This document shows positions 1 through 64,000 of a stretch of 64,000 nucleotides of DNA, in pieces; within the stretch, counting starts at the first letter, position 1, and every line of letters begins with the position of its first letter. Made by a program: the position numbers and the translations under genes. Under the pieces are notes generated by a model, which had not been told where the DNA came from, did not search any database, and worked only from the letters and a program-made list of their open reading frames with translations. The stretch is from the NCBI GenBank assembly GCA_017409025.1, contig JAFQTN010000002.1:43967-107966 (forward strand). The letters run 5' to 3'. The stretch comes from Bacilli bacterium. GTDB lineage: Bacteria; Bacillota_I; Bacilli_A; RF39; UBA660.

Positions 1-387
1 AGACTTTGCCATATGATTTATATTTATCAAATATTCTTCATTATTTTTACATATATTAGAAAATTTATAATCTAGCTTATCATTATCATGACATAAATCT
101 ATATCAATTTTTTCCAATACATTATTAACATTATAAAACTTATTAACCACTAAATTTCCATTATTAATAACATATTTATTATTAACCTTAATATTCTCTA
201 AAAAACAACTTTCAAATAAAGTAACACTAATTTCATTTGATACGTAATATTCTAAATTTATATCATCTATATCACTATATTCAACTAAATATTTACCATT
301 ATTTAAAAATCTAATCTTATTTTCTATAATTTCTATATTATCACTATTAGATATAATCTTATCTCTTCTTACAAATATTTTATTCAT
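1..387 (-). CDS. Partial CDS (N-terminal ~129 aa; the C-terminus lies beyond the window start). It directly follows sufC with a 4-nt gap, so it is probably the SufD or SufB component of the Fe-S assembly system.
   Basis: ATG at 387 on the minus strand gives MNKIFVRRDKIISNSDNIEI... The sufC stop is at 392. Firmicute suf operons run sufC then sufD, so the call is positional only. Confidence 0.4.
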   Translation of the reverse strand, partial: MNKIFVRRDKIISNSDNIEIIENKIRFLNNGKYLVEYSDIDDINLEYYVSNEISVTLFESCFLENIKVNNKYVINNGNLVVNKFYNVNNVLEKIDIDLCHDNDKLDYKFSNICKNNEEYLININHMAKS

Positions 388-391
388 AGTA

Positions 392-1150
392 TTACTTCCT
401 ATCTATAATATTTGACTTATCAAAATACTGATTATATCCATTTTTTTCTATTAATTTAGCTAATTCATATCCACCAGTCTCACATATACATCCATTAATA
501 ATTACATGTACATAATCAGGCTCTAAATATTCAAGTAATTTAGGTAAATGAGTAATTATTAAAATTGAAGTATTAGGATTTTCTTTCTTATATGAAACTA
601 TATTTTCAGCAACTATTCTTACACTATCAACATCTAATCCAGAATCAAGTTCATCTAATATAATTAAACTAGGTTTTAATAATTTTAATTGTAAAACTTC
701 ATTTTTTTTCTTTTCTCCTCCAGAAAAGCCAACATTTAAAGATCTATGAATTAAACTCTTATCCATTTTAAGTTCTTCAATAGCATTTTCACATTTTAAA
801 ATAAAATCATAAAGCCCTACTTTTTTACCCATATGACTAGACATAGCAGTTCTTAAAAAATCTTGATTACTAACTCCATCTATCTCCATTGGATATTGCA
901 TCACTAAAAATATTCCTTTACGACTTCTCTCATCAGTAGTCATATCTTTAATTGATTCATCATTAAAAATAATATCACCATTATTTATAACATAATGATT
1001 ATCTCCCATTATTACTCTAGATAAAGTAGATTTACCAACACCATTAGGCCCCATAATAACATGTATACTTCCATCATCTATATCCAAATCAAAATTATTT
1101 AATACTTGTTTTTTATCTACTGATACATCTAAATTCTTAATTGATAACAT
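392..1150 (-). CDS. sufC: Fe-S cluster assembly ATPase SufC
   Basis: 252 aa. Walker A GPNGVGKST, ABC signature LSGGEKKK, Walker B ILDELDSGLD, and the characteristic SufC N-terminus MLSIKNLDVSVDKKQVL. Confidence 0.9.
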   Translation of the reverse strand: MLSIKNLDVSVDKKQVLNNFDLDIDDGSIHVIMGPNGVGKSTLSRVIMGDNHYVINNGDIIFNDESIKDMTTDERSRKGIFLVMQYPMEIDGVSNQDFLRTAMSSHMGKKVGLYDFILKCENAIEELKMDKSLIHRSLNVGFSGGEKKKNEVLQLKLLKPSLIILDELDSGLDVDSVRIVAENIVSYKKENPNTSILIITHLPKLLEYLEPDYVHVIINGCICETGGYELAKLIEKNGYNQYFDKSNIIDRK

Positions 1151-1221
1151 AAAATCACCTAACTTAATTATATCTCATAAACATATAAAAATAAAGATAA
1201 TTCTTCATATTAAAGAACTAT

Positions 1222-2238
1222 CTAATATAAGTATTTATCAATAAAAGAAGTCATTAAAGATAATTTTTTTACAGCTTCTCTTTTTATCTTACCAGTTCTC
1301 TGAGTTGAAATATTTAAAAATGATGCAATTTCTTCTAAATTATAACATACTCCATCTATTCCAATATATCTAGAAAGAACAGAAAATTGTCTTGAAGTTA
1401 AACGTTTCATAAGTTCTTCTTTTAATTGTTGTAACTCTAAATTACGTACACCATCTCTATATACATCTACATTACTATCTTCAATAATATCAATAATCTT
1501 AGTTTCAATATCATCAATATATAAATCTTCATCTAAAGAAATAGAATTATAAAAAGCTTTTTTTAATTGTTCTATTTTTTCTATAGATTCCCCCATATAT
1601 TTCGATAATTCACTGATAGTAACTTCTCTTCCTAATAATAAAGATAATTCATTAGCTTTTTCAATTACACTACAACCATCATAAAAAGTTTGTGAAGGAA
1701 TTCTATATGCTGAATTTGTTCCATTAGTATTTCTACTGATAAAATGCTTAATCCATAATCTAGCATAGGTACTAAAAGAAGCATCGTGTTCCAAACTATA
1801 TTTTTCAACAGCTCTAATAAGTCCTAAATTCCCATATTGAACCATATCTTCAAAAGAAAATAATGATGTTTCTCTATAACCCTTGGCAACTTCCATAACT
1901 AACCTTAAATTTCCTTCAATAATTTTAGAACTAACTTGCAAATAATTATTATATTCTTCTTTTAATTTCTCCAGTACTTCTTTATTTTGACAATTCTTTA
2001 AACAATATTCCATTTTATCAGAAATCCAAGGTACTATACATCCTTCAAATTTTGTATCATCACAACCCGCTTCTAAAAATAATCGATCTAATCTAGAAAT
2101 TATTTCACTGACTTCTATCAGAAGAACTCTATTCTTATCACTATCTAAACAAGGTACGGTATCAACATCGTTTGAATATAACTGATGCATAGAAAATTGA
2201 CCCAATTTTGTTTTACCTAAAGATGATTTACTCTCCAT
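1222..2238 (-). CDS. Divergent sigma-70 family RNA polymerase sigma factor. Regions 1.2, 2, 3 and 4 are present, preceded by a ~90-aa N-terminal extension.
   Basis: IIEGNLRLVMEVAKGYR...FEDMVQYGNLGLIRAVEKY...FSTYARLWIKHFISR matches region 2 (2.1-2.4). A C-terminal region 4 HTH is present (NLEEIASFLNISTQRTGKIKREAVKKL). It has its own TTGATT-17-TATATT promoter and a GGAGGGGG RBS at 2239-2320. Confidence 0.8.
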   Translation of the reverse strand: MESKSSLGKTKLGQFSMHQLYSNDVDTVPCLDSDKNRVLLIEVSEIISRLDRLFLEAGCDDTKFEGCIVPWISDKMEYCLKNCQNKEVLEKLKEEYNNYLQVSSKIIEGNLRLVMEVAKGYRETSLFSFEDMVQYGNLGLIRAVEKYSLEHDASFSTYARLWIKHFISRNTNGTNSAYRIPSQTFYDGCSVIEKANELSLLLGREVTISELSKYMGESIEKIEQLKKAFYNSISLDEDLYIDDIETKIIDIIEDSNVDVYRDGVRNLELQQLKEELMKRLTSRQFSVLSRYIGIDGVCYNLEEIASFLNISTQRTGKIKREAVKKLSLMTSFIDKYLY

Positions 2239-2325
2239 ATATATACCCCCTCCAAAAGGATTTTTAATATATCATAATATATTTTAAAAATCAAGTTTTT
2301 AGGAAAAGAAAAAAGTGCCTAAGCA

Positions 2326-4089
2326 CTAATTTATATACCATGTATTATCAATATCACAACTTTGACTAAGAGGAGTTGGTTCTGGCATATCAACCATAGT
2401 TAATATTGGAAATTTAAATGCTGTACCAAATAATACACAACCACCTGGATTTAAACACTTAACCCTTTGAATCAACCCTTCAGACATTCCACTTATTACG
2501 CTAGAAATAAATTCAATATCCCTAGGATGAAAAGTTCTAAAAACAGCAAAATTAGAACATTGAGATACCGCAGTTTCACTAAGTTCTGAAGGTCTTTGGC
2601 TTATCATTCCTAATAATATTCCATATTTTCTACCTTCTTTAGTAATTCTTTCAAATATATTATATCCAAGTATCTTCCTATCTATATCGTCTTGAACATA
2701 TCTATGAGCTTCTTCCAAAACAATATGAAAAGGCATAGAAGCTCTCTTAGAAAGTCTTACAACATAATCAAATATCATCTTGGAAAATATTTTTACAATT
2801 ACTTTAGCAAATCTATCATCTACATAATTAATATTAAAATCTATTATTTGACATTTTCCACCATTTGATGCAGTTAATAAATATTTAATATAATCTGTTT
2901 TATTCATATATTTATTACATTTAAAATAATTAACATAATCACTATTAATTAATGAATTAAGCCTAATCTTAAGTATATTAGCATATTCAAAAACTGTACT
3001 ATTACTAAATACACCTTCACTAATTAATGCAAACTCTAATGAAGTATAAAAATCATTTATAGTATACATATAACTACCATCAGGTAAAGACAATTCAAAA
3101 TTATCCTCACAATATTTTTCTAGATAATCAATAACGACTTCTATATCTGCAAACTTACCATCATTTCCTACATAAATACACTGTCTTAAAGTTCTAGTCC
3201 ATCCACCTTTAGTTAAATTAACTTCTAAATTAATCTCATCAGTATTAAACTTAGTCAAAACCGTAGTAATAGTATTTCTAATCTCATTAACACTATTAGA
3301 TGAAAATATAATATCTAATAAACATCTAGCTATAATATCATTTTTATGTTTTAATACGCTACTATTATTTTGAGAAAAGAAAGAAACCAACTTTAAAGCT
3401 TTTTCCACAATTGGTATTTGTCTAGCATCATCAACCTCTAAAAGTAAACAAATGTCATCCACTGACAACAACCAAAATGGTAACTTTAATTTATCATATC
3501 TGTCTTCCCTTAAATCAGTAGTTATAACTTTAAAATTCAAATTAGAATTTACTTTATTTATATTTTCAAATGCCTGTTGATATTCACCATAAGCATCAAA
3601 TAAGAATATATTAGGGTTAAATGGTAATCTTTTTGAATTATAAAATACACTTTGTAATAAACCAGCTACAAAATGACTTTTACCGCTTCCTGTATTACCC
3701 AATATGGAAAAATGAGATGAAAAGAAAGAATTTATATTCAAATAAACATCATAATCTTGATATAAACTAGACTTTCCAACTTTAACAATATTACTTTCCC
3801 TATCAATACCATATATAATATCTATTTCTTGTAATGTAGTAAGCCTACAACTAGCATTGAAAGGTGGCATATTGATACTACCAGAAACAAACCTATTATT
3901 AATTATTTCACCAATCAATCTTACTTCCATCATAGTGCCAGACATAGACATAACTTCTCCAATATACCTATCAGCAAAAGTAATATTCTTAGAAATTAAA
4001 TTATCACATTTATATATGTCCAAACTTAACTGGATATATATAATATAGTCCTTTATACTAACTATTTTCCCTATCATATTCTTCTTCAC
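2326..4089 (-). CDS. HerA-like (DUF87) P-loop ATPase with an N-terminal HAS-barrel
   Basis: 587 aa. Walker A GNTGSGKSHF and a HerA/FtsK-type Walker B HIVLEEAHRYV. The ~120-aa N-terminal beta-rich domain precedes the ATPase as in HerA. It lies between tRNA-Asn and the sigma-like gene. Confidence 0.65.
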   Translation of the reverse strand: MKKNMIGKIVSIKDYIIYIQLSLDIYKCDNLISKNITFADRYIGEVMSMSGTMMEVRLIGEIINNRFVSGSINMPPFNASCRLTTLQEIDIIYGIDRESNIVKVGKSSLYQDYDVYLNINSFFSSHFSILGNTGSGKSHFVAGLLQSVFYNSKRLPFNPNIFLFDAYGEYQQAFENINKVNSNLNFKVITTDLREDRYDKLKLPFWLLSVDDICLLLEVDDARQIPIVEKALKLVSFFSQNNSSVLKHKNDIIARCLLDIIFSSNSVNEIRNTITTVLTKFNTDEINLEVNLTKGGWTRTLRQCIYVGNDGKFADIEVVIDYLEKYCEDNFELSLPDGSYMYTINDFYTSLEFALISEGVFSNSTVFEYANILKIRLNSLINSDYVNYFKCNKYMNKTDYIKYLLTASNGGKCQIIDFNINYVDDRFAKVIVKIFSKMIFDYVVRLSKRASMPFHIVLEEAHRYVQDDIDRKILGYNIFERITKEGRKYGILLGMISQRPSELSETAVSQCSNFAVFRTFHPRDIEFISSVISGMSEGLIQRVKCLNPGGCVLFGTAFKFPILTMVDMPEPTPLSQSCDIDNTWYIN

Positions 4090-4177
4090 CTATTATAATT
4101 TTACCACTACAAATAAATTATTACAAGAAAAAGTGAATAGTATAAGTACCATTCACTTAATAGTTTGCGTAATCAAC

Positions 4178-4207
4178 AAAAAAATCTAGCATTGCTAGAT
4201 TTACAAA
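4178..4207 (-). terminator. Rho-independent terminator downstream of tRNA-Asn
   Basis: On the minus strand: AAATCTAGCA-atg-TGCTAGATTT followed by TTTTTTGTTG. Confidence 0.6.
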
Positions 4208-4213
4208 TCTAAA

Positions 4214-4289
4214 TGGCGCCTAATGTAGGACTCGAACCTACGACCTATCGGTTAACAGCCGAGTGCTCTACCGACTGAGCTAATTAGGC
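4214..4289 (-). tRNA. tRNA-Asn (anticodon GTT)
   Basis: Minus-strand sequence GCCTAATTAGCTCAGTCGGTAGAGCACTCGGCTGTTAACCGATAGGTCGTAGGTTCGAGTCCTACATTAGGCGCCA. The 7-bp acceptor stem GCCTAAT/ATTAGGC, the anticodon loop CTGTTAA, the T-loop GGTTCGAGTCC and a CCA end are all present. Confidence 0.9.
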
Positions 4290-4417
4290 ATCAATTTCGG
4301 ATTGCTAATTCATTATATAACAAAAATATTGAATTATCAACCCTTTTTTGTAATTTTTTTTACATTTTTTCCTATTTCTATACTTAATATATTCATTTTG
4401 CAAAAATATATACCTAA

Positions 4418-5905
4418 TTATTCCTTATTTATCTTAATATCATATACAGAAGGTCCATATATGATATTCCCATCTATATCAAATCTAGAAGCATGACAAG
4501 GACAATCCCAAGTTTTATCTATATAATTAAATACTAAATTACATTTCATATGAGGACATATATTAGAAACTATATGTTCAATACCTTTAATATCTTTATA
4601 TATACCACATTTCTTTCCATTAACATATTCTATTCTAACATCATCACCATAATAACTCTTATTAGAACTAATTTTATTTAATATATATCTACTACCTACT
4701 TCTATATTATATATAAATATATTCTTTATCTTATCGATAGATAATCCTCTTTTAGGATTAAATAAACCAATATATTTATTATCTTTATTATTTATAATAT
4801 CACTAATAACCATCCCACTAATCGTTCCATTAGTATTCCCCCATTTATTAAATCCAGTTGATATAAACAAATTATTATCTATTTTTCCTATAAAAGGTAA
4901 TCCATCATATGTCATTAAATCATGAGTATGATAAAAATATTCTAAATCTTTACCAAAATATTTCTTATATTCACCACTCAATTCCCTATAATCATCTCTA
5001 ATATCTAAATTAGTAGTAATACTATGATTTCTTCTTCCATATATTAAATAATTATCTATATCCTTATAACCTCTAATAGATATACTTCTCTTTCCCGTAG
5101 AAATCATCTGACTTGAAAGTTCCTTATCAAATTTTGCTGCTCCTATAAAAAATCTATCTACTCTAGTTTTAAAAGGAATAAAAAAAGGAACAATAAACAT
5201 CGGATAATGACAAGCTACTACTACAAATTTACTTCTAATTTTATATCCATCATTTACCTTACTAACATACATATCATTATCCTTATCAACTGATATACAT
5301 CTAGTATTTTCATATATATCTATCTTCTTACTAACTATATTTTTTAAACCTACTAAATATTCATATGGATTAAATACATAACTATCATCCCCCATCAAAG
5401 CATATTTACACGGATATTTTATTGGTAATCTATCTAATAATTTATACTTAATATTATATTTATTATAAAAATTAACTTCATCACTAAAGCTATTATAATC
5501 ATCACCAGTATAACTAAATACATAAGATTTAGTCTTAACTAAATGACAATCTATTTTATTCTTAGTTATAATTTCTTTTACTTTTTTAATCGCATCAAGC
5601 TGACTATCATAATATAATTTAGCAATATCACTATTATAATTTTTACTAAGTCTACTATAGATTAAATCTTGCATCCAAGTAAGTTTACCAGTATTTTTTG
5701 ATGTAGCCCCCATCCCACATATATCTCTTTCAATTAATACTACCTTCTTATCTGAATTCATCAAATTATAAGCAGTACTAAGACCAGCCATTCCTCCACC
5801 TATAATTAATACATCACAATTAATATCTTTATCCAATTTAGACATCTTCTCATTTTTAATATTGGAATTCATCCAAATACTTTTATTTTTCATCTTATTC
5901 ACCAT
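4418..5905 (-). CDS. FAD-dependent oxidoreductase with a C-terminal Rieske [2Fe-2S] domain
   Basis: 495 aa. N-terminal dinucleotide fold DVLIIGGGMAGLSTAY. C-terminal Rieske ligands CPHMKC...(17)...CPCHASRFD. Confidence 0.75.
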   Translation of the reverse strand: MVNKMKNKSIWMNSNIKNEKMSKLDKDINCDVLIIGGGMAGLSTAYNLMNSDKKVVLIERDICGMGATSKNTGKLTWMQDLIYSRLSKNYNSDIAKLYYDSQLDAIKKVKEIITKNKIDCHLVKTKSYVFSYTGDDYNSFSDEVNFYNKYNIKYKLLDRLPIKYPCKYALMGDDSYVFNPYEYLVGLKNIVSKKIDIYENTRCISVDKDNDMYVSKVNDGYKIRSKFVVVACHYPMFIVPFFIPFKTRVDRFFIGAAKFDKELSSQMISTGKRSISIRGYKDIDNYLIYGRRNHSITTNLDIRDDYRELSGEYKKYFGKDLEYFYHTHDLMTYDGLPFIGKIDNNLFISTGFNKWGNTNGTISGMVISDIINNKDNKYIGLFNPKRGLSIDKIKNIFIYNIEVGSRYILNKISSNKSYYGDDVRIEYVNGKKCGIYKDIKGIEHIVSNICPHMKCNLVFNYIDKTWDCPCHASRFDIDGNIIYGPSVYDIKINKE

Positions 5906-5988
5906 TATTAGTATGAATAAAACATAATATTTAATACAAAAAAAGATATTTAACCCAAAAGATTAAATATCTAAACATTTTTTATTAA

Positions 5989-6681
5989 TTAACAAACTCT
6001 AGTACCCTTATTACCATTATTATAAACATCAAGAAGACAGTCTTTTTCATTAATATTAGTAACAACTATAGATATATTATTATCACGGCACATCTCTATA
6101 GCTTCAAAATCCATTATACCAAGTTGTTTTTCTAATACTTCATCATAACTTACTTGTTGATATCTAATAGCATCATCATATTTATTCGGATCTTTATCAT
6201 ATACTCCATCTACATTAGTTAGTTTAACAATAACATTAGCACCAATGTCAATAGCTCTAAGTGAAGCCCCCGTATCCGTAGAAAAGAATGGTTTTCCAGT
6301 ACCTCCACCAAATATTACAATTTTACCATCAGCAATTGCTTTTCTAGCCTTATCAGGATCGATATCATCAATAGTTTTTACAGACAACCCAGTCTGATTG
6401 TAAACTTGACACCCTATTCTTGTAAAAGTATCTTTTAATACCAAACTGTTCATAACCGTAGCAAGCATTCCCGTATAATCAGCAGTTTCTCTATCCATCA
6501 AAGAGGCATCTCTACCACGCATAAAATTTCCACCACCACACACTATTCCAATACCTACACCTAAATCATGACATTCTTTTATTCTTAAACACAAATCTTC
6601 AATATAATCAAAATCAAGACCAGTTCCATATTTGCCAGACATTGCTTCGCCACTTAATTTAATAAGAAATACTTGTCCCAT
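5989..6681 (-). CDS. pyrH: UMP kinase
   Basis: 230 aa. LIKLSGEAMSG...GIVCGGGNFMRG...TGMLATVMNSL are the signature blocks of the UMP kinase amino-acid-kinase family. Confidence 0.9.
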   Translation of the reverse strand: MGQVFLIKLSGEAMSGKYGTGLDFDYIEDLCLRIKECHDLGVGIGIVCGGGNFMRGRDASLMDRETADYTGMLATVMNSLVLKDTFTRIGCQVYNQTGLSVKTIDDIDPDKARKAIADGKIVIFGGGTGKPFFSTDTGASLRAIDIGANVIVKLTNVDGVYDKDPNKYDDAIRYQQVSYDEVLEKQLGIMDFEAIEMCRDNNISIVVTNINEKDCLLDVYNNGNKGTRVC

Positions 6682-6690
6682 AAAACCTCC

Positions 6691-7596
6691 CTATATCTTT
6701 AAATACTTCTTAACGGCAGTTGAACTTCCGAACATACCTACTAATAATCCTATTATAAGTAAGATGCCCGCTCCATAAAAAATAAATGGATATGGACTTA
6801 CTAAAGAACCAAAAGATGCTGGAAATAAATTATTACCAAAATAATTAAAGAAAGTATTATATCCATATGCCATTAAAACTATAGGAATTATTGAACCTAA
6901 AATACCTATAAAAGAACCCTCGATTAAAAATGGTATCTTAATAGATATATTAGATGCACCTACTAATCTCATTATTTCTATTTCAGTTTTTCTAGAGAAA
7001 ATTGCTAACTTAATCGTATTAGATATTAAAAATGCTGTAACTAAAATTAAAGCAATTACTCCACCAATACATACTTTTTCTATTACATCAAAAATTTTAA
7101 TAACTGAATCAATATAATCTTCACCATAATTAATCGTATAAACAAAATTCATACCTTTAATCTTACTAGCAGTATCATCTATAAGTTCAATATCTTTAAC
7201 TGTTATTTCATAACTATCTAAAAGAGGAATAGATTCATCTGTCCAACTATCAACAATTAAAGAAAATCTATCATCAATTTCTTTAGTCTCTTCAGCATAT
7301 TCTTTCTTAGATTTAAATTTTATTTCATTAATATTATCTAACTTTCTTAATTCTGTTTCGAAAGACTCTTTATCATTCGTAGCATTAAATTCTTCCTTTA
7401 AGAATGCTACTATCGATATATTACTACTAACATGTTTTGTCATAGCATCTACATTAACAGATAATACAATCGATAAAGCTACTACTACTAAAGTAATGGT
7501 TATACATGAAATAGATGCTAAAGATAATGAAAAATTTCTAATTACACTTCGTAGAGCATCACGAAAATATCTATTTATACTTCTAAAGAACTTCAT
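6691..7596 (-). CDS. ftsX: Cell-division ABC transporter permease FtsX
   Basis: 301 aa with four TM segments. It overlaps the upstream ftsE stop by 14 nt, the classic ftsEX arrangement. Confidence 0.8.
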   Translation of the reverse strand: MKFFRSINRYFRDALRSVIRNFSLSLASISCITITLVVVALSIVLSVNVDAMTKHVSSNISIVAFLKEEFNATNDKESFETELRKLDNINEIKFKSKKEYAEETKEIDDRFSLIVDSWTDESIPLLDSYEITVKDIELIDDTASKIKGMNFVYTINYGEDYIDSVIKIFDVIEKVCIGGVIALILVTAFLISNTIKLAIFSRKTEIEIMRLVGASNISIKIPFLIEGSFIGILGSIIPIVLMAYGYNTFFNYFGNNLFPASFGSLVSPYPFIFYGAGILLIIGLLVGMFGSSTAVKKYLKI

Positions 7597-8293
7597 AATA
7601 TTTACCTCTTTCGTAATCTTGTACTATCTTACCCTCATTTAAAACAACTACTCTTTTCTTCATTTTATTAACGATATCTCTATTATGAGTAGTCATTACA
7701 ATTGTAGTTCCCATCTTATTAATATCCTCTAATACCTTCATAATTCCCATACTAGTATCCGGATCTAAATTACCCGTAGGTTCATCACAAATTAATAATT
7801 TAGGATTATTGACAATCGCTCTAGCTATAACAACTCTTTGTTGTTCTCCACCAGATAATTGATTAGGGTATTGTCTAACTTTTCCCTTTAGACCAACAAG
7901 TTCCAATACTTCCATAACACGATTATGAATCTTTTTCTTATCATAACTAAATACTTCCATTGCAAAAGCAACATTTTCATAAACTGTCATTCTAGGTAAT
8001 AACTTAAAGTCCTGAAATACTACCCCGATTTTTCTTCTAAGAATATATACTTTTCTATCTTTAAGTTTAGCAACATTAATACCACCTATCATAATAGAAC
8101 CCTTATCAGGTTTTTCTTCTCTATATAACATTTTTATTAATGTAGACTTTCCACTACCAGATGCACCAATTATAAAAACAAATTCACCTTTAGATATTGT
8201 TAAATCAACATCATATAAAGCTACAGTACCAGTTTTATACGTCTTTTGAACATCTGTCATTCTTATTAAATCCATTACTTCACCTCTTATCAA
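7583..8293 (-). CDS. ftsE: Cell-division ABC transporter ATP-binding protein FtsE
   Basis: 236 aa. Walker A GASGSGKST, signature LSGGEQQRVVIARA, Walker B LLICDEPTGNLD. Confidence 0.85.
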   Translation of the reverse strand: MIRGEVMDLIRMTDVQKTYKTGTVALYDVDLTISKGEFVFIIGASGSGKSTLIKMLYREEKPDKGSIMIGGINVAKLKDRKVYILRRKIGVVFQDFKLLPRMTVYENVAFAMEVFSYDKKKIHNRVMEVLELVGLKGKVRQYPNQLSGGEQQRVVIARAIVNNPKLLICDEPTGNLDPDTSMGIMKVLEDINKMGTTIVMTTHNRDIVNKMKKRVVVLNEGKIVQDYERGKYYEVL

Positions 8294-8339
8294 AAATTAT
8301 ATCAAATTTAATATTATCATTAAATAGATTTACTTTAAT

Positions 8340-9245
8340 TTACATATTTTTACAAATTTTCCTAACACTAGAATCATATATATCTACTATTAAAAAGAAC
8401 GCCTTAGAATCAATTGCTAAAACTAATTCTTTTAACTTTAAATATTCTATCGTAGGAACAACACACATAAGCATTTTTTTCTTTTTATTAGAATACCCAC
8501 CTCTAGCTTTAACTAAAGTTACTGAATAGTGTAATTCATCCATAACATATTCTCTTATTTCAAGTGGATTATCAGTAACTATATAAAATACTTTATTATG
8601 AGATATTCCAATAAGTACTCTATCAACAACATATGATGATGCTAATAAAGAAATTATTGCATATATCGCACTATTAAGACCAAAGATAAATGCACTAACC
8701 GTTATTAAAATTGCATTGATTATTAATCCTGAAGTACCTATACTAAGATAAAAATATTTTTTAAATATATCAGAAAGAACTCCAAAACCACCCGTATTAA
8801 ATCCAGATTTTCTAACAAGACCAGTACTAAGACCTAACATAGCTCCACCAATTATCATTATTAAAAATAAAGATGTATTTTCTAAATCTATAAATCTAGT
8901 AATCAATGTCGTAGCCTTTAAAAAGCAAGGTGATAATACTGTTATTGCTATCATTTTTAGTGCATAATCCCATCCAAAAAAGATAAATCCTAATATTAAT
9001 AATATTAAACTAATAAAAAAAGTAATCAAAGATAAATCTATTCCTGAAATATATGAAATTATGTATGCCAATCCACTACTTCCCGTAGGAATAACTTGAT
9101 AAGGAACAAAAAACAAATTAATGGCTATTGCTGAAATTAATAACCCCATTGCAAACAAAAATATATTTCTTCCAAAATTTTTCTTATGTATCTCATTCAA
9201 TAACTTCGAAACGTTTTTATTAACTATATCCATATTACTTATCAT
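8340..9245 (-). CDS. YitT-family membrane protein (DUF161 membrane domain plus a C-terminal DUF2179 domain)
   Basis: 301 aa. Multi-TM N-terminus with a GF/GxxG loop (SGFNTGGFGVL), then a soluble ~80-aa C-terminal domain. It is a paralogue of the adjacent upstream gene. Confidence 0.6.
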   Translation of the reverse strand: MISNMDIVNKNVSKLLNEIHKKNFGRNIFLFAMGLLISAIAINLFFVPYQVIPTGSSGLAYIISYISGIDLSLITFFISLILLILGFIFFGWDYALKMIAITVLSPCFLKATTLITRFIDLENTSLFLIMIIGGAMLGLSTGLVRKSGFNTGGFGVLSDIFKKYFYLSIGTSGLIINAILITVSAFIFGLNSAIYAIISLLASSYVVDRVLIGISHNKVFYIVTDNPLEIREYVMDELHYSVTLVKARGGYSNKKKKMLMCVVPTIEYLKLKELVLAIDSKAFFLIVDIYDSSVRKICKNM

Positions 9246-10134
9246 CCTTACTACTTACTTCATAAGAATCACATACTAAATAAAAGATATTCTTATCAAT
9301 CGTTTTTAAACCTTCTTTAATAACAAAATACATTTTTGTTGGAGCTACTGCCAAAATTAGAGTTTGCTTATCATTTGATGTACCTCCAAATACATCCATT
9401 ATTGTACTACCTACACCAGGTAAAGATAATAAAAAGTCATTAACTATATCATCTTTATCTCTATCAACAACTATATAAAAAGCCTTACTATTAGATATTC
9501 CAAGTAATATTTTATCCGTAGCAACAGATATAAGATAAGCTACGACTATTGCATACATAAAAGTTTCCCAAGAAAATACTAATTTACCAATTATAATTAT
9601 TGAAATATTAACAAACATCATGGCGCTTCCCATAGATATCTTAGTATATTTACAAATTAATAACCCAATTACATCAGTACCCCCCGTAGAAAATCCACTC
9701 TTGTAAATTAAACCATAACCTATTCCAGCAAGAACACCACCTATAACTGCAATTACTATCATTTCAAGTCCGCCAAGATCAATTAAATTAGTTACTTTTA
9801 AAGTCAACTCTACAAACACCGGATAAACTAAAGCACCAACAATTTGATTTTTAACATCATTTACTCCTAAAAAGAAATAACTGATAATGATTAAAACTAA
9901 GTTAGCAATCATTATAAATGTTGAAGGATTTACTCCAAACTTGCTTAAAACAATTGATACCCCACTAACTCCAAAACAAACAATGTTATATCTAAGAAAA
10001 AATAAATTAAATGCAAAAGCTACAATTAAACAACCCATAAGTAACATTACATATCTTTTAAATATATTCTTCTTATGTATTTCATCCATTATTTTATTAA
10101 TTCTATTTTCCCTAGCCTTCTTAAAAAATAACAT
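9235..10134 (-). CDS. YitT-family membrane protein, tandem paralogue of 8340..9245
   Basis: 299 aa with the same architecture (KSGFSTGGTDVIGLL). The stop overlaps the start of the downstream paralogue. Confidence 0.6.
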   Translation of the reverse strand: MLFFKKARENRINKIMDEIHKKNIFKRYVMLLMGCLIVAFAFNLFFLRYNIVCFGVSGVSIVLSKFGVNPSTFIMIANLVLIIISYFFLGVNDVKNQIVGALVYPVFVELTLKVTNLIDLGGLEMIVIAVIGGVLAGIGYGLIYKSGFSTGGTDVIGLLICKYTKISMGSAMMFVNISIIIIGKLVFSWETFMYAIVVAYLISVATDKILLGISNSKAFYIVVDRDKDDIVNDFLLSLPGVGSTIMDVFGGTSNDKQTLILAVAPTKMYFVIKEGLKTIDKNIFYLVCDSYEVSSKDDK

Positions 10135-10136
10135 AA

Positions 10137-11223
10137 TTACCTCCTAATATTCTTTTCTAACAACTCCCCTATATCACCATCTAATATTTTATCTACACTA
10201 CTACTTTCATATCCGGATTCATTATCTTTAACTAATGTATAAGGACACATTACATAACTTCTCTTAGCGCTTCCAAATCCTATAGTCATCTGATCACCTT
10301 TCAAATCATTAATTTGACTATTTTTCTTCATTACTTCTATACTATATAATTTGCTCTTAAGTATTTCCATCGCAGTTTCTCTATTTCTTATCTGACTTCT
10401 TTCATTCTGACAAGTAACAACAATTCCTGTTGGTAAGTGAGTAATTCTAACCGCAGAATCCGTAGTATTTACACCCTGTCCCCCAGGACCACTACTTCTA
10501 TAAATATCAACTCTAATATCACTTTCATTAATTTCAATATTAATACTATTATCAAACTTCGGAGTAACCTCAACCGAAGCAAAAGAAGTATGTCTTCTCT
10601 TACCTGAATCAAACGGACTAATTCTAACTAATCTATGAACACCACGTTCACCTTTTAAATATCCATAAGCATTATTTCCAGATATATTTATTAAAATAGA
10701 CTTAATTCCTACTTCCTCACCAGGTTGCTTATCCACTTCTTCATATTTATATCCATTCTTACTTAAATATCTAGTATACATTCTATATAACATCATAGCC
10801 CAATCACATGATTCAGTACCACCTGCTCCAGAATGTATTTCTAATATACAATCATTTTTATCAAATTCACCAGATAAATAAGTATCTATCCTTAGTTTAT
10901 CAACTAAAACTTTTATCTCTTCATATTCACTATCTATTAAAGAAAACATCTCACTATCAATTTTTTCTTCCAATATTAATAAATTACTATCTATTTTATT
11001 CTTAACAAACATAACTCTATTAATAATATCATTTAAAGAATTATTTTCTTTTAAAATTAATTCCCTATCACTACTATTCCAAAAAGAAGAAGAATTAATA
11101 ATATTATCTAGTTCATCTTTTCTCTTTAATTTATTATCTAAGTCAAAGAGACCTCCAGATATCATCTATAATAACATTTAATTCTTGATAACTACACTTA
11201 AGTTCACGACTATCCATATACAT
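10137..11223 (-). CDS. prfB: Peptide chain release factor 2, made by a programmed +1 ribosomal frameshift. ORF1 of 26 codons ends CTT TGA C at 11148..11142, and the body of the gene continues in the +1 frame.
   Basis: The body ORF has the SPF tripeptide motif (RISPFDSGKRRHTSFASV) and the GGQ motif (RSSGPGGQGVNTTDSAVRITHLPTGIVV). Upstream ORF1 reads ATG(11223) MYMDSRELKCSYQELNVIIDDIWRSL then TGA. An SD-like GGAGG sits 3 nt before CTT. Confidence 0.9.
11142..11157 (-). promoter_or_regulatory. prfB autoregulatory +1 frameshift site (GGAGG-tct-CTT-TGA-C)
   Basis: The minus strand reads TGGAGGTCTCTTTGAC. The spacing and sequence match the conserved RF2 recoding site. Confidence 0.85.
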
Positions 11224-11283
11224 AATCACCTAGGATAATTATACTATAAATTTAATATAAAAAAAAGATTATTATTAAAATAA

Positions 11284-13005
11284 TCATTTTCTTGTTAAAC
11301 TATTTTCATCAGTTATTCCTAATTTCTTATCAATAAATTTTACTAATACATTAGTATTAACATCAAACAATTTTTCAAAATCTATAAATTTAATCTTAGC
11401 TTGAAAAGTTAATTTACCTTCATATATATCACTAAATATAATTGTCGTATCATTAAAATCCCTACCAATTAGAAATTCATAATTACCATGAGCTATTGAA
11501 TTTCTAATTCCTTCTATAATAGCTTTATTCTTAAAATACATCCTATTATTAGTAAAATCATCCTTAATAGAATTATATAAACTATATTGATTACTATAAT
11601 CTGTTATAAGACTAACTAAACTATTATTTAGACTAGCAATATTACTATTTATATTATTTATAGCAACTTGATTACCGCTAACCTTAGTTAAATTATTCCT
11701 CTGTTCAATAATTTTCTTACTAATCTTAACCTGTTTATTTACTATAGAATCTAACCCATTCTTAGCATCCAATAACGGTGTCTCATCAATATCAATATAA
11801 GTAACATCTAACATAGATAAATCTAACTTAGAAAAATCTAGCCCATCACTCCTATCTAGCTTATAACCTCCATCAATATCATAAATATCATCAAAAGGAT
11901 ATATAAAAAATGAATTAAACATAGATATTAATAAAATACCATATTCATCATAATAAAATCTCATTTCATTACCATCTGTTATATTGTCAGTAACATATTG
12001 GCTAAGCTCCCTAGTATCAGTAGTATTCTTTTTATATAAAGCATCTAACATTATTAAATGTTTAATATTTGAAGCTATTGGATTAAAGTTATTAAGATTA
12101 GGATTTATCTTTCTATGAAATTCTAATCCTATACCTTCTATTTGACTATGCAAATTTCCATTAGAATCACCAAGTATTTCTGGTTTTAATAATTCTAATA
12201 TCTCATTTACATCATTAGGATCTGTCAACCTTTTACTCTCGATTGTCAATTTACAATTATTCTTTTCAAAATATCTACACATTCTCTTATAATAATCACT
12301 ATTTTTATAAGTATTAAAATTATAATTTACATAATGAATTAATTCTTCAACCATCGCTAATAAATCATCAGTTAATATTTTTCCATCTAAAGACTCTAAT
12401 TTAAAACTAATATGTTCAAACCCCTTTATTACTCTTTTAATTTCCCCAGGAGTTTTTAATGGTTCTTTTCTATTAGCAACCATCATATCAGTAAAAGATA
12501 CCATATCTCTTTCATATTTAGTAGTCTTAACATCACCAATAGTCATTCTTAGTGCATTAGCAATAAATGTAGAAAGTTTATATACAGATAATATAATATC
12601 ATTTCCCTGATGATTTATAATTACTCTCCCATGTTCAAAGTCTATTTTAAAATTACCATGCGCCATCTTATTTCTAATAATAGCAACCAAAGTTTCAGCA
12701 TCTGGAAAAATATAATCACCTATCTTATACCCATTACTTACTTTAGTAGCAATATATGAAACACCATCCTCTAAAGCATTAATAAATACTTTAGATTGAT
12801 AATTTCTCTCACCTAAATTTTCTACCAAATCTTCTTTTACCCCCAACATTATATTAGAAATAATTGCTATTTTAGCTCCTATTATATTTTTCTTATCTAA
12901 TATAAATTGCTGTAAAGATTCATTATTATAATATTTACCAAACCAAAACAAATAATATGCTTTAGTAGCAGTCATATAATCTTTTATAGAACTTAATTTA
13001 TCCAT
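11284..13005 (-). CDS. Hypothetical protein with two predicted HEPN-type active-site motifs (RNxxAHGN[F/Y]) placed near the N- and C-termini, a twin-HEPN putative RNase
   Basis: 573 aa. AIIRNKMAHGNFKIDF (R111/H116, nt 12658..12675) and GIRNSIAHGNYEFLIG (R501/H506, nt 11488..11505). Both fit the HEPN Rx4-6H consensus and resemble the RNLCAH motif in the Abi_2 protein at 46892..47827. The region between them is alpha-helical. Confidence 0.5.
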   Translation of the reverse strand: MDKLSSIKDYMTATKAYYLFWFGKYYNNESLQQFILDKKNIIGAKIAIISNIMLGVKEDLVENLGERNYQSKVFINALEDGVSYIATKVSNGYKIGDYIFPDAETLVAIIRNKMAHGNFKIDFEHGRVIINHQGNDIILSVYKLSTFIANALRMTIGDVKTTKYERDMVSFTDMMVANRKEPLKTPGEIKRVIKGFEHISFKLESLDGKILTDDLLAMVEELIHYVNYNFNTYKNSDYYKRMCRYFEKNNCKLTIESKRLTDPNDVNEILELLKPEILGDSNGNLHSQIEGIGLEFHRKINPNLNNFNPIASNIKHLIMLDALYKKNTTDTRELSQYVTDNITDGNEMRFYYDEYGILLISMFNSFFIYPFDDIYDIDGGYKLDRSDGLDFSKLDLSMLDVTYIDIDETPLLDAKNGLDSIVNKQVKISKKIIEQRNNLTKVSGNQVAINNINSNIASLNNSLVSLITDYSNQYSLYNSIKDDFTNNRMYFKNKAIIEGIRNSIAHGNYEFLIGRDFNDTTIIFSDIYEGKLTFQAKIKFIDFEKLFDVNTNVLVKFIDKKLGITDENSLTRK

Positions 13006-13052
13006 ATTAACACCTAACTAAATTATATCAAAAAAGAAGAAGAATTTCACTA

Positions 13053-15257
13053 CTATTCTTCTTCATCACTAGGCTTTTCTAATTTAACTAATACTTCTCT
13101 AGGCTTAGAACCATTAGCTGGACCTATTATTCCTCTTTCTTCAAGTAAATCTATTATTCTAGCTGCTCTATTATAACCAAGTCTAAACTTTCTTTGAACC
13201 AATGAAGCACTAATCTTACCAGCACTAACAGCAAAGTCAACTACTTCATTATATATTGGATCATCATATTCTTCTTCTGAAGAATAACCATCACTACCAC
13301 TAGATACTGACGTACTGCCACTCTTATCAACAGTTAAGCTCTCGTCATATACAGCCTTTTGTTGACCAATTGAATAATCTACTAATTTTTGAATTTCTTC
13401 TTCAGACACATAAGCACCTTGAATTCTCATTGGAATACTCTCACCCATTGGTAAAAATAACATATCACCTTTACCAAGTAACTTTTCAGCTCCACCCATA
13501 TCTAAAATCGTTCTAGAATCAATTTGTGAAGAAACTGCAAAACTAACTCTTGAAGGAATATTTGCTTTAACAACACCAGTAATAATATCAGTAGATGGTC
13601 TTTGAGTAGCAACAATTAAATGTATCCCAGCAGCACGAGCCATCTGAGTAATTCTCATAATAGAATCTTCTACTTCTTTAGCAGCTACTAACATTAAATC
13701 TGCAAGTTCATCTATAATTACCACTATATAAGGTAATTTCTTATATTCAGTATGAGTCTCACAATATTTATTATAAGAAACTATATTCTTATTTTTAGTA
13801 TGTTCTAATAACTCATATCTTCTTTCCATTTCTGCTACTATATTCTTAAGAGCTATTGAAGCTTTCTTAGCATCAGTAACAACCGGACTAAGTAAATGAG
13901 GTATTCCATTATACATTGAAAACTCTACTTTCTTAGGGTCTACTAATACTAACTTAACTTGATCAGGCTTACATCTCATAAGTATTGAAGCAATAATACA
14001 GTTAATACATACTGATTTACCACTACCAGTAGAACCTGCTACTAACATATGAGGTGTCGTATTAATTTCACACCACTTTACTTTACCCATAATATCTTTA
14101 CCAAGTCCAACAGCAAGTATTGTCTTTTCATTAACTTCAGGCATACTACTTAAAACTTCCTTAAACGATACACTAGCATTTACCTTATTAGGTAGTTCTA
14201 TACCAATAGTATTTTTACCAGGTATCGGAGCCTGTATTCTAACATCTTTAGCAGCCATCGCTAAAGCAATCTCCCTTTGAATACCCAATAACTTATTAAC
14301 TTTAGTACCAGCCTTTAAATCAAGTTCATATTGAGTAACTGTAGGTCCAATATTAACCTGAACAATCTTACCAGATATTTCAAATACTCTTAAAACATCT
14401 TCTAACTTAGTAATATTTGCCTTAGCATTCATTTCATTCTCTTTACTATTAACATTTTTAACAGTCTTAAGCATATTAATTGATGGCAATTTATATTCAC
14501 CATTATTAATAACTACTTCTTCTTTCTTGTCAATATCAGTATCTTCTATTTTTCTAATAGGAATATCTACATCTACTTCTTCTTTCTTTTCTACCTTAAC
14601 TTCTTCTTTCTTAGAAGTAAGTTCCTCTATCGAAGATATAACTATTCTCTTATCATCAGTTTCTTCTGAAGAAGTAACTTCATCTTTATCAACTTTCTTT
14701 TCCTTATCAATTTTAGGTAATTTAATTTTAGAAAACACACTAACTAAAGAAGTATTAAATACTAAAACAAGACCCAAAACTATAAGTGTGATAATAACAA
14801 TTATTACTCCATCAGCAAAAGCCCAATTAAATATATACATTAAAATTGAACCTATCATTCCACCACCACAGTGCTGAATCAAATCTGTTGACTTAAATGC
14901 TAACATAACATTCTTAAATGTCTCAATTATTATATCTGTACCACTAAACTTTTTAACATATTCCATATGAATTAAAGTAAGAATAGCCATAACAATCAAA
15001 TATAGTCCGATTGACATTCTTGATATAAATTTAGGATTCTTCCTTTTAACTATTAAATAAAGACCTAATAGTAAAAAAACTACTAGCAAAGGAAAATAAG
15101 CTACACCAACCAAAAAAACAGAAAAACTTCTAATAAAATTTCCAGCTACACCATAACCTAACATTCCAATAATTGAAAGTAAAACAAATAATACTCCAAT
15201 TACTTCATTACTATATTCAAACTTTTCTTTCTCTTTCTTTTGTTTTTTCTTTGCCAT
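13053..15257 (-). CDS. ftsK: DNA translocase FtsK/SpoIIIE
   Basis: 734 aa. N-terminal TM segments, an acidic linker, Walker A GSTGSGKSVCIN, Walker B VVIIDELADLM, and a C-terminal gamma wHTH domain (LVQRKFRLGYNRAARIIDLLEERGIIG). Confidence 0.9.
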   Translation of the reverse strand: MAKKKQKKEKEKFEYSNEVIGVLFVLLSIIGMLGYGVAGNFIRSFSVFLVGVAYFPLLVVFLLLGLYLIVKRKNPKFISRMSIGLYLIVMAILTLIHMEYVKKFSGTDIIIETFKNVMLAFKSTDLIQHCGGGMIGSILMYIFNWAFADGVIIVIITLIVLGLVLVFNTSLVSVFSKIKLPKIDKEKKVDKDEVTSSEETDDKRIVISSIEELTSKKEEVKVEKKEEVDVDIPIRKIEDTDIDKKEEVVINNGEYKLPSINMLKTVKNVNSKENEMNAKANITKLEDVLRVFEISGKIVQVNIGPTVTQYELDLKAGTKVNKLLGIQREIALAMAAKDVRIQAPIPGKNTIGIELPNKVNASVSFKEVLSSMPEVNEKTILAVGLGKDIMGKVKWCEINTTPHMLVAGSTGSGKSVCINCIIASILMRCKPDQVKLVLVDPKKVEFSMYNGIPHLLSPVVTDAKKASIALKNIVAEMERRYELLEHTKNKNIVSYNKYCETHTEYKKLPYIVVIIDELADLMLVAAKEVEDSIMRITQMARAAGIHLIVATQRPSTDIITGVVKANIPSRVSFAVSSQIDSRTILDMGGAEKLLGKGDMLFLPMGESIPMRIQGAYVSEEEIQKLVDYSIGQQKAVYDESLTVDKSGSTSVSSGSDGYSSEEEYDDPIYNEVVDFAVSAGKISASLVQRKFRLGYNRAARIIDLLEERGIIGPANGSKPREVLVKLEKPSDEEE

Positions 15258-15344
15258 ACATATCCACCTTTACAATAAAATTATAGCATTTATAAGAAAA
15301 ATTGTAAATAGTAAAACCAAGTACTAAATAAGAAAAAGATAAGT

Positions 15345-17129
15345 CTATTTGTTTATAAACTTATCTACTTTTTCTAGCAATATTTCTTTTTTAACAGGTT
15401 TCATTATATAATCATCAAACCCTTCATTTTTATATTCATCACTATACTCATATTTACTATCCTTAGTAAGTAATATAACCGGTATATTAAAATTTCTTAT
15501 TTCCCTAAATTTAGAAAGTAGCTCCACCCCAGAAATCCCGGATAACTTTTCATCTAGTAATATAATGTCATATTTATTCTTACTCTTTATTTTATCAATA
15601 GCATCTTTACCAGTATTTACTGAATCAATAATAACATTGCTATCTTTAAGCACCTTTTCCACTATCTTAATACCAGCAGCACTATCATCTATAACTAAAA
15701 TTTTCTTATTTTCATAAATTTCATTATACTTACTCAAAGTTTTAAATTCTACTTTTTCCATCTTTTGATCAAGTATTATTTTAAACTTATTACCAACCAT
15801 ATAATTTGGAAGTATCATCATCGTACCATCCATTAAAATAATTGTCTTATAAGCTACAGAAATTTCTTTATCCTCTAACTTAATTTTCTCTACCATATCA
15901 CTCTTCATACCATTACTAGAGTCCTCAATAGAAATAATTAATCTACAAATATTCCCCTTCATAATAGTATTTATATCTAACTCTACATATCCCTTACTAG
16001 TAACCCCAACACAATATTTCAATATAGAAGTTAGTGATTTTTTCATACCAATAGAATCCCCATATAAATAATCTGGTATATTATGTTCAATATTAGTCCT
16101 AAAAGTAATTCCTTTTTTCTTACAAATATCATTATACATACTAACAACTTCTTTTAAGATAGTCTTAATATTATATTTACTATTATACACCTTTATATTG
16201 GCAGAATCTATCTTAGAAACATCTAATATATCATTAGTCATACTAACAAATTTAGCAGTTTCCCCTTTAATATTTCTAGCACTATTTCTATTTTCTTCTA
16301 AAGAATCACTCTCTAAAATTACATCTGTCTCAAAATTTATCTTATTAGTAGTATCTTTAATTTCCTGAGTCATATTATATAAAAATAACATTTTCTCTTC
16401 ATTAACATTATCACTTATCTCTTTAGCCTTATGCATCTCTTCTAATACATTTGTATCAGGATTCTCTATCGTAAAATACATTAAGTAACATAAAATTACA
16501 AGTACAAAATCATATAAAATTATCCCTGCAAAAAACAAAGTAACCACATAACTTATAATCATTGCAATAAAAATTAAAATAATTGGTAAATACCTTCTAT
16601 CAATCTTTTTAGAATTAATAATTGTTATTATCATCGAAGCTGTTAAATAAAGTGCAATCATCGAATAGCCTATCATTATAGTACCACCAGTAACATTCGA
16701 AGCTGTCTTAGCATTAGTAATACTTATCGTAGTAAACATTAAACTAACTAATGATATTATATTCAAAATCGATATCGAATATCTTAATTTCTTATTCTTT
16801 AAAGCATTTTTTCCATAAGTAATAACCATTACATATAAGAATAAACATTCAAATATCATAACAAAAAATATTACTATAAATTTATTAACAACATTAAAAA
16901 AATCATATAAAGGATATGCATTTATTAATTCAAAAGGATTAAATGAACATATCAAATGAACAATAAAATCTAAAAATATTTCCCCAAGAGATGCTAATAA
17001 TATTATTTTAAATAATTTATTTTGAGTTAAATTAACATTAGGCTTTGAATAATATATAAATAAAAGCATTAAAATTAATAATAAACACACCAAAGGTATC
17101 TCGAATTCCATTGTATATAACATAAACAA
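15345..17129 (-). CDS. Hybrid sensor histidine kinase fused to a response-regulator receiver domain
   Basis: 594 aa. About six N-terminal TM helices, a HisKA/HATPase core, and a C-terminal receiver (KILVIDDSAAGIKIVEKVL...IILLDEKLSGISGVELL...KP). Confidence 0.75.
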   Translation of the reverse strand: MFMLYTMEFEIPLVCLLLILMLLFIYYSKPNVNLTQNKLFKIILLASLGEIFLDFIVHLICSFNPFELINAYPLYDFFNVVNKFIVIFFVMIFECLFLYVMVITYGKNALKNKKLRYSISILNIISLVSLMFTTISITNAKTASNVTGGTIMIGYSMIALYLTASMIITIINSKKIDRRYLPIILIFIAMIISYVVTLFFAGIILYDFVLVILCYLMYFTIENPDTNVLEEMHKAKEISDNVNEEKMLFLYNMTQEIKDTTNKINFETDVILESDSLEENRNSARNIKGETAKFVSMTNDILDVSKIDSANIKVYNSKYNIKTILKEVVSMYNDICKKKGITFRTNIEHNIPDYLYGDSIGMKKSLTSILKYCVGVTSKGYVELDINTIMKGNICRLIISIEDSSNGMKSDMVEKIKLEDKEISVAYKTIILMDGTMMILPNYMVGNKFKIILDQKMEKVEFKTLSKYNEIYENKKILVIDDSAAGIKIVEKVLKDSNVIIDSVNTGKDAIDKIKSKNKYDIILLDEKLSGISGVELLSKFREIRNFNIPVILLTKDSKYEYSDEYKNEGFDDYIMKPVKKEILLEKVDKFINK

Positions 17130-17184
17130 GCCTCCTACTATAAAAAAATTATACTATATAAGTTTAAAAAAAGAAAGTAAATTA

Positions 17185-19476
17185 TTACTTTCCTTTAACT
17201 CTTTTTCTTACTTTAGTATGCTTGTTTTTTAATCTTTCATAATTTTCATCAATATATTTAACTATATTATATCTTTCATCTCTTTGATATCTGCGAAGCA
17301 TTGGTTCTGATAATTGACTAGCTAGTTCAACTAACTTATCACGAGATAATTCATCTACAAAAGAATAAACATCTGATTCATCTACTTCTTTTTTAGCTCT
17401 TACCCCAATTTCTTCTTTTGCAAATGGTTTAGACCAATATTGTCCCCAATATTCGTCTGCTACACTCTCCATATATGCTATATGTTGTTCATATGGTAAA
17501 TTATGTGTCTTACCATATCCTTCTATTTCTATAGTTTCTATCGGTTTAGAATGTTTAGACATTTGTTTAAAATGCATCGAAGCTAAAGTATCCCTAATTA
17601 ATTCATTAGACTTCTTCTCATCATACTTACTAATATCAATTGCATTCCCATATCTAACATATATTTTTTTATCTTCTTTTACAAGATACAAACTAACAGG
17701 AACAATTTCTACACCTTTTTCTTTAGCAGTTCTATAAGGACCAGAAAAAGATAATGGTTGTAACTCATTTTCACTATTTTCCCAACTACCAGAAACATAA
17801 TTTATAAAATTAGTTCCATAATCTATTATTCTATTTTGTTTACTAACACAATCTCTTCTACTAATATCATCCATTCTATCAACATGGAAAAAACCTAACA
17901 TTAAAGCTGCCAATAATAAAGGATTATTTTCAATCTGATCAGTAGTCCCCATAAGCATATATGCTTGTCTATCCAAAGAAGCAAACATCCCAATAGCATC
18001 TTCAGTAAAATAATGTGTTGGAACAAATATATACTGTTTCGTAGAATCTAACTCTGCCCTATCTTCGATAACAAGTTTATTCTTCATCGCATTACGAACT
18101 ATAAATCTCATAAAAGGATTTATCTTTTTTCTAAAATTAACACCCTTTAAAGAAGTAAAATTCTCAACATCAGCCCACAGTTTTTTTCTTATAAGCCACG
18201 AATTTCTTGGAATAGGTTTTCCTATCATTTTTGCCTTTTCACGTATATGTAAATCAGCATCCTTATTAATTTCATCTATCATTTCATTAGCCATTTTTTT
18301 TGAATAAACTCTTCTAATATCATCATTTAATTTTCTAATATTTGCTTTAAATATTCTAATATATTCTTCGTATATTCTCATTTCAAAAACATTTTGTTGT
18401 TCTTTAGTCATTTTATAATACTGAGATCTAGCTTTATCTCTATCTTCATAACTAGAATAAAATTTAATATCAAAAATATCTAAATCCTCAGGTTTATATA
18501 AACTATAAATTCTTTCTAACTCTAAATCATGTTTTCTTAAATATTTATTATTAATAGCCATTTTGTCTATAAGTTTAGATGTTTTCTTATCTAAAACAGA
18601 AACAATTTCACTATACATCCCGTCTGAATATATTTTCTTAAAATTATCCTTTAAACAAACTATCTCTTCCTTAAATTCGGATATCCATTTATCATAACTA
18701 TCAATTTCTAAATTACTATATTTTACTACTAAATCATCTATTAATTTAATACTTTGAGAATAATATATTTTTTTACCATATTTATCTAATAATTTATCAA
18801 ATTTACTATATAAACTCTCAATATATTTCTCAGCTGATGAAACCGAATAATTACCTCTATATCTATCACATAATTCTTCTACTTTTACTTTAAATGATTT
18901 TACATATTCAGCATATTCATCCATATCCATGCTAGAATCAGGATTAAATTCATTGAAAAATCCTACTGTAGAAGCAGAATATCCATCAAAAGATATCCTC
19001 TTTGCAATTTTCATTTTATTAGAAACACTATCTATTGTTTTAGAAACCAATTCATCTACTTTTTTCAAACGTTTTCCATCAGTAGGTTCACTTATTAAAA
19101 TAATATCTTTAATTTTTCTAACATTCTCTCTTAATCTTTTTATCTTGTTTACCCGAACATCATTATTAACATAAGCATTTAATATTTGATAATGTCTATT
19201 CAACAAAATTTCTATTTCTATATCATTTCTCTTTTTAACTACTTTTCTAAAATATTTATCAATTTCTTTATCTTTTTTATGATTAAATGTTTCTTTTAAT
19301 TTTTCTAAAGCCATTGAAAAATTTTTAAAATATTCTAAAAATTTATCCTCAAAAAAAACACTATCTATGTCTTTTTTTAAATATACATAAGGATCATACA
19401 TATTAATATCTTCAATTTTAGATAATACTATTTCCATATAATCGTCTCCCTTTTTGACCAAATATATTACTCCCAT
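17185..19476 (-). CDS. Large hypothetical protein with a C-terminal PlsC/LPLAT-like acyltransferase domain
   Basis: 763 aa. The N-terminal ~470 aa is charged and helical with no recognised domain. The C-terminal part has an HxxxxD motif (VPTHYFTED, around nt 18000..18015) and an FPEGTR-like block FSGPYRT (domain approx nt 17646..18039). Confidence 0.4.
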   Translation of the reverse strand: MGVIYLVKKGDDYMEIVLSKIEDINMYDPYVYLKKDIDSVFFEDKFLEYFKNFSMALEKLKETFNHKKDKEIDKYFRKVVKKRNDIEIEILLNRHYQILNAYVNNDVRVNKIKRLRENVRKIKDIILISEPTDGKRLKKVDELVSKTIDSVSNKMKIAKRISFDGYSASTVGFFNEFNPDSSMDMDEYAEYVKSFKVKVEELCDRYRGNYSVSSAEKYIESLYSKFDKLLDKYGKKIYYSQSIKLIDDLVVKYSNLEIDSYDKWISEFKEEIVCLKDNFKKIYSDGMYSEIVSVLDKKTSKLIDKMAINNKYLRKHDLELERIYSLYKPEDLDIFDIKFYSSYEDRDKARSQYYKMTKEQQNVFEMRIYEEYIRIFKANIRKLNDDIRRVYSKKMANEMIDEINKDADLHIREKAKMIGKPIPRNSWLIRKKLWADVENFTSLKGVNFRKKINPFMRFIVRNAMKNKLVIEDRAELDSTKQYIFVPTHYFTEDAIGMFASLDRQAYMLMGTTDQIENNPLLLAALMLGFFHVDRMDDISRRDCVSKQNRIIDYGTNFINYVSGSWENSENELQPLSFSGPYRTAKEKGVEIVPVSLYLVKEDKKIYVRYGNAIDISKYDEKKSNELIRDTLASMHFKQMSKHSKPIETIEIEGYGKTHNLPYEQHIAYMESVADEYWGQYWSKPFAKEEIGVRAKKEVDESDVYSFVDELSRDKLVELASQLSEPMLRRYQRDERYNIVKYIDENYERLKNKHTKVRKRVKGK

Positions 19477-19938
19477 AAATCTTTTTTGTCAACCTAATTA
19501 TCATATTAGTCCTTATCAACATTCATCTCATTTATCATTATCTTTTTTGCTAATACTAAGTCATTTGTCATATTCTTATTATTTATAAATAAACAAAAAT
19601 AATACAAACACCATATTCTTCTTTAACATCATATATTTTTAAATTAACTAATTCTAAATATTTATAGATATTTTTAAGACCTTTATTTTCTAATTTTTTT
19701 AATTTTTCCGCATAATAACCATATAAATCATTTGTAACATTATTTTTTTACATATCATAATCAAAATTGGTAATTGACAGATGAATATTTTCGATTTTGT
19801 GATATATCTTTTTTCTTAATTTCCCATATTGAATTTCAAGTGTTTTTAATTTATCTAAAGAAATTTCTTCATATCTATCAGACATATTTTCTTTTTTTAC
19901 TTTAGGTTCAGACTTTAATAATTCTATAATTATAATTA

Positions 19939-20082
19939 TCAAAAAAGAGCCACTCCAAAAAACGTTATACTAACTCCAAACATACGATAACTCAACAAAT
20001 CAGAATCATCTATCAATTTAGAACTAACAAACATAATCAAGCAAAAAATTATATACAAAAATAATACTAAATATTTTTTCAT
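19939..20082 (-). CDS. Small (47 aa) hydrophobic, lipoprotein-like peptide immediately downstream of asnB
   Basis: MKKYLVLFLYIIFCLIMFVSSKLIDDSDLLSYRMFGVSITFFGVALF. It is below the 60-aa ORF-track cutoff and was found by hand translation, so coding is uncertain. Confidence 0.25.
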   Translation of the reverse strand: MKKYLVLFLYIIFCLIMFVSSKLIDDSDLLSYRMFGVSITFFGVALF

Positions 20083-20088
20083 ATTTAA

Positions 20089-21909
20089 TTATCTCTTAAC
20101 GAAATATTCCTGATACCAAATAAGGAAAGTATAGATTGTCCAAATTTTTCTACTGTTATCTCTTTTTCCTTTTTTATGTTCTTCCAGTAATTTTAATATT
20201 TTATCAACTTTAAAGAATTCTGAAGATTCACTAAATAATTTATATATCTCATTATAAGTATCTTCTTCTTTTATCCATTCTCTAATAGGAACTGGAAATC
20301 CTAATTTCTTTTTATTAGCAACCTTATCTTCTAAAGTCTCTTTACATACCTGTCTAAAAGCATATTTAGTTTCATTCCCTACTATCTTATATTCAGACGG
20401 AATACCTATAACATTACTAATTAATTCTCTATCTAAAAATGGTACCCTTACCTCTAAAGAATTAGCCATACTCATCTTATCTGCTTTAAGTAATATATCT
20501 CCAATTAACCAGAAATTGAAATCAATATATTGCATCTTACCAACTTCATCTAAATTCTTAGCCTTTTCATAATATGGTCTAGTTAAAGTTCTAAAATCAT
20601 CTTTACTAGTTTTATAATTAAGTATCTTCATACTATCTCTAGGATCAAATATAAATGCATTCCCTACATATCTATCTTCTAATTTCTTACTTCTTCTTAC
20701 CAAGAAATTAAATCCTGTATAATTTCTAAAAGGATATGCTAATATTCCTATACCTCTTCTTATAAAATATGGAATCTTATAATACCAACTAACTGAATAA
20801 GGTTCATGATATATATTATATCCACCAAATATCTCATCGGCACCTTCACCAGATAATGCAACCTTAACATGCTTACTAGCAGTATTAGCAACAAAATATA
20901 AAGCAGCAGCACTAGGATCCGCTAAAGGTTCATCCATATAATATTGAATCATACTAAATTTATCAAAATATTCACTCTTAGTAATTTTCTTACTTATATT
21001 TTTAACACCAATCTTTTCGCTTAAATCTTTAGCATAATCAATTTCACTATACTTTTTATTATCATAACCAACAGTAAAAGTCTTATCTACATTACTCAAA
21101 GTAGCAATAATTGATGAATCTACCCCACTAGATAAAAAACTTCCTACTTCAACGTCACTAACTTTATGATATTTAATAGATTCATTTAATTCTTTTCTAA
21201 TGATATCTTTCCATTCATCTAAACTCTTACTATTATCACTAGTTAAATCTATCTCATAATATTTCTTTATCTTTAAATTACCATCTTTATATTTAAAATA
21301 ATGGCCAGGTCTTAACTTATAAACATTTTTAAAAAATGTATCCTCTCCTACACTATACTGAAAAGTAAGATATTGTTTTAACATATCTCTATTTAATTCT
21401 TTCTTAAATCCTGGATGTCCTAAAAAACTCTTAATTTCAGAACCAAACATAAAACTATTCTTATCTTTATAATAATACATTGGTTTTATCCCATAAAAAT
21501 CTCTTGCCCCAAATATACTATTATTCTTAATATCATATATAACAAAAGCAAACATTCCTCTTAACTTATCAAGTATCTTTTCACTATATTCTTCATAACC
21601 ATGAAGTATTACTTCTGTATCAGATTCAGTACTAAACTTATGTCCTTTTTGAAGCAAATCTTCTTTTATTTCCTTATAGTTATATATTTCACCATTAAAT
21701 ACGATTACTTTATCTTGTTTTTCGTTTAATATTGGTTGAGTTCCACCCTCTAAGTCTATTATAGATAGTCTTCTAAACCCTAAAGCAACCTTATCATTAA
21801 CATAGTACCCATCAGAATCAGGCCCTCTATGCACAATAATATCAGCCATATCTTTTATTATTTTCTTCTTATTTTGATCTTTAGATACAAATCCTACAAA
21901 TCCACACAT
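20089..21909 (-). CDS. asnB: Asparagine synthase (glutamine-hydrolysing)
   Basis: 606 aa. N-terminal MCGFVGF with the catalytic Cys2, a glutamine-amidotransferase class II domain, and the PP-loop SGGVDSS. Confidence 0.9.
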   Translation of the reverse strand: MCGFVGFVSKDQNKKKIIKDMADIIVHRGPDSDGYYVNDKVALGFRRLSIIDLEGGTQPILNEKQDKVIVFNGEIYNYKEIKEDLLQKGHKFSTESDTEVILHGYEEYSEKILDKLRGMFAFVIYDIKNNSIFGARDFYGIKPMYYYKDKNSFMFGSEIKSFLGHPGFKKELNRDMLKQYLTFQYSVGEDTFFKNVYKLRPGHYFKYKDGNLKIKKYYEIDLTSDNSKSLDEWKDIIRKELNESIKYHKVSDVEVGSFLSSGVDSSIIATLSNVDKTFTVGYDNKKYSEIDYAKDLSEKIGVKNISKKITKSEYFDKFSMIQYYMDEPLADPSAAALYFVANTASKHVKVALSGEGADEIFGGYNIYHEPYSVSWYYKIPYFIRRGIGILAYPFRNYTGFNFLVRRSKKLEDRYVGNAFIFDPRDSMKILNYKTSKDDFRTLTRPYYEKAKNLDEVGKMQYIDFNFWLIGDILLKADKMSMANSLEVRVPFLDRELISNVIGIPSEYKIVGNETKYAFRQVCKETLEDKVANKKKLGFPVPIREWIKEEDTYNEIYKLFSESSEFFKVDKILKLLEEHKKGKRDNSRKIWTIYTFLIWYQEYFVKR

Positions 21910-21966
21910 ATTATCTACCTCAAATCCATTATAACATAAATTCTAAAAAGAAAAAAACTCTTTTAG

Positions 21967-23343
21967 TTATTTACTAACTAATTCAAGAGCTTTTTGTAAT
22001 TGATTATCATTTTCTATTATAGGATTCTCATAATATTCTTCATTTAATTCAACAACATCTGTTGGTTCGATTCCCTTTTCGTTTATCCAATTACCTTCTG
22101 GAGTTAACCAGTTTTCTATTGTATATTTAATCATACTACCATCAGATAAAGTCTTAACCTGTTGAACAGTACCTTTACCATATGTTTTAGTACCTACAAC
22201 AAATCCATTATAACTTTCCTTTATCGCAGCAGCTAATATTTCTGAAGCCGATGCGCTTCCTCCATTAACTAAAACAGAAATTGGATATTCACGATAAGTA
22301 GCTGTCTTATCCTTAGTAACATCAGTATCATCACCTTTTTGTACCTGATATAAAATTTCTCCCTTAGGAAGTAATAAGTTTAAAATAGATGTAACCGTAG
22401 TTAAATAACCTCCATTATTTCCCCTAACATCAATTACTAACCCAGAAATATTTTCTTTTTCTAATTCTTCTAATTTAGATTCAAATTGTTTTGAAGCAAC
22501 AGAGGAAAATATAGAAATACCAATATATCCTATCTTTTTACCATTTTTTTCATATGTTGTACTACTAACAACCGGCATCTCAACCTTATCTCTCTTTAAA
22601 GTAAAAGATAATTCTTCTTCTCCTCTTTTAACTACCATTTTTACTTCTCCAGAACCTTCTACCTTAATATAATTTGATAACTCATTGACACTAATATTTT
22701 CTATTCCAACTTCATCTATCTTTAAATTAATATCATCTACCATTAAAATAATATCATCTTTTTTTAATCCAACTTTATATGAAGGACTATTTTCATAAAC
22801 ATCTATTACTTTAATACCACTATCTGTTAACTGAATCGTAGCACCAATACCTTCATAAACACCATTTACTAGTTCATTAAATTCTTCAGTACCACTTATA
22901 TCAACATAACTAGTATATTCATCTCCAACACTAGATACCATTCCGTTAATAGCACTTTCTACTAACGTTTCTTTATCAATATCGTCATAATAATTATCAA
23001 CAATTGTCTCATAAACTTCAAAAAATTTACCTAACTCTTTTGATAATTTAAAATAATTTCTTCCACCAGTAAAAACTGTAAATACTGAAAAGCAAGCAAA
23101 AGCACCTATAACTAAAGAAGCTAATGTTATAACAAAAACTTCAGAAAAAGAATAATTATCTTTATCCATCTTAAATAAATTACCTACTTTAGAAAAAAAC
23201 TTACATATTTTAGAATTAGAAATTTTTTCATATTTCTTTCTTCTAATATTTCTTTTTTCTATTCTTATCTTTTCTTTTTCTTCTTTAATAATCTTCTTAG
23301 ATTCAAGTATTTTTTTATTAGTTTTTCCCATATTCTCTATCAT
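21967..23343 (-). CDS. ctpA: Carboxy-terminal processing protease (S41 family) with a PDZ domain
   Basis: 458 aa. N-terminal TM anchor, PDZ (GIKVIDVYENSPSYKVGLKKDDIILMVDD), and the S41 catalytic region VLVNGGSASASEILAAAIKE. Confidence 0.8.
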   Translation of the reverse strand: MIENMGKTNKKILESKKIIKEEKEKIRIEKRNIRRKKYEKISNSKICKFFSKVGNLFKMDKDNYSFSEVFVITLASLVIGAFACFSVFTVFTGGRNYFKLSKELGKFFEVYETIVDNYYDDIDKETLVESAINGMVSSVGDEYTSYVDISGTEEFNELVNGVYEGIGATIQLTDSGIKVIDVYENSPSYKVGLKKDDIILMVDDINLKIDEVGIENISVNELSNYIKVEGSGEVKMVVKRGEEELSFTLKRDKVEMPVVSSTTYEKNGKKIGYIGISIFSSVASKQFESKLEELEKENISGLVIDVRGNNGGYLTTVTSILNLLLPKGEILYQVQKGDDTDVTKDKTATYREYPISVLVNGGSASASEILAAAIKESYNGFVVGTKTYGKGTVQQVKTLSDGSMIKYTIENWLTPEGNWINEKGIEPTDVVELNEEYYENPIIENDNQLQKALELVSK

Positions 23344-23438
23344 CTACTCTCTAATAATCAGTCTAACACATAAAATATATTTAAACAATAATTTTTCCCT
23401 AATTTTACATACTTTTAAAATAAATTAACATAATATAA

Positions 23439-24878
23439 ATGGTGAATTATATGAATAAAATTATAAATAAAATTAAGAATGAAACAAACAATCTAGATAA
23501 CGTTATATATAGAAAAAAAAGAATTCTATATAAAGATTTACACATTATATATATTGATGCCCTAATAGCATCAGATAAAATTAGTGATTTTGTATTAAGA
23601 AGCCTAAACAGAATCCATATACCTACATATAAAAATATTATTAACAAAATTGCTAATTTTAAATATAAAGAATTAACTACTTATGATGAAATTATCTATT
23701 ATTTAAATAGTGGATTTACCATCCTTTTAGTATCTAAAAATAAATATATTGCATTAGAAACAAGAAGAGATTTATCAAGAGGAGTATCTACTCCAATAAC
23801 AGAAAACACATCTCGTGGACCACTTGATGCATTCACTGAAAATATAGAAATGAATATTGGTCTAATTAAAAGAAGAATTAAAAGTAATGACTTATGGATA
23901 AAAAAATATGTTTTAGGTAAATATACTCAAACTAGTGCAGGATTAATATATATTAAATCTATTGCCAATAAAGATTTAGTAGAAAAAGTTGACACTCTAA
24001 TTAAAAATATTGATATTGACGGAATTATTGGTACAGGTACTATAAGAAATTTAATTGAAAAAGAAAACAAAAACTTTTTCCCTAACATATTAAGTGCAGA
24101 AAAACCATATACAGCAATTAAATATCTTCTACAAGGTAACGTTATAATAATGATCGATAATGATCCATTTGTATTAATTCTTCCATCAACATTAAATGAT
24201 TATTTTATCTCTGAAGAAGATGATTATAATAAAAGTATAAGTGTATCAGTAACAAGAATAGTTAGATATATAACTTTCGCAATAACGCTACTAACACCAG
24301 GTATATATATAGCAATAACTACATATAACCAAGAAATATTACCAACACAACTCTTAACAAGTATTGCAGCCCAAAGAGAAAATGTTCCCTTTTCAACCTT
24401 TGTTGAAGCACTTCTCATGATACTATCATTTGAAATACTAAGAGAAAGTGATTTAAAACTACCAAGTTTTGCTAGTTCTGCCATTTCTATAGTTGGGGCC
24501 CTAATCCTAGGAGAAGCTGCCGTAAGTGCCGGTATTGTATCCCCAATAATGATAATTGTCGTAGCTATAACTTCAATTTCTTCACTAATTTTTGTAGAAC
24601 CACAATTTACAAACGCCCTAAGAATATACCGAATAGGATTTATGATAGGTGGCGTTATCTTTGGAATATATGGAATTCTACTAATGGCAATTCTTTTACT
24701 AATAAATTTAGTTAGCTATGATTTTCTAGGAATACCATACTTATCTCCATTCGCACCACCAATAACTGCTGACTTAAAAGATAGTATTATCAAATTTCCA
24801 ACAATAAAACTTAAAAAAAGAAATCACTTATTAAGTAATAATATAACTAAAAATATAACAGGTGATGAATATGATTAA
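23439..24878 (+). CDS. gerAA: Spore germination receptor subunit A (GerA/GerKA family)
   Basis: 479 aa. GerA-family layout with a soluble N-terminal domain and ~5 C-terminal TM helices. It is first in a gerA-type tricistronic operon and overlaps the start of the next gene. Confidence 0.8.
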   Translation: MVNYMNKIINKIKNETNNLDNVIYRKKRILYKDLHIIYIDALIASDKISDFVLRSLNRIHIPTYKNIINKIANFKYKELTTYDEIIYYLNSGFTILLVSKNKYIALETRRDLSRGVSTPITENTSRGPLDAFTENIEMNIGLIKRRIKSNDLWIKKYVLGKYTQTSAGLIYIKSIANKDLVEKVDTLIKNIDIDGIIGTGTIRNLIEKENKNFFPNILSAEKPYTAIKYLLQGNVIIMIDNDPFVLILPSTLNDYFISEEDDYNKSISVSVTRIVRYITFAITLLTPGIYIAITTYNQEILPTQLLTSIAAQRENVPFSTFVEALLMILSFEILRESDLKLPSFASSAISIVGALILGEAAVSAGIVSPIMIIVVAITSISSLIFVEPQFTNALRIYRIGFMIGGVIFGIYGILLMAILLLINLVSYDFLGIPYLSPFAPPITADLKDSIIKFPTIKLKKRNHLLSNNITKNITGDEYD

Positions 24879-26028
24879 AAAAATATTACTAATCCTTATA
24901 ATATTTCTATTAACGGGTTGTTATGATCACAAAGAATTAAATACAATTGCTATCATGACAGCTACTGAAATAAACAAAATTAATAATGAATATATCATAA
25001 ATGTACAAGTAGTAAACCCTCAATCATCAGATAAAACCGTAAACGTAGGTTCCCCATTTTTCGTATACGAAGGAAAAGGAATAACTTTACACGAAGCATA
25101 TCGTAATATAAAAACACAATCATCTAGATTCTTATATCCTAATCATATGCAATTACTTATTGTAAACGAAAAACTCGCTAAAGAAGATATAAGTGAAATA
25201 ATTGATTTTTACTTAAGAATTCCTGATACAAGAACTGAGTTTAATGTCTTAATAGGAAAATCAGATAATATCCTAAATATAACCACACCTATAGATGATA
25301 TATCAGCAATCAGTATATTAGAAACAATGAGGACCAATAATAAATATTTAGGTATCACTAATCTAGTAACATTTAATGATTTTGCTAATATGAATCTAAA
25401 TAAAAATTTAGAAATAATTCTTCCATCTATTGAAACAGTAGACTACACTGAAGAATCTACCACTATAGAAAATACAGAAAAAACAGAAATAAAAAGTCTA
25501 TATAAACTAGGCAATCTTGCCATATTTAAAGATAATAAACTATTAGATTACTTAGACAAAGATGAAAGCATTACTTATAATCTAATAAAAAATAAAGTTG
25601 CTTCAATATTAATAACCAAAGAATGTGAAAAAGATAAATATATAACAGCTGAAGCAACAGAAATAAAATCAGAAATTAGTACTAAAAATAAAGAAATAAA
25701 TATTAACGTGAAAATGTCAGGGAACATTAATGAAAATATGTGTAATATTAAATTAAATAATGAAAAAGAACTAAAAAAACTAGAAAAAGAATTATCAAAA
25801 TATATCAAAGATAAAATTGAAACCAGTATAAATAATATAAGAAAAAACTATAATTCAGACATATTTGGGTTTTTAGATTTAATATATAAAAAAGATTATA
25901 AAACTTACAAAGAAATAAAAGATACATGGTATGATGGAGAATTTCAAAATATAAAAATAAATATTAAATCATCTATAGATATTATTGGTAAAGGTAATGT
26001 CCAGGAGGGTAATAATGAAAAAAATTAG
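24862..26028 (+). CDS. gerAC: Spore germination receptor subunit C, a lipoprotein
   Basis: 388 aa. Signal peptide with a lipobox LLTGC, and GerAC-family features. Confidence 0.75.
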   Translation: MMNMIKKILLILIIFLLTGCYDHKELNTIAIMTATEINKINNEYIINVQVVNPQSSDKTVNVGSPFFVYEGKGITLHEAYRNIKTQSSRFLYPNHMQLLIVNEKLAKEDISEIIDFYLRIPDTRTEFNVLIGKSDNILNITTPIDDISAISILETMRTNNKYLGITNLVTFNDFANMNLNKNLEIILPSIETVDYTEESTTIENTEKTEIKSLYKLGNLAIFKDNKLLDYLDKDESITYNLIKNKVASILITKECEKDKYITAEATEIKSEISTKNKEININVKMSGNINENMCNIKLNNEKELKKLEKELSKYIKDKIETSINNIRKNYNSDIFGFLDLIYKKDYKTYKEIKDTWYDGEFQNIKINIKSSIDIIGKGNVQEGNNEKN

Positions 26029-27103
26029 TTATTTAGAAATTACATCTCTAGTAATCATTCAAACAGTAACAACCTTCTTTGGTATATCAGTATCAATTTT
26101 AAAAGAAGGATCAGGAATTAACTCATGGTTATCTGCATTATTATCATATGTAATAGGTATAATACCACTTATAATGATTATTTATATCTCTAACTATAAA
26201 AAAGATTTAAAATTAAATGATAAAATAAATAATCTATTTGGTAAAAAAATAGGATTCTGTATCAATATACTCCTATCTTTATTATTAGTATCATTAGCAA
26301 TTACTCTACTATATAATATTAATAATTTTATCCTATCACAATTCTTATACAGAACTCCATTCATAGTAAGTTGTTCCCTATTCATGTTATTAATTATCTA
26401 TAATGCCAATAAAGGAATAAACGTTATATCAAAAGTAGCTATGCTATTATTAATATTAAATATTTTTCTATACACTATAAATATATCATCATTAGTACAA
26501 TATATTGATATCTCTAACTTCTATCCACTATTAAAAGTAAATACTAATAACATAATACCTACAGCCATAAAAATATCAAGTATTAACTATCTCCCACTAA
26601 TAACCATACTAGTAATTCCTAAAGATAAATTAACTACTCCTAAAAAATATAATAAATCTCTAATTATTGGATACATCATCGGAGCTATTATCTCATTTGG
26701 ATTAGTAATAACAACATTTGGAGTATTAGGAATAGACTTAGTAAATACTTTTGAATATTCAGAATATATTGTCTTAAGAAAAGTAAAATTATTAGGCTTC
26801 TTAGAAAGAATTGAAAACATTATTTCACTACAATGGATAATTGGATCATATATCTATTTAACAGTTCTAGTCTATACTATGACAAAAAGCATCTCTATCA
26901 AATCTAAAAAAATAAATACCTGGATAACTACTATTATTGGTATATCTCTAATAGTTATTACCCTATTAATATTTAAAGATAATACTATTTTTGACAATTA
27001 CATTAGAAATATCTTCCCATACATTATCAGTGGAATAACTTTAATCTATATCTTATTAATAATAAAAATATTTATATCTAAAACTAATTTATCAAAAACA
27101 TAG
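25985..27103 (+). CDS. gerAB: Spore germination receptor subunit B (a membrane protein of the APC-transporter superfamily)
   Basis: 372 aa with ~10 TM helices. It follows the C subunit in A-C-B order. The true start is probably MKKISYLEIT near 26015. Confidence 0.75.
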   Translation: MVKVMSRRVIMKKISYLEITSLVIIQTVTTFFGISVSILKEGSGINSWLSALLSYVIGIIPLIMIIYISNYKKDLKLNDKINNLFGKKIGFCINILLSLLLVSLAITLLYNINNFILSQFLYRTPFIVSCSLFMLLIIYNANKGINVISKVAMLLLILNIFLYTINISSLVQYIDISNFYPLLKVNTNNIIPTAIKISSINYLPLITILVIPKDKLTTPKKYNKSLIIGYIIGAIISFGLVITTFGVLGIDLVNTFEYSEYIVLRKVKLLGFLERIENIISLQWIIGSYIYLTVLVYTMTKSISIKSKKINTWITTIIGISLIVITLLIFKDNTIFDNYIRNIFPYIISGITLIYILLIIKIFISKTNLSKT

Positions 27104-27144
27104 ACTTTATAAAATTAGTTTGATAAAATTAAATTGGTGGTAAT

Positions 27145-27882
27145 ATGTGTTTTAGAAAAAAAGCTATTTTAATGATTCATGGTTTCGTAGGTGGTTGTTA
27201 CGATTTTGGTTCTTTTCATAATGAACTACAATTATATAAAAAATTTGACGTATATACATACACTCTACCTGCTCATGAAAAATTTATTGTCAATGATGTA
27301 AAGTATACTGAATGGATTAAGGAGTCCATTAAACAAATAGAATTCTTAATTAATAATGGATATAAAGAAATATATTTAATCGGTCACAGTATGGGAGGCG
27401 TAATTGCAGCCTATCTTGCCAGTCATTACAAAGAAGTAAAAAAGCTAGTACTAGCTGCACCAGCATTTAGATATTTCTATTTTAAAGATGGTAAAGTCGA
27501 TATAAAAAGTTTAAATACTACTCTTAAAAATATAAGTGAAATATTAAAAGGAGCAGATACTGAACAAGTAGTATCTAGAATCTTAAAAACACCAATTTCA
27601 ACAATGATTGAATTTACTAAACTAGTTAATCATTGTCAAAATTGTGTAAACTATATCACCTGTCCTACTCTAACCATTCGTGGAATGGATGATATCGTAG
27701 TTCCAAATGAAGGAGTAGAATTTGTTCATAATGGAATAAAATCTAAATCAAATACTTTAGTAAATATTAAAAAATTAAATCACGAATGTTTTACTCACAA
27801 AAAAAATAATGAAGTAAAAAATATTATTAAAGAATTTCTTGTTAAAAGGCCTAAAAATAAAAAAGAAATTATAGAACTTTAA
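27145..27882 (+). CDS. Alpha/beta-hydrolase fold esterase/lipase
   Basis: 245 aa. Nucleophile elbow GHSMGG within IYLIGHSMGGVIAAYLAS. Confidence 0.7.
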   Translation: MCFRKKAILMIHGFVGGCYDFGSFHNELQLYKKFDVYTYTLPAHEKFIVNDVKYTEWIKESIKQIEFLINNGYKEIYLIGHSMGGVIAAYLASHYKEVKKLVLAAPAFRYFYFKDGKVDIKSLNTTLKNISEILKGADTEQVVSRILKTPISTMIEFTKLVNHCQNCVNYITCPTLTIRGMDDIVVPNEGVEFVHNGIKSKSNTLVNIKKLNHECFTHKKNNEVKNIIKEFLVKRPKNKKEIIEL

Positions 27883-28304
27883 TGTAATTGTCTACATACC
27901 CCAGGATCTGGTTTATAAAAACAATGATTTTTATAACTACCAGCTAATTGTTGATCCCACCAAGTAGCAGAACAGGATGTTCCTGTTGACGGTGCATAAA
28001 ACCATAATGAATTAGTAGCTGGAAAATAATATTCTCCTCGCAAAACTCTTTTTGCCAGGAGTTTTTCTTTTTCCGTAGGATTTCCATAAAACAAAGAACT
28101 ATTAGTACCAGAAAAACCACCAGGACTCTGATAAATCATTTTATAAACCGTTGTAATATCTTTAAATGTTAAACAATCAGCAATAACCCTATTAACTCCT
28201 ACATTTCCGACCATAAGCATCCCTAAATTACCCTCACCTAATGCTTCAGCTCTCATAAGTCTAGCTAAAAGTTCCATTTCTTTCTCAGTATATTTAACTA
28301 TCAT
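27879..28304 (-). CDS. Cell-wall hydrolase, SleB-like catalytic domain (Hydrolase_2 family)
   Basis: 141 aa. LLARLMRAEALGEGNLGMLMVGNVGVNRV...YQSPGGFSG...LWFYAP...WW are conserved blocks of the SleB/CwlJ catalytic domain. There is no N-terminal peptidoglycan-binding domain. Confidence 0.7.
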   Translation of the reverse strand: MIVKYTEKEMELLARLMRAEALGEGNLGMLMVGNVGVNRVIADCLTFKDITTVYKMIYQSPGGFSGTNSSLFYGNPTEKEKLLAKRVLRGEYYFPATNSLWFYAPSTGTSCSATWWDQQLAGSYKNHCFYKPDPGVCRQLH

Positions 28305-28348
28305 CTAATCACCTAAAATATTATATGTTTTTATTATAAATTATTGTT

Positions 28349-28385
28349 AAAATATTGATTAAACTAATATTTTATGATAAAATTA
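28349..28385 (+). promoter_or_regulatory. Putative sigma-A promoter for tRNA-Trp (TTGATT-17-TAAAAT)
   Basis: ttgattaaactaatattttatgataaaat sits ~15 nt upstream of the mature tRNA 5' end. Confidence 0.4.
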
Positions 28386-28401
28386 ATATCGATTCAACAA
28401 T

Positions 28402-28475
28402 TAGGGGATTAGTTAAATGGTATAATAATGGTCTCCAAAACCACTGTTGGGAGTTCGATTCTCTCATCCCCTGCC
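28402..28475 (+). tRNA. tRNA-Trp (anticodon CCA)
   Basis: AGGGGATTAGTTAAATGGTATAATAATGGTCTCCAAAACCACTGTTGGGAGTTCGATTCTCTCATCCCCTGCCA. The 7-bp acceptor stem AGGGGAT/ATCCCCT, the anticodon loop CTCCAAA, a T-loop and an encoded CCA are present. Confidence 0.9.
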
Positions 28476-28493
28476 ATTTGGATATCACTCCAA

Positions 28494-28552
28494 CTTTTGG
28501 AGTTAAATATACTGAAAACGCTTGATTTTAAACTAAAATCAGCGTTTTTAAT
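28494..28552 (+). terminator. Two consecutive hairpins downstream of tRNA-Trp. The second is followed by a T-run, consistent with a rho-independent terminator.
   Basis: Hairpin 1 is ACTCCAA-cttt-TTGGAGT (28495..28512). Hairpin 2 is AAAACGCTTGATTTTA-aac-TAAAATCAGCGTTTTT followed by AATTTTG (28514..28552). Confidence 0.6.
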
Positions 28553-28628
28553 TTTGTATAAATAAAATCATAATATTTTATGTTATAATGTAAATAGGTA
28601 GAATACGAAATTGATTGTGAGGAAACTG

Positions 28629-29441
28629 ATGAACAAAGAATTAATAATAGAAATTGCAAAAAATAAATTTAAAGGCGAATTATTAGAAACTGTATTAAAT
28701 CAAATTAATACATATTTTGAACTAAAAAATTCTGGATATGTTGCCGATAAAAAATATAATTTAAATGATGATGTCATATTAAACAAAAATCATTTGTTGC
28801 ATGGAATTGGGAGACACTCAGATATCGTAAGTATCTTTGCTGATAGAGGAATAATAAGTCAGGATTTTTTGGGTGATGATTCCAATCATGCTTTTTGTTA
28901 TACTTCAGCATTTTGGAGTGTTAAAAAAGATATATCTTTAAAAGAATATATAGAAAATTATAGTGGCATAATTGCAAAAGTAAATGATCAATATTTGCAA
29001 GTTCCTTATGGTAAGTTAGATGAATTTGTGGAGAATATGAAAAAAGTAGATCATTGGTTATGGACTGCCGAGTCTTCAATGGAAATAAGATTTATGCCAT
29101 CTCTTGCTAGAAATATAAATCAAATTGGATTTATTGTTAATATGGAAAATGAACTATGTCAAAAATTAAGAGATAACTCTATATTTAAATCTAATTTTAA
29201 TAAAGAATATTCTTATGAATTTATTAGTGGAAAAGCAAAAGAAAAATTCTTGAATGAAGGTTTTAATGCGGACTTCTTTCAAAGAGCCGATTATTTAATA
29301 TTTGGTGTACCACAAAATGTGATTGAAGGAATTGTTGTTGGTCGAATAGTTGAAAATAATCAAGATTATTTGAATCAACTCAAATCATTATTTCCAAATT
29401 GTTATATTTGCAATTTAGATGGAAAAGTAATAAAAATATAA
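28629..29441 (+). CDS. Hypothetical protein with no recognisable domain
   Basis: ORF of 276 aa from the first ATG, or 270 aa from the GAGGAAACTG-ATG start at 28629. The A+T-biased codon usage matches the host. It is the first gene of the block downstream of tRNA-Trp. Confidence 0.5.
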   Translation: MNKELIIEIAKNKFKGELLETVLNQINTYFELKNSGYVADKKYNLNDDVILNKNHLLHGIGRHSDIVSIFADRGIISQDFLGDDSNHAFCYTSAFWSVKKDISLKEYIENYSGIIAKVNDQYLQVPYGKLDEFVENMKKVDHWLWTAESSMEIRFMPSLARNINQIGFIVNMENELCQKLRDNSIFKSNFNKEYSYEFISGKAKEKFLNEGFNADFFQRADYLIFGVPQNVIEGIVVGRIVENNQDYLNQLKSLFPNCYICNLDGKVIKI

Positions 29442-29573
29442 AAGAAAGGTGTAAAAATAAAAAATGGTATTTGCCTTTAAAATTGTACCATTAATATAAT
29501 TCGAGTTATTGTACTCGTTAAGATAAACTTGGTATAAATATATCAAGTATATCTTATTTAAGGAGTTGATTTT

Positions 29574-29957
29574 ATGTACCATTGTTTTAGACTTAAAAAC
29601 GGTGATGATTTAAAAAAAGAAATTGAAACATATGTAATAAAAAATAAAATTTCGGGTATTATCTTATCTGCTGTCGGCTCTCTTAATAAATTAACATTAA
29701 GACTTGCAGATGGGAAAAGTATCTTAGAAAAAGAAAGTATGTTTGAAATTGTAAGTATCACAGGAACTTTATCCGAAGATGGTGTACATATTCATATATC
29801 TGTTTCGGATGAATTTGGAAATACAATCGGTGGTCATTTAAAAGATGGATGTATTATAAATACTACCGCAGAAGTTGTATTAAAAACATTTGAAAATATA
29901 AAATTTAAAAGAGAATATGATGACAAAACAGGATTTGATGAATTAGTAATAAAATAA
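29574..29957 (+). CDS. PPC-domain (DUF296) protein, a predicted DNA-binding or regulatory protein
   Basis: 127 aa. GIILSAVGSLNKLTLRLADG...EIVSITGTLSEDGVHIHISVSDEFGNTIGGHL is the conserved core of the PPC/DUF296 fold. Confidence 0.6.
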   Translation: MYHCFRLKNGDDLKKEIETYVIKNKISGIILSAVGSLNKLTLRLADGKSILEKESMFEIVSITGTLSEDGVHIHISVSDEFGNTIGGHLKDGCIINTTAEVVLKTFENIKFKREYDDKTGFDELVIK

Positions 29958-30002
29958 TAAAGATACAATAATATCAAGTCTTTTACAATCAAAGGAGTTC
30001 AT

Positions 30003-30551
30003 ATGTTTGAATATAATAAAGAAATAATTTTAAGAATATTAAAATTAGAAGAGTTTGAATTAGATAATTTAAACCCCAACGAAATCCAACATGTACCAAT
30101 GCATCAATATAGAGTATCTAAAAAAAATAGTCCCTATTTATTAGTTGAAAATCTTCAAGTTTGTATTGGTTTATATGCATATACCAATAATTTCGGATTT
30201 GCCGCTCATCTTAATCCAGTAGTAATGCGTGGGAATGAATTTGAATGTGATAAAAATAAAAACATAATATATTGTCGTAGAATTGATGATCTATTCAATG
30301 CTATTACAAATATTAAACCCGAAGGAAATATTCATATTGGAATTGCATTAGGATTAGCACCCGTTCGAGAAACATATCAACAAGCCGAGATGTTAGACAA
30401 ATCAATTGATGAATTAATATTTAAATTAAATACTATGGGTATTGATGCAACCAAGTTAAATATACAACATAATCATATTTTTATATTAGATTCTACTAAT
30501 GGAAGTATAATAACTCCAACAAATACAAAAAAATTCACAAGAAGAAAATAA
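30003..30551 (+). CDS. Hypothetical protein
   Basis: 182 aa with no recognised motif. RBS AAAGGAG 8 nt upstream. Confidence 0.45.
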   Translation: MFEYNKEIILRILKLEEFELDNLNPNEIQHVPMHQYRVSKKNSPYLLVENLQVCIGLYAYTNNFGFAAHLNPVVMRGNEFECDKNKNIIYCRRIDDLFNAITNIKPEGNIHIGIALGLAPVRETYQQAEMLDKSIDELIFKLNTMGIDATKLNIQHNHIFILDSTNGSIITPTNTKKFTRRK

Positions 30552-30677
30552 TAAGTAAGGAAAGATATAAAATCACTTTAAAATCACACTATTTAGAATG
30601 ATTCAAATAAATGTGTCCGTTATGATATGAATTTGTACGAACATATCAAGTTTTTCCATTTATCAGGAGGCCTTTAA

Positions 30678-31109
30678 ATGAGAAATAAATTATATAATAT
30701 GCTAATAGAGAATTATATTCTACACTTAGTTGTAGGAGAAGATATTCCTAAAAATGCACCAAAAGAATTTCATATAGTTAAATTGTATGCACGTGATAAA
30801 GAAGGTAATTTAAATCTTTATACTGAAATTTCTTTGCCATATTTAATTAATCATTCAGAATTTTTAGATATTAAAGATGATCCAAGATATTTCTTTAAAG
30901 AAGGCTATAACCCACAAACAAAAGGATGTAAATATATATGTGAAATAAAACATTTAGGAACTCTGAAAGATGTTTATCGAATTCTTAATGGTCAATCAAT
31001 AAAGATTAGAGATATAGAACCATTATGCGAATTAGAAAATAATGGAAAAAGACATACATTAACAAAGAAATCAAAAGAACAAATACATAAAATAAAAACG
31101 GAAAACTAA
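30678..31109 (+). CDS. Hypothetical protein
   Basis: 143 aa with no recognised motif. RBS CAGGAGG upstream. Confidence 0.45.
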   Translation: MRNKLYNMLIENYILHLVVGEDIPKNAPKEFHIVKLYARDKEGNLNLYTEISLPYLINHSEFLDIKDDPRYFFKEGYNPQTKGCKYICEIKHLGTLKDVYRILNGQSIKIRDIEPLCELENNGKRHTLTKKSKEQIHKIKTEN

Positions 31110-31244
31110 AAAATAATATATTAATTTACTGTTTTCAATGTAAATTAATAGAAATAAAACAATAACATATACAAATCGTGATTATTGTGATATACTTAAA
31201 TAAATTAGTAATCATTAAATTTGAAAGGAAAATAAATAATTGAA

Positions 31245-31862
31245 CAAAACTTATTAGAAAAATTTATAAATAAATTTGTTAATGATGTAATTTTAGAAGA
31301 AGGCCACCCAAATTCACACATATATGAATACTTTAAACAAATAATTAGAGAACCTGAATACGAATGGCTTCGTGATATATATATGCAAAAAAAAGAAGCA
31401 ATTAAAAAAATTGACACAAACAATCCAAATTTTTTAAAAGTTCAAAGAGAACTTGATGAAAAATATTGGTTTGACCCATCAGCTTATTCATATGCAATTA
31501 AAGAATATAAATTAAAAATTATTGAGTTAATAAAAATAACAGAACAAGAATTGTTAGAACAAATTGTAAATAAAATTGTTGATGATGTAATTTTAGGTGA
31601 AGGGCATACAAATGCACATGCATATGAATACTTTAAACAAATAATTAGAGAACCTGAATACGAATGACTTCGTGATATATATATGCAAAAAAAAGAAGCA
31701 ATTAAAAATTTTGATGAAAACGATCCAGAATTCTTAAAAGCTCAAAAAGATTTTTATGAAAAAATGGGATTTGATTATAGTGCTTATTCATATGCAATTA
31801 CAGAATACAAATTAAAAAGAACAAAAAGTTCAATATATACCCCAAAAAAGAAAAAGAGATAA
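31245..31862 (+). pseudogene. Repeat-containing gene, probably disrupted. It holds two 300-bp tandem copies that each encode a ~100-aa unit, has an in-frame TGA at ~31666 where copy 1 has TGG (Trp), and has no canonical start codon upstream of copy 1.
   Basis: Copy 1 encodes ...EEGHPNSHIYEYFKQIIREPEYEWLRDIYMQKKEAIKKIDTNNPNFLKVQRELDEKYWFDPSAYSYAIKEYKLKI... Copy 2 encodes ...GEGHTNAHAYEYFKQIIREPEYE*LRDIYMQKKEAIKNFDENDPEFLKAQKDFYEKMGFDYSAYSYAITEYKLKRTKSSIYTPKKKKR*. The first ~130 nt of each copy are nearly identical. Confidence 0.45.
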
Positions 31863-31901
31863 AAAATATTAAAAGACTTGATACTATAAATCAAGTCTTT
31901 T

Positions 31902-33383
31902 TTAATGAGTTTCAGATCTAACTTGTTTTGGACACTTATTAGTTTTTTTATATACCCTATCTCTATCAACTAAAACTAATGGATATTCTTTAAACCAATC
32001 AGGAGGATTTAAATTACCAGAATCTAAATAACTATCTAAAAGCCTACAATTATCCCCACAAGGACCATCCATTAATGTATCAGTAGTATAATACCCTAAC
32101 CTATCTAATTCATCCCTATATGATGATAATACTGAACTTGGAACACCTTTAGCATCTCTTGACAAATATCTTTGCACTTCTATTCCAGAAGTAACTATAC
32201 CATCTTTATTCCTAATAAATACTTCTTCTAAATTAGGCAAAATCAAATATAAATCAGGACATATTATATCCTCATATGACCATTTTTTACTAACTAATTT
32301 AAATATATAATCTCCTATACGATAACATGATGCCGTAGAACCACATTCAATATATTTATAACTAGTATCCTTACTTAATGACAAATATTTATCAACATAT
32401 TCTTCTAAAATTCTAACTAAACCAGAATGTTCTAAATTCCAATAATCAGTATTAATAGTTCCTCTTCTCATAAAATATGATAATCGTTTTTCATATCTAT
32501 CTAACAATTCTTTTGAAACTTTAGAAGAATAATTATTTAATATCTTTAAACGATAATTAGTCGAAGTTAAAAACAACCTATCAGAATCCTTACTAAATTC
32601 TTCTATCCCTTTATGATTAGTAATATAACGATAACTAAAATTAGCCACAAGTTCTGTCTTAGGGCTTAATAAATGAAATGCAAGACGATTATATTTATAA
32701 TTATTTAAAATAAATTGTTTAAATTTTTCCCATATAAAGTAATCTATATCTCTATCAAAATAAATATATGCTAATTCACTAACATCATTTACATCCATAT
32801 ATTCCTTAATAAAAGATAACTGTTCATTTTCTTGAAATGTTTCACTAGTTAAATACTTTGTAATATCATCATAAAATAAATTTATTTTATCAGAATGATG
32901 CAAAATTAAATACTTCATAAATAAATATCTTATATGTAAATTATCATGTAAAGATAATTGTTTTAACAATTCTAAACATTCATCTATTTTCTGAAACATT
33001 AAACTATATATAAAATCTAAATCATTTATATATTTATCAACAATTTCATCAAAATGTTCTTTTAAATAAACTAAACCTAAACTACTATTATTTAAAAAAG
33101 ATTCAAATAATTCTCTAGAAAAAGAATCTAATTTATAATATTTACCAAGTATATATTTCACATCATCAACGAATTCATCCATATCATATATAATTTGAAA
33201 GCAAAATCTTGGTTGAGCATCTCTTAATTTAGATAAAAAGCCATTAACTATATTAACTCTTCTATCACTTTCTCTAACATATTTTATTAAATTTCTATAA
33301 TCATATGGCGTTAAATTATAGACAAAATCAACATTTCCTTTTTCTAGATATTCTAAAGTATTAAATGCCATAATATCCCTCAC
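31902..33383 (-). CDS. Hypothetical protein. The likely start is MAFNTLEYL at 33368.
   Basis: 493 aa with no recognised domain. The C-terminal part is Cys/Asp-rich (DGPCGDNCRLLDSYLDSGNLNPPDW). Confidence 0.45.
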   Translation of the reverse strand: MRDIMAFNTLEYLEKGNVDFVYNLTPYDYRNLIKYVRESDRRVNIVNGFLSKLRDAQPRFCFQIIYDMDEFVDDVKYILGKYYKLDSFSRELFESFLNNSSLGLVYLKEHFDEIVDKYINDLDFIYSLMFQKIDECLELLKQLSLHDNLHIRYLFMKYLILHHSDKINLFYDDITKYLTSETFQENEQLSFIKEYMDVNDVSELAYIYFDRDIDYFIWEKFKQFILNNYKYNRLAFHLLSPKTELVANFSYRYITNHKGIEEFSKDSDRLFLTSTNYRLKILNNYSSKVSKELLDRYEKRLSYFMRRGTINTDYWNLEHSGLVRILEEYVDKYLSLSKDTSYKYIECGSTASCYRIGDYIFKLVSKKWSYEDIICPDLYLILPNLEEVFIRNKDGIVTSGIEVQRYLSRDAKGVPSSVLSSYRDELDRLGYYTTDTLMDGPCGDNCRLLDSYLDSGNLNPPDWFKEYPLVLVDRDRVYKKTNKCPKQVRSETH

Positions 33384-33485
33384 TTGACGTTTTATTATAA
33401 ATTAATAGTTTAAAAAAGTAAATATTTAGTTTTTTATTCAAATTACTTCATACAAAAAAACAAGTTTAATAACTTGTTCCTTCAT

Positions 33486-34490
33486 TTATTCCGGTTTTGT
33501 TTTCTTTCTTACCGGAATTCTTCCAAGTCTTTCTATTTCTTTGTTATACTCATCAGTAGCTATATTACACATAATAACAATATCAGATAATTCTTTTGCT
33601 CTTGCAAAAAATCTTCCATTATGGCAAAATGTTGCCGTTTTCACTCCAGATATAATAGGCAAATCTGTTGTTTCCCCAGCCCAACTCTTAGGAAGCGGAA
33701 CTCTTTGAGAAAAACTATCTTCTATACTTGGTGGAACACATTGAAGTGCATAACCACCTGAAGGATATTCAAATACCACAAAATTAATTGGAGTATCTTC
33801 ATTTTTATTATTATAATCAATTATACTTTCTAACCAAGGCATTGTTTGTGAATTTATAAATAATACATCTCTTCGACGATATATAGATGAATTTAATCTA
33901 CTTTCAATTTCAATTCTAGCTAATTCATTAGAAATATATCCTTTTATAATTCTACTTAAGATTTCTGAAGTAATATTTACGCAGTCTTCAAAATTTTTGT
34001 CTACATTCGCAGATGAATCATGCCATTCAGGTAAAAATTGCTTAATAAACTGAAATTGATGAACGACCTGATTTTGACCATTATCTTCCTTATCAATATT
34101 TTGAATTATGTCATTATCTATCATGTTAAATATTTTATCTACAGATTTAATACTTAAACTATCCTTTGCCAATATATTTATAAGATTTATTCCAGCATCT
34201 CTCCATACTAAACCAGCCGATGCATATTTAACACCATTTTTTCTTTGACCATTACCACCCTTTTGATGATGATCATATTCACCACCGCCAATATCTATCA
34301 TAATATCCGTATTATAATATAACAAATCCAAATCTCTCGATCTAATAACTTCAATATCATTTATCCCATCATTTATAATATTTATAATAGAAATAGCAAT
34401 AACCTCATCTGCATGAAATATACCATTATGAGTTCCCAAACATATACTGTTTTCACCTGCTAAACTTAAATCACTAATTACTTTTATCAC
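33486..34490 (-). CDS. UPF0160/MYG1-family metal-dependent hydrolase
   Basis: 334 aa. N-terminal CLGTHNGIFHADEV and DIGGGEYDHHQKGG match the conserved His/Asp metal-binding blocks of the MYG1 (HD-like) family. Confidence 0.7.
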   Translation of the reverse strand: MIKVISDLSLAGENSICLGTHNGIFHADEVIAISIINIINDGINDIEVIRSRDLDLLYYNTDIMIDIGGGEYDHHQKGGNGQRKNGVKYASAGLVWRDAGINLINILAKDSLSIKSVDKIFNMIDNDIIQNIDKEDNGQNQVVHQFQFIKQFLPEWHDSSANVDKNFEDCVNITSEILSRIIKGYISNELARIEIESRLNSSIYRRRDVLFINSQTMPWLESIIDYNNKNEDTPINFVVFEYPSGGYALQCVPPSIEDSFSQRVPLPKSWAGETTDLPIISGVKTATFCHNGRFFARAKELSDIVIMCNIATDEYNKEIERLGRIPVRKKTKPE

Positions 34491-34586
34491 AATATCACCT
34501 CTTTGACTAAATATAATACATCATATTTATAATAATTACAATTAAAATTGCAAATCAAATAAAAAAGATGTATAATCTATAGACAG

Positions 34587-35612
34587 GTGATATTTATGGC
34601 CAAATATTTAGATTTAAGAACTCAATATAACAAAAATGATTTAATTGAAGCTGCAGAATTTATTAAAAATGGAAAATTAGTTTTATTCCCTACTGAAACA
34701 GTATATGGAATTGGTGCTAATGGATTAGATAGTAATGCAGTAAAAAGTATCTTCGTAGCAAAAAATCGTGCCGGAGATAATCCCCTTATCTTGCATGTTT
34801 CTAGTATAGATATGGTTGATACTATTGCAAAAGATATTTCTCCATTAGAAAAAAAATTAATGAACGATTTCTTTCCAGGACCTCTTACTATCATCTTAAA
34901 AAGAAAAGATATTGTGCCAAATGTTGTAACAGCAAATCTAGATACTGTTGGAGTTCGTATGCCATCAAATAAAATAGCGAGAGATTTAATAGAACTATCA
35001 AATACTCCGATTGCCGCTCCTAGTGCTAACATATCAGGAAGACCTAGTGGAACTAATATACAAGATATTTTTAATGAACTAAATGATAAAGTAGATTATA
35101 TCTTAGATGGAGGAGAAACTAAAATAGGATTAGAATCTACAGTTATAAGAGTTATCAATGATAAAATTCATATACTACGACCTGGAAAAATTACATATGA
35201 AGATTTATCAAAATATGCCGAAGTCATAATAGATGAACATATTCTTGGTTCACTAAAAGAAAACGACAAAATTTTATCACCAGGAATGAAATATAAACAC
35301 TATGCTCCAAATACAAAATGTATGCTTATATATAGTGACGATAAAGAAAAATTACTTGAAGAAATGAAAAAATTAGAAAATGAAAATACATTAATTATTA
35401 CAAATAACAATAATGTTAACTTATTTCAAAACGCAATTGGATATGGAACATCTTTAGAAGAAATTTCACATAATATTTTCAAATTGTTAAGACAAATAGA
35501 TAAACATAATAAAGAATTAATAATCATAGAAGGTGTAAAACCTGAAGGATTAGGATTAGCTATTATGAATAGATTAATAAGAGCTTGTTCACATAATTAT
35601 ATAAAATTATAA
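34587..35612 (+). CDS. tsaC: L-threonylcarbamoyladenylate synthase (Sua5/YwlC type, with a C-terminal Sua5 domain)
   Basis: 341 aa. YrdC-domain blocks LVLFPTETVYGIGANGLD, KNRAGDNPLILHVSS and SANISGRPSGT, plus a ~130-aa C-terminal extension. Confidence 0.85.
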   Translation: MIFMAKYLDLRTQYNKNDLIEAAEFIKNGKLVLFPTETVYGIGANGLDSNAVKSIFVAKNRAGDNPLILHVSSIDMVDTIAKDISPLEKKLMNDFFPGPLTIILKRKDIVPNVVTANLDTVGVRMPSNKIARDLIELSNTPIAAPSANISGRPSGTNIQDIFNELNDKVDYILDGGETKIGLESTVIRVINDKIHILRPGKITYEDLSKYAEVIIDEHILGSLKENDKILSPGMKYKHYAPNTKCMLIYSDDKEKLLEEMKKLENENTLIITNNNNVNLFQNAIGYGTSLEEISHNIFKLLRQIDKHNKELIIIEGVKPEGLGLAIMNRLIRACSHNYIKL

Positions 35613-35636
35613 CAAGTTCTTTTAATTTATAGTATA

Positions 35637-36134
35637 ATGATTAAGGAGGTAATTATGGCTAATAACAAAGACTTATCAGTAATGATAAATAATGTTAAAC
35701 TAAACGTAAGAGTTGGCGCAATAATCAAATACCAAAACAAAATTCTAGTAGAAAGAAACAAAAATGTTGATTTTTCAGTTGTTCCAGGAGGCAGAGTACA
35801 AACACTAGAAACTTCAAAGGAAGCACTACTAAGAGAATTACAAGAGGAATTAGGAATAGACCTAAGTAAAGAAAATTTAGAACTTGCATCACTAATAGAA
35901 AATTACTTTACTTTTGATGACAAAAAATACCACGAATTATATTTTGTATACAAAGTAGAGTTAAAACAAGATTATAACCTAAGTAATGGAATTGAAAATC
36001 TAGATAATAGTAATTCTAGTTATTATTTTCTAAACTCTGAAGAACTAGAAAAAGAAAAAATGTTACCAGATGTTATAAAGCAAATTGATAAAGAAAAAGA
36101 ATTTAAACACTATGTAATTAACGACATAAACTAA
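35637..36134 (+). CDS. NUDIX hydrolase
   Basis: 165 aa. Nudix box GGRVQTLETSKEALLRELQEELGI (GX5EX7REUXEEXGU). Confidence 0.75.
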   Translation: MIKEVIMANNKDLSVMINNVKLNVRVGAIIKYQNKILVERNKNVDFSVVPGGRVQTLETSKEALLRELQEELGIDLSKENLELASLIENYFTFDDKKYHELYFVYKVELKQDYNLSNGIENLDNSNSSYYFLNSEELEKEKMLPDVIKQIDKEKEFKHYVINDIN

Positions 36135-36140
36135 TTAATT

Positions 36141-36170
36141 CAAGAGTTATTCAAAGCTCTTGTTTTTTTA
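36141..36170 (+). terminator. Rho-independent terminator after the NUDIX gene
   Basis: CAAGAGTT-attcaa-AGCTCTTG followed by TTTTTTTAT. Confidence 0.6.
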
Positions 36171-36177
36171 TAAAAAA

Positions 36178-36240
36178 AACTTTACGTTATAGGGCACTTT
36201 GTGTTATAATACCAATTAACCAAAAAAGGGGGAAAAATAT
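36178..36240 (+). promoter_or_regulatory. Promoter and leader cassette, copy A. It has an extended -10 TGTTATAAT, a -35-like TTTACG at 18-nt spacing, and an RBS AAGGGGGAAAAAT.
   Basis: ACTTTACGTTATAGGGCACTTTGTGTTATAATACCAATTAACCAAAAAAGGGGGAAAAAT. It matches copy B at 38266..38328 except for 2 positions. Confidence 0.55.
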
Positions 36241-36243
36241 TAT

Positions 36244-37923
36244 ATGGAAAATTTTATAGTAAAATTTAAAAAAGATTTAAAAGGATTTCAATCATCTCGT
36301 AAAAAAGTAATTAAAGAATGTGAGCGTGAATTATCAATATTAAACAAAATACTTAATAACGACATCTCTGTCCTTGAACACGCAGATGTTATTAATGTTG
36401 GTAATAGTTTATTTATGTCAGCAACAATTGCCAAAATAAAGCTACCTATCGCAACACTAGTAGACAAAAAGGCAAGAAAAAAAGACAAACAAAAAGCTAA
36501 AGAGGATTTAAAAGAAACATATGATAGCTTACTAAGCTTTACTGAATATTTAAAAACAGAATATTATACTACTCAAAATATTATTAACGCTTTTGAAAAC
36601 GATAAAATTAAAGATCCAATAAATAGTATTAATGTATTATTTAATCAAATATCTCTTACAACAATAACTTTAGAAGAAGCAGATAAAATTCTTGGTATGG
36701 CTATAGCATTTAATAGTAGATATGCAAAAAGAAATAAAAATCATCAAATTGAAAATATTGATGCAATCCATGAATTAGCAAGAGACTATTATAATGAAGA
36801 CGGATCATTTAAATATGTAGAGGATTTATTAACTTATGAAAGAAAAATAAATGAACTTATTAAAAATCAACTTGATATAATGGTATTTATTCATAAAATA
36901 TTATCATTTAATCAAATGTATACAGCAGAAGATTTAATAAACCTACGTTTCGAATATAATAAAAGATTTAGACATCAACAACCATTAGAAATTTTTAGTA
37001 CAACAGAAATGCCTTTAGAAGAAAATTATTCAATTCCTGAAAAAGTTAGAAAAGCATTACAAGAATTAAAAAAATATTATAAAAATGGTTCTATTATTAC
37101 TATCCCTAATGATTTAGAAAAATTCTACAAATTATTAGAAGAAACTAATTTAGATGAACAAGAAAAGAAATATATTATAAATTTAATTAATATTGAAATA
37201 TCTAAAAACAGAAACAAAATAATAGATAAATATTTATCTACTGAAGAAAAAGATGCATATAATAATGCAATTAAATTACTTAATAAATTTACATATTCTA
37301 ACGCTGATTCATATGCACTAAAACAATATATTGAAGAATTACAAACTATATTAGAATTTTTAGAAACAGAACAAGAAGAAGAAAACAAAGAATACTTGTT
37401 AAATGAAATAGCAACTATAATAGAACAATTAATTATAATATGTAATCGTTATAAAATAGATAATGGAAAATCTTCAAACAGATTAATATTCCTTACATCA
37501 AAAAATGGAATCCCATTTATTGAAGAAGATATAAAATCTCTTGATTCTACATATGAAAAAGCAATAATATCATTAATTAATAAAATTAGCCCTGAAAATC
37601 AATCACACTTTAGAAAAATATTAAATAATGAACCATTACCATATCATATGCATGAAGTTATATCACCAAGAGCCCATGTAGCATTTATAGAAATAGAAAC
37701 TGGTATTTATATCGTAATAGGTGCTAATATTCCAAGAAATGGATATAAAGAATTAATTAATAGATTGCTTGTTAATACAAAAGAAATTGAAAGAATTGAA
37801 AATCTTATTAAAAATCCTGATATGAAAAATCAATTATTAAGAGATAATGAACAATATTTAAAATTATCTGAAGAACAAAAAACAACACTAACTAAAAAGA
37901 AAACAAATGAGCAAAACACATAA
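36244..37923 (+). CDS. Hypothetical, predominantly alpha-helical protein expressed from cassette copy A
   Basis: 559 aa. The start is ATGGAA, the same as the gene downstream of copy B. No recognised catalytic motif. Confidence 0.5.
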   Translation: MENFIVKFKKDLKGFQSSRKKVIKECERELSILNKILNNDISVLEHADVINVGNSLFMSATIAKIKLPIATLVDKKARKKDKQKAKEDLKETYDSLLSFTEYLKTEYYTTQNIINAFENDKIKDPINSINVLFNQISLTTITLEEADKILGMAIAFNSRYAKRNKNHQIENIDAIHELARDYYNEDGSFKYVEDLLTYERKINELIKNQLDIMVFIHKILSFNQMYTAEDLINLRFEYNKRFRHQQPLEIFSTTEMPLEENYSIPEKVRKALQELKKYYKNGSIITIPNDLEKFYKLLEETNLDEQEKKYIINLINIEISKNRNKIIDKYLSTEEKDAYNNAIKLLNKFTYSNADSYALKQYIEELQTILEFLETEQEEENKEYLLNEIATIIEQLIIICNRYKIDNGKSSNRLIFLTSKNGIPFIEEDIKSLDSTYEKAIISLINKISPENQSHFRKILNNEPLPYHMHEVISPRAHVAFIEIETGIYIVIGANIPRNGYKELINRLLVNTKEIERIENLIKNPDMKNQLLRDNEQYLKLSEEQKTTLTKKKTNEQNT

Positions 37924-37941
37924 ATGAACTATGTGTTTTTT
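37914..37941. terminator. Bidirectional hairpin terminator between the convergent 36244(+) and XRE(-) genes
   Basis: AAACACATA-aatgaac-TATGTGTTT with an A-run on the left and a T-run on the right. Confidence 0.55.
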
Positions 37942-37942
37942 A

Positions 37943-38206
37943 TTATTTTATCAATTCTTTGTTTAAATCAGCTTCAAGAGGAATAAATAATTCTAAAACA
38001 TCAACATCCAAAGCTAATGCTATTTTCTGTATTGTATCAAGTGAAAACTGCTTGGTACAACCACTTTTAGTTTCTATTTTCTTTAAATAATCATAACTAA
38101 TCCCACTCATCAAAGAAAGCTTAACCTGTGTCCATCCTTTTAGTTTTCTTTGTTTTTTTATATTTTGAGCCACTATATAATATAAATTATTACCCATGTA
38201 AATCAA
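37943..38206 (-). CDS. XRE-family helix-turn-helix transcriptional regulator
   Basis: 87 aa. QRKLKGWTQVKLSLMSGISYDYLKKIETKS is a Cro/C1-type HTH. It is divergent from the gene at 38329. Confidence 0.75.
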   Translation of the reverse strand: MIYMGNNLYYIVAQNIKKQRKLKGWTQVKLSLMSGISYDYLKKIETKSGCTKQFSLDTIQKIALALDVDVLELFIPLEADLNKELIK

Positions 38207-38265
38207 ATCCTCTAATTTTTTTAAACAAATATCATATAATTATTCTCTCAAAAATATAAAAGAAA

Positions 38266-38328
38266 TACTTTACGTCATAGGGCACTTTATGTTATAATAC
38301 CAATTAACCAAAAAAGGGGGAAAAATTT
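38266..38328 (+). promoter_or_regulatory. Promoter and leader cassette, copy B (same elements as copy A)
   Basis: ACTTTACGTCATAGGGCACTTTATGTTATAATACCAATTAACCAAAAAAGGGGGAAAAAT, immediately upstream of ATGGAAG at 38329. Confidence 0.55.
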
Positions 38329-39357
38329 ATGGAAGTTTATGGATTTAATCTTGATGACTTTAAAATATTAGAAACATTATTACAAATATCTACTGAAATT
38401 AGTAATATTTATGATGAATTATGTGAATTAGAAATTAAAAATCAAAAAGACAGTAAAGAATACAGGGAATTATTAACTAAATTACACATATTAATTAAAA
38501 AAGAAAATATTGAATATCAAAAAAAGCAATTTACTTATGACGATTGCATGAAATACTTAAGATTGTTAGAATCAAAAACGTCTATTCCAGGAATGGATAA
38601 TAGAATTACTACTTCATTAAAACATTATGAAAACAGAATTATAAGAAGAATAATGATTAACATATTAAATATATTAGATAAAAACAAAGATTTTCATCAA
38701 AAAGTTATTGATAATGGATTAGCTAATGCAATTTCAAATATTATAGAAAACCTAAAAACTGAAGATCTTGTCAAAAGTGTAGGAAATTCTGCTCAGATTC
38801 AAACAGCATTAGATAATGATATACATAGTATGTTCCTATCTATTTTAGAAGAATCAATTTCATACAAAAATAATGAAAAATACAGAAATGAACTAATACA
38901 AGCAAAATATTGTATCCTATATACACATAAAAATATGGAATCAATGTTTATACATAGTAGTTTTAATATACCTGATGAAGTATATACTAGTTCTAAAATG
39001 ATTAATCAATTACTTAATCAAGCAGAAATGGCATATAGATTTATAAAATTTATGAAACTTAAATCTGAAGCTAGACAAGATATAAATGTTCTATTAACCC
39101 TTAACGATTCTGAATATGAAAAACATAATATTTTCTTTAGTTCTATCATAATTACTTGTCATATAAGAGCATTATTATCATTAATGGAAGACAGAGATGT
39201 AAATGACTTTAATCAAGAAATTCATGATATATTAGAAAGTCCAAAATACCTAGAAAAACATCAAAATGATAGAATCAGTGAAAGTATTGTAATCAATAGT
39301 TTTAAATATTTTAAAAACGATAAAGCTAAAGCACGCATTCTATCAACAAAAGGTTAA
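38329..39357 (+). CDS. Hypothetical alpha-helical protein expressed from cassette copy B
   Basis: 342 aa with no recognised motif. Confidence 0.5.
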   Translation: MEVYGFNLDDFKILETLLQISTEISNIYDELCELEIKNQKDSKEYRELLTKLHILIKKENIEYQKKQFTYDDCMKYLRLLESKTSIPGMDNRITTSLKHYENRIIRRIMINILNILDKNKDFHQKVIDNGLANAISNIIENLKTEDLVKSVGNSAQIQTALDNDIHSMFLSILEESISYKNNEKYRNELIQAKYCILYTHKNMESMFIHSSFNIPDEVYTSSKMINQLLNQAEMAYRFIKFMKLKSEARQDINVLLTLNDSEYEKHNIFFSSIIITCHIRALLSLMEDRDVNDFNQEIHDILESPKYLEKHQNDRISESIVINSFKYFKNDKAKARILSTKG

Positions 39358-39365
39358 AAACTTAT

Positions 39366-39404
39366 AAAAAAGAGATTTAATTTTAATAAATCTCTTTATT
39401 TTTA
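39366..39404. terminator. Bidirectional hairpin terminator
   Basis: AAAGAGATTTA-attttaa-TAAATCTCTTT followed by ATTTTTAT. It lies between the convergent genes at 38329(+) and 39383(-). Confidence 0.6.
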
Positions 39405-39844
39405 TCATCATATTCTTGAAACAATTCCAAACAAATATCATGAGCTTTTTGTTTAATATTTAATAATCCTACATTATGTCCGTTCAAAAAGTCATATATT
39501 TGTTGATCCCTAAAACCAATATTTTCTGCCTCAGATAAATCTGTCCCATAATATACTTCTTTAATATTTGACCAAATTATAGCTGATAAACACATAGGAC
39601 AAGGATATCCAGTAGCGTATAATTTACAACCAGATAAATCATGGGTTCCTAATTTTTCTCCTGCCTTTCGTAATGCATTAATTTCAGCATGAGCTGTAGG
39701 ATCATTACTACCAAGTACCGTATTAGAAGCAACAGCAATAACATTATCATCCTCGTCTAATATAACAGCACCAAATGGCCCACCTAAATTTTGATTCATT
39801 GTACGTCTTGCTTCCTCAACTCCCAATTTCATCATTTTTACCAC
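39383..39844 (-). CDS. Zinc-dependent nucleoside/nucleotide deaminase (CDA-fold; TadA/guanine-deaminase-like)
   Basis: 153 aa. HAEINALRKAG...(H-A-E zinc and catalytic Glu) and PCPMCLSAII (PCxxC zinc ligands). Confidence 0.75.
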   Translation of the reverse strand: MVKMMKLGVEEARRTMNQNLGGPFGAVILDEDDNVIAVASNTVLGSNDPTAHAEINALRKAGEKLGTHDLSGCKLYATGYPCPMCLSAIIWSNIKEVYYGTDLSEAENIGFRDQQIYDFLNGHNVGLLNIKQKAHDICLELFQEYDDKNKEIY

Positions 39845-39933
39845 CTCTATTTAATTCAATTATAAAAAAAAATACAAGAAAAGTAAATTATTACCCCACT
39901 TGTAAATTTTATTTAACACTATTTTTACTTAAT

Positions 39934-41118
39934 TTATACTTCTTTTACAATTAATATCTGTCCTATAGAAAGAATATTATTTTCTAAATTATTTAATCTT
40001 TTAATTTTATCAACTGTAGTATTAAATTCTCTAGCAATAGAATATATCGTATCACCTTTCTTTACTACATAAGTCGTATCATCTTCTATAGGTATTATCA
40101 ATTTTTGACCAACATTAAGTAGATTATTAGTAAGTTCATTATATTCCTTTAATTTATTTACTGATATATCAAACTTTTTAGCTATCGAATATAGTGTATC
40201 CCCCTTTTCTACTACATAAGTATTTACTAAAGATAAGCCACTAGGTACATTAAGCAATTGACCTACTGCTAAATCATTATTAGTTAAATTATTAATTGTT
40301 TTAAGTTCATTAACACTAATATTATATTTTTTTGCTATAGAATATAGTGTATCTCCTGCTTTTACCTGATATAATTCAGTATCTCCTATATCAACAACTT
40401 TTGTTGGTATTTTTAATATTTGACCTATTTTCAACACATTTGTTGATAAATTATTAATTTCTTTTAATTCAGAAACCGAAGTATCTAATTTATTAGCTAT
40501 TGAATATAATGTATCTCCTGCAACTACCTTATATGTATCAGTAGTAACTGTCTCTGGTGCCGTATATGGAACATTTTTATATTCTAACACAGACTTAATA
40601 ACAGCCTCAGCTAACTCTTTATAATTATCTTTAAGAAAAGCTACATCAGAAGCATTATCAATAAAACCATACTCTACTATAACAGGTTCAGTATTTCCAG
40701 TATTTCTATGCATAAAATAATAATCTTTAGTAGAATTACTAGGTAATCTTCTCTGATATACACGTCTTGTATTTTGACCTGTATCACCAATATTATTTAA
40801 TATAGTATTTGCTAATTTAGAATCATTTCTAAGTGCATATATTATTTCAGCACCATCGCCGCCTCCCGCATTCAAGTGATTAGATATAACCACCACATCA
40901 GGGTCATTTCCAAAAAAAGAAAGCACTCTATTAACTCTAGCAGTAGGCTCCAACGTAACATCACTATCTCTTGTCAAATAAACTGGAACTCCAAGTTCCC
41001 TAAACCTATCATACATATATCTACTAATTTGTAAATTATAATCTTTTTCTAATATATCACTCCCAACTGCACCACTATCAACACCACCATGTCCTGGATC
41101 TATCACAACTTTTGCCAT
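39934..41118 (-). CDS. N-acetylmuramoyl-L-alanine amidase (Amidase_3) with four C-terminal LysM repeats
   Basis: 394 aa. N-terminal MAKVVIDPGHGGVDSGAVG, then four repeats of the form Y.V..GDTLYSIA.K......L...N.L.....L.V(G)Q.L..P. Confidence 0.85.
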   Translation of the reverse strand: MAKVVIDPGHGGVDSGAVGSDILEKDYNLQISRYMYDRFRELGVPVYLTRDSDVTLEPTARVNRVLSFFGNDPDVVVISNHLNAGGGDGAEIIYALRNDSKLANTILNNIGDTGQNTRRVYQRRLPSNSTKDYYFMHRNTGNTEPVIVEYGFIDNASDVAFLKDNYKELAEAVIKSVLEYKNVPYTAPETVTTDTYKVVAGDTLYSIANKLDTSVSELKEINNLSTNVLKIGQILKIPTKVVDIGDTELYQVKAGDTLYSIAKKYNISVNELKTINNLTNNDLAVGQLLNVPSGLSLVNTYVVEKGDTLYSIAKKFDISVNKLKEYNELTNNLLNVGQKLIIPIEDDTTYVVKKGDTIYSIAREFNTTVDKIKRLNNLENNILSIGQILIVKEV

Positions 41119-41289
41119 TTTATCACTCCTACATTAGTATATTCAAAGAATAAAAAAAGGTAATTAATACCTTTTAAATATAAATCATTTTTCAAATATA
41201 TAAACTAATTTTTAATTTTATAATTATTGATTGATTGATTTTATAAGTATAATTATGATAAAGTAAAATATATAAAGGTGAGATAAAAA

Positions 41290-41991
41290 ATGAATAAAAC
41301 AAACGCAGAAAAAATTTTAAAATATTGTGAAAATTTATCAAAAATAAAGATAGATTCATTTAAAAACTATAGAATAATAAATCCTTATAAAGACAATAAG
41401 GAACAAATTAAATTGATTACCACAAAATTTTATAATAAGTATTATAATGACGGTAAAAAAAGAAGATTAATTCTAGGAAGTAATCCTGCTAGAAGAGCAA
41501 CAGCTATTACAGGAATTCCATTTGAAGATGCAGTACATCTACAACAAGAAACTGGAATATTTATTAGTAATTACTATATTAACAAATCTTCCTCTAACTT
41601 TCTTTATGATGTAATAAAAGAATATGGAGGATGCAATAATTTTTATAATGAATTTTATATGAATTTTATATTTCCATTAGGAATAGCCAAAATTAATTCT
41701 GATGGTAGTGAAAAAAATTGCAATTATTATGAAATTAAAGGATTTGAAAAAAAGTTATATAAATATATAGTTGAATCAATTAAAGAAATAGTAAAATTTA
41801 ATATAGATACTTCTGTCTGCTATTGTATTGGTAGTGGAAAAAACTATGAATTTTTATTAAAAATAAACAAAGAATACAATTTTTTCCAAAAAATTATCGC
41901 TTTAGAACACCCACGATTTATAATGCAATACAATTCGAAAAACAAAGAATTATATTTAAAAAAATACTTAAACGCATTAATGATTAAATAA
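41290..41991 (+). CDS. Hypothetical protein, possibly with a uracil-DNA-glycosylase-like fold (weak support)
   Basis: 233 aa. RLILGSNPARRATAITGIPFED loosely resembles the motif-A region of UDG-superfamily proteins. The call is tentative. Confidence 0.3.
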   Translation: MNKTNAEKILKYCENLSKIKIDSFKNYRIINPYKDNKEQIKLITTKFYNKYYNDGKKRRLILGSNPARRATAITGIPFEDAVHLQQETGIFISNYYINKSSSNFLYDVIKEYGGCNNFYNEFYMNFIFPLGIAKINSDGSEKNCNYYEIKGFEKKLYKYIVESIKEIVKFNIDTSVCYCIGSGKNYEFLLKINKEYNFFQKIIALEHPRFIMQYNSKNKELYLKKYLNALMIK

Positions 41992-42015
41992 AAAGGTATC
42001 AAAATACCTTTTTAT
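41991..42015. terminator. Bidirectional hairpin terminator
   Basis: AAAAGGTAT-caaa-ATACCTTTTT. Confidence 0.55.
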
Positions 42016-42035
42016 TTAATAATTTATATGGTTAA

Positions 42036-42533
42036 TTAATATTTCCTTATATATATATTTCTAATTCCCCTAGTAAATTTTCTTGTTCCCAACAATTTAA
42101 AATTATCTTGTAATAAATTCCTAATTGAATATGTATTATCGGGATGAATTGTTCCAATAGCATATTTATATCCTAATTTGATACAATAATCATCTAACTC
42201 ATTTAACATTTGATATTGCAACCTATTACCTACATATTTAGGATTTACAAACATTGGACCATAATCCACTACCTCATGATAATCTAAATTTATCCCAAAT
42301 TTATTTAAATCCTTTTCTGTACTAGGTATTAGCATCATAGAACAAACCGGTTCGTCATCTAAATAATAAACCCATATTATTGTATTAACACTTAGCATAC
42401 TTAATAAATCTTCTTTGGTAAAATCACCTAACCACTCAGGAAATTCCATGTTTTGTTTTACTAATTCTCTAAACTTTATATATTCATCAATATTTATATT
42501 TTTATTAATACATTTTAAATCTGTTAATTTCAT
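42036..42533 (-). CDS. GNAT-family N-acetyltransferase (probable)
   Basis: 165 aa. Its size and pattern (conserved Y.VNP.Y.G..LQYQML..L..Y....G...A) are consistent with a GNAT fold, but no acetyl-CoA motif is certain. Confidence 0.45.
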   Translation of the reverse strand: MKLTDLKCINKNINIDEYIKFRELVKQNMEFPEWLGDFTKEDLLSMLSVNTIIWVYYLDDEPVCSMMLIPSTEKDLNKFGINLDYHEVVDYGPMFVNPKYVGNRLQYQMLNELDDYCIKLGYKYAIGTIHPDNTYSIRNLLQDNFKLLGTRKFTRGIRNIYIRKY

Positions 42534-42620
42534 AAAATCTCCCTCCTTATAACAAAAGTATTATTCTTACAGTTTACTATTTCAATTGCGATAAAAAACA
42601 TATTTTTTTAATAATAATTA

Positions 42621-43160
42621 TCACAATTTACTAAAATCAATCTTTAGTTCATTACACAACATTCTAAGAGAACTATATAGAATTCCATAGTTTAAATCTT
42701 TTAGTATCTCTTCCTTAGTATAATAAAAACTAGCCTTTAATATCATACGCTTAGTTATTGAAAAACATTTTAATATAGGTATATCACGTAATCTTAACAA
42801 TTTAACATTACCCAAAGCCGTTTTACAATAAATTAGTTTACAAGATAAATTACTTGATGGACATCCCCTATCTGTAACAATTGGACAATGCCTACAACAA
42901 CCATTCGTATGTCCCACTCCATCTCTTCTTTGTGCTATACATTGACCATTTTCAAATCGACACAAATCATTTGAATAATATTTGTTAATATATTTAACTC
43001 CCTCATCATATACATATTCTATTCTTTGTTTTTTATTTTTAATATTAAGTGCCTTAGCAACAGTATCTAAATCTTTATCATTAGTATAAAAAAACACACC
43101 ATTAAACAAAAAACTACGATATAAAAATAAAAATCTTGTACTCTTTACTTCTACCTTCAT
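42621..43160 (-). CDS. Hypothetical Cys-rich protein, possibly metal- or Fe-S-binding
   Basis: The ORF-track start is 43235, but the probable start is MKVEVKSTRF at ~43160. It carries a cluster CRFENGQC...GCCRHCP...GCP...C...C of 9 Cys within ~50 aa. Confidence 0.4.
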   Translation of the reverse strand: MKVEVKSTRFLFLYRSFLFNGVFFYTNDKDLDTVAKALNIKNKKQRIEYVYDEGVKYINKYYSNDLCRFENGQCIAQRRDGVGHTNGCCRHCPIVTDRGCPSSNLSCKLIYCKTALGNVKLLRLRDIPILKCFSITKRMILKASFYYTKEEILKDLNYGILYSSLRMLCNELKIDFSKL

Positions 43161-43243
43161 ATATACTTCCCTCAAACTAATTGTATAATAACTAAAACTT
43201 AAAATCAATAAAAAACGCAACATACAAAATGTCACGTTTATAA

Positions 43244-44764
43244 TTATTTATCTTTTGGATATACCAATGTATCATTATAAAATTCAGATTTCATTGCTAA
43301 TTCACTATGAAATACATCAATACCATATTTTTCAGCAAGTGTTTGCTTGTCAGAAAATAAATTAGTACCAATACCTAGTCTATCGCTAGAAACATTAGCA
43401 CCAATTGATGCCAAAGTAGAAGGAAACATATCTAATGTAGTAAATACTCTATTCTTAGTATTTTCAGTTGTTACTGAAGAATTAATAAATACATTATAAA
43501 TAGTTCTAGTATAAGTAGGACTAAGAGTAGCAAAGAAATCAGCATCCATAGTTAAATGGTCTCCTACTAAAACAATCGCAGTATTTTTATAAAAATCTTG
43601 TTCCTTAATCCACTCAACAAATTCATATACCATCTTACTACCACACGCAATTACATTAGAATATTGATCATCATACTTAGTTTCACATCCATAAGACATA
43701 TAACCATCCTCAAAATGAGTATCAACTGTTAATAACGTAAAATTAAATGGTTCCTCTTGACTAGCTAATTCTAAAATTTCATCCTTAGCCCAATCATATA
43801 AATTTTTATCTTCAAATCCCCACCATACTCTATCTTCTTCAGTCATTTTACCATCTTTAATAGCGGTATTTACATCGTATATTTCATAACCACCATGAGA
43901 AACAAAATAATTTTCTCTACCACCAAATGAAGCTTCTGAGCCTACCATAAGTTTTTGATTATAGCCATGTTCTCTTAAAATATCACCAAGAGTATAAACA
44001 CCAGGTAAAAATGAAACATATTTTCCATATGCATTTCCATCAATACTTAATTTAAGTGGTAACCCACTAGTTTGTGCAACCATTGCAGCAACAGTCCAAG
44101 TAGTTCCTGGAACAGCCTGTGCTCCACCCAATTTATCAGTATGAGAAAAACTAATATTGTCATTAGCTAACTTAGTTAATTCAGGTATTAAATCAACATT
44201 TTGAGTACCACCATTACTATAAGAAGTATATGAAGACTCCATTGACTCTAAATAAATATATATTAAATTTCTCTTACCATTTTCAAAAGAAATATTTACA
44301 TCTCTAGGATCAACATATTCTTCTTCGATTAACGTAGAAACAGTAATTTGATCTTTAATATAATCTAATATTTCTAATCTGTAAAAACAAAAAATTAAAG
44401 AAATTACCAAAACCAAAAATACCGCCAAAAACTTTAAGCCCCCATGAAATGGATACACCATCTTTTTAAATTGAAATTTCTTTATTTTTAAATCAACTTC
44501 CATACCAATTTCATTTTCTCTAATTAACAATATATATAATATTGCCGTAGAAACAAGTGAAGGTAATAATACTTCTAATATAAAATTATAAATAATCGAA
44601 ATATTCATTCCTTCCTGTGGAACTAACATCGTAAATACTATTTCTTCCATAGTTACAATTCCAAATGTATTTAATGTCCATATCGTAGCAAAAAGAATCA
44701 CTGATGAAAGAAACAATACAAATGTCCCAAAATTATTTGCTAGTTTTCTTTTCATTTCCATCAC
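43244..44764 (-). CDS. LTA-synthase-family protein (a membrane-anchored sulfatase or phosphoglycerol transferase, LtaS-like)
   Basis: 506 aa. Five N-terminal TM helices and an extracellular alkaline-phosphatase-superfamily domain (IYLESMESSYTSYSNGGTQNVDLIPEL; Thr nucleophile region). Confidence 0.75.
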   Translation of the reverse strand: MMEMKRKLANNFGTFVLFLSSVILFATIWTLNTFGIVTMEEIVFTMLVPQEGMNISIIYNFILEVLLPSLVSTAILYILLIRENEIGMEVDLKIKKFQFKKMVYPFHGGLKFLAVFLVLVISLIFCFYRLEILDYIKDQITVSTLIEEEYVDPRDVNISFENGKRNLIYIYLESMESSYTSYSNGGTQNVDLIPELTKLANDNISFSHTDKLGGAQAVPGTTWTVAAMVAQTSGLPLKLSIDGNAYGKYVSFLPGVYTLGDILREHGYNQKLMVGSEASFGGRENYFVSHGGYEIYDVNTAIKDGKMTEEDRVWWGFEDKNLYDWAKDEILELASQEEPFNFTLLTVDTHFEDGYMSYGCETKYDDQYSNVIACGSKMVYEFVEWIKEQDFYKNTAIVLVGDHLTMDADFFATLSPTYTRTIYNVFINSSVTTENTKNRVFTTLDMFPSTLASIGANVSSDRLGIGTNLFSDKQTLAEKYGIDVFHSELAMKSEFYNDTLVYPKDK

Positions 44765-45089
44765 TAACTTTTCTAATTATTAATTTAAAATTAATAAATT
44801 TTCTTAAAAACTCATCTACGACAGGAACTATAATTGCCAAAACGAAAGTTATAACCGCATATTTTAAAATAAAACCGATATCATCCAAAGATACACTAAA
44901 AATAAATGGTTTATTTGCATTATATAAATATAAAACCCCAAACATAATAAGATTAATAATAACTGTATATTTCATATACGTTAAAACATAATCTTTTGTT
45001 TTCATATCCTCACCGAAAAAATCATCTTTTACTTTCAAAGCAAAACCTGCAGGAAATAAGAATAATAATAAACCTATCATAAAAACCAC
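44733..45089 (-). CDS. Small membrane protein of 118 aa whose stop overlaps the LtaS-like gene start
   Basis: Three predicted TM helices and a 32-nt overlap with the downstream gene, which suggests co-translation. Confidence 0.4.
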   Translation of the reverse strand: MVFMIGLLLFLFPAGFALKVKDDFFGEDMKTKDYVLTYMKYTVIINLIMFGVLYLYNANKPFIFSVSLDDIGFILKYAVITFVLAIIVPVVDEFLRKFINFKLIIRKVSDGNEKKTSK

Positions 45090-45115
45090 CTCCTACTAAT
45101 TATAACATTATTTTA

Positions 45116-45649
45116 TTAATTTTGTAAATTTTTATATACTTCTTTCTTATATTTTAATACTTTTTCAAATATTTTGCCATGAGATTCAGTAATTAATTTT
45201 TTATTAATTAATTCTTTTATCTGATTAGCTGACATATATTCAACATAATCGACTTCTTCGTTTTGAATATTAATTTTAGATAAATCTATATCCTTTCTTA
45301 TATAAAACATATATCTAATAGGCATATCATATAATATAAATCCTAATTCTTCTATTTTATCTTTAGATATATCTATCCCTAACTCTTCTAAAACTTCCCT
45401 TTTTATAGATTCTAACGGAGTCTCACCACTACATACATGTCCACCAGTTGAAGAATACATTCCACCCTTTTCTTGTGAAGTCTTCTGTATCAAAAACTTT
45501 CCATCACTATTCTCAATATAAATAACTGAAACAGCAATATGCTCATTATCACTAAGTTTTAAACTTTTATCCCCTCTTTGAATAACCTTTCCTGTCACAT
45601 TACCATTATTATCATAAATATCTAAATATTCCATCAATTTATCCTCCAA
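45116..45649 (-). CDS. NUDIX hydrolase
   Basis: 177 aa. Nudix box GGHVCSGETPLESIKREVLEELGI. Confidence 0.75.
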   Translation of the reverse strand: MEDKLMEYLDIYDNNGNVTGKVIQRGDKSLKLSDNEHIAVSVIYIENSDGKFLIQKTSQEKGGMYSSTGGHVCSGETPLESIKREVLEELGIDISKDKIEELGFILYDMPIRYMFYIRKDIDLSKINIQNEEVDYVEYMSANQIKELINKKLITESHGKIFEKVLKYKKEVYKNLQN

Positions 45650-45718
45650 TTTGTAAAATAAGAAAAAACTATAATGATACTCTTAACATAACATTATTAG
45701 TATCATATAGTTTTTTAA

Positions 45719-46879
45719 TTATTCACTTTTTCCTAAAGTAATCGTAGCAGTCTTTTCTACTCCACCACGGTAATATACCATTGTAACTTTATCACCAACA
45801 TTATATCTAAATAATTCATATCTAAATTCTGCTAACCCACTAATATCTTCAGCACCAATTTTAATCACAATGTCACCCTTTTTAAGTCCCGCTTTATCTG
45901 CCGGAGAACCTTCTACTACTTCTATGATAGCAACACCTTCATCAATTCCGTCAGGAATAGTTATTCTATTTTGCCATAAATAATATTCTTCAGATAAATC
46001 TAACATTCCAACACCAAGATAAGGTCTTACAACTTCTCCGCCCTCTTCAATTGCACTAGCATACTCTAAAGCATCTTCAATTGGAATTGCAAATCCCATA
46101 CCTTCTACTTCATCCTGAACAATTTTTAAAGATATAATTCCTATTACTTTACCACTAACATCACAAAGTGGGCCACCAGAATTTCCTGGATTAACTGCTG
46201 CATCAAGTTGTAAAACTTTCATATAGTAATCAGTTGTATTACCAGTCAAATTAACTTCTACCATTCTATCCTTACCAGATAATATTCCTTTAGTAACAGT
46301 TCCTTTATAAGTAACTCCCATTGGAGAACCTACAGTAAATATTGTATCTCCAAGTTTAATTTCATCACTATTACCTGTTTCTACTACTTGACTAGCTTCC
46401 TTAGCATCGATTGTTAAAACAGCTATATCAGAATAAACTTCTCCACCCAATATTTTAGCATCTATTCTTTCACTCTTATCATTAAATTCTACTTCTACAG
46501 TATCTGCACTATCAATAACATGATTGTTAGTCATTATATATGCTTTATTACCATCTTTCTTATAAACAAAACCAGTTCCAGTAGAGATTTGCTTGCCATC
46601 TTTATAAGCAACAACTATAACTGTAGAACTATATACTTTATCAACAGATACTGATATACTAGTTTCTACTAATTCACTAGTAGTTATATTTTTAACTACA
46701 CTTTGAACACTAAAATTACTAACTATTAAATATGCTCCAACTGCACCACACACAAATGATAGTAAAATTGATACTACTAATATTATCCCAGTATTATTAG
46801 TATCCTTCTTTTTATTTTTCTTAACTTTATTAACTACAACTTCTTCTTTAACTAAATCTTTATCCATATTATTTTCCAT
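45719..46879 (-). CDS. htrA: HtrA/DegP-family serine protease (S1C) with a PDZ domain
   Basis: 386 aa. N-terminal TM anchor, catalytic His (NNHVI), Asp, and GNSGGPL (Ser), plus a C-terminal PDZ (GVAIIEVVEGSPADKAGLKKGDIVIKIG). Confidence 0.85.
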   Translation of the reverse strand: MENNMDKDLVKEEVVVNKVKKNKKKDTNNTGIILVVSILLSFVCGAVGAYLIVSNFSVQSVVKNITTSELVETSISVSVDKVYSSTVIVVAYKDGKQISTGTGFVYKKDGNKAYIMTNNHVIDSADTVEVEFNDKSERIDAKILGGEVYSDIAVLTIDAKEASQVVETGNSDEIKLGDTIFTVGSPMGVTYKGTVTKGILSGKDRMVEVNLTGNTTDYYMKVLQLDAAVNPGNSGGPLCDVSGKVIGIISLKIVQDEVEGMGFAIPIEDALEYASAIEEGGEVVRPYLGVGMLDLSEEYYLWQNRITIPDGIDEGVAIIEVVEGSPADKAGLKKGDIVIKIGAEDISGLAEFRYELFRYNVGDKVTMVYYRGGVEKTATITLGKSE

Positions 46880-46891
46880 TTTTATTCACCT

Positions 46892-47827
46892 CTACATATC
46901 AATTATATCCATATAATTTTTAGGAACACCCATTGTATCTAATATCTTCTCAACAGGTATTGAATCTATCATTCCATCTAACTTTTCAAGTTCATATTCA
47001 AATTCTTTTAACATAAGTCTAAATTCATCTGCTTCAAGCAAACATTTAAACATTATTATTACTGCAAATATATCATTCTTACCATATATATATTCTTCAT
47101 CCATTTTAAAAATATTAAGTTTCTTATGATATTCAGTATCAGGAATCTGCCTTTCAGTTTTATGATCAAAAACAATATCTTCATGTGCACATAAATTTCT
47201 ATAATTAGACAAAATTGGTAAAAAGTCCTCTAAATACTCAACAGAAACGCCAAATATTGATGCTATTTCTAACTTATCTTCATCTTTTAATATAGAATAT
47301 AACTCACATAATATACCAAAAGATAAAACTTTAACTAATATCCATAAAGGAATGTATCCATAATTTCTAGTATAATGCATCGTAGCGCTATGTTTCGTAG
47401 CATTGATTCTTATTTGTCTTTTCATCTTATCAATTACATCTTTAACTCTTCTTCTTTTCTCAGGATTCTGAGTAAAGTTCTTATAGTTTAAATAATCTCT
47501 TTCTTTATAACCATATTTCTTAGATAATTGATAAGAAATAATTGATTTTAATCTATTCTCTATAATTAAAAGATTTTTAAAAAATATATTTCTAGAATAT
47601 CTATCAAATAAAAATAAAGAATATAATTCATCAAAAGTAGCCCCAGTAACAAAAGTTCTATCCGAAGCAGAATTCATAAATAAATGTCTATAGCCATTCA
47701 AAAAGAAATAATTCTCCTTAAGTAATATATTCTCTGCCTTATTAACATCATCAATTATTAACCCTTTATTCCTTAATATCTCTACTTGTTGACTAATCGT
47801 TTTAAAATCCTTAATCACTAGTATCAC
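46892..47827 (-). CDS. Abortive-infection protein of the Abi_2 family (AbiD/AbiF-like) with a C-terminal HEPN motif
   Basis: 311 aa. N-terminal FKTISQQVEILRNKGLIIDDVNKAENILLKENYFFLNGYRHLF is the hallmark Abi_2 N-terminus. RNLCAH (Rx4H) is at the C-terminal domain. Confidence 0.7.
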   Translation of the reverse strand: MILVIKDFKTISQQVEILRNKGLIIDDVNKAENILLKENYFFLNGYRHLFMNSASDRTFVTGATFDELYSLFLFDRYSRNIFFKNLLIIENRLKSIISYQLSKKYGYKERDYLNYKNFTQNPEKRRRVKDVIDKMKRQIRINATKHSATMHYTRNYGYIPLWILVKVLSFGILCELYSILKDEDKLEIASIFGVSVEYLEDFLPILSNYRNLCAHEDIVFDHKTERQIPDTEYHKKLNIFKMDEEYIYGKNDIFAVIIMFKCLLEADEFRLMLKEFEYELEKLDGMIDSIPVEKILDTMGVPKNYMDIIDM

Positions 47828-48035
47828 CTTAATAAATTATATCACAATTATACAAAAAAATATATAAAAAATTATTGTTATAATATGTTAAATAATGTGA
47901 TAATTTCTAAAATATAAAAGTTTTGATAAAGATATACCTTAGTATTAATTAAATTATTTTAAAATTACCCTATGGGCGAACTACAAAAAAATACTCTTAT
48001 AGTAACTTATATTATTACTACAAAAGTATTATTTA

Positions 48036-49049
48036 TTAAATTAAATTATCTCTAATCCTAACACTTATATTATCCTTATAATAAAGTTTTATCTTTACAG
48101 GATTAGTAAACTTTATAAAACCAACATCTTCAATTACTAAATCCTGATCATTACTAATATTATAAGTGCTAGATTTATAATTTAGCATTCTAATATTATT
48201 ATTTAAACTTATCTTATCCACATTTAAACTATTAGCTACATAAAAAGTCATACTAGATATATCCGTATCATAATCTATTCTACATAACTGATCTAATAAA
48301 ATACTACCATTCCCCTTAATTTGAAAAGTAATAGGTTTAATTTCTTTCTTAGAATTTAATCTCTTGATACTCTTTAAATCTAAAAAATTAATAATACTAT
48401 CTTCACATACTATTCCTGGAGTATCTATAATATCTAAATTACCAATCTTAACATCTATTGTAGATAAAGTCGTAGAAGGAAAACTACTTACAGTTATCTC
48501 TCCATCTATCCCATTATAACTTTTAATCATCTCATTAATTAATGTAGATTTACCACTATTAGTACTTCCCACAAAATATATTTTCTTACCCTTACCAATT
48601 TTTTCTAACTTGTTATATAAAACATCTAAATTAACTTTTTTAAAAGCACTAACTACTACTACATCTTTTATATTATATATAGTTGACACATAGTTAACTA
48701 TTTTTTCATTCTTAACAGATTTAGGCAAAATATCTCTTTTAGTAAGAACTAATAAGATATTTTTAAATCTCTTTACATAGTCTAGATTCAATGTTAGTAA
48801 ACTAGAAACGTAAACTACTAAATCATTATCACTTATATTATTAAATATTTTAAGATAATCTTCATTACCTGTTAAAATCACTTTATTTTGCCCATAATTT
48901 TTTATCTTAAAACATCTCTCACATAATCTATGATCACTACTAGATATATAACCATCCATTAACTTATTTTCTTCTTGTAATATAATTCCACAACCAATAC
49001 ACTTCTTATTCATAATATTTACCCTTTTTAAGTATCCCCATTTTAGCAA
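48036..49049 (-). CDS. yqeH: Ribosome biogenesis GTPase YqeH
   Basis: 337 aa. N-terminal zinc ribbon CIGCGIILQ...CERCF, then a circularly permuted GTPase with P-loop GSTNSGKSTLIN. Confidence 0.85.
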   Translation of the reverse strand: MLKWGYLKRVNIMNKKCIGCGIILQEENKLMDGYISSSDHRLCERCFKIKNYGQNKVILTGNEDYLKIFNNISDNDLVVYVSSLLTLNLDYVKRFKNILLVLTKRDILPKSVKNEKIVNYVSTIYNIKDVVVVSAFKKVNLDVLYNKLEKIGKGKKIYFVGSTNSGKSTLINEMIKSYNGIDGEITVSSFPSTTLSTIDVKIGNLDIIDTPGIVCEDSIINFLDLKSIKRLNSKKEIKPITFQIKGNGSILLDQLCRIDYDTDISSMTFYVANSLNVDKISLNNNIRMLNYKSSTYNISNDQDLVIEDVGFIKFTNPVKIKLYYKDNISVRIRDNLI

Positions 49050-49527
49050 ACTTTTTAAATTTGCCCTTTTCTCTAAATCTTAAAAATTTTGTCCAAAACA
49101 TATCATCTTTAGACATAGGATTAACCAACACTGTTTTAATCCCTACTCTATTACCACATAAAATATCAGTATATAATTGATCCCCAATAATAACAACATT
49201 AGATAAATCATACTTAAATAACTTCATTATTTTTAAAAGTTTTTTAGTACTAGGTTTCCTAGACTTTGCAGAACAATCAACCCTTAAAGCATTCTTAAAT
49301 GGCATAATTCTCTTTTTCGTAGCATTAGAAAATATTATTACCTTAAAATCCATATCTTTTAATGTTTCAAATAAATCTATAAGTTTCTTATTAGGTTCCT
49401 TATCCTTATAAGGTATACATGTATTATCTAAATCAAATAATATACACTTTATCCCATCTTCTTTTAATTTATCGTAATCTATATGATAAATACTCTTTTG
49501 ATACATATCAGGAATAAAATTATCCAT
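49006..49527 (-). CDS. yqeG: YqeG-family HAD phosphatase
   Basis: 173 aa. HAD motif I ILFDLDNTC. It is immediately upstream of yqeH, the conserved yqeG-yqeH order. Confidence 0.8.
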   Translation of the reverse strand: MDNFIPDMYQKSIYHIDYDKLKEDGIKCILFDLDNTCIPYKDKEPNKKLIDLFETLKDMDFKVIIFSNATKKRIMPFKNALRVDCSAKSRKPSTKKLLKIMKLFKYDLSNVVIIGDQLYTDILCGNRVGIKTVLVNPMSKDDMFWTKFLRFREKGKFKKFAKMGILKKGKYYE

Positions 49528-49534
49528 ATCACAC

Positions 49535-50518
49535 CTACCTATATAATCCTATTTTTATTCTCATATCCTCATATTTTTTATTAGCAATTTTTCTTACTTT
49601 ATTAGCGCCATCATCAAGAACTTCCTGTAATTTACCACTCTCAATGATATTTTTATATCTCTCTTGTACCCCTGTCAAAAATTCACATACTCTATCTGCT
49701 ACGCATCTTTTAAATTCACCATAATTAGAATTAACAAACTTCTCTTCAATATCACTAATAGATTCTCCTGATAAAGAAGAATATATATTAATTAAATTAG
49801 ATATTCCTGGTTTATTTTCCATATCAAATTTAACACACATCTCACTATCAGTAGTAGCACTCATAATTTTCTTTCTAGCAACATTTATATCGTCCAAAAG
49901 TCCTATAACACCTTTAGGATTTTCTTCTGTCTTACTCATCTTCTTAGTTGGATCTACTAAGTCCATAATCTTTGTACCTACCGTAGTAATTACAGGTTCC
50001 GGAATGACAAAAGTTTCTCCATATTTTTTATTAAATCTACTGGCAATGTCTCTAGTTAATTCAACATGTTGCTTTTGATCTATCCCAACAGGAACATAAT
50101 CAGCATCTACTACTAAAATATCAGACGCCATTAACACCGGATAAGTAAGTAATCCCGCACTAAAATTAGCATGTTTCTTACTCTTTTCCTTAAACTGAAT
50201 CATTCTAGATAATTCACCATAATAAGTATTACATTCAAGTAACCAAGAAATTGAAGGAATATATTCTATATCTGATTGTAAATATATAATATTTTTCTCT
50301 GGATCAATTCCACAAGCTAAATATAATGCTATAAAATCTCTAATATTTTTATGTAACTCTTCTCTATCATTGGGAACTGTTATTGCATGCATATCAGCAA
50401 CAAATAAATAAGATTCATACTTATCTTGATTATCCACCATTTGTTTAATAGAACCTATATAATTACCAAGAGTTAAATTGCCCGTAGGTTTAAGCCCCGT
50501 TAACATTGTTTTTTTCAT
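49535..50518 (-). CDS. trpS: Tryptophan--tRNA ligase
   Basis: 327 aa. Class I HIGH-like motif TGNLTLGNY and KMSKT-like KMSKT (TKKMSKTEEN). Confidence 0.9.
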   Translation of the reverse strand: MKKTMLTGLKPTGNLTLGNYIGSIKQMVDNQDKYESYLFVADMHAITVPNDREELHKNIRDFIALYLACGIDPEKNIIYLQSDIEYIPSISWLLECNTYYGELSRMIQFKEKSKKHANFSAGLLTYPVLMASDILVVDADYVPVGIDQKQHVELTRDIASRFNKKYGETFVIPEPVITTVGTKIMDLVDPTKKMSKTEENPKGVIGLLDDINVARKKIMSATTDSEMCVKFDMENKPGISNLINIYSSLSGESISDIEEKFVNSNYGEFKRCVADRVCEFLTGVQERYKNIIESGKLQEVLDDGANKVRKIANKKYEDMRIKIGLYR

Positions 50519-50577
50519 AAATATCCCTCATTTCATTACATAAATTATATATTATTTTAAAGATAAAGTAAAGACAA

Positions 50578-50602
50578 AGAAAATACTTAAAAAAGTATTT
50601 TC
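50578..50602 (-). terminator. Hairpin terminator directly after the nagZ stop
   Basis: AGAAAATACT-taaaa-AGTATTTTCT, with T-rich sequence downstream on the minus strand. Confidence 0.5.
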
Positions 50603-51721
50603 TTATTCACAAATCCTATTTATTTCTTCAATCTCTTTATTAATTTTATCTATATCACATTTATTATCAATTAAATTATCATTTATCATATATTTTTCTT
50701 TTATTGAAATTATTCTTTTTACACTATCATTTATGATATCTATATTATTTTTGTCTCTTTTAACAAACGATACAAGTTTATTTACTAAAGAATCCTCTTC
50801 TTTATCAATCTTCATTAATATAAGATCACCACCAGATAAAATTGCTTTTTTTAACACGCTAAAACGAAAAATTTTATTTCTTGATAACATTCCAATCTCA
50901 TCAGTAACTATTAATCCATTATAGTTATATTTTTCTCTAATAAACTTGTTAATAAATAAAGAAGATATACTAGCAGATAACCCCCTTGTCATTCCTTTGA
51001 TTATTAAATGTCCTACCATAAGAGAATCTACTCCATAATTAATAGCATTTTCAAAGGGTTTTACATGATCTTTTATTAATTTATTATTAAATACATATGG
51101 AATAATAAAATGAGAATCTATCTTAGAAATACCATGTCCTGGAAAATGCTTTACAACAGAAATTATTCCCTTTTCCTTTAATCCATTAATATATTTTATA
51201 CTACTATTATTTACTTTTTCTAAATCTCCATAAAAACATCTTTTATATAAAAGTTTACTAGAATTATTATACACATCTAATACCGGCGAAAAATTCATAT
51301 TTATTCCTAAAGAAGATAACATTTCACCAGTTATCAAACCACTCTTATATACCAAATCCGAATCTTTATAAGAAATATCATATATATTTTTTATATTTTT
51401 AAATTCTAAAGGCATTCTATTAACCCTACCACCTTCTTGATCAATAGATATAAATAATGGAATCTTATTATTTTTGTTAGCATTCTTTAACCTATTAATA
51501 ACATTTACCATTTCTTTATAATTTTTATAATTTTTCTTATATAAAATAACTCCACCAATTGAATATTTTTCTATCATCGATACAATTATATCCACATTAG
51601 ATGAATTACATCCTAAAACTAATTTTTGACAAATTTTCTCTTCTATTGATAATTTTTTATACATATAACCACCATAACAATTATATATTATTTCAAAACT
51701 AAAGTAAATAATCCTAATCAC
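50603..51721 (-). CDS. nagZ: Beta-N-acetylhexosaminidase (GH3, NagZ-type)
   Basis: 372 aa. GH3 N-terminal domain blocks ISIDQEGGRVNR, KHFPGHG and the catalytic Asp region LIVTDEIGM. Confidence 0.8.
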   Translation of the reverse strand: MIRIIYFSFEIIYNCYGGYMYKKLSIEEKICQKLVLGCNSSNVDIIVSMIEKYSIGGVILYKKNYKNYKEMVNVINRLKNANKNNKIPLFISIDQEGGRVNRMPLEFKNIKNIYDISYKDSDLVYKSGLITGEMLSSLGINMNFSPVLDVYNNSSKLLYKRCFYGDLEKVNNSSIKYINGLKEKGIISVVKHFPGHGISKIDSHFIIPYVFNNKLIKDHVKPFENAINYGVDSLMVGHLIIKGMTRGLSASISSLFINKFIREKYNYNGLIVTDEIGMLSRNKIFRFSVLKKAILSGGDLILMKIDKEEDSLVNKLVSFVKRDKNNIDIINDSVKRIISIKEKYMINDNLIDNKCDIDKINKEIEEINRICE

Positions 51722-51754
51722 AACTATTAATCATATAATTAACTGGAGGTAATA

Positions 51755-52456
51755 ATGCTATTAAATATTATAAATTATATAGTGGGAAATTTAATGTTCT
51801 TTACCGGAGCCTATTCAAATAATGTATTCCCAGAGCAACTTCCACAAGATTTAGAACTAGAGTATATTAAAAAAGCAAAAAACGGTGATAAAGAAGCCAG
51901 AAATAAATTAATTGAACATAATCTTCGTTTAGTAGCTCATATTGTAAAAAAATTTGAAGCAACAGGCCATGATATAGACGATTTAATAGGAATAGGAACG
52001 GTAGGATTAATAAAAGGAATAGATACATATTCAGATAATAAAAAGGTAAAACTTGCTACATATGCTGCTAAATGTGCCGAAAATGAAATCTTAATGTATT
52101 TTAGACAAGACAAAAAAAATAGTAAAAATATAAGTATCTATGAAGAAATTAGTTTTGATAAAGAAGGAAATAAAATTACTATCTTAGATATCCTTAAAAC
52201 ACCAGACCCAGATTTTATAGAAAATATATATGTAAATGATAATATTAAACTATTACAAAAATATATTAATGTTTTAACAGAAAGAGAAAGAGAAATAATT
52301 GAATGTCGTTATGGATTAGGAGATAAAGAAGAAGAAACTCAAAAAGATATAGCTAAAAGATTAAATATCTCTAGAAGTTATGTATCTAGATTAGAAAAAA
52401 GAGCTACTACTAAAATATTAAGAGAGTTCATCAAAAACCAAAAAAGACAAAATTAG
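51755..52456 (+). CDS. sigK: Sporulation sigma factor SigK (pro-sigma-K), intact
   Basis: 233 aa. The pro-sequence ends ...[51 protein letters not shown] matches B. subtilis SigK ([31 protein letters not shown]...LIKGIESYS). Region 4 is [21 protein letters not shown]. Confidence 0.85.
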   Translation: [233 protein letters not shown]

Positions 52457-52487
52457 TATATTTTAACACTAAATACCTTAAAATAAT

Positions 52488-52522
52488 TGACATTAACCCT
52501 ATTTTATAGTAAAATTTATAAA
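52488..52522 (+). promoter_or_regulatory. Strong sigma-A-type promoter (TTGACA-17-TAAAAT)
   Basis: ttgacattaaccctattttatagtaaaat, ~20 nt upstream of a GAGGAGGG RBS and the ATG at 52544. Confidence 0.55.
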
Positions 52523-52543
52523 TGTAATTTGAGGAGGGATAAT

Positions 52544-52717
52544 ATGGCAACAAAAGTAACTAGTAAAAAAGCAAAAAGTGTTAACAATAGACCAAACTGT
52601 CTAAAAATAACTAAAAGAACTCAAAAAGTTAATTTACAAACTGTAACAACTGCTGACGGCAAAAAAATTAGAACAAGTGCTAGAGAAGCAAGATCTATGA
52701 AGAAAAATAGTAAGTAA
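52544..52717 (+). CDS. Ribosomal protein bL28-like small basic protein
   Basis: 57 aa. MATKVTSKKAKSVNNRPNCLKITKRTQKVNLQTVTTADGKKIRTSAREARSMKKNSK aligns with B. subtilis RpmB (..[43 protein letters not shown]..) at NNR, KRT, NLQ.V, DGK.K and SAR. The ORF-track start at 52487 is probably spurious. Confidence 0.5.
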   Translation: MATKVTSKKAKSVNNRPNCLKITKRTQKVNLQTVTTADGKKIRTSAREARSMKKNSK

Positions 52718-52720
52718 CAT

Positions 52721-52757
52721 AAAACAAACTACCACATATCAAGTAGTTTGTTTTTAA
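52721..52757 (+). terminator. Rho-independent terminator of the bL28-like gene
   Basis: AAACAAACTAC-cacatatcaa-GTAGTTTGTTT followed by TTTAATTT. Confidence 0.6.
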
Positions 52758-52778
52758 TTTATAAAAAATAAATATTTA

Positions 52779-52822
52779 AAAACACCATAGTATGTATATA
52801 AACATCCATTATGGTGTTTTAT
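52779..52822. terminator. Hairpin after the pepF stop. It is flanked by an A-run and a T-run and is plausibly bidirectional.
   Basis: AAACACCAT-(22 nt loop)-ATGGTGTTT followed by TATTTTTATT. Confidence 0.45.
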
Positions 52823-52824
52823 TT

Positions 52825-54603
52825 TTATTCAAAATATAAATTTTCAAATTCACAAATTATATCTTCAAACATATCAATCGCACTAGATATAACTTTCTTA
52901 TCAGATAAATCAACTCCTGCTACTTTAAGTGAATCTAGTGGACTCTTACTCTTACCACACTTTAAAAAATCTATATAATCATCTGCACTAATCTTTCCAT
53001 CAAGTAAAGACGTTACTATATATGAAGCAGCAGACAATCCCGTAGCATATTTATATACATAGAAGTTATAAAAGAAGTGTGGAATTCTTTCCCATTCATA
53101 TTTTATATAGTCATCTACACACACATTATCTCCAAAATATACTTTATTTAACCTATAATATTCTTCACTAAGTATATCTGCCGTTACCGGTTTAGATTCT
53201 TCAATCATCTGATAAATATTTCTTTCAAACTCAGCAAACATTGTCTGTCTATAAATAGTAGCTCTAAATAATTCCATCATTCTATTTAATATAAATAACT
53301 TTTCATTCTTATCATTACTATTTTTAATTACATACTTAGCTAGTAATAATTCATTAACCGTAGAGGCTACCTCAGCTACAAATATTGAGTAATATCCATA
53401 CTGATAAGGATTATTATTTCTACTATAATAACTATGCATAGAATGTCCTAGTTCATGAGCTAACGTAGACATATCATCGTATTTATCCTGATAATTAAGT
53501 AGTATATAAGGATTAGTATCATAACTACCAGATGAATATCCTCCAGTTCTCTTACCCCTATTAGGATATACATCTATCCATCTATCTTTAATACCTTTCT
53601 TAAGTATTGATACATACTCTTCTCCCAATATACTAACTGCTCTAGTAACAATATCTACACCCTTATCAAAAGGATATTTAAAATTATCAACCTTTACTAA
53701 ATTAGCATAAACATCATATAAATGTAGTTCATCTACACCAAGTACTCTTTTCTTTAAATCATAATATCTATGTAATACACCAATTCTATCATTAACCGTA
53801 TCAACTAAATTATTATAAATAGATTCATCTAACTCATCCCTATATAAAGACGCTTCTATAGAACTATTATATTTCTTAATCTTAGCCATTGATACTTCTT
53901 CTTTTATATTAGATGTTATCAAATTAGCAAATATATTTTTAAAACTTTTATAAGTTTCATATAAAGTATTAAAGGCTCCCTTTCTAACTTCTCTATCATC
54001 ACTCTCTATATATAAACTATATTTACTATTAGTAAGTTCATAATCACTACCATTCACATTAAAATTAGGAAAAGACATATCACTATCTTTTAAAAGTTCA
54101 TAAGATTCATAATGATTACCAAAAGTTAAAGATAAATCTGCAAGTAACTTCTCTTCTTCATTAGATAAAGTATGTTCTTTATATCTAAACATATTCTTAA
54201 AATATAATTTATACTCTTTTAACTTATCAAACTTATCACATAATTCTTCTATATAATCATAATCTAACTTTAATATATCCGTATCTATAAAGTAAGTAGC
54301 CTTAGTAAATTCACTATATAAATTAGTTACTTCTTCTTTTAATTCTTGATTCTTATTAACTGAAGTATCCTCATCACACAACATACTCGTATATGTTTGT
54401 AATTTTTCTAATATTCTAGATACACTCATACACTTATTTATTACTTCATACAAAGTATTCTCATCATACTTAATATTCTTAAATTTAGAAAACTCTCCCA
54501 AACTAGATTTAACTAAACTAATATCTTTTCTAAAATCATCAATACTACCATATATTTTACTTAAATCCCATTGATACTTCTTATCTATACTATTTCTATC
54601 CAT
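52825..54603 (-). CDS. pepF: Oligoendopeptidase F (M3B family)
   Basis: 592 aa. Zinc motif HELGHSMHSYYS with a downstream Glu ligand in FVAEVASTVNE. Confidence 0.85.
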   Translation of the reverse strand: MDRNSIDKKYQWDLSKIYGSIDDFRKDISLVKSSLGEFSKFKNIKYDENTLYEVINKCMSVSRILEKLQTYTSMLCDEDTSVNKNQELKEEVTNLYSEFTKATYFIDTDILKLDYDYIEELCDKFDKLKEYKLYFKNMFRYKEHTLSNEEEKLLADLSLTFGNHYESYELLKDSDMSFPNFNVNGSDYELTNSKYSLYIESDDREVRKGAFNTLYETYKSFKNIFANLITSNIKEEVSMAKIKKYNSSIEASLYRDELDESIYNNLVDTVNDRIGVLHRYYDLKKRVLGVDELHLYDVYANLVKVDNFKYPFDKGVDIVTRAVSILGEEYVSILKKGIKDRWIDVYPNRGKRTGGYSSGSYDTNPYILLNYQDKYDDMSTLAHELGHSMHSYYSRNNNPYQYGYYSIFVAEVASTVNELLLAKYVIKNSNDKNEKLFILNRMMELFRATIYRQTMFAEFERNIYQMIEESKPVTADILSEEYYRLNKVYFGDNVCVDDYIKYEWERIPHFFYNFYVYKYATGLSAASYIVTSLLDGKISADDYIDFLKCGKSKSPLDSLKVAGVDLSDKKVISSAIDMFEDIICEFENLYFE

Positions 54604-54720
54604 AATATATCCTCCAAAGTAAGTATACCAAAAATTACCATTAAAAGTCTATAAAATTAACTGAAGAATTTTAGCTAATAAAGTCAAAAAAATACACACT
54701 ATTAATGTGTATTCATTTAT

Positions 54721-54873
54721 TATTCATAAATATCATCTATATTTTCATCAATAGTAAAATTAAGTTCTGGATATATTCCATCATCTATACACTCCATATG
54801 TGATAATGTACGTATTAATTCTAATTCTTCTAAACTAATATCATCTATTTCATCATACTTATTTTTTTCCATT
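54721..54873 (-). CDS. Small acidic peptide of 50 aa whose start overlaps the stop of the upstream 575-aa gene, consistent with translational coupling
   Basis: MEKNKYDEIDDISLEELELIRTLSHMECIDDGIYPELNFTIDENIDDIYE. It is below the ORF-track cutoff and was found by hand translation, so coding is uncertain. ATG at 54873, and the 575-aa gene's TAA is at 54859. Confidence 0.3.
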
Positions 54874-56586
54874 TTGTCGCCCCATTCCTAAAGATGATAT
54901 CTCTATTAATTCTAGTTGTGCTCCATCTAATAAATCATTTACTATTTGATTTTTATTAATAGATTTTAATGATGTATTTATATTATCTATAACACTAGTG
55001 TAAGCTAAAATTTCAGGATATCTTAAAGTAAATGTCCTAATAATATCACTATACATCTTTGCTAACCTAAAGTATCTACCAGCATTATAGATAATTGGCC
55101 TTTTTTCTTTAGCAGATAAATCATCATATAAAAAATTACCATTAGTCTTTTTTAAACCTAATATAGAAAATTTTCTATAAATAGTATGTATAATGTTATT
55201 AAAATTTTTTAAAATATTAATCTTATCTACAATCGGCAACTTATCAATACTAGTATAATCCAAAGATTCACCAGTAACAATCCTAGCTGAAATCTGATTT
55301 GCATAAAACGTTCTAAAATCAACCGAAGAATAACTATTTAATTTAATTAATTCATTTAACCCCTTAGGACTACCATCGTTATTATAGAATACTCTAAAAT
55401 GTGAATATTTCCCATTCAAAGAATCTGGATATTTCTTAAAATAAATATCCAATTCTTCTTTCTCAAAACAACCTATAAATCGTCCCTTTTTATCAGCATC
55501 TAATTTTGCAGCAAATACTTTTTTAATCATATATTTAAATGAATATAAATCTGCATAAATTGCTAATCTATCTTTTTCCGAAACATCCATATAATCTTTA
55601 ATTACTTCTCTAGTCCATAACCAACCATATTGATTAGCATCAGATTCTATATTATAAAGACCATAATTTCTTTCATATTCTTTGCTATCATTTTCATGTA
55701 ATATTTTTCTAGTAGACATCGCAAATGACATATCCGTCTTTTTCTTTTCATAATGTTCTTTATCTTGAACAGCATGTCTTAATTCATGAAACAATACATT
55801 CAAGCAAACTAATCCTTCCAATTTACCATTATTTAACTTTGAAAATTCATTTGTTAGTTTATTACCTAAAAAACTTGTTTGAACAAAAAAATCTTTAGAT
55901 AATGTAATAGTTTTATTCGAAGATAATCCATATGTAGAAGAACCATAACTACTTAAATCACCAATTAATATTTGAATGTTATCTAATTTTTCTTGACGAC
56001 ACTTTTTATATCCAAAATATTTAACTAAAAAAGATAAAGCATGTAAACCCAATAAGGTTTCATTATTTAATAAATATCTAGCTAATCTATCCTGAGCCTC
56101 TAAAATATTAGAATCATCATCTTTCGTAGAACTATAATCAAAATATTTTATCAATATATTTAATTCTTCTTGAGAAACATTTAAACCATTCTTTATTTTT
56201 TTATTAATCTCCTGAGCCTGAATCTTTTTTTGACGGCAAATGTTAATAATTCTATCAATACTAGGCAAATATTTTCTAAGAACATTTACATCCATAAATC
56301 TTATAGGTAATGACAAAAATAATAAAGGTTGTCTTAATAATTGTCTATCTAACTCTTCTAAATAAATTTTAGTTTTAATACCAATAGGACTATTATTTAC
56401 AATCATCCTACATACCATATGATCTATTGCAGTTATAGTAATAATTCTTTTATAATCCATTGAAAAATTATCATGTTCTAAATTGTTAGTTCTATCAATT
56501 AATAATTTTCTTATATCATTTTGACTAGTTTTATTAATAAAATCCATATTTAAATTAATAAATTCATCATCATATATCTTAGACAT
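54859..56586 (-). CDS. Hypothetical protein with an HExxH zinc-metallopeptidase-like motif
   Basis: 575 aa. VLFHELRHAVQDKEHYEKKK is the only recognisable motif. The rest is an unrecognised, mostly helical sequence. Confidence 0.45.
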   Translation of the reverse strand: MSKIYDDEFINLNMDFINKTSQNDIRKLLIDRTNNLEHDNFSMDYKRIITITAIDHMVCRMIVNNSPIGIKTKIYLEELDRQLLRQPLLFLSLPIRFMDVNVLRKYLPSIDRIINICRQKKIQAQEINKKIKNGLNVSQEELNILIKYFDYSSTKDDDSNILEAQDRLARYLLNNETLLGLHALSFLVKYFGYKKCRQEKLDNIQILIGDLSSYGSSTYGLSSNKTITLSKDFFVQTSFLGNKLTNEFSKLNNGKLEGLVCLNVLFHELRHAVQDKEHYEKKKTDMSFAMSTRKILHENDSKEYERNYGLYNIESDANQYGWLWTREVIKDYMDVSEKDRLAIYADLYSFKYMIKKVFAAKLDADKKGRFIGCFEKEELDIYFKKYPDSLNGKYSHFRVFYNNDGSPKGLNELIKLNSYSSVDFRTFYANQISARIVTGESLDYTSIDKLPIVDKINILKNFNNIIHTIYRKFSILGLKKTNGNFLYDDLSAKEKRPIIYNAGRYFRLAKMYSDIIRTFTLRYPEILAYTSVIDNINTSLKSINKNQIVNDLLDGAQLELIEISSLGMGRQNGKK

Positions 56587-56710
56587 AATATCACCTATCT
56601 TAAAATAATAATATCATAAAAAAATATATAAATTTTACATATCTAGAGAAATATACATCTATTTTACAAAAGAAAAGACCATTTAACATAAAATGATAAA
56701 TGGTTTATTA

Positions 56711-57841
56711 TTATAATTGTTCAACAAAGGTATCATATACTCTAATATATCTATATGTTAATCTCTTTGTTCCTTCTTTTTTTTCTTTAGCAACAATACC
56801 TAAATTAATTAATTTATTCAAAATAGTATTAATAGAGTTAATATGTGCTCCTAAATCTTCTGCCATTTCATTAGCAGTAAAAACTATCTTTTTCATCATT
56901 AATTGATGCATACTAAGAACAAGGCTTCCTTTAATATTCTCTTTAATAGTTATTTGATCTTCATCATACACCTTATTAATTCTCTCTATTCTATTAATAT
57001 TTCTAGTACATTGATCTATTACACATTGTAAAAAGAATCTAATAAATCCTTCTACATTGCCATTTCTACACTCTGTTAATGTATTATAATAATTGGCTTT
57101 AAATAATTCAATAATTTCAGATAAAAACAAAATAGGTTCATCATTTTTTAATTTTGCTAATTGTAATGTTATTAATGCTCTCCCCATTCTTCCATTTCCA
57201 TCATTATATGGATGGATAGACTCAAATTGAACATGAGAAATAGCAACCTTAATAAATGCTTCGTCACTATATAGTTCATTCATATATTCCATCAAATTAT
57301 CTAATAATTCAGGAACATCTTCTGGAACAGGAGGAACAAAAGTAGCACCCTCTTTTCCAAGCCCCTTTAATCCAATATAGTTTTGTATAGTTCTAATTTC
57401 TCCAGGATTTTTGTCTTTACCCCTAACTCCAGATAGTAAAATTTTATGCATAGAATTAATATTTATAACACTAAATTTCTTATCTTTTAATTCATTATTA
57501 GCATAATTTAACATGTTTTTCAAATTCTTTACCTCTTGAATACTATCATCAAACTCTTTATAATCCATATAATACATATCATCTTGAGATATTTGAGTCC
57601 CTTCAATACGAGAAGACCTAATACTTTCACCCAAAACCAATGAATCTAAAAAATATTTTTGATCAAACTTAAACATTTTTAATAAAGATTTATATTGGCC
57701 ATATTTATCATTAGCTTGACCTAATAATTTTAATGTATCTCTATCTAATTTATAATTTATTGGTAACACTTTTGCCTTATATGGTTCCATAATTTCACCT
57801 TCCTTAATCATATTATATGTCTTTTTGCATAAAAAATACAC
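56711..57841 (-). CDS. Fic-family protein (class II, with an N-terminal inhibitory SxxxEG motif and a C-terminal wHTH)
   Basis: 376 aa. Fic motif HPYNDGNGRMGRAL. N-terminal SSRIEGT fits the (S/T)xxxE(G/N) intramolecular inhibitory helix. The C-terminal NKLINLGIVAKEKKEG is HTH-like. Confidence 0.8.
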   Translation of the reverse strand: MYFLCKKTYNMIKEGEIMEPYKAKVLPINYKLDRDTLKLLGQANDKYGQYKSLLKMFKFDQKYFLDSLVLGESIRSSRIEGTQISQDDMYYMDYKEFDDSIQEVKNLKNMLNYANNELKDKKFSVININSMHKILLSGVRGKDKNPGEIRTIQNYIGLKGLGKEGATFVPPVPEDVPELLDNLMEYMNELYSDEAFIKVAISHVQFESIHPYNDGNGRMGRALITLQLAKLKNDEPILFLSEIIELFKANYYNTLTECRNGNVEGFIRFFLQCVIDQCTRNINRIERINKVYDEDQITIKENIKGSLVLSMHQLMMKKIVFTANEMAEDLGAHINSINTILNKLINLGIVAKEKKEGTKRLTYRYIRVYDTFVEQL

Positions 57842-57926
57842 AGTAATTTTAATTTTACTGTGTATTTTACACTATTTTTTAACATTTTACAAGCAAATAA
57901 TGTATATTTTTTTAAAAACTTAATGC

Positions 57927-59027
57927 CTAAACATTAAATCTAAAATAACATATATCCCCATCTTGCATTAAATATTCTTTTCCTTCAAGTCTTACCCTAC
58001 CATTTTCTTTAGCTTCTTTCTCACTACCATATTTAATTAAATCTTCATAACTAGTAACTTCTGCTCTAATAAATCCTCTTTCAAAATCAGTATGAATTAT
58101 CCCTGCACATTCTGGAGCTTTCATTCCTTTTCTAAATGTCCAAGCCTTTACTTCATCACTTCCAACTGTAAAGAATGTAGCAAGACCAAGTAACGAATAT
58201 GTCTTTTTAATAAGTTGATCCATTCCAGATTCTTCTATTCCTAGTTCTGCTAAAAATTCTTTTTTATCATCATCGTTAAGTTCAGCTAGTTCACTCTCTA
58301 TCTTAGCACAAATCATTACTACTTCACTATTTTCTGCCTTCGCATATTCACATACTTTTTTGTAATATTCATTACCACCATTCAATATATCTTCTTCACT
58401 AACATTGGCTACATATATCATAGGTTTTAAAGTAATTAAATTAAATGACTTAATTGCATCTAATTCTTCTATACTAAGTTCTATCTTTCTAACAGGTATA
58501 TTTTGAAGTAATCCTTCTTTTATTTTTCTTAAAGCACCTATTTCTAATAATTCTTTCTTATCCTTAGTCATTTCGGCTTTCTTACCAATACGATTTAATC
58601 TGTTTTCTACTATTTCTAAATCTGACATAATAAGTTCTACATTAATAATTTCAATATCTCTTACTGGATCCACATTACCATCAACGTGAATAACATTAGA
58701 ATCTTCAAAACAACGAACAACTTCAACTACTGCATCTACTTCTCTAATATGAGATAAAAACTTATTACCAAGACCTTCTCCAGAAGATGCCCCTTTTACT
58801 AACCCTGCTATATCAGTAAACTCATATACTGTAGGTATACATCTCTCAGGCATATACATCTCTTCTAAAGTAGCTACTCTCTTATCTGGAACAATTACTA
58901 CCCCAACATTAGGATCAATCGTTGCAAATGGATAATTAGCTACTAATATATTCTTCTTAGTAATAGCATTAAACAAAGTACTCTTTCCAACATTAGGAAG
59001 TCCTACTATACCAGCTGTTAAACTCAT
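57927..59027 (-). CDS. ychF: Redox-regulated ATPase YchF (Obg-family GTPase)
   Basis: 366 aa. G1 GLPNVGKSTLFNAIT, and a TGS domain at the C-terminus. Confidence 0.9.
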   Translation of the reverse strand: MSLTAGIVGLPNVGKSTLFNAITKKNILVANYPFATIDPNVGVVIVPDKRVATLEEMYMPERCIPTVYEFTDIAGLVKGASSGEGLGNKFLSHIREVDAVVEVVRCFEDSNVIHVDGNVDPVRDIEIINVELIMSDLEIVENRLNRIGKKAEMTKDKKELLEIGALRKIKEGLLQNIPVRKIELSIEELDAIKSFNLITLKPMIYVANVSEEDILNGGNEYYKKVCEYAKAENSEVVMICAKIESELAELNDDDKKEFLAELGIEESGMDQLIKKTYSLLGLATFFTVGSDEVKAWTFRKGMKAPECAGIIHTDFERGFIRAEVTSYEDLIKYGSEKEAKENGRVRLEGKEYLMQDGDICYFRFNV

Positions 59028-59087
59028 TTATATCACTTCTTTCTGAAATGTATTATAACAAAAAAAGACGTATTCGTAAATACATCT

Positions 59088-60626
59088 TTATAGCATTACA
59101 CCTGTATTAAATCCAAGTGGAAGACCTATGATATAAAATCCTATTATTATAAGTAACCATAATATAGAAAATGCTATACTATATGGAGCCATCAACCCCA
59201 TCGCGTCCACTAAAGATATAGTATCTTTCTTCTTAGTATTATATATTTGTAAAAACCCTATTAAAATTACAAAATAAGTAAATAATGGTGTCATTCCTTT
59301 AACAGAACTATCTGCAGCTCTAAATACTGCTTGAGCAAATTCTGGTGTAAATGAACTTTGCATAAACATTGGAACCATTACCGGAGATAATATCGCCCAC
59401 TTCGTTGATGCCATTGGTACAAATATTGAAGATATTCCTATAATTACAAAACTAAATATAATTAGTACAAATCCTGTTAACTGAAGATTATCCATAAGTT
59501 CTGATAAAGAAGCAACTATAAATACTCCAATATTAGTTTCTTTAAATATCAAACAAAATTGTGCTGCAAAAAATATCATAACAAGTAATGATGAAAACCC
59601 TTTTAAATAATAATTCATTCCATCCATTAAATCTCTACTATTCTTAATTGTTCTTGTTCTCATTCCATAAATAAGCCCAGCAAACGCTAGTAATGCCGAA
59701 AATATAAATACAGCGCCCTGATTAAAATAAGAATTCTCTCCAAATAGTTGAGCTACATATGTTGTATCTTTTAAATATAAGAATAGTCCTGAAAAAGGAA
59801 GTCCAGGTACAATACAATAGATAATTATTAAACTTAAAATACCGGTAGATATTAGAGCAACTATTACACCCTTTTTCTCTTTTTTAGTAACTTCACTATC
59901 TAGATCTATTCCATCTTCTTCACTAATTGTGTATCTCCCTAATTTTGGAACAACATACTTCTCAGTAACTATCATTCCAACATAAGATATAAGTAAAGTT
60001 GCCACTATCATAAAAATTATATTTCCAGACAAACTCACTACATAACTCTGATCTAATATTTTCGTAGCATTCTGAGTATAAGCAATTAGTATATTATCAA
60101 GTCCATTTACAATAATATTAGCTCCATATCCAAATGTTATCCCTGCAAAAGCAGCACATATACCCGAAGATGGATGCCTTCCTAAATTCATAAATAATAT
60201 TGCCGCCATCGGTATTAATATTACATATCCTACTTCATAAAACATTGAAGATATTACTCCAAGAAATACTACTAAAAAAGTAAATAATTTCCTTGATCTA
60301 TCCTTAGTTACCATTTTAAAGAAAGTATTTAAAAAACCAGATTTATAAGCGACACCTACACCCATTAATCCTATTATTAAAGCGCCCAATGGAGCAAAAT
60401 TAATAAAATTTGGTAACATATTACTAACTAAATACTGTATACCAGTTCTATTAAATAAATTATTAATAGTAACAATTTGTGTTTCTAGTTCTCCACTAAC
60501 ACTATTAACATTATAATAAGTAGTCTCCAAATTAAGTATTCCACCAACACTACTAACAATCATTATAAGTATTGTAAGCATAAACAAAAGTAACGCCGGA
60601 TGAAATTTAAACTCTCTCTTTCTCAT
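59088..60626 (-). CDS. AbgT-family transporter (p-aminobenzoyl-glutamate or sulfonamide-efflux type)
   Basis: 512 aa with ~12 TM helices. N-terminal pattern FKFHPALLLFMLTILIMIVSS and the overall AbgT/YdaH topology. Confidence 0.7.
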   Translation of the reverse strand: MRKREFKFHPALLLFMLTILIMIVSSVGGILNLETTYYNVNSVSGELETQIVTINNLFNRTGIQYLVSNMLPNFINFAPLGALIIGLMGVGVAYKSGFLNTFFKMVTKDRSRKLFTFLVVFLGVISSMFYEVGYVILIPMAAILFMNLGRHPSSGICAAFAGITFGYGANIIVNGLDNILIAYTQNATKILDQSYVVSLSGNIIFMIVATLLISYVGMIVTEKYVVPKLGRYTISEEDGIDLDSEVTKKEKKGVIVALISTGILSLIIIYCIVPGLPFSGLFLYLKDTTYVAQLFGENSYFNQGAVFIFSALLAFAGLIYGMRTRTIKNSRDLMDGMNYYLKGFSSLLVMIFFAAQFCLIFKETNIGVFIVASLSELMDNLQLTGFVLIIFSFVIIGISSIFVPMASTKWAILSPVMVPMFMQSSFTPEFAQAVFRAADSSVKGMTPLFTYFVILIGFLQIYNTKKKDTISLVDAMGLMAPYSIAFSILWLLIIIGFYIIGLPLGFNTGVML

Positions 60627-60817
60627 TCACTAATCACCTTTTTAATCTTTTTATTAAATTCTACTCTAGGCATCATTACTACCCTACCGCAATTAACACA
60701 CTTAATCTTTATATCAGCACCTACTCTAACTACTTCAAATTCATTTGTTTTACAAGGATGCTCTTTTTTCATAGTAACTATACTTCCTAATTTATAATCC
60801 ATAAATCCTCCATACAT
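60623..60817 (-). CDS. DUF951-family small protein
   Basis: 64 aa. LGSIVTMKKEHPCKTNEFEVVRVGADIKIKCVNCGRVVMMPR carries CxxC and the conserved DUF951 pattern. The likely start is MDYKLGS. Confidence 0.55.
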   Translation of the reverse strand: MYGGFMDYKLGSIVTMKKEHPCKTNEFEVVRVGADIKIKCVNCGRVVMMPRVEFNKKIKKVISE

Positions 60818-60872
60818 TTTCTTAATTATATCAAAGAATTTTTAATATAGCAATTTAGAATTTAAAAAAGGA

Positions 60873-61382
60873 TTAGTCTTCAAGTAACCAATCTTCTCCT
60901 TTAAAAGGTTCTAATCTAGATAAATCTAAGTAATCTTGTTGTCTTAATACTTCATAAAGTACTACTGCTACACAATTAGATAAATTCAAACTTCTAACAT
61001 TATCACTTGATGGTATTCTAATACATCTATCTAAATTATCTCTAAGTATTTCTTTAGGTATCCCAGTACTCTCTTTACCAAATATTAAATATATATTTTT
61101 AGACTTATCAGTATAATCAAACTCACTATGAGCTTTCTTTCCATATCTAGTCATAAAATAATATTCACCAGGATTCTTTGAACAAAAATCTTCATAATCA
61201 TCATATAAAGTATAATCTACTTTATCTATATAATTAACACCACTTCTCTTAATACTATTTTCATCCATTCTAAAACCTAGTGGTCTAATTAAATGTAATC
61301 TAGCTTTAGTAGCAGCACAAGTTCTCATAATATTACCAGTATTTTCTGGTATCTCTGGTTCAAATAAAACTACATTTAACAT
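60873..61382 (-). CDS. trmL: tRNA (cytidine/uridine-2'-O)-methyltransferase TrmL (SpoU family)
   Basis: 169 aa. NVVLFEPEIPENTGNIMRTCAATKARLHLIRP matches TrmL motif 1, and the SPOUT knot region NLSNCVAVVLYE is present. Confidence 0.85.
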   Translation of the reverse strand: MLNVVLFEPEIPENTGNIMRTCAATKARLHLIRPLGFRMDENSIKRSGVNYIDKVDYTLYDDYEDFCSKNPGEYYFMTRYGKKAHSEFDYTDKSKNIYLIFGKESTGIPKEILRDNLDRCIRIPSSDNVRSLNLSNCVAVVLYEVLRQQDYLDLSRLEPFKGEDWLLED

Positions 61383-61912
61383 TAAATATCATCACTTTCT
61401 AATACTATATTATTTAAATATATTATAAATCTATCTATATCATAATTATTATCACTAACACTATAAATTGATTTTAAAATACCATCATTAAATACTAAAA
61501 GAGAAGGAACATCAGTAATATTTAAATTATTAAGTGAATATTTTGATGCCATATCCTTTTTAATATTTTTATCATTAAATTCATCAGTAATATTCATATA
61601 TAAAACATCTTGTTCTACTAAATTATTTTTATATTTATTCTTAAATTTCTTCTCAAATTCTCTAACTTCTTCGTTCTCAAGCACAGATACATACACAATT
61701 GTATTAGGATTTTCAACTATATAATCACTAAGTTCATTATAATTAATAACACTCATATATTTATCCATTATAGGAATATTTATTTTAGATTCCTTATACA
61801 CATCTACCCACATATAAAAATAATATAATATTAATATAGTAACCGCTATTACTACTCCTAAAATTATATAATTTTTCTTTGGTATTTTTCTAAGTCCATC
61901 CATTTTCATATT
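61382..61912 (-). CDS. Membrane-anchored thioredoxin-fold-like protein (hypothetical). The likely start is MKMDGLRK.
   Basis: One TM helix (IILGVVIAVTILILYYFYMW) followed by a ~130-aa domain ending ...ITDVPSLLVFNDGIL, which is reminiscent of thioredoxin-like folds. No CxxC is present. Confidence 0.35.
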   Translation of the reverse strand, partial: NMKMDGLRKIPKKNYIILGVVIAVTILILYYFYMWVDVYKESKINIPIMDKYMSVINYNELSDYIVENPNTIVYVSVLENEEVREFEKKFKNKYKNNLVEQDVLYMNITDEFNDKNIKKDMASKYSLNNLNITDVPSLLVFNDGILKSIYSVSDNNYDIDRFIIYLNNIVLESDDI

Positions 61913-62022
61913 ACCATTCCTCTCATAATCTAATTTTAACAATATATTTAAATTTTGTAAACACAAAACATATCTCTATTTTTTATTTTAATTTTATGCT
62001 ATACTACAATTGGAGGTATAAT

Positions 62023-62292
62023 ATGAGTATTAATCCTGATTTTAAAAATATGAGAGAAGATATAGTTATTGAAAATATAAATGATTTTCTTGACTATAAG
62101 AAGAAATCAGATGCAGAATTTGCTGCTGCTATAGGAAATATAGAATTTGCAATAGACGAATGTGTAAAAAGATTTGACTTTATCCAAGCATTCAAATTAT
62201 TAAAATTAAAAGCAAAATTTGAAAATTTAGCCATAAAAAAAGGAATCGAAAAAGATAAAGAAGAATTTAGAAGTCTAAGAGGCAAACATTAA
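62023..62292 (+). CDS. Small hypothetical protein
   Basis: 89 aa from MSINPDFKNM, with an RBS GGAGGT upstream. No recognisable motif. Confidence 0.4.
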   Translation: MSINPDFKNMREDIVIENINDFLDYKKKSDAEFAAAIGNIEFAIDECVKRFDFIQAFKLLKLKAKFENLAIKKGIEKDKEEFRSLRGKH

Positions 62293-62377
62293 CTATATCA
62301 ACATATCTGTTGATATTTTTTTATTACTATATATATTTAAAATAATGCTATTTTTTGATATAATAAATGTATGAATT

Positions 62378-63415
62378 TTGAAAGGAATATTATTAATTAT
62401 GAAAAACATTTTCAGTATCCCAAAAAAAGATTTAGAAGAATATTTTGTAGGTATTAATGATAAAAAATTTAGAGCAACTCAAATATATGAATTTTTATAT
62501 AAAAAAAGAATCTATAACGTAGATGATATGAGTAATATTGGTAAAAACATAAAAGAAAGGCTTATTAAAGATTTTGATTTTTCTTTCATAAAAATTAAAC
62601 TTAAACAAGAAGATACCGATGTTAAAAAGTATTTATTTGAACTATCTGATGGTAATCTTATAGAAACAGTTCTAATGTATCATGACTATGGCACTAGTAT
62701 CTGTGTATCATCTCAAGTAGGATGTAATATGGGATGTGCTTTTTGCCAAAGCGGAAGATTAAAAAAATTGAGAAATTTGGAACCATTTGAAATCGTACAG
62801 CAAATTTTATTAATTGAAGAAGACGCCAAAGTGAGAATATCTCATATCGTAGTAATGGGTATCGGAGAACCATTCGATAACTACGATAACGTTATGAATT
62901 TTATAAGAATTATAAATGATCCTAAAGGAATCGATATTGGAGCAAGACATATAACAGTATCTACTTGTGGAATAGTTCCTAAAATAAAAGAATTTGCTAG
63001 AGATTTTAATCAAGTAAACTTAGCAATTTCATTTCATGCACCAAATGATACTATTAGAAATAAAATAATGCCTATAAATAAAGCATATAAAATTAGTGAA
63101 CTAATGGATAGCATTAAAGAATATATAAATATTACCAATAGAAGAGTTACTTTTGAATATATCATGCTAGATAATATTAATGATTCTATAGAATGTGCTA
63201 AAGAACTATCTTCCCTATTAAAAGGACTTAACTGTTACGTTAATTTAATACCATATAACGAAACAAAAAACATTCAATTTAAACGTTCAAAAAAGATGCA
63301 AATTTTAGCATTTTATGATATACTTAAGAAGAATGGTATTAATGTAACAATAAGAAAAGAATTTGGTAGTAAAGTAGACGCTGCCTGCGGACAACTAAGA
63401 GCTAACCAAAGCTAA
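62378..63415 (+). CDS. rlmN: 23S rRNA/tRNA (adenine-C2)-methyltransferase RlmN (radical SAM)
   Basis: 345 aa. Radical-SAM cluster motif CNMGCAFCQSG, conserved GIGEP, and the C-terminal catalytic Cys (DAACGQL). Confidence 0.9.
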   Translation: MKGILLIMKNIFSIPKKDLEEYFVGINDKKFRATQIYEFLYKKRIYNVDDMSNIGKNIKERLIKDFDFSFIKIKLKQEDTDVKKYLFELSDGNLIETVLMYHDYGTSICVSSQVGCNMGCAFCQSGRLKKLRNLEPFEIVQQILLIEEDAKVRISHIVVMGIGEPFDNYDNVMNFIRIINDPKGIDIGARHITVSTCGIVPKIKEFARDFNQVNLAISFHAPNDTIRNKIMPINKAYKISELMDSIKEYINITNRRVTFEYIMLDNINDSIECAKELSSLLKGLNCYVNLIPYNETKNIQFKRSKKMQILAFYDILKKNGINVTIRKEFGSKVDAACGQLRANQS

Positions 63416-63424
63416 GGAGGTACA

Positions 63425-64000
63425 TATGCAAACATTTTATTTTACAGATCCAGGAAAAGTAAGAAGTCATAATGAAGACTCTGTAACTATTGTCAATAAT
63501 GACAAAAAAGAATTTGTTCTTGCAATTGCCGATGGTATGGGAGGCCATAAAGCTGGTGAAGTAGCATCTTCTATTGCTATTGAACATATAATAAATAGTT
63601 TTTATAAATTAGAAACTATGGGTTCTAAAGATGATGCTATTGAATGGTTAAGACAAATTGTTAAAGAAATAAATGACCAGATATTTGACTATGCTAAAAA
63701 AAATCCTGAAAGCAAAGGTCTAGGAACTACATTAGTTATTGCAATTAAAACGGAAGACTATATCCTATATGGTAATATTGGTGATAGTTCAGGATATGTT
63801 ATAAAAAATGAAATTCTACATAAAGTAACTAAAGATCACACATACGTAGGAATGTTAGTAAGTAACGGAAAACTATCTGAAGAAAATGCTAAAAATCATC
63901 CCGGAAAGAATTTACTAACTCGTGCCCTTGGCGCTAATAATCCAATTGAAATAGACATCTTTGATATAGATACTTCTGTAAAAGGATTATTCTTATGTAG
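63425..64000 (+). CDS. prpC: PP2C-family Ser/Thr protein phosphatase (PrpC/Stp1), truncated at the window end
   Basis: MQTFYFTDPGKVRSHNEDS...AIADGMGGHKAGEVAS...GTTLV... are PP2C motifs 1, 2 and 5. It follows rlmN as in the B. subtilis yloN-prpC-prkC arrangement. Confidence 0.8.

Follow-up and report, generated by a model that had tools for sequence, protein, structure and literature searches.

The HerA-family ATPase gene and the sigma-70-family gene that lie between tRNA-Asn and the suf operon in this 64,000-nucleotide stretch of DNA (the window) are probably neighbours with different histories, an ancestral orphan HerA and, beside it, an independent and dispensable alternative sigma factor, whereas a functional link between the two is distinctly unlikely. 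The pair therefore reads as two independent genes and not as a new two-gene defence system. Independence had been offered as the fallback in the preliminary description of the region and fits best; that description was also right about the type of HerA and the synteny of the two genes, but its tRNA-linked island, its effector domain in the sigma factor and its functional module are not supported. The features that it described are all present on the minus strand, where the gene order is tRNA-Asn, HerA (583 amino acids), sigma factor (338 amino acids) and sufC (Table 1). In the following, WIN denotes the locus of this window and L-numbers denote the loci with which it was compared.

Table 1. 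Features of the tRNA-Asn/HerA/sigma/sufC region (positions in the window).
Feature	Position	Strand	Evidence
tRNA-Asn(GTT)	4214-4289	-	ARAGORN; Rfam tRNA 73.6 bits
Terminator-like hairpin and U-tract directly 3' of tRNA-Asn	4182..4202	-	Fold -8.8 kcal/mol, z = -4.0
Second terminator-like hairpin and U-tract in the tRNA-Asn/HerA gap	4131..4158	-	Fold -12.8 kcal/mol, z = -6.4
Putative HerA promoter TTGTAA-17-TAAAAT with TG extension	4098..4126	-	Consensus match only
HerA-like open reading frame with GTG start	2326-4089	-	587 aa
HerA-family ATPase, probable ATG start	2326..4077	-	583 aa; Pfam DUF87/HerA
Intrinsic-terminator-like hairpin AGUGC-UUAG-GCACU and U-tract	2314..2327	-	Fold -6.3 kcal/mol, z = -3.6
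Sigma promoter, -35 TTGATT, 17-nt spacer, TG-extended -10 TATATT	2266..2294	-	Consensus and conservation
Sigma-70-family gene (type S)	1222..2238	-	338 aa; Pfam regions 2, 3 and 4
Terminator hairpin and U-tract after the sigma gene	1187..1223	-	Fold -11.6 kcal/mol, z = -3.8
Putative sufC promoter -10 box TATAAT	1167..1172	-	Comparison of 13 loci
sufC (ABC ATPase), first gene of sufCBSU	392..1150	-	Pfam ABC_tran

The length of 587 amino acids first given for HerA holds for a GTG start; the true start is probably the ATG at position 4077, as this codon is preceded by the ribosome-binding site AGGTGA and yields the length seen in all homologues. The central domain matches Pfam DUF87/HerA with 89.7 bits (cut-off 23.2), and the Walker A motif GNTGSGKS (residues 127-134 in the 583-residue numbering) and the Walker B motif VLEEAH (residues 453-458) noted earlier are confirmed and invariant in 40 homologues. 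The P-loop is of the FtsK/HerA type and follows a beta-barrel-like N-terminal domain, for which the proposed HAS-barrel is plausible, if weakly shown: beta strands span residues 2-65 of the structure model at a pLDDT of 45-63, and the model matches HerA chains over its full length in Foldseek. The protein presumably assembles into a hexamer that translocates DNA.

In both sequence and predicted fold, this HerA comes closest to the motor subunits of two anti-phage systems, SIR2-HerA and DUF4297-HerA; this supports the earlier assignment to the anti-phage type rather than to the NurA-repair or conjugation type. The PADLOC HerA model PDLC04102 scores 364 bits, and the best Foldseek matches are 8xav from DUF4297-HerA (E = 3e-20, with HerA aligned over its full length) and the Sir2-HerA chains 8j4u, 8uae and 8sub. 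The nearest annotated homologues, with 34% identity over 92% of the length, are HerA proteins of Listeria and Enterococcus plasmids, whose genes are overlapped by SIR2 genes (SIR2-HerA, Nezha). Unlike these plasmid genes, the HerA gene described here is chromosomal, vertically inherited and located amid housekeeping genes; the first approximately 45 residues of its product do not align with the plasmid proteins, and it falls far below the cut-offs of both NCBIfam equivalogs (HerA_antiphage, 166 bits vs 800; NF042944 for DUF4297-HerA, 155 vs 850). No gene for SIR2, DUF4297 (a Cap4-like nuclease) or NurA adjoins HerA here or, among the directly adjacent genes, in 88 related loci. NurA-HerA, the double-strand-break resection machinery of archaea and Deinococcus-Thermus, has a HerA of this superfamily whose chromosomal role is fixed and inherited vertically, in keeping with the distribution of the HerA studied here, but the score for repair HerA is 94 bits vs a cut-off of 970 and repair HerA is absent from the top 50 structural matches.

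In the gut and rumen Bacilli lineage, HerA stands alone at its locus, is vertically inherited and is under strong purifying selection. Its homologues number more than 8000, and the top 120 are still 64-78% identical and 580-598 amino acids long, except for one truncated match of 549 residues, and relatives are found in at least 226 species-level genomes, metagenome-assembled genomes (MAGs) of uncultured gut and rumen Bacilli that we take to be the GTDB order RF39. Its neighbours in the 88 loci are housekeeping genes, and which ones they are varies with the distance of HerA: tRNA-Asn and sufC at 64% identity or more, yqeG-yqeH upstream at 45-48%, sepF-divIVA downstream at 42-47% and ftsY-x-ylxM upstream at 41-43%. 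The dN/dS of HerA is low, 0.11-0.21, even between genomes that carry the sigma gene (NG86 estimates, which are crude at a dS of 0.6-1.6 and a genomic GC content of about 25%). HerA is ancestral in the arrangement tRNA-Asn/HerA/sufCBSU and was not inserted there. Within the subclade with HerA at least 64% identical, tRNA-Asn keeps its place to the left of HerA (L001, L003-5, L009 and L015 all have this tRNA upstream of the gene), and sufC, which is 79-89% identical across the clade and is followed in related loci by SUFBD, SufS and NifU, bounds the slot on the right as a conserved neighbour. Because of this distribution, we favour a fixed chromosomal role for HerA in DNA processing or surveillance, which would not need an adjacent effector.

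The 338-residue protein genuinely belongs to the sigma-70 family and has regions 1.2, 2, 3 and 4. As described before, regions 2 to 4 are complete, each scoring above its own Pfam cut-off, and the layout comprises a region 1.2-like helix at residues 20-57 (approximate), a linker, region 2 (101-172), region 3 (182-256) and region 4 (276-327). What had been taken for an unusual N-terminal extension of about 90 residues is region 1.2 and a short linker. Residues 28-342 of the family profile align to residues 82-413 of Thermus SigA, and the structure model (pLDDT 75.9), with confident helices at 34-56 and 86-109, superposes in Foldseek over about 350 columns on the Thermus sigma-A chain (346 modelled residues); neither the profile alignment nor the structure model with its Foldseek search revealed an effector, sensor or other extra domain in the protein. 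This architecture resembles that of group 1/2 sigma-70 factors (SigA/RpoD, RpoS-like), and among solved structures B. subtilis SigA is the closest (7ckq_F, 182 bits). The protein passes the NCBIfam superfamily cut-off but not those of the RpoD equivalogs (TIGR02393, 131 vs 354), lacks region 1.1 and evolves faster than its flanks. Because close relatives do without it, it is not the primary sigma factor. According to our own residue mapping, Y425, W433 and Q437 of E. coli sigma-70 are replaced by A, L and H, and R584, E585 and R588 in region 4.2 by T, Q and G. W433 is a melting residue of E. coli sigma-70, and on the same alignment its equivalent is L or Y in the sigma copies. The region 2 core QYGNxGL...TY..WIKQ is kept in nearly all of 12 copies, with single substitutions in four. 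Most likely, the protein is a dispensable alternative sigma factor that would bind core RNA polymerase via the conserved region 2 and direct a small regulon, with a promoter specificity that probably shifts with the region 4.2 helix, which differs between sigma types.

The sigma family is clade-restricted and unusually divergent. At a clustering identity of 50%, an exhaustive HMMER search yielded about 50 full-length clusters that score above generic sigma-70, all with the amino-acid composition of AT-rich genomes and with a median pairwise identity of 32%. There are at least four sigma types (S, A, B and D), which share 27-36% identity while their flanks share 73-88%, and A and B form a tandem duplication. 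The dS of the sigma gene is about that of its flanks; its dN/dS is 0.2-0.8 (again by NG86 and equally crude), which is 2-5 times that of the flanks and below 1 everywhere, and region 2 has a lower dN/dS than the other regions in most comparisons with WIN. Nearly all loci examined have intact reading frames; the one copy that looks split, in L200, probably reflects misassembly of a contig with low coverage (1.9x).

Both genes had been thought to be inserted between tRNA-Asn and suf, but the insertion consists of the sigma gene alone. We propose a single entry of the family, in the form of a self-contained cassette (terminator, promoter with a TG-extended -10 box and sigma gene) that landed downstream of the HerA stop codon and ahead of the original HerA terminator, in the ancestor of the subclade whose HerA shares roughly 71-73% or more identity with that of WIN. 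The boundaries of such a cassette can be read from the transcription signals. The terminator scan found four sites where 0.4 were expected, and stable hairpins with U-tracts flank the sigma gene on both sides. The left hairpin overlaps the HerA stop codon and marks the left end of the cassette; it is conserved in L006 and L007 and is kept in the deletion scar of L213. On the right side, the 3' arm and T-tract (GAATTATCTTTATTTTT) of the hairpin after the sigma gene are the ancestral HerA terminator of the empty sites and precede sufC in filled and empty sites alike (L006-8, L012, L015, L200, L203 and L207), and the putative sufC -10 box is likewise conserved in both kinds of site. The promoter assigned to the sigma gene at the outset is upheld: its -35 (CTTGaTTTTT) and -10 (TTATGATATAgTA) blocks are invariant in the four orthologous loci WIN, L006, L007 and L008 and recognisable in L200 and L207, and left terminator and promoter are common to different sigma types. 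The HerA promoter, downstream of both hairpins in the tRNA-Asn/HerA gap, is putative because promoter-like matches in this AT-rich region do not exceed chance (27 vs 28.3 expected). Some transcription may nevertheless read through such hairpins.

After its entry, the sigma gene would have split into types, undergone tandem duplication and been deleted or replaced by unrelated cargo. The empty site of L213 joins slot positions 1-42 to 1132-1181, a clean deletion scar; L003 and L004 are 99.7% identical up to 39 nucleotides past the HerA stop codon and carry unrelated cargo beyond; and the HerA tree (neighbour-joining without support values) places loci that lack the sigma gene among those that have it. 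One alternative cargo weakly matches the PADLOC defence candidate PDC-M03A (40.6 bits). As the closest characterised relatives of HerA are immune motors and such a cargo occurs in the slot, the neighbourhood could be conflict-related. One might speculate that the sigma cassette is driven by conflict independently of HerA, as a decoy or back-up against phage anti-sigma or sigma-hijacking proteins or as a phage-derived, moron-like gene. The anatomy of terminator, promoter, gene and terminator would be that of a moron, the best PHROG match is the phage sigma family phrog_351 (126.7 bits), and the extreme divergence, the duplication, loss and replacement, the difference between near-identical strains and the type-specific region 4.2 helix would all suit such an element. 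Nevertheless, we consider this reading unlikely: matches in IMG/VR and GenBank phages are at most about 37% identical and of generic sigma-70 type, phage or mobility genes are absent next to the sigma gene, and its GC content equals that of the host. Moreover, a dS equal to that of the flanks argues for vertical inheritance instead of repeated transfer, and with a gene-wide dN/dS below 1 positive selection is not demonstrated.

Somewhat less probable still is that HerA and the sigma factor form a two-gene module, in which the sigma factor would take over the output role of SIR2 or DUF4297, perhaps by switching transcription when HerA senses foreign DNA. Wherever a member of the sigma family could be located (13 of 13 contexts, in a family with about 45 further clusters), it directly follows HerA in the same orientation and precedes sufC, either singly or as two tandem copies, and the family was seen only there. 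HerA is, in addition, of the anti-phage type, the sigma gene evolves fast, like many conflict genes, and its sole PADLOC match is MzaA, a sigma-70-family protein of the MZA anti-phage system. This match is, however, confined to generic sigma regions (113.9 bits vs a cut-off of 800), and no MzaB-E genes are found here. MzaA has about 700 residues with a large N-terminal part. The co-occurrences, too, count as a single event, because all go back to one insertion within a single clade of conserved gene order, where sufC is as linked to the sigma gene as HerA is. All 80 HerA loci from reference genomes lack the sigma gene, close relatives have HerA without it as well, and HerA stays intact where the sigma gene was deleted (L213) or replaced. 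The two genes are separated by a terminator and by a promoter of the sigma gene's own. In known HerA systems, the effector gene is upstream of HerA and overlaps it. The low dN/dS of HerA between sigma-bearing genomes and the lack of an extra domain in the sigma factor also speak against a module.

The reading of the sigma gene as an independent, dispensable alternative sigma factor also has to be weighed against decay, that is, a duplicate under relaxed selection without current function. The raised dN/dS, the losses in some lineages and the replacement of the W433 equivalent would be in keeping with decay, but this is improbable given the intact reading frames, the roughly 50 full-length clusters, a dN/dS that is below 1 and mostly lowest in region 2, the core-binding motif kept in nearly all copies and the conserved promoter. 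The horizontally acquired island at tRNA-Asn, suggested by the adjacent tRNA and a tRNA-HerA gap that varies in relatives, is already contradicted by the data and very improbable, as HerA is present across the lineage and holds its position down to 64% identity, while the window contains no second copy of the tRNA-Asn 3' end in its 64 kb, no integrase among the reading frames from 392 to 8293 (by Pfam or visible homology) and no GC shift at HerA or the sigma gene. The gap itself holds other genes in L003-5, L015 and L211, and the second hairpin in the gap of the window may be a relic of earlier cargo.

The window HerA is a defence-type ATPase that has no partner gene and is nevertheless fixed in its lineage, an unusual combination. 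Downstream of it, in the interval between HerA and sufC (the slot), a very divergent sigma cassette, made up of a terminator, a promoter and a sigma-70 family gene, has been duplicated, lost and replaced, which is unusual as well. Both proteins are clear members of their respective superfamilies and are named in the source record, a 'Bacilli bacterium' MAG, as 'ATP-binding protein' (MBQ2872577.1) and 'sigma-70 family RNA polymerase sigma factor' (MBQ2872576.1). The central domain of HerA (DUF87, PF01935) scored 89.7 bits against a Pfam cut-off of 23.2, and the Walker A motif GNTGSGKS (residues 127-134) and Walker B motif VLEEAH (residues 453-458), both named in the preliminary description, are present and invariant across 40 homologues. 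The preliminary description gave the protein 587 aa; the ORF lies where it was placed, but its true start is probably the ATG at 4077 rather than the GTG at 4089, because the annotated homologues have 583 aa and an AGGTGA ribosome-binding site lies 5' of this ATG. The structure model of HerA is of moderate quality (pLDDT 67.8) and matches DUF4297-HerA and Sir2-HerA chains over the full length (Foldseek alignments of 600-650 columns). At the N-terminus, which was checked for a HAS-barrel, the model has strands at residues 2-65 with a pLDDT of only 45-63. An FtsK/SpoIIIE or conjugation (VirB4/TraG-like) ATPase was rejected, as FtsK_SpoIIIE (PF01580) scored 22 on HerA, below its threshold of 24, and no transfer genes lie nearby.

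Coordinates of features in the window and in the loci of relatives (L numbers)
Locus	Feature	Coordinates	Strand
Window	tRNA-Asn	4289..4214	minus
Window	two stable hairpins with U-tracts, tRNA-Asn-HerA gap	4131-4202	
Window	HerA-like ORF	4089/4077..2326	minus
Window	sigma-like ORF	2238..1222	minus
Window	sufC	1150..392	minus
Window	FtsK with alpha and gamma domains	13053-15257	
Window	three large ORFs beside FtsK	11284-13005, 15345-17129, 17185-19476	minus
Window	second small sigma-70 family ORF	51755-52456	plus
L003	slot cargo	7752-8869	
L004	slot cargo	4091-5061	
L213	empty spacer	5750-5841	
L008	tandem A and B sigma genes	186-2561	
L200	tandem A and B sigma genes	3040-5418	
L201	tandem A and B sigma genes	82-2438	
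L203	tandem A and B sigma genes	6965-9325	
L007	split sufC	2233-2991	
L003, L015, L211	variable genes, tRNA-Asn-HerA gap	3939-5858, 5190-6937, 3260-3838	
L032, L085, L019	prepilin-type gene beside HerA	6496-6924, 3880-4423, 8831-9796	
L077, L078, L087	prepilin-type gene beside HerA	8872-10017, 8769-9923, 1837-2994	

Anti-phage-type HerA proteins are usually viewed as the motors of mobile two-gene systems, and the closest characterised relatives of the window HerA are such immune motors. The best PADLOC model for it is a HerA model (364 bits), and the NCBIfam models for anti-phage-associated HerA (NF042943 of SIR2-HerA, 166 bits; NF042944 of DUF4297-HerA, 155 bits) scored above that for the repair HerA (NF040819, 94 bits), all far under their equivalog cut-offs of 800, 850 and 970, respectively. 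Among annotated homologues, the nearest (34% identity, 92% coverage) lie on plasmids of Listeria and Enterococcus, where a SIR2 gene upstream overlaps them. In the window, tRNA-Asn lies upstream and the sigma gene downstream instead, and the neighbours at the related loci that were scanned do not include a SIR2 gene; as the cut-off is missed too, the window HerA does not qualify as part of a SIR2-HerA defence system. A DUF4297-HerA defence system and a NurA-HerA repair pair are rejected for the same reasons, as neither a DUF4297 nuclease nor NurA adjoins HerA in the window or at the surveyed loci.

More than 8000 HerA homologues were found, the best 120 of which are 64-78% identical and 580-598 aa long, save one truncated match of 549 aa. 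While a scan of reference genome contigs with the single protein gave no match, its alignment-based repeat succeeded, and this profile-guided scan, with one genome per species, placed HerA relatives in at least 226 genomes. We retrieved 80 of these loci (41-68% identical to the window HerA), all of which come from MAGs of gut, rumen or sediment origin that carry the labels Bacilli, Firmicutes CAG:321, Clostridium CAG:914, Candidatus Coprosoma, Candidatus Faecisoma, Tenericutes or Mollicutes. Candidatus Coprosoma and Candidatus Faecisoma are incertae sedis at NCBI; we take them to belong to the GTDB order RF39. When genes were called in all HerA loci and clustered, and the clusters named by sequence or Pfam, no neighbour was conserved across the whole family. 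Rather, the neighbours are housekeeping genes that shift stepwise with HerA divergence: tRNA-Asn upstream and sufCBSU downstream at 64% identity or more to the window HerA, yqeG-yqeH upstream at 45-48%, sepF-divIVA downstream at 42-47%, ftsY-x-ylxM upstream at 41-43%, and htpG, RNase Y, valS and others at scattered loci. A hidden effector was not identified either. In the distant loci, the Pfam-matched genes closely abutting HerA downstream code for PFOR, LDH, a signal peptidase and a hydrolase, and those of 300-640 aa upstream for an AI-2E transporter, a histidine kinase, an M16 peptidase, RNase HIII, BipA and LRR/adhesin-like proteins; several genes in these positions have no Pfam match, and no SIR2, DUF4297 or NurA was identified among them. 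Proteins with a prepilin-type N-terminus are encoded directly beside HerA at six distant loci, which could be mere chance or hint weakly at a connection with competence or pilus genes.

The dN/dS of HerA (0.11-0.21) is close to that of sufC (0.07-0.20), the signature of a vertically inherited, constrained gene and not of mobile cargo. HerA is ancestral at the tRNA-Asn/suf site and is present there in relatives down to 64% identity. The proposal that HerA and sigma form a horizontally acquired island, inserted between tRNA-Asn and the suf operon, thus fails; of the two genes, only sigma is variably present. A second copy of the tRNA-Asn 3' end, as would mark an island boundary, was absent from the 64 kb with up to 3 mismatches allowed, none of the ORFs between 392 and 8293 that could be named through Pfam or visible homology is an integrase, and GC is flat at 0.23-0.30 across the two genes. 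The one exception is that variable genes do occur in the gaps on either side of HerA in relatives: the gap between tRNA-Asn and HerA holds a 639-aa LRR protein (L003), unknown proteins of 122 and 360 aa (L015) or an opposite-strand 192-aa zinc-ribbon protein (L211), and in the window two stable hairpins. We propose that HerA, a predicted ATP-driven ring translocase, is kept for a lineage-wide function that needs no adjacent effector, which would consist in DNA processing or, after domestication, in surveillance. A partnerless anti-phage-type HerA that is strongly conserved among gut bacteria with reduced genomes (at least 226 species-level genomes) therefore points to effector-free activity or to domestication, and either case bears on the origin of SIR2-HerA-type systems.

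The sigma protein has complete regions 2 to 4, as first described: region 2 (PF04542) scored 44.8 bits against a cut-off of 24, region 3 (PF04539) 28.9 against 25.3, region 4 (PF04545) 31.8 against 24.1 and the superfamily model TIGR02937 61.9 against 42.9. The core-binding/-10 motif QYGNxGL...TY..WIKQ is retained in nearly all 12 family copies, with single substitutions in four. What had been described as an unusual N-terminal extension of ~90 aa, possibly holding an effector or sensor domain, turned out to be no extra domain. Residues 28-342 of the family profile align in one stretch to residues 82-413 of Thermus SigA, that is, from region 1.2 on, yet the Pfam model for this region (PF00140) was not detected; in addition, the profile motif around Y21/D24 aligns to DSVRAYLKQIG of mycobacterial SigA. 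The structure model (pLDDT 75.9), with confident helices at 34-56, 72-82 and 86-109, can be superposed over ~350 columns on a sigma-A chain from Thermus that has 346 modelled residues. The scores for the RpoD equivalogs reached about a third of the cut-offs (TIGR02393, 131 against 354; PRK09210, 104.7 against 572), and the gene is absent from the relatives' loci L001, L003, L009, L015, L211 and L213, as well as from the 15-kb stretches around HerA in the 80 reference loci. Because these cut-offs are missed and close relatives lack the gene, it does not code for the primary sigma factor. Nor is it MzaA of the MZA defence system, as NF041931 scored 113.9 against 800, covering the sigma regions only, and the neighbours are HerA and sufC and not MzaB-E. 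By these tests, neither window gene qualifies as a component of SIR2-HerA, DUF4297-HerA, NurA-HerA or MZA, or as a primary sigma factor. We consider it likely that the protein is an accessory alternative sigma factor, which would be transcribed from its own housekeeping-type promoter, bind core polymerase through the conserved region 2 and steer it to a small regulon that differs between species.

Our first conclusion, drawn from three relatives, that this sigma factor is extremely rare was wrong. Word-indexed searches returned three and then seven relatives, and scans of JGI and IMG/VR only generic sigma-70 proteins; two arbitrarily picked HerA relatives (75% and 73% identical), however, both had very divergent sigma genes in this slot. 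When 1.84 billion representatives were searched exhaustively with HMMER, ~50 full-length clusters at 50% identity (225-499 bits) emerged, all sharing with the window protein a high content of F, Y, M, I, N and K; below them followed generic sigma-70 proteins matching the C-terminal two-thirds of the profile only. The roughly ten-fold under-count by the word-indexed search is an artefact of the divergence of the family (median pairwise identity 32%), and the practical lesson is that rarity inferred from such a search alone misleads. The family falls into subgroups: type S, a single gene of 338-350 aa (window, with 338 aa, L006, L007 and L202), types A and B, a tandem pair of ~390 aa each (L008, L200, L201 and L203-206), and type D, a single gene of 397 aa (L207-210). 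These types are 27-36% identical to one another, whereas the flanking HerA and SufC proteins are 73-84% and 83-88% identical, respectively; ~30% identity between species with such flanks is unusual for a transcription initiation factor. The region 4.2 helix also differs, reading SRERVRQIE in type A, SPQRVGQLK or STQRTGKIK in S, SSQRVHQIK in B and SKQCVEQDL in D. The tandem A and B paralogues are 33-36% identical to each other and carry an extra N-terminal segment of ~50-60 aa that is missing from type S. The second copy in L200, whose contig has a coverage of 1.9x, falls into pieces of 230 and 160 aa, probably through an assembly error; in the metagenome contig L007, an internal stop or frameshift breaks sufC into 84 and 165 aa, probably a sequencing error. 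The dS of sigma (0.6-0.8) matches that of its flanks, indicating that it co-diverged with them, and its dN/dS is 0.2-0.8, with region 2 below the remaining regions in most comparisons with the window. It may have arisen either by duplication of host sigA or by transfer; sigma factors outside the family are only ~30-35% identical and come from many phyla.

The anatomy of the slot preserves traces of its history. A hairpin terminator overlaps the HerA stop codon at type S loci, and another hairpin takes that position at loci of types A/B and D. The sigma promoter, with -35 CTTGaTTTTT and TG-extended -10 TTATGATATAgTA, is invariant in types S and A and recognisable in D; a promoter scan alone is uninformative in such AT-rich DNA (27 matches, 28.3 expected), and Rfam revealed two tRNAs and nothing else. 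The terminator 3' of sigma ends in GAATTATCTTTATTTTT, an arm that also makes up the one terminator of HerA where the slot was never occupied, as in L015. It follows that the cassette was inserted downstream of the HerA stop codon but ahead of the HerA terminator, probably once. In a neighbour-joining tree of HerA, the sigma-negative loci L003, L211 and L213 nest within sigma-positive ones, and a sigma gene is lacking from L001, L009, L012 and L015, which branch more deeply. L213 carries the scar of a loss: ~1.09 kb is deleted, and its empty 92-nt spacer consists of slot positions 1-42 (left terminator and sigma -35) joined to positions 1132-1181 (right terminator tail and sufC promoter). The slot of L211 is likewise empty. 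L003 and L004 encode an identical HerA protein, and their DNA, read from tRNA-Asn, stays 99.7% identical up to a point 39 nt beyond the HerA stop, after which unrelated cargo follows, which shows strain-level turnover at the slot. In L004, this cargo codes for a 138-aa protein with two TM helices and, on the opposite strand, for a protein with a transglutaminase core. The cargo of L003, a 326-aa protein, is no sigma homologue and weakly matches PADLOC PDC-M03A; according to one paper, PDC-M03 is a pair of HipA and HIRAN proteins without a HerA component.

The sigma gene could change so rapidly because a dispensable regulator is only weakly constrained or because conflict drives selection, and a gene-wide dN/dS below 1 fits both. 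One might speculate that the cassette works as a module of the immune type, either a sigma-A-like decoy or back-up or a transcription switch triggered by infection, and that it diversifies against phage anti-sigma or sigma-hijacking proteins and maybe cooperates with a domesticated orphan HerA, the slot being a small HerA-anchored defence hotspot; we regard this as unlikely. A functional link between HerA and sigma, put forward in the preliminary description as a possible anti-phage pair, is improbable. Sigma genes do lie between HerA and sufC in all readable contexts (13/13), HerA is of the immune type and sigma evolves fast. This strict adjacency, however, is a single evolutionary event within one syntenic clade, in which sufC is just as 'linked', and HerA is kept without sigma in most of the lineage, standing alone in the 80 reference loci and persisting after deletion or replacement of sigma. 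In addition, a U-tract hairpin (z = -3.6) and a promoter that is conserved lie between the two genes, sigma has a terminator of its own at its 3' side (z = -3.8) and contains no extra domain, and known HerA partners such as SIR2 lie upstream of and overlapping HerA, whereas sigma lies downstream. We found no report in the literature of a HerA-sigma pairing, of HerA in RF39/Mollicutes-like MAGs or of rapidly evolving sigma loci. A new HerA-sigma defence system is thus not supported, and a misleading annotation is averted. With its divergence and its tandem duplication, loss and replacement at one slot, sigma offers a tractable case in which to examine a possible role of sigma factors in genetic conflicts.

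Elsewhere in the window, a second sigma-70 family ORF codes for a 233-aa protein with regions 2 and 4 only, which is unrelated to the cassette family. A genuine FtsK is flanked by three large ORFs, two of which have no Pfam match (573 and 763 aa), while the third (594 aa) has a C-terminal response-regulator receiver domain only.

Follow-up and report, generated by a model that had tools for sequence, protein, structure and literature searches.

The locus examined here raises the question of what a single bacterial protein with two HEPN ribonuclease motifs does in the chromosome of a low-GC member of the Bacilli. In Cas13, a composite HEPN RNase site is formed within one chain, and the original prediction, made from the letters of a 64-kb window (the whole stretch of DNA analysed), had described a stand-alone protein with the same layout. 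Our answer, in which the RNase activity and the phenotype are predicted, is that the protein is a gated HEPN RNase made of a single chain that serves as an effector in conflict or abortive infection, a reading we hold tentatively and at somewhat less than an even chance. Below we follow the evidence from the motifs to the family and its genomic behaviour, and weigh the competing explanations on the way.

The presence of two HEPN-type motifs in one 573-aa chain, as originally claimed, agrees with the translation of the gene, which is a complete ORF:

11284..13005, minus strand: the twin-HEPN gene, a complete ORF of 573 aa plus stop
12658..12675, minus strand: Rx4H motif 1, RNKMAH, residues R111-H116, from the translation
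11488..11505, minus strand: Rx4H motif 2, RNSIAH, residues R501-H506, from the translation

The sequence context of motif 1 is LVAIIRNKMAHGNFKID and that of motif 2 is IIEGIRNSIAHGNYEFL. Translated in six frames, the 64-kb window has the pattern RN..AHG exactly twice, both copies inside this ORF. Among 100,000 residue shuffles of the protein, the frequency of at least one RN..AHG was 1e-5 and that of at least two RN...H was 3.5e-4.

For the analysis of the modules that carry the motifs, the chain was divided as follows:

12511..13005, minus strand: N-terminal HEPN-like module, residues 1-165, from predicted secondary structure and homology to the C-terminal module
12832..12837, minus strand: K57-E58 at the end of helix-2 of the N-terminal module, the position of the conserved acidic residue of HEPN domains, from conservation and PMC3710099
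11902..12510, minus strand: middle alpha/beta domain, residues 166-368, from the AF2 model
11794..11901, minus strand: conserved acidic segment, residues 369-404, YPFDDIY...LDFSKLDLS, without regular secondary structure
11287..11793, minus strand: C-terminal HEPN module, residues 405-573, from the AF2 model, PF18736 and hhalign

Direct scans of the window protein against Pfam, NCBIfam and PADLOC returned no relevant match, and the precomputed PF18736 labels on members of its family read 'weak' or 'faint'. The signal comes from the C-terminal module: residues 478-573 are matched by PF18736 (pEK499_p136) in 15 of 18 members, with a best E-value of 4.3e-5, and the module of the window protein scores 15.7 bits (E 0.013), the matched positions being 84-135 of the 152 in the profile. 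Every such match in the family lies below the gathering cut-off of 26.6 bits, so that by this cut-off the family is not a member of PF18736; the founding protein, WP_000528932.1 from the E. coli plasmid pEK499, scores 168 bits. When the C-terminal module was aligned with hhalign to a pEK499_p136 profile built from 27 sequences, relatives of the founding pEK499 protein, the result was Prob 41% and E 2.8e-4 over 39 columns (reversed control 0.49), with an overlap that comprises the motif helix with its RNSxAH and the strands after it. Compared with HEPN profiles, the original proposal thus stands for the C-terminal module, weakly and below cut-off, and not for the N-terminal module, which has no Pfam HEPN match of its own. 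A comparison of the two modules by hhalign shows them to be homologous (Prob 94.5%, E 7.6e-8, 50 columns; reversed control E 0.58), which bears out the suggested internal duplication. What word-indexed profile searches with each module retrieved was for the most part fragments from this family itself, and no other HEPN family was reached. At the level of sequence there is good support for a catalytic motif of HEPN type in each of two homologous modules, and both modules appear to be of the pEK499_p136 type and to have arisen by internal duplication.

The AF2 model of the whole protein is compact and confident (pLDDT 88.6, pTM 0.81). In HEPN domains the motif ends helix-3, the acidic residue lies in helix-2 and inserts are tolerated (PMC3710099), and both modules are modelled in this order, with two helices, a motif-ending helix, a three-stranded meander and a further helix. 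In the N-terminal module these are helix 3-25, helix 38-55, an insert and helix 103-115 ending in the motif, followed by the three-stranded beta-meander and helix 141-157. The C-terminal module opens with a helical hairpin at 409-486, which provides helix-1 and helix-2, and continues with helix 488-505 ending in the motif, the beta-meander and helix 540-562. Similarity to solved structures, which the original prediction had proposed as a check, did not emerge: whole-chain Foldseek against the PDB gave nothing at E <= 0.001, with no solved HEPN structure matching the model, and sequence and profile searches of PDB sequences with the whole protein and with each module gave nothing. No solved structural relative was found for the N-terminal module, nor any relative in the PDB for the fold of the middle domain, which we regard as a candidate sensor or regulatory domain.

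The conservation of the family alignment peaks at 361-400, and within the acidic segment Y369 is kept in 90%, D372 in 78%, D390 in 88%, L394 in 91% and D395 in 85% of members. The pLDDT of this segment is about 86-96 in the full model and falls to about 45-60 once the C-terminal module is removed, and the segment therefore probably packs against that module. Its confident placement only when the C-terminal module is present is a hint, at the level of the model, that the protein may be gated.

The RNase determinant of HEPN domains is an Rx4-6H motif in which R is immediately followed by a polar residue (N, D or H), and non-catalytic HEPN domains have lost this pattern entirely or partly (PMC3710099). 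Both R..H dyads are kept in 192 of the 199 full-length members compared here, which are 17-86% identical to the window protein (median 30%). Motif 1 is conserved at R111 (98%), N112 (92%), H116 (98%) and G117 (96%), and motif 2 at R501 (99%), N502 (95%), H506 (99%) and G507 (96%). The claimed fit to the HEPN RNase consensus is thereby confirmed, as both motifs are Rx4H and near-invariant, with N following R in each. It could still be that the protein is no nuclease, its Rx4H-like motifs serving binding or structure as in non-cutting nucleotide- or RNA-binding HEPN domains, and the sub-threshold Pfam matches together with the lack of a matching solved HEPN structure would fit such a role. The 92-99% conservation of R, the following N and H at both sites argues against it, since this pattern is the very determinant that non-catalytic domains lose, and we consider the idea very improbable.

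A different arrangement of the same activity would have each module pair with a second subunit, so that the active sites form across a homodimer, as they do in most HEPN RNases (PMC12165695). The two halves are indeed asymmetric, because the N-terminal module keeps K57 in 95% and E58 in 93% of the 199 members, whereas the C-terminal module conserves N487 and N493 and its closest acidic candidate, D483, is found in only 51%. The long hairpin at 409-486 could moreover be an oligomerisation element. Both motifs are nevertheless equally strongly conserved in the same chain and the monomer model is itself compact and confident, and for these reasons we judge the homodimer to be quite unlikely. Contacts between the N- and C-terminal modules were also sought by mean-field DCA (263 sequences, Meff 197), which was set aside as its top pairs were artefacts of gap-adjacent columns.

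As the original prediction had stated, the gene lies between prfB and ftsK, both flanks being confirmed by Pfam. It is co-directional with them and tightly packed:

13053..15257: ftsK, flank of the twin-HEPN gene, from Pfam
13006..13052, minus strand: the 47-nt gap between ftsK and the twin-HEPN gene, beginning at the ftsK stop
10137..11165, plus a frameshifted 5' part: prfB, flank of the twin-HEPN gene, from Pfam

By consensus match only, the 47-nt gap holds a putative promoter (GTGAAA, 17 nt, TATAAT with a TG extension) and an AGGTG ribosome-binding site upstream of the ORF. From the twin-HEPN gene to the real start of prfB there are about 60 nt, and with gaps of only these sizes there is no room for an antitoxin RNA or an array. 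A CRISPR-like repeat array was found nowhere in the 64-kb window, and the earlier statement that no array, cas genes or partner gene accompany this ORF holds for the window. The Rfam scan of the window at gathering thresholds returned only two distant tRNAs and nothing near the gene, and neither RF03085 nor another ncRNA was found beside it or beside the Abi_2 gene of the window. The GC content of the gene is native (24.4%, window 25.7%). The locus between ftsK and prfB is not in a defence island.

The family to which the protein belongs is uniform in length, at about 560 aa. A word-indexed search gave 77 homologs of 555-585 aa, and an exhaustive HMM search of 1.84 billion cluster representatives (50%-identity clusters) gave 384 at E <= 1e-3, including 202 at E <= 1e-30; among the matches listed, nearly all are 530-640 aa long and align end to end. 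Within the GTDB species representatives the family is present in 74 loci from at least 74 species, all of them uncultured gut MAGs, under the labels Bacilli, Tenericutes, Mollicutes, Mycoplasma sp. CAG:472 and Clostridium sp. CAG:628. All loci have a GC content of 21-30%, and the host lineage is probably the GTDB order RF39. Horizontal transfer to Bacteroidota was considered and rejected: the Bacteroidota-labelled loci have a GC content of 22-28%, like all others, and the flanks of one of them (L020) are about 93% identical to those of L003, so that these loci are probably mis-binned. The family is missing from 2.9 million IMG/VR viral contigs, 50,697 GenBank phage genomes and 72,556 PLSDB plasmids. 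No Pfam, NCBIfam or PADLOC model matches it at curated cut-offs, and none of the families in PADLOC-DB v2 is matched by the window protein or by the homolog at locus L050. In the literature searched we found no description of the family and nothing on RNA metabolism or phage defence in its host lineage.

The original prediction had also raised the possibility of orthologues at variable loci, and this is true in part. The chromosomal position of the gene changes between clades, other clades having it among veg/spoVG, trpS, cysS, recG, alr and hrcA, whereas the order ftsK-X-prfB-yitT-yitT (X being the twin-HEPN gene) is kept around a homolog of 48% identity. No gene family recurs within three genes of it in more than 8 of 76 loci. 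At the locus with 48% identity, prfB, ftsK and YitT are 68-83% identical, and in every comparison made the twin-HEPN gene had diverged further than the genes beside it. The divergence of the gene correlates with that of the host genes Abi_2 and HtrA (Mantel r 0.79, 0/2000 permutations). Taken together, the gene is chromosomal and mostly vertically inherited.

In the pairs L003/L004 and L050/L052 the flanks are 95-97% identical and the twin-HEPN gene only 43-44%. The variable cassette that holds the gene in this clade, flanked by a hybrid histidine kinase and cysS, also contains a RhuM protein (PADLOC PDC-S05, E 1e-146), a KilA-N protein (PDC-S22, E 2.5e-127) and a NUDIX protein (PDC-S07). Tandem duplicates occur in four loci (L024, L027, L033 and L034), and in one species all that is left of the gene at the corresponding position is a C-terminal remnant of 87 aa, which indicates that the gene is dispensable. 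The pattern across loci is one of apparent allele replacement, tandem duplication and one loss, with faster evolution than the flanks.

These observations bear directly on whether the protein is instead a lineage-specific housekeeping RNase, that is, a HEPN protein domesticated for RNA processing or decay and expressed with its division and translation neighbours. Las1 is a eukaryotic housekeeping HEPN nuclease. Such a role would suit the co-directional, tight packing between ftsK and prfB with the order kept at 48% identity, the similar company that the gene keeps in other clades, its mostly vertical inheritance with native GC and no occurrence in mobile-element collections, and its wide distribution over the 384 cluster representatives and at least 74 species. 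It is harder to reconcile with evolution far faster than that of the flanks, with the divergent alleles between nearly identical flanks, with the remnant and the tandem duplicates, and with a chromosomal position that varies by clade and in one clade adjoins PADLOC defence candidates. We therefore see domestication as an unlikely explanation, if one to be taken seriously.

Our preferred reading, that of a gated effector, would work as follows. The two Rx4H motifs would form one composite, metal-independent RNase site inside the monomer, and the middle domain together with the acidic segment 369-404 would hold this site closed. A trigger such as phage infection or stress would open it, and the RNA cleavage that follows would arrest the cell or the invader. 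The protein would thus be an effector of the abortive-infection or toxin type with built-in regulation, which became a fixture of the chromosome in one low-GC gut Bacilli lineage and still diversifies there; in short, it is probably a self-contained RNase that serves in conflicts with phages. In favour of this reading are the near-invariant motifs, the HEPN-like topology, the duplication, the weak link to pEK499_p136, the absence of a recurrent neighbour, array or ncRNA, the conflict-like evolution of the gene, including the phage-tail setting of its nearest free-standing relative, and the hint of gating. Against it stand the sub-cut-off HEPN matches, the N-terminal module without any, and the lack of a PADLOC model, as well as the non-island locus, the lack of viral or plasmid occurrence and the divergence that tracks Abi_2 and HtrA. 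The last three are the behaviour of a vertically inherited chromosomal gene.

A more far-reaching version of the proposal is possible, although doubtful as a whole. It would make the family a second, independent Cas13-like single-chain HEPN pseudo-dimer, built from a duplicated HEPN of the pEK499_p136 type (not the AbiD/F type), a sensor of new fold and an acidic plug, and serving as a vertical, fast-diversifying immune or stress RNase across a gut Bacilli lineage, in some branches with a minimal kinase-like regulator. Should the motifs indeed share one active site, HEPN RNases made of a single chain would have at least two origins, in different HEPN clades, and such a repeated origin would bear on the ease with which Cas13-like scaffolds arise. 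The middle domain, which has no solved relative and resides in a compact 573-aa protein, could represent a trigger-sensing module of a new kind. The lineage in which the family abounds is a poorly understood one of uncultured gut bacteria with reduced genomes, and the family's combination of core-gene-like inheritance with defence-gene-like diversification is unusual. The adjacent, very highly conserved Abi_2 homolog poses the same puzzle.

Among known systems, those that couple a HEPN RNase to a kinase or kinase-like partner include RNase L and Ire1, with their kinase-KEN architecture, and Las1-Grc3. A ~245-aa ORF with kinase-like invariant residues adjoins the twin-HEPN gene in at least seven loci, at three of which it overlaps the start of that gene; the kinase-like assignment is based on motif positions and on non-significant PDB matches (E 0.05 and 0.46). 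In contrast to the known kinase-coupled RNases, this putative partner is separate, minimal, restricted to a subset of lineages and missing from the window. A type VII HEPN-MNT module or another two-gene toxin-antitoxin system was also considered and rejected, as there is no conserved adjacent antitoxin gene and the neighbours are housekeeping genes.

The motifs had originally been likened to that of an Abi_2 protein elsewhere in the window, and the ORF for this protein is real:

46892..47827: Abi_2 ORF, PF07751, E 2e-39

The likeness holds to the extent that the motifs are in register when the Abi_2 profile is aligned with the modules in hhalign; the kinship does not, as neither E-value, 0.086 with the N-terminal and 0.59 with the C-terminal module, is significant, and a specific relationship to this protein was rejected on that ground. 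AbiD/AbiF proteins (PF07751) are likewise HEPN RNase candidates with an RNxxAH motif, but they have a single HEPN per protein, and AbiF works with an antitoxin ncRNA. PF07751 has no match in members of the twin-HEPN family, and identity with the AbiD/AbiF RNA toxin-antitoxin systems was rejected for want of both an Abi_2 domain match and a cis antitoxin ncRNA. Distant clades have an Abi_2 gene 1-4 kb upstream of their twin-HEPN gene.

The only family that gives any profile signal to the twin-HEPN protein is pEK499_p136 (PF18736). P0272, a free-standing 154-aa relative of this type, has the identical motif RNSIAHGNYEF and, as the nearest free-standing single-HEPN relative, sits among P2-like phage tail genes. 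Known pEK499_p136 members are single-domain proteins of about 150-170 aa from plasmids, prophages and R-M or Pgl operons, whereas the twin-HEPN protein has two modules, a middle domain of about 200 aa and a long helical hairpin, and is chromosomal.

There remains the comparison with Cas13, which the literature traces to HEPN proteins of the AbiD/F type (PMC12165695). The original statement that the protein is much smaller than any Cas13 is outdated, as Cas13an proteins have 429-577 aa (PMC12165695). Twelve AlphaFold-database clusters with intramolecular HEPN dimers have been described, ten of them without CRISPR arrays (Yoon et al. 2024, PMC12165695), and the host organisms of our family are absent from the published cluster tables (PMC12165695). 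Cas13an and these clusters share with the family a single chain of similar size, two Rx4H motifs, a mostly array-less context and a proposed origin in which two closely related HEPN units were fused or duplicated. In Cas13an, single-site mutants of either motif are reported to lose all activity. Could the protein then be a member or relative of the line from AbiD/F through Cas13an to Cas13, be it as an ancestor that had no array or as a type VI effector in decay, perhaps with a guide RNA encoded at another locus? Its two motifs, its length within the Cas13an range and its RNxxAHG-aromatic motif, which resembles HEPN2 of Cas13an (e.g. LRNHVAHGGFF), would be in keeping with this. We nevertheless consider it extremely unlikely. 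In a search of the published clusters, with sequences cut off at 400 residues, the family was not present, and its HMM scored no more than 8 bits in any domain against Cas13an and the two bacterial clusters; the kinship with Cas13 or its ancestors that had been suggested at the outset found no sequence, profile or fold match to Cas13 or Cas13an. Membership of Cas13 or type VI was rejected, since there is no array, no guide RNA and no sequence or fold similarity to Cas13 or AbiD/F. The HEPN domains of Cas13an group with AbiD/F and have a rearranged helix order (PMC12165695), whereas the twin-HEPN family has the canonical helix order as modelled, an affinity to pEK499_p136 and neither array nor guide RNA. 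By all tests applied the family is outside the Cas13 lineage, from which it seems to have arisen separately, and the architecture is a shared feature. Stand-alone twin-HEPN proteins have thus been published before, and what this family adds to them is another HEPN clade, a middle domain without relatives and a confinement to one gut lineage.

Twin-HEPN homologs in other genomes occur, in several loci (L numbers; coordinates are internal to each locus), within a variable cassette located between a conserved hybrid histidine kinase gene and cysS. The cassette is also present in L020 and L147, and its extent in three further loci is as follows:

L003:5921-9899, variable cassette
L050:2387-9773, variable cassette
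L052:3567-9097, variable cassette

Its gene content varies among close genomes whose flanks are 95-97% identical, and includes RhuM, a KilA-N protein, NUDIX and unknown ORFs. The twin-HEPN alleles it carries are only 43-44% identical despite these near-identical flanks. The gene is also found in reduced and in duplicated form, as an 87-aa ORF that is its sole remainder in one species and as head-to-tail tandem pairs of family members in four loci:

L147:6001-6264, 87-aa twin-HEPN remnant, GIRNSIAHGNY motif intact
L024:5989-9345, tandem pair
L027:2518-5527, tandem pair
L033:2301-5634, tandem pair
L034:1008-4341, tandem pair

The remnant is represented by several 90%-identity protein clusters (P0236, P0237, P0241, P0246) of 10-54 member sequences each, and a few MAGs (CAKPKL, CAKOJI, JAQUVS) hold twin-HEPN copies on two contigs. 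Five GTDB representative contigs (L010, L017, L020, L043, L051) are labelled Muribaculaceae or Paludibacteraceae, yet have a GC content of 22-28%, and the L020 flanks are Bacilli-type; these contigs were probably mis-binned into Bacteroidota MAGs.

A free-standing relative with a single HEPN domain was also recovered:

L148:6001-6465, P0272, 154-aa HEPN protein, RNSIAHGNYEF motif identical to that of the twin-HEPN protein

Its gene is surrounded by genes for a P2-like phage tail (GpU, tail X, GpD), and the protein could serve as a model of the single-domain ancestor.

The window also encodes an Abi_2/AbiD homolog (PF07751, E 2e-39; AbiD model of the defence database PADLOC, E 8.5e-56) next to htrA:

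46892..47827, minus strand, Abi_2/AbiD homolog
45719..46879, minus strand, htrA

Pairwise identity of the Abi_2 homologs is 53-99% (median 75%), compared with a median of 26% for the twin-HEPN proteins of the same genomes; the Abi_2/AbiD homolog is conserved at the level of a core gene. Its synteny with htrA is kept throughout the lineage, and in 12 loci the two genes are found upstream of the twin-HEPN gene at a distance of 1-4 kb; in about six of these, htrA immediately adjoins the twin-HEPN gene. No ncRNA of the AbiF antitoxin type RF03085 was seen in the 208-nt gap upstream of the window Abi_2 gene.

Two further window features were recorded:

about 11150..11222, minus strand, classic site of programmed +1 frameshifting in prfB (GGAGG, then CTT TGA C)
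31234..31818, tandem repeat, two copies of a 300-nt unit (84% matches, TRF score 851)

The true prfB start (ATGTATATGG...) follows the twin-HEPN stop codon after ~60 nt, and the mechanically called 342-aa ORF lacks the first ~20 codons. From the frameshift site it is also evident that the organism uses UGA as a stop. At about 23000..32000 and 35000..39000 the GC skew, strongly negative elsewhere, shifts to values near zero or positive, which points to opposite-strand gene blocks in an otherwise minus-strand window. The 300-nt repeat, which lies within the reversed-skew region, is probably internal to a coding sequence.

Beside the twin-HEPN gene, the following loci carry an ORF of roughly 245 aa (family cluster 17), which is absent from the window:

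L007:7274-8008, cluster 17 ORF
L021:5272-5934, cluster 17 ORF
L024:5214-5957, cluster 17 ORF
L050:5157-5894, cluster 17 ORF
L052:5121-5861, cluster 17 ORF
L055:8188-8928, cluster 17 ORF
L059, about 5287-5826, cluster 17 ORF
L147:6276-6992, cluster 17 ORF

In three loci this ORF overlaps the twin-HEPN start by 8-17 nt. The family has no match in Pfam; in the PDB it comes closest to the kinase YabT (E 0.05), followed by RIO1 (E 0.46), also a kinase, and neither match is significant. Its invariant residues G20, G22, G25, K38, D130, N134 and D146 coincide with the catalytic positions of protein kinases.

Follow-up and report, generated by a model that had tools for sequence, protein, structure and literature searches.

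Two near-identical promoters of a conserved gene pair in Bacilli probably share an operator for a small XRE-type regulator

Repressors of the Cro/C1 (XRE) family bind operators that overlap the promoters of divergent genes, as is the case for lambda CI at OR, for Xre/PBSX of B. subtilis and for ImmR of ICEBs1, and XRE dimers usually require a palindromic operator. The controller (C) proteins of restriction-modification systems are HTH proteins of ∼80 aa whose boxes overlap the −35 region of a promoter, and HigA antitoxins are XRE-type HTH proteins as well. Putative mobile promoters are segments of at least 50 nt with at least 80% identity found upstream of non-homologous genes in one genome; two-member families with ∼92% identity over ∼66 nt form their commonest class (Matus-Garcia, Nijveen and van Passel, Nucleic Acids Res 2012, PMC3488235).

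The locus described here lies in a 64,000-nt stretch of DNA, referred to below as the window, and comprises two genes, A and B, with a small XRE-type gene between them. The features are listed in Table 1. The locus resembles the Cro/C1 systems in that the gene of a small HTH_3 protein diverges from a promoter that the protein would regulate, in that the proposed operator overlaps the −35 hexamer and spacer of the target and adjoins the regulator's own candidate promoter, and in that a second operator copy is proposed to control a second transcription unit in trans. It differs from them in lying outside phages and mobile elements, in having two uncharacterised chromosomal genes as its presumed targets, in the lack of a dimerisation, sensor or cleavage domain in the single-domain 84-aa regulator, and in the low dyad symmetry of its box; neither an anti-repressor nor a protease partner was found.

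Table 1. Positions of the genes, proposed regulatory elements and terminators of the locus in the window
Feature	Position	Strand	Details
Intrinsic terminator of upstream NUDIX gene	36141..36169 (hairpin 36141-36162)	+	8-bp stem then T-run; −8.7 kcal/mol, z −3.15
Cassette copy 1	36179..36238	+	Promoter, leader and RBS of gene A; pattern search, repeat finder, promoter scan
Copy 1 −35 TTTACG	36181-36186	+	Promoter scan
Copy 1 proposed XRE box TTTACGTTATAGGGCACTTT	36181-36200	+	Box pattern search
Copy 1 extended −10 TGTTATAAT (TGn + TATAAT)	36202-36210	+	TATAAT at 36205-36210
Copy 1 RBS GGGGG	36228-36232	+	11 nt before ATGGAA
Gene A (559 aa, uncharacterised)	36244..37923	+	Follows copy 1
Probable bidirectional terminator	37913..37939	.	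Common to convergent A and XRE; 10-bp stem, A-run and T-run, −9.2 kcal/mol, z −3.4
XRE gene (84 aa from ATG 38197; ORF 37943-38206)	37943..38197	−	Pfam HTH_3
XRE-gene B intergenic region	38198..38266	−	XRE RBS AGAGGA and candidate XRE promoter
Candidate XRE promoter	38260..38231	−	Promoter scan
Cassette copy 2	38267..38326	+	Promoter, leader and RBS of gene B; pattern search, repeat finder, promoter scan
Copy 2 −35 TTTACG	38269-38274	+	Promoter scan
Copy 2 proposed XRE box TTTACGTCATAGGGCACTTT	38269-38288	+	Box pattern search
Copy 2 extended −10 TGTTATAAT (TGn + TATAAT)	38290-38298	+	TATAAT at 38293-38298
Copy 2 RBS GGGGG	38316-38320	+	8 nt before ATGGAA
Gene B (342 aa, uncharacterised)	38329..39357	+	Follows copy 2
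Gene B terminator	39369..39397	+	11-bp stem then U-run; −10.2 kcal/mol, z −2.3

A pattern search of the window found exactly two copies of the cassette, both on the + strand and matching at 58 of 60 positions, and none in 100 shuffles. The copies differ at position 10 (T/C) and at position 23 (G/A). The match given by a repeat finder is longer, covering 70 nt with 93% identity (from 36169 and 38257), but the extra bases are an A-rich run. Both promoters are of the sigma-A type (TTTACG, an 18-nt spacer, TGnTATAAT), with 10 of 12 consensus positions plus the TG extension, and the cassettes end 5 nt (copy 1) and 2 nt (copy 2) before the start codons. The proposed box gave two matches in the window at no more than two mismatches, against 0.03 expected. 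The initial annotation had reported a near-identical 58-nt stretch upstream of the two genes; both sites and the two differences were found as described, with the positions 1–2 nt off and the precise extent being 58 matches in 60 positions, and the perfect extended −10, leader and G-rich RBS are present in both copies, each of which precedes an ATGGAA start. Since neither leader is structured (fold z +0.7 for copy 1 and +1.5 for copy 2, compared with shuffled sequence) and an Rfam search of the leaders gave no match at E ≤ 1, the conservation does not reflect an RNA element, and these data, together with a copy 1 UTR of only ∼26–28 nt, speak against a riboswitch or other cis-regulatory leader RNA.

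The layout given by the same annotation, with the XRE gene between A and B, divergent from B, and hairpin terminators around the units, was borne out, the terminators by a terminator scan and by folding. On its 5′ side, the transcription unit of gene A is delimited by the NUDIX terminator. An AGAGGA sequence lies 10 nt upstream of ATG 38197, making this codon a more likely XRE start than position 38206. The −35 region of the candidate XRE promoter would adjoin the box of copy 2, and TTCTCAAAAA, in the XRE-gene B intergenic region, is conserved among XRE-carrying loci. The neighbourhood is chromosomal and syntenic with that of relatives, and includes a gerA operon and genes for a SleB-like hydrolase, Sua5, a NUDIX protein, a deaminase and a LysM amidase. 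One isolated Abi_2 gene is found 7.5 kb from the locus. No transposase, inverted repeats or further cassette copies were found in the window.

Locus L011, one of the related loci compared, has the same layout as the window (A, convergent XRE, divergent B), and a 32-nt core precedes both genes. This core matches at 31/32 positions between the A promoters of the window and L011, at 30/32 between the two B promoters, and at 31/32 between the A and B promoters inside L011. Orthologues of the XRE protein are 82% identical in L011 and 77% identical in a further locus, L009, where A is 60 and 52% identical, and B 45 and 43%, respectively. The regulator is much better conserved than its presumed targets. 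In the window species and in L011 alike, the sequence is TTTGTG in the A copy and TTTATG in that of B; since this G-versus-A difference is kept where A is only 60% identical, the promoter pair appears to be old and maintained by selection. Decayed copies of both promoters are also present at the orthologous genes in L001, L038 and L040. With the pair already in L011 and decayed elsewhere, the duplication would predate species whose proteins have diverged by 40–55%.

These comparisons bear on the alternative that the promoter–leader segment was recently copied, or homogenised by gene conversion, so that its identity would reflect recency and not an operator, an explanation that we regard as unlikely. 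The cassette pair does have the length and identity of a two-member mobile promoter (58/60), and its neighbours are non-homologous both downstream (A and B) and upstream (the NUDIX and XRE genes). Moreover, the −10-to-RBS leader is identical over 28/28 contiguous positions in the window, compared with 24/34 in L011 and 19/29 in L001, and the window leader resembles a mix of an L001 A-type start and an L001 B-type end. However, a mobile promoter would be missing at the orthologous genes of relatives, whereas both copies stand at the same genes in L011 with the same copy-specific differences, and a core identity of 30–31/32 between species is inexplicable by recency inside one genome; the absence of transposase, inverted repeats and extra copies from the window also speaks against it. 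Recent duplication, which the initial annotation had offered as one cause of the identity, is therefore not upheld for the core and explains the leader at most. As the leader is identical in the window only, it alone needs a recent event, and only this identity suggests recent homogenisation. It could have arisen by local gene conversion, or both leaders may be held at a shared consensus.

The regulator encoded between the two genes is a single-domain protein of the Cro/C1 type that matches HTH_3 (PF01381) over residues 13–70 with 42.2 bits (gathering cut-off 23; E 8.1e-11) and has no sensor domain. A search returned 448 homologues at E ≤ 1e-15, the best 120 of which are 70–100% identical, and the HTH is near-invariant across 15 aligned family members. 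In the XRE proteins of the A/B loci, the C terminus is extended by ∼10 aa, a tail that is missing from the 76-aa majority of the family. The family is far wider than that of A, and its members adjoin unrelated genes. PADLOC assigned the protein to generic HTH models alone, including ‘Control_protein’ at E 5.5e-7. The XRE protein has this match and its size in common with the C proteins, but the match reflects generic HTH_3 similarity, the box lacks the palindrome of a C-box and no restriction-modification genes were found within 10 kb on either side of the locus, which speaks against a restriction-modification controller.

As judged within each fetched locus only, some A/B loci carry the XRE gene and most related loci have A and B without it. 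The spacer motif ATAGGGCAC (ATAGRRCAC) was found in all five promoters with an XRE gene in the locus and in one of 13 promoters without (Fisher p = 7e-4, for loci that are not independent, as the XRE-carrying loci represent three species plus one distant lineage). In XRE-less loci the −35 and extended −10 are kept while the central ATAGGGCAC is scrambled. L009 has an XRE gene divergent from A, with B following A in an operon, and contains a single box, located before A. L001 is the closest relative, with an A protein of 79% identity, and has no XRE gene at the syntenic spot; its A promoter keeps the box with one change, and its B core is down to 24–25/32. Such a pattern would be expected if constraint had relaxed once the regulator was lost. 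Since ACTTTAC (at the −35) and CTTTRTGTTATAAT are conserved even without an XRE gene, part of the core identity is plain promoter conservation.

A second line of evidence came from an unrelated human-gut organism (L041–L050), in which the 20-bp box TTTACGnnATAGnnCACTTT recurs beside a 74%-identical XRE gene and ahead of a different target. The exact box TTTACGATATAGTACACTTT is present in nine of these 10 loci, in the region that separates XRE from an unrelated 388-aa gene, and L042 has a one-base variant. All 16 specified bases match exactly within a 146-nt XRE–target intergenic region, and the distance from the box to the XRE start codon is similar throughout (68 nt in the L041 type, compared with 71 nt for the window and 77 nt for L011). 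With respect to the −10 of its target, the L041-type box is displaced by 11 bp, or about one helical turn; at this more upstream position, activation is also possible. A search for the box pattern in 2.9 million viral contigs gave chance-level matches only, with no XRE gene nearby. Both the motif counts and the recurrence of TTTACGnnATAGnnCACTTT beside the distant orthologue support the idea, raised in the initial annotation, that the two genes are co-regulated through a shared operator that includes ATAGGGCAC.

We favour, as the probable explanation, two old sigma-A-type promoters that each carry an XRE operator, with the XRE protein binding the box and most likely repressing A and B. According to this model, P_A and P_B would be orthologously conserved promoters of a chromosomal gene pair, with an operator of ∼20 bp (TTTACGnnATAGGGCACTTT) built into the −35 hexamer and spacer of each. 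The 84-aa protein encoded between A and B would bind the box in both promoters, and when bound at approximately −35 to −14 would be expected to exclude RNA polymerase, given that both promoters are intrinsically strong and are followed by an unstructured leader and a strong RBS. The two genes would thereby be repressed in parallel. Since promoters without a neighbouring XRE gene stay near consensus, they do not seem to depend on an activator, which favours repression. The XRE protein probably also acts on its own divergent promoter, whose −35 region adjoins the P_B box. Near-identity of the 32-nt core would then result from selection for promoter and operator function together. The pair thus differs from putative mobile promoters, with which it shares a near-identical segment ahead of non-homologous genes and the two-member size class, in that other species conserve both copies at the orthologous genes and in that these copies are tied to a specific regulator gene. 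On both counts we infer a conserved small regulon, not recent rewiring.

It is improbable, in our estimation, that the box is not an XRE site at all and is instead bound by another factor or represents a feature of promoters in this lineage, for example a preferred spacer or a sigma contact, its association with XRE being coincidental. This would account for the lack of dyad symmetry in the window-type box, of which only 2–3 of eight pairs in the 16-bp core are symmetrical, compared with 6/8 in the L041 type (pairs counted by hand), and for the conservation of ACTTTAC, CTTTRTGTTATAAT and much of the core without XRE. It would also agree with the occurrence of box and XRE beside A/B in only three related species and with the retention of the box at the L001 A promoter without a neighbouring XRE gene. 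It does not explain, however, why the exact box stands beside a distant XRE gene with a different target and at a similar distance from the start codon, why box matches in viral contigs stay at chance level with no XRE gene near, or why the central motif decays exactly where XRE is missing.

The A and B proteins are unrelated to each other, as the initial annotation had stated (BLASTP E 0.46; hhalign profile–profile probability 0.06%). A consists of an N-terminal coiled-coil/helical region, a disordered linker (residues 246–261), a helical middle and a C-terminal alpha/beta domain (∼410–535); the pLDDT of its AF2 model is 82.8. Its family comprises 34 close homologues and 144 clusters at 50% identity, none of which carries a family name. 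The C-terminal domain probably adopts a HigB/RelE-like fold, since Foldseek matched its model to HigB (6af3/6af4; probability 1.0, TM 0.61 and a weak E of 0.05) and also to RelE (3bpq_B). A itself had no match in Pfam, including the Gp49/HigB models, in NCBIfam or among PDB sequences. B is an all-alpha protein (AF2 pLDDT 88.6, pTM 0.88) with 16 homologues in its family, and its model had no match in the PDB or BFVD (best E-values 1.4 and 0.6). Searches of PADLOC, PHROG, Pfam and NCBIfam gave no match for either protein, apart from Cmr5 at E 0.16 for B in PADLOC, and no relatives of A or B were found in IMG/VR, phage or plasmid records. B adjoins A in nine of 12 distinct loci and is its usual downstream partner in related genomes. 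A and B are a conserved chromosomal gene pair in MAGs of related low-GC spore-forming Bacilli.

The fold of the A domain raises the question of whether the locus is a conflict module, in which A would be a large toxin whose RNase domain is of the HigB/RelE type, XRE a HigA-like antitoxin and repressor, and B an accessory protein or sensor; we consider this very unlikely. In its favour, the modelled C-terminal domain resembles RelE and the HigB of S. pneumoniae HigBA, and a distant A relative, P0177, matches Pfam Gp49 with 22.1 bits (E 1.5e-4), just under the cut-off of 23.9. An XRE-type gene, the class to which HigA belongs, adjoins A, the XRE proteins linked to A/B have their additional tail, and an Abi_2 gene is present 7.5 kb away. 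On the other hand, the HigB fold match is weak and A, at 559 aa with a ∼400-aa N-terminal region, is unlike HigB. XRE and A converge in the window and in L011 and diverge in L009, and they are never co-transcribed, in contrast to the same-strand, co-transcribed pair of a type II toxin–antitoxin system. Constant co-occurrence is also lacking: at least eight distinct loci contain A but have no XRE gene beside it (A without XRE in L001, L002, L005, L008, L010 and L037–L040), and members of the wider XRE family occur without A, beside unrelated genes. A, B and XRE are therefore not an obligate trio, and the expectation that the three genes would co-occur as one set did not hold.

Nor did the compact inducible anti-phage module suggested by the initial annotation find support. 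The genes had no match to the component models of PADLOC-DB 2.0, or to PHROG, Pfam or NCBIfam families, that would indicate a defence system, relatives of A and B in IMG/VR, phage and plasmid records were not found, and the surroundings are syntenic and housekeeping- or sporulation-like, with no variable island or mobile element. These results suggest that the locus represents ordinary gene regulation, not a new defence system. A more speculative view, to which we give little credence, is that A and B form an undescribed two-protein system of the core genome of this lineage, silenced through twin operators by a dedicated, minimal and unusually conserved XRE repressor, in which A would combine a helical sensor or scaffold of ∼400 aa with a HigB/RelE-type, possibly ribosome-dependent RNase and B would be its partner, acting as a chromosomal stress, dormancy, sporulation-linked or conflict module; the widespread XRE family (76–87 aa) and its 20-bp box would then constitute a class of regulators as yet uncharacterised in low-GC gut Bacilli.

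While the locus reveals no new type of system, it illustrates that near-identical promoter pairs need not be recent duplications. If the proposed operator is correct, the locus would provide a clean natural case of a two-promoter regulon under one minimal XRE-type regulator. It would also supply a testable 20-bp operator for a widespread, highly conserved and uncharacterised family of small regulators in uncultured low-GC gut Bacilli, and a regulatory handle on two conserved uncharacterised protein families, A and B.

A pattern search of the window found the 60-mer ACTTTACGTYATAGGGCACTTTRTGTTATAATACCAATTAACCAAAAAAGGGGGAAAAAT exactly twice, on the forward strand, once upstream of each of the two uncharacterised genes A and B, and gave no occurrence in 100 shuffles; the two copies mismatch at two positions. 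With the repeat finder, the pair could be extended to 70 nt at 93% identity, the added bases being A-rich. These results confirm the near-identical promoter–leader pair described in the initial annotation, with its coordinates corrected by 1-2 nt. The other elements named there were also found: an extended -10, a leader and a G-rich ribosome-binding site (RBS) in each copy of this cassette, an XRE-family helix-turn-helix (HTH) gene between A and B, likely spanning 37943-38197 with its start at the ATG at 38197 to give 84 aa, and terminators, a hairpin and U-run bracketing each transcription unit. The window has a G+C content of ~25%, and the closest database proteins carry the locus tags IJE89_01245 and IJE89_01255 of a Bacilli bacterium MAG.

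Features of the locus, its surroundings and related loci (window coordinates unless a fetched locus is named)
Feature	Position	Strand	Description
Cassette copy 1	36179-36238	+	upstream of gene A
Cassette copy 2	38267-38326	+	upstream of gene B
-35 hexamer, each copy			TTTACG
Spacer, each copy			18 nt
Extended -10, each copy			TGnTATAAT
Leader, each copy			~26-28 nt, A-rich
RBS, each copy			GGGGG, 8-11 nt before ATGGAA
Gene A	36244-37923		559 aa, downstream of copy 1
Gene B	38329-39357		342 aa, downstream of copy 2
XRE gene	between A and B	minus	HTH_3, E 8e-11
Candidate XRE promoter	38260..38231		divergent
gerA-to-SleB-like block	23439-28304		upstream of the locus
Tandem duplication	31229-31774		300 nt; 246 nt at 83% identity
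Paralogous ORF 1	31383-31667		94 aa
Paralogous ORF 2	31683-31862		59 aa
Amidase gene	39934-41118	minus	N-acetylmuramoyl-L-alanine amidase, four LysM repeats
Abi_2 gene	46892-47827	minus	Pfam E 2e-39
Serine recombinase, L002	10353-12011		Resolvase, Recombinase, Zn_ribbon_recom domains
Serine recombinase, L005	10539-12128		Resolvase, Recombinase, Zn_ribbon_recom domains
Promoter-like sequence, L013	4598-4618		CTATCATATAGAACACTTTATGATATAAT
Box, L041-L050	4913-4932	minus	
XRE gene, L041-L050	5001-5231		

Among homologous or pattern-matched loci fetched from other genomes and metagenomes (numbered from L001), A is followed by B in L001, L005/L006, L009, L010, L011, L038, L039 and L040, as in the window, and A occurs without B in L002-L004, L008 and L037. 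A and B are thus a conserved gene pair. Their neighbourhood is chromosomal and common to relatives, the shared upstream genes comprising a gerA germination operon and genes for an alpha/beta hydrolase, a SleB-like hydrolase, a PCC-domain protein, MYG1, Sua5 and NUDIX, and the downstream genes of the window and its relatives encoding a deaminase, a LysM amidase or TM2/DUF2752 proteins. The XRE gene is found in only some A-B loci. L011 has the window layout (A, convergent XRE gene, divergent B), whereas in L009 the XRE gene is divergent from A and B lies 15 nt after A; near the remaining loci fetched in this comparison, no XRE gene was found. The L011 and L009 proteins are, respectively, 82% and 77% (XRE), 60% and 52% (A) and 45% and 43% (B) identical to those of the window.

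Several further observations concern this neighbourhood. The window block upstream of the locus holds a complete gerA-type operon (GerA, GerAC and spore permease), the alpha/beta hydrolase and the SleB-like cell-wall hydrolase, indicating that the organism is a spore-former and that synteny links the A-B pair to germination genes; the same block lies upstream of A in L005, L008 and L038. In relatives, the A-B cluster repeatedly has a LysM protein or amidase downstream, and the LysM repeats of the window amidase can be seen at the DNA level (repeat families D2 and D3, 90-138 nt, 64-71% identity). In L002 and L005, a large serine recombinase gene, followed in L005 by an HNH/SRA gene, lies ~3 kb downstream of a cluster in which A is joined by TM2, DUF2752 and LysM genes and sometimes by B, and may mark the edge of an integrated element. 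The two ORFs of the window's tandem duplication both start with MQKKEAIK and match no family, the second being apparently truncated.

The promoters were compared over their 32-nt core, from ACTTTACG through TATAAT. The A and B cores agree at 30/32 positions in the window and at 31/32 in L011, and between the two species the A cores agree at 31/32 and the B cores at 30/32. The copy-specific difference is also the same in both, TTTGTG at A and TTTATG at B. This split, together with the strong conservation of the core, indicates that the two promoters are old orthologous lineages with no recent copy, and the recent duplication that the initial annotation had entertained is not supported. The leaders differ in this respect: the window copies are identical for 28 nt past the -10, whereas leader pairs diverge elsewhere (24/34 in L011, 19/29 in L001). 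The window leader combines the start of the L001 A-type leader (ACCAATTAAC) with the end of its B type (CAAAAAAGGGGGAAA), and the general consensus across loci is ACCAAAAAGGGGGAAAT. Gene conversion in this lineage may account for the identity, or the two copies may have kept a leader and RBS that are ancestral and under selection.

Loci lacking the XRE gene keep the -35 (ACTTTAC) and CTTTRTGnTATAAT, but carry unrelated sequence in place of the central ATAGGGCAC (for example ATAAGAAAT, ATAATTTCT, ATAAAATCT and CCACCACCA). When XRE absence is scored within each locus only, ATAGRRCAC is present in 5/5 promoters with an XRE gene and in 1/13 without (Fisher p = 7e-4, in a test that ignores shared ancestry). 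The single exception is the A promoter (ATAGAGCAC) of the closest relative, L001, whose A is 79% identical. In L001 the XRE gene is missing at the syntenic position and the B core is down to 24-25/32, which looks like promoter decay after regulator loss. The proposed 20-bp operator, here called the box, follows the pattern TTTACGNNATAGNNCACTTT, which matches the window twice at <=2 mismatches, compared with 0.03 matches expected.

The XRE family is very large and very conserved, with 448 proteins at E<=1e-15; the best 120 of these 448 share 70-100% identity with the window protein and have lengths of 76-105 aa, mostly 76-87 aa, and the HTH is near-invariant among 15 aligned members. One 76-aa member, 74% identical to the window protein, is extremely common in human-gut assemblies, occurring in 959 blocks of the collection, in DNA of 25% G+C. 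Contexts outside A-B loci were sampled with one protein at ten loci (L041-L050), where the gene for this 76-aa XRE protein is divergent from an unrelated gene. The 388-aa product of the latter combines a zinc-ribbon and a membrane segment with an HExxH motif, and the next genes encode a zinc-ribbon protein of 59 aa and a P-type cation ATPase. The 146-nt region between the XRE and 388-aa genes contains TTTACGATATAGTACACTTT, an exact match to TTTACGNNATAGNNCACTTT, in 9/10 loci, the remaining locus, L042, differing by one base (CGC for CAC). The distance from box to XRE start codon is 68 nt in these loci, as against 71 nt for the window and 77 nt for L011, and the L041-type box lies 11 bp, or about one helical turn, further upstream of its target's extended -10 than in the window. 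This recurrence is independent support, from a distant lineage, for a link between the XRE gene and the box, and together with the tally across promoters it supports the shared operator guessed at in the initial annotation.

The recognition-helix region reads SGVSYDYL in A/B-linked XRE proteins and SNISVDYL in the 76-aa majority, a change that parallels the one at the box centre (ATAGGGCAC versus ATAGTACAC), so that protein and operator may co-vary. XRE proteins neighbouring A or B also have a ~10-aa C-terminal tail (TPLE..L.KE..K) that is absent from the 76-aa majority. On the 3' side of the XRE gene, L041-L050 vary between strains (a Mob_Pre and serine-recombinase element, or an ABC transporter), which suggests an integration hot spot.

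In wider searches, the cassette core had no match in 185,579 species-representative genomes, so that collection lacks this MAG or its species. With the core pattern relaxed, there were 18 metagenome matches and one viral match, all without the ACTTTACG..ATAGGGCAC context and with no XRE gene nearby, indicating chance extended -10 promoters. The box matched 2.9 million viral contigs six times, never close to an XRE gene, a number at chance level. Four low-GC metagenome contigs (L013-L015 and L029) share the promoter-like CTATCATATAGAACACTTTATGATATAAT, which is similar to the centre and -10 of the cassette; ACTTTACG and an XRE gene are absent from the fetched DNA, and the sequence is probably an extended -10 promoter with no relation to the cassette.

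We infer that twin promoters with a built-in XRE operator are the best-supported model. Each cassette would be a strong sigma-A promoter with the ~20-bp operator within the -35 and spacer, and a protein covering about -35 to -14 would repress the A and B promoters. Since the promoters are near consensus where the XRE gene is missing, they need no activator. Autoregulation is plausible, as the -35 region of the candidate XRE promoter adjoins the box at the gene B promoter. The XRE protein has no sensor domain, and derepression would thus proceed via a partner, proteolysis or dilution. That the XRE protein binds, that it represses and that it regulates itself are all read from sequence here. A palindrome search of the box showed poor dyad symmetry for the window type (2-3/8 pairs) and 6/8 pairs for the L041 type, and the former speaks against a plain dimer-on-palindrome mode of binding.

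Other readings of the repeat fare less well. An alternative-sigma (sporulation) promoter was weighed given the gerA and SleB context and set aside, the elements fitting sigma-A by inspection. Direct repeats or att sites flanking an inserted 'A plus XRE' segment are contradicted by L001, where the two promoters are present and the XRE gene is not, and by L011, with an identical layout at 60% protein identity. A riboswitch or other leader RNA is dismissed because the leaders are unstructured (fold z +0.7 and +1.5) and match no Rfam family.

In line with the initial annotation, which had seen no obvious similarity, A and B are unrelated (BLASTP E 0.46, hhalign profile-profile probability 0.06%), which also removes hidden paralogy as an explanation. 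Neither protein has a significant match in Pfam, PADLOC, PHROGs or NCBIfam, nor do their sequence profiles in the PDB. Gene B has 16 homologues, and its model is all-alpha and confident (pLDDT 88.6, pTM 0.88), with no meaningful PDB or BFVD match. In the AF2 model of A (pLDDT 82.8, pTM 0.44), a disordered linker (246-261) separates a long helical N-terminal part from a helical middle part, and a C-terminal alpha/beta domain occupies ~410-535. With Foldseek, this domain aligned to the HigB chain in the HigBA complex from S. pneumoniae (6af3/6af4; probability 1.0, E 0.05-0.6, TM 0.59-0.61 on target, rmsd ~4 A) and to RelE (3bpq_B), and P0177, a distant A-family member, matches Pfam Gp49 (PF05973) just under the cut-off (E 1.5e-4, 22.1 bits). 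A domain-only profile did not reach the PDB HigB sequences; on this combined evidence, the predicted C-terminal domain probably has a HigB/RelE-like fold.

Gene A has 34 close homologues, and its family forms 144 clusters at E<=1e-3 in a profile search of 1.84 billion representatives; ten long or distant members contained no Pfam domain. Four homologues of 135-185 aa (P0120, P0156, P0103 and P0161) match the C-terminal domain alone and may be stand-alone domains, or else short-contig fragments; if genuine, they have the size of classical RelE/HigB toxins. Distant relatives of A (26-45% identity) in L030-L035 come from genomes labelled uncultured Tenericutes UMGS1613, Bacillota SIG200, Candidatus Ventrenecus species and uncultured Bacilli MAG, indicating that the family reaches beyond the cassette-bearing clade; those of SIG200 are two partial copies, located at contig ends.

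The anti-phage module suggested by the initial annotation is not borne out. The three genes do not consistently co-occur, A and B match no PADLOC family and have no relatives in IMG/VR, phage or plasmid collections, and the surrounding genes are chromosomal and syntenic. Such an origin was rejected for the XRE gene as well. The locus therefore lacks a defence-island or mobile-module signature. The only defence-type gene seen near it encodes an Abi_2 (AbiD/AbiF-like abortive-infection) protein, 7.5 kb away between HtrA and YlqF/RsgA-type GTPase genes. A probable HigB-like domain in A beside an XRE-type neighbour recalls HigBA, but the analogy fails on gene orientation, obligatory co-occurrence and the independent distribution of the XRE family. 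The resemblance of the XRE protein to restriction-modification controller proteins is generic HTH similarity.

The nearest functional parallels to this locus are Cro/C1-type repressors whose operators overlap promoters. Putative mobile promoters are common and form more than 4,000 families, of which 68% are pairs, with a mean identity of 92% and a mean length of 66 nt (PMC3488235). The window pair falls within their operational definition, but is not recent. We conclude that the repeat is real and biologically meaningful, and of an ordinary kind, probably a small regulon with twin operator-bearing promoters. Its interest lies in an uncharacterised conserved gene pair, A with a probable RelE-superfamily domain and B with an unmatched fold, and in a very widespread, uncharacterised family of small XRE proteins that now has a candidate box.
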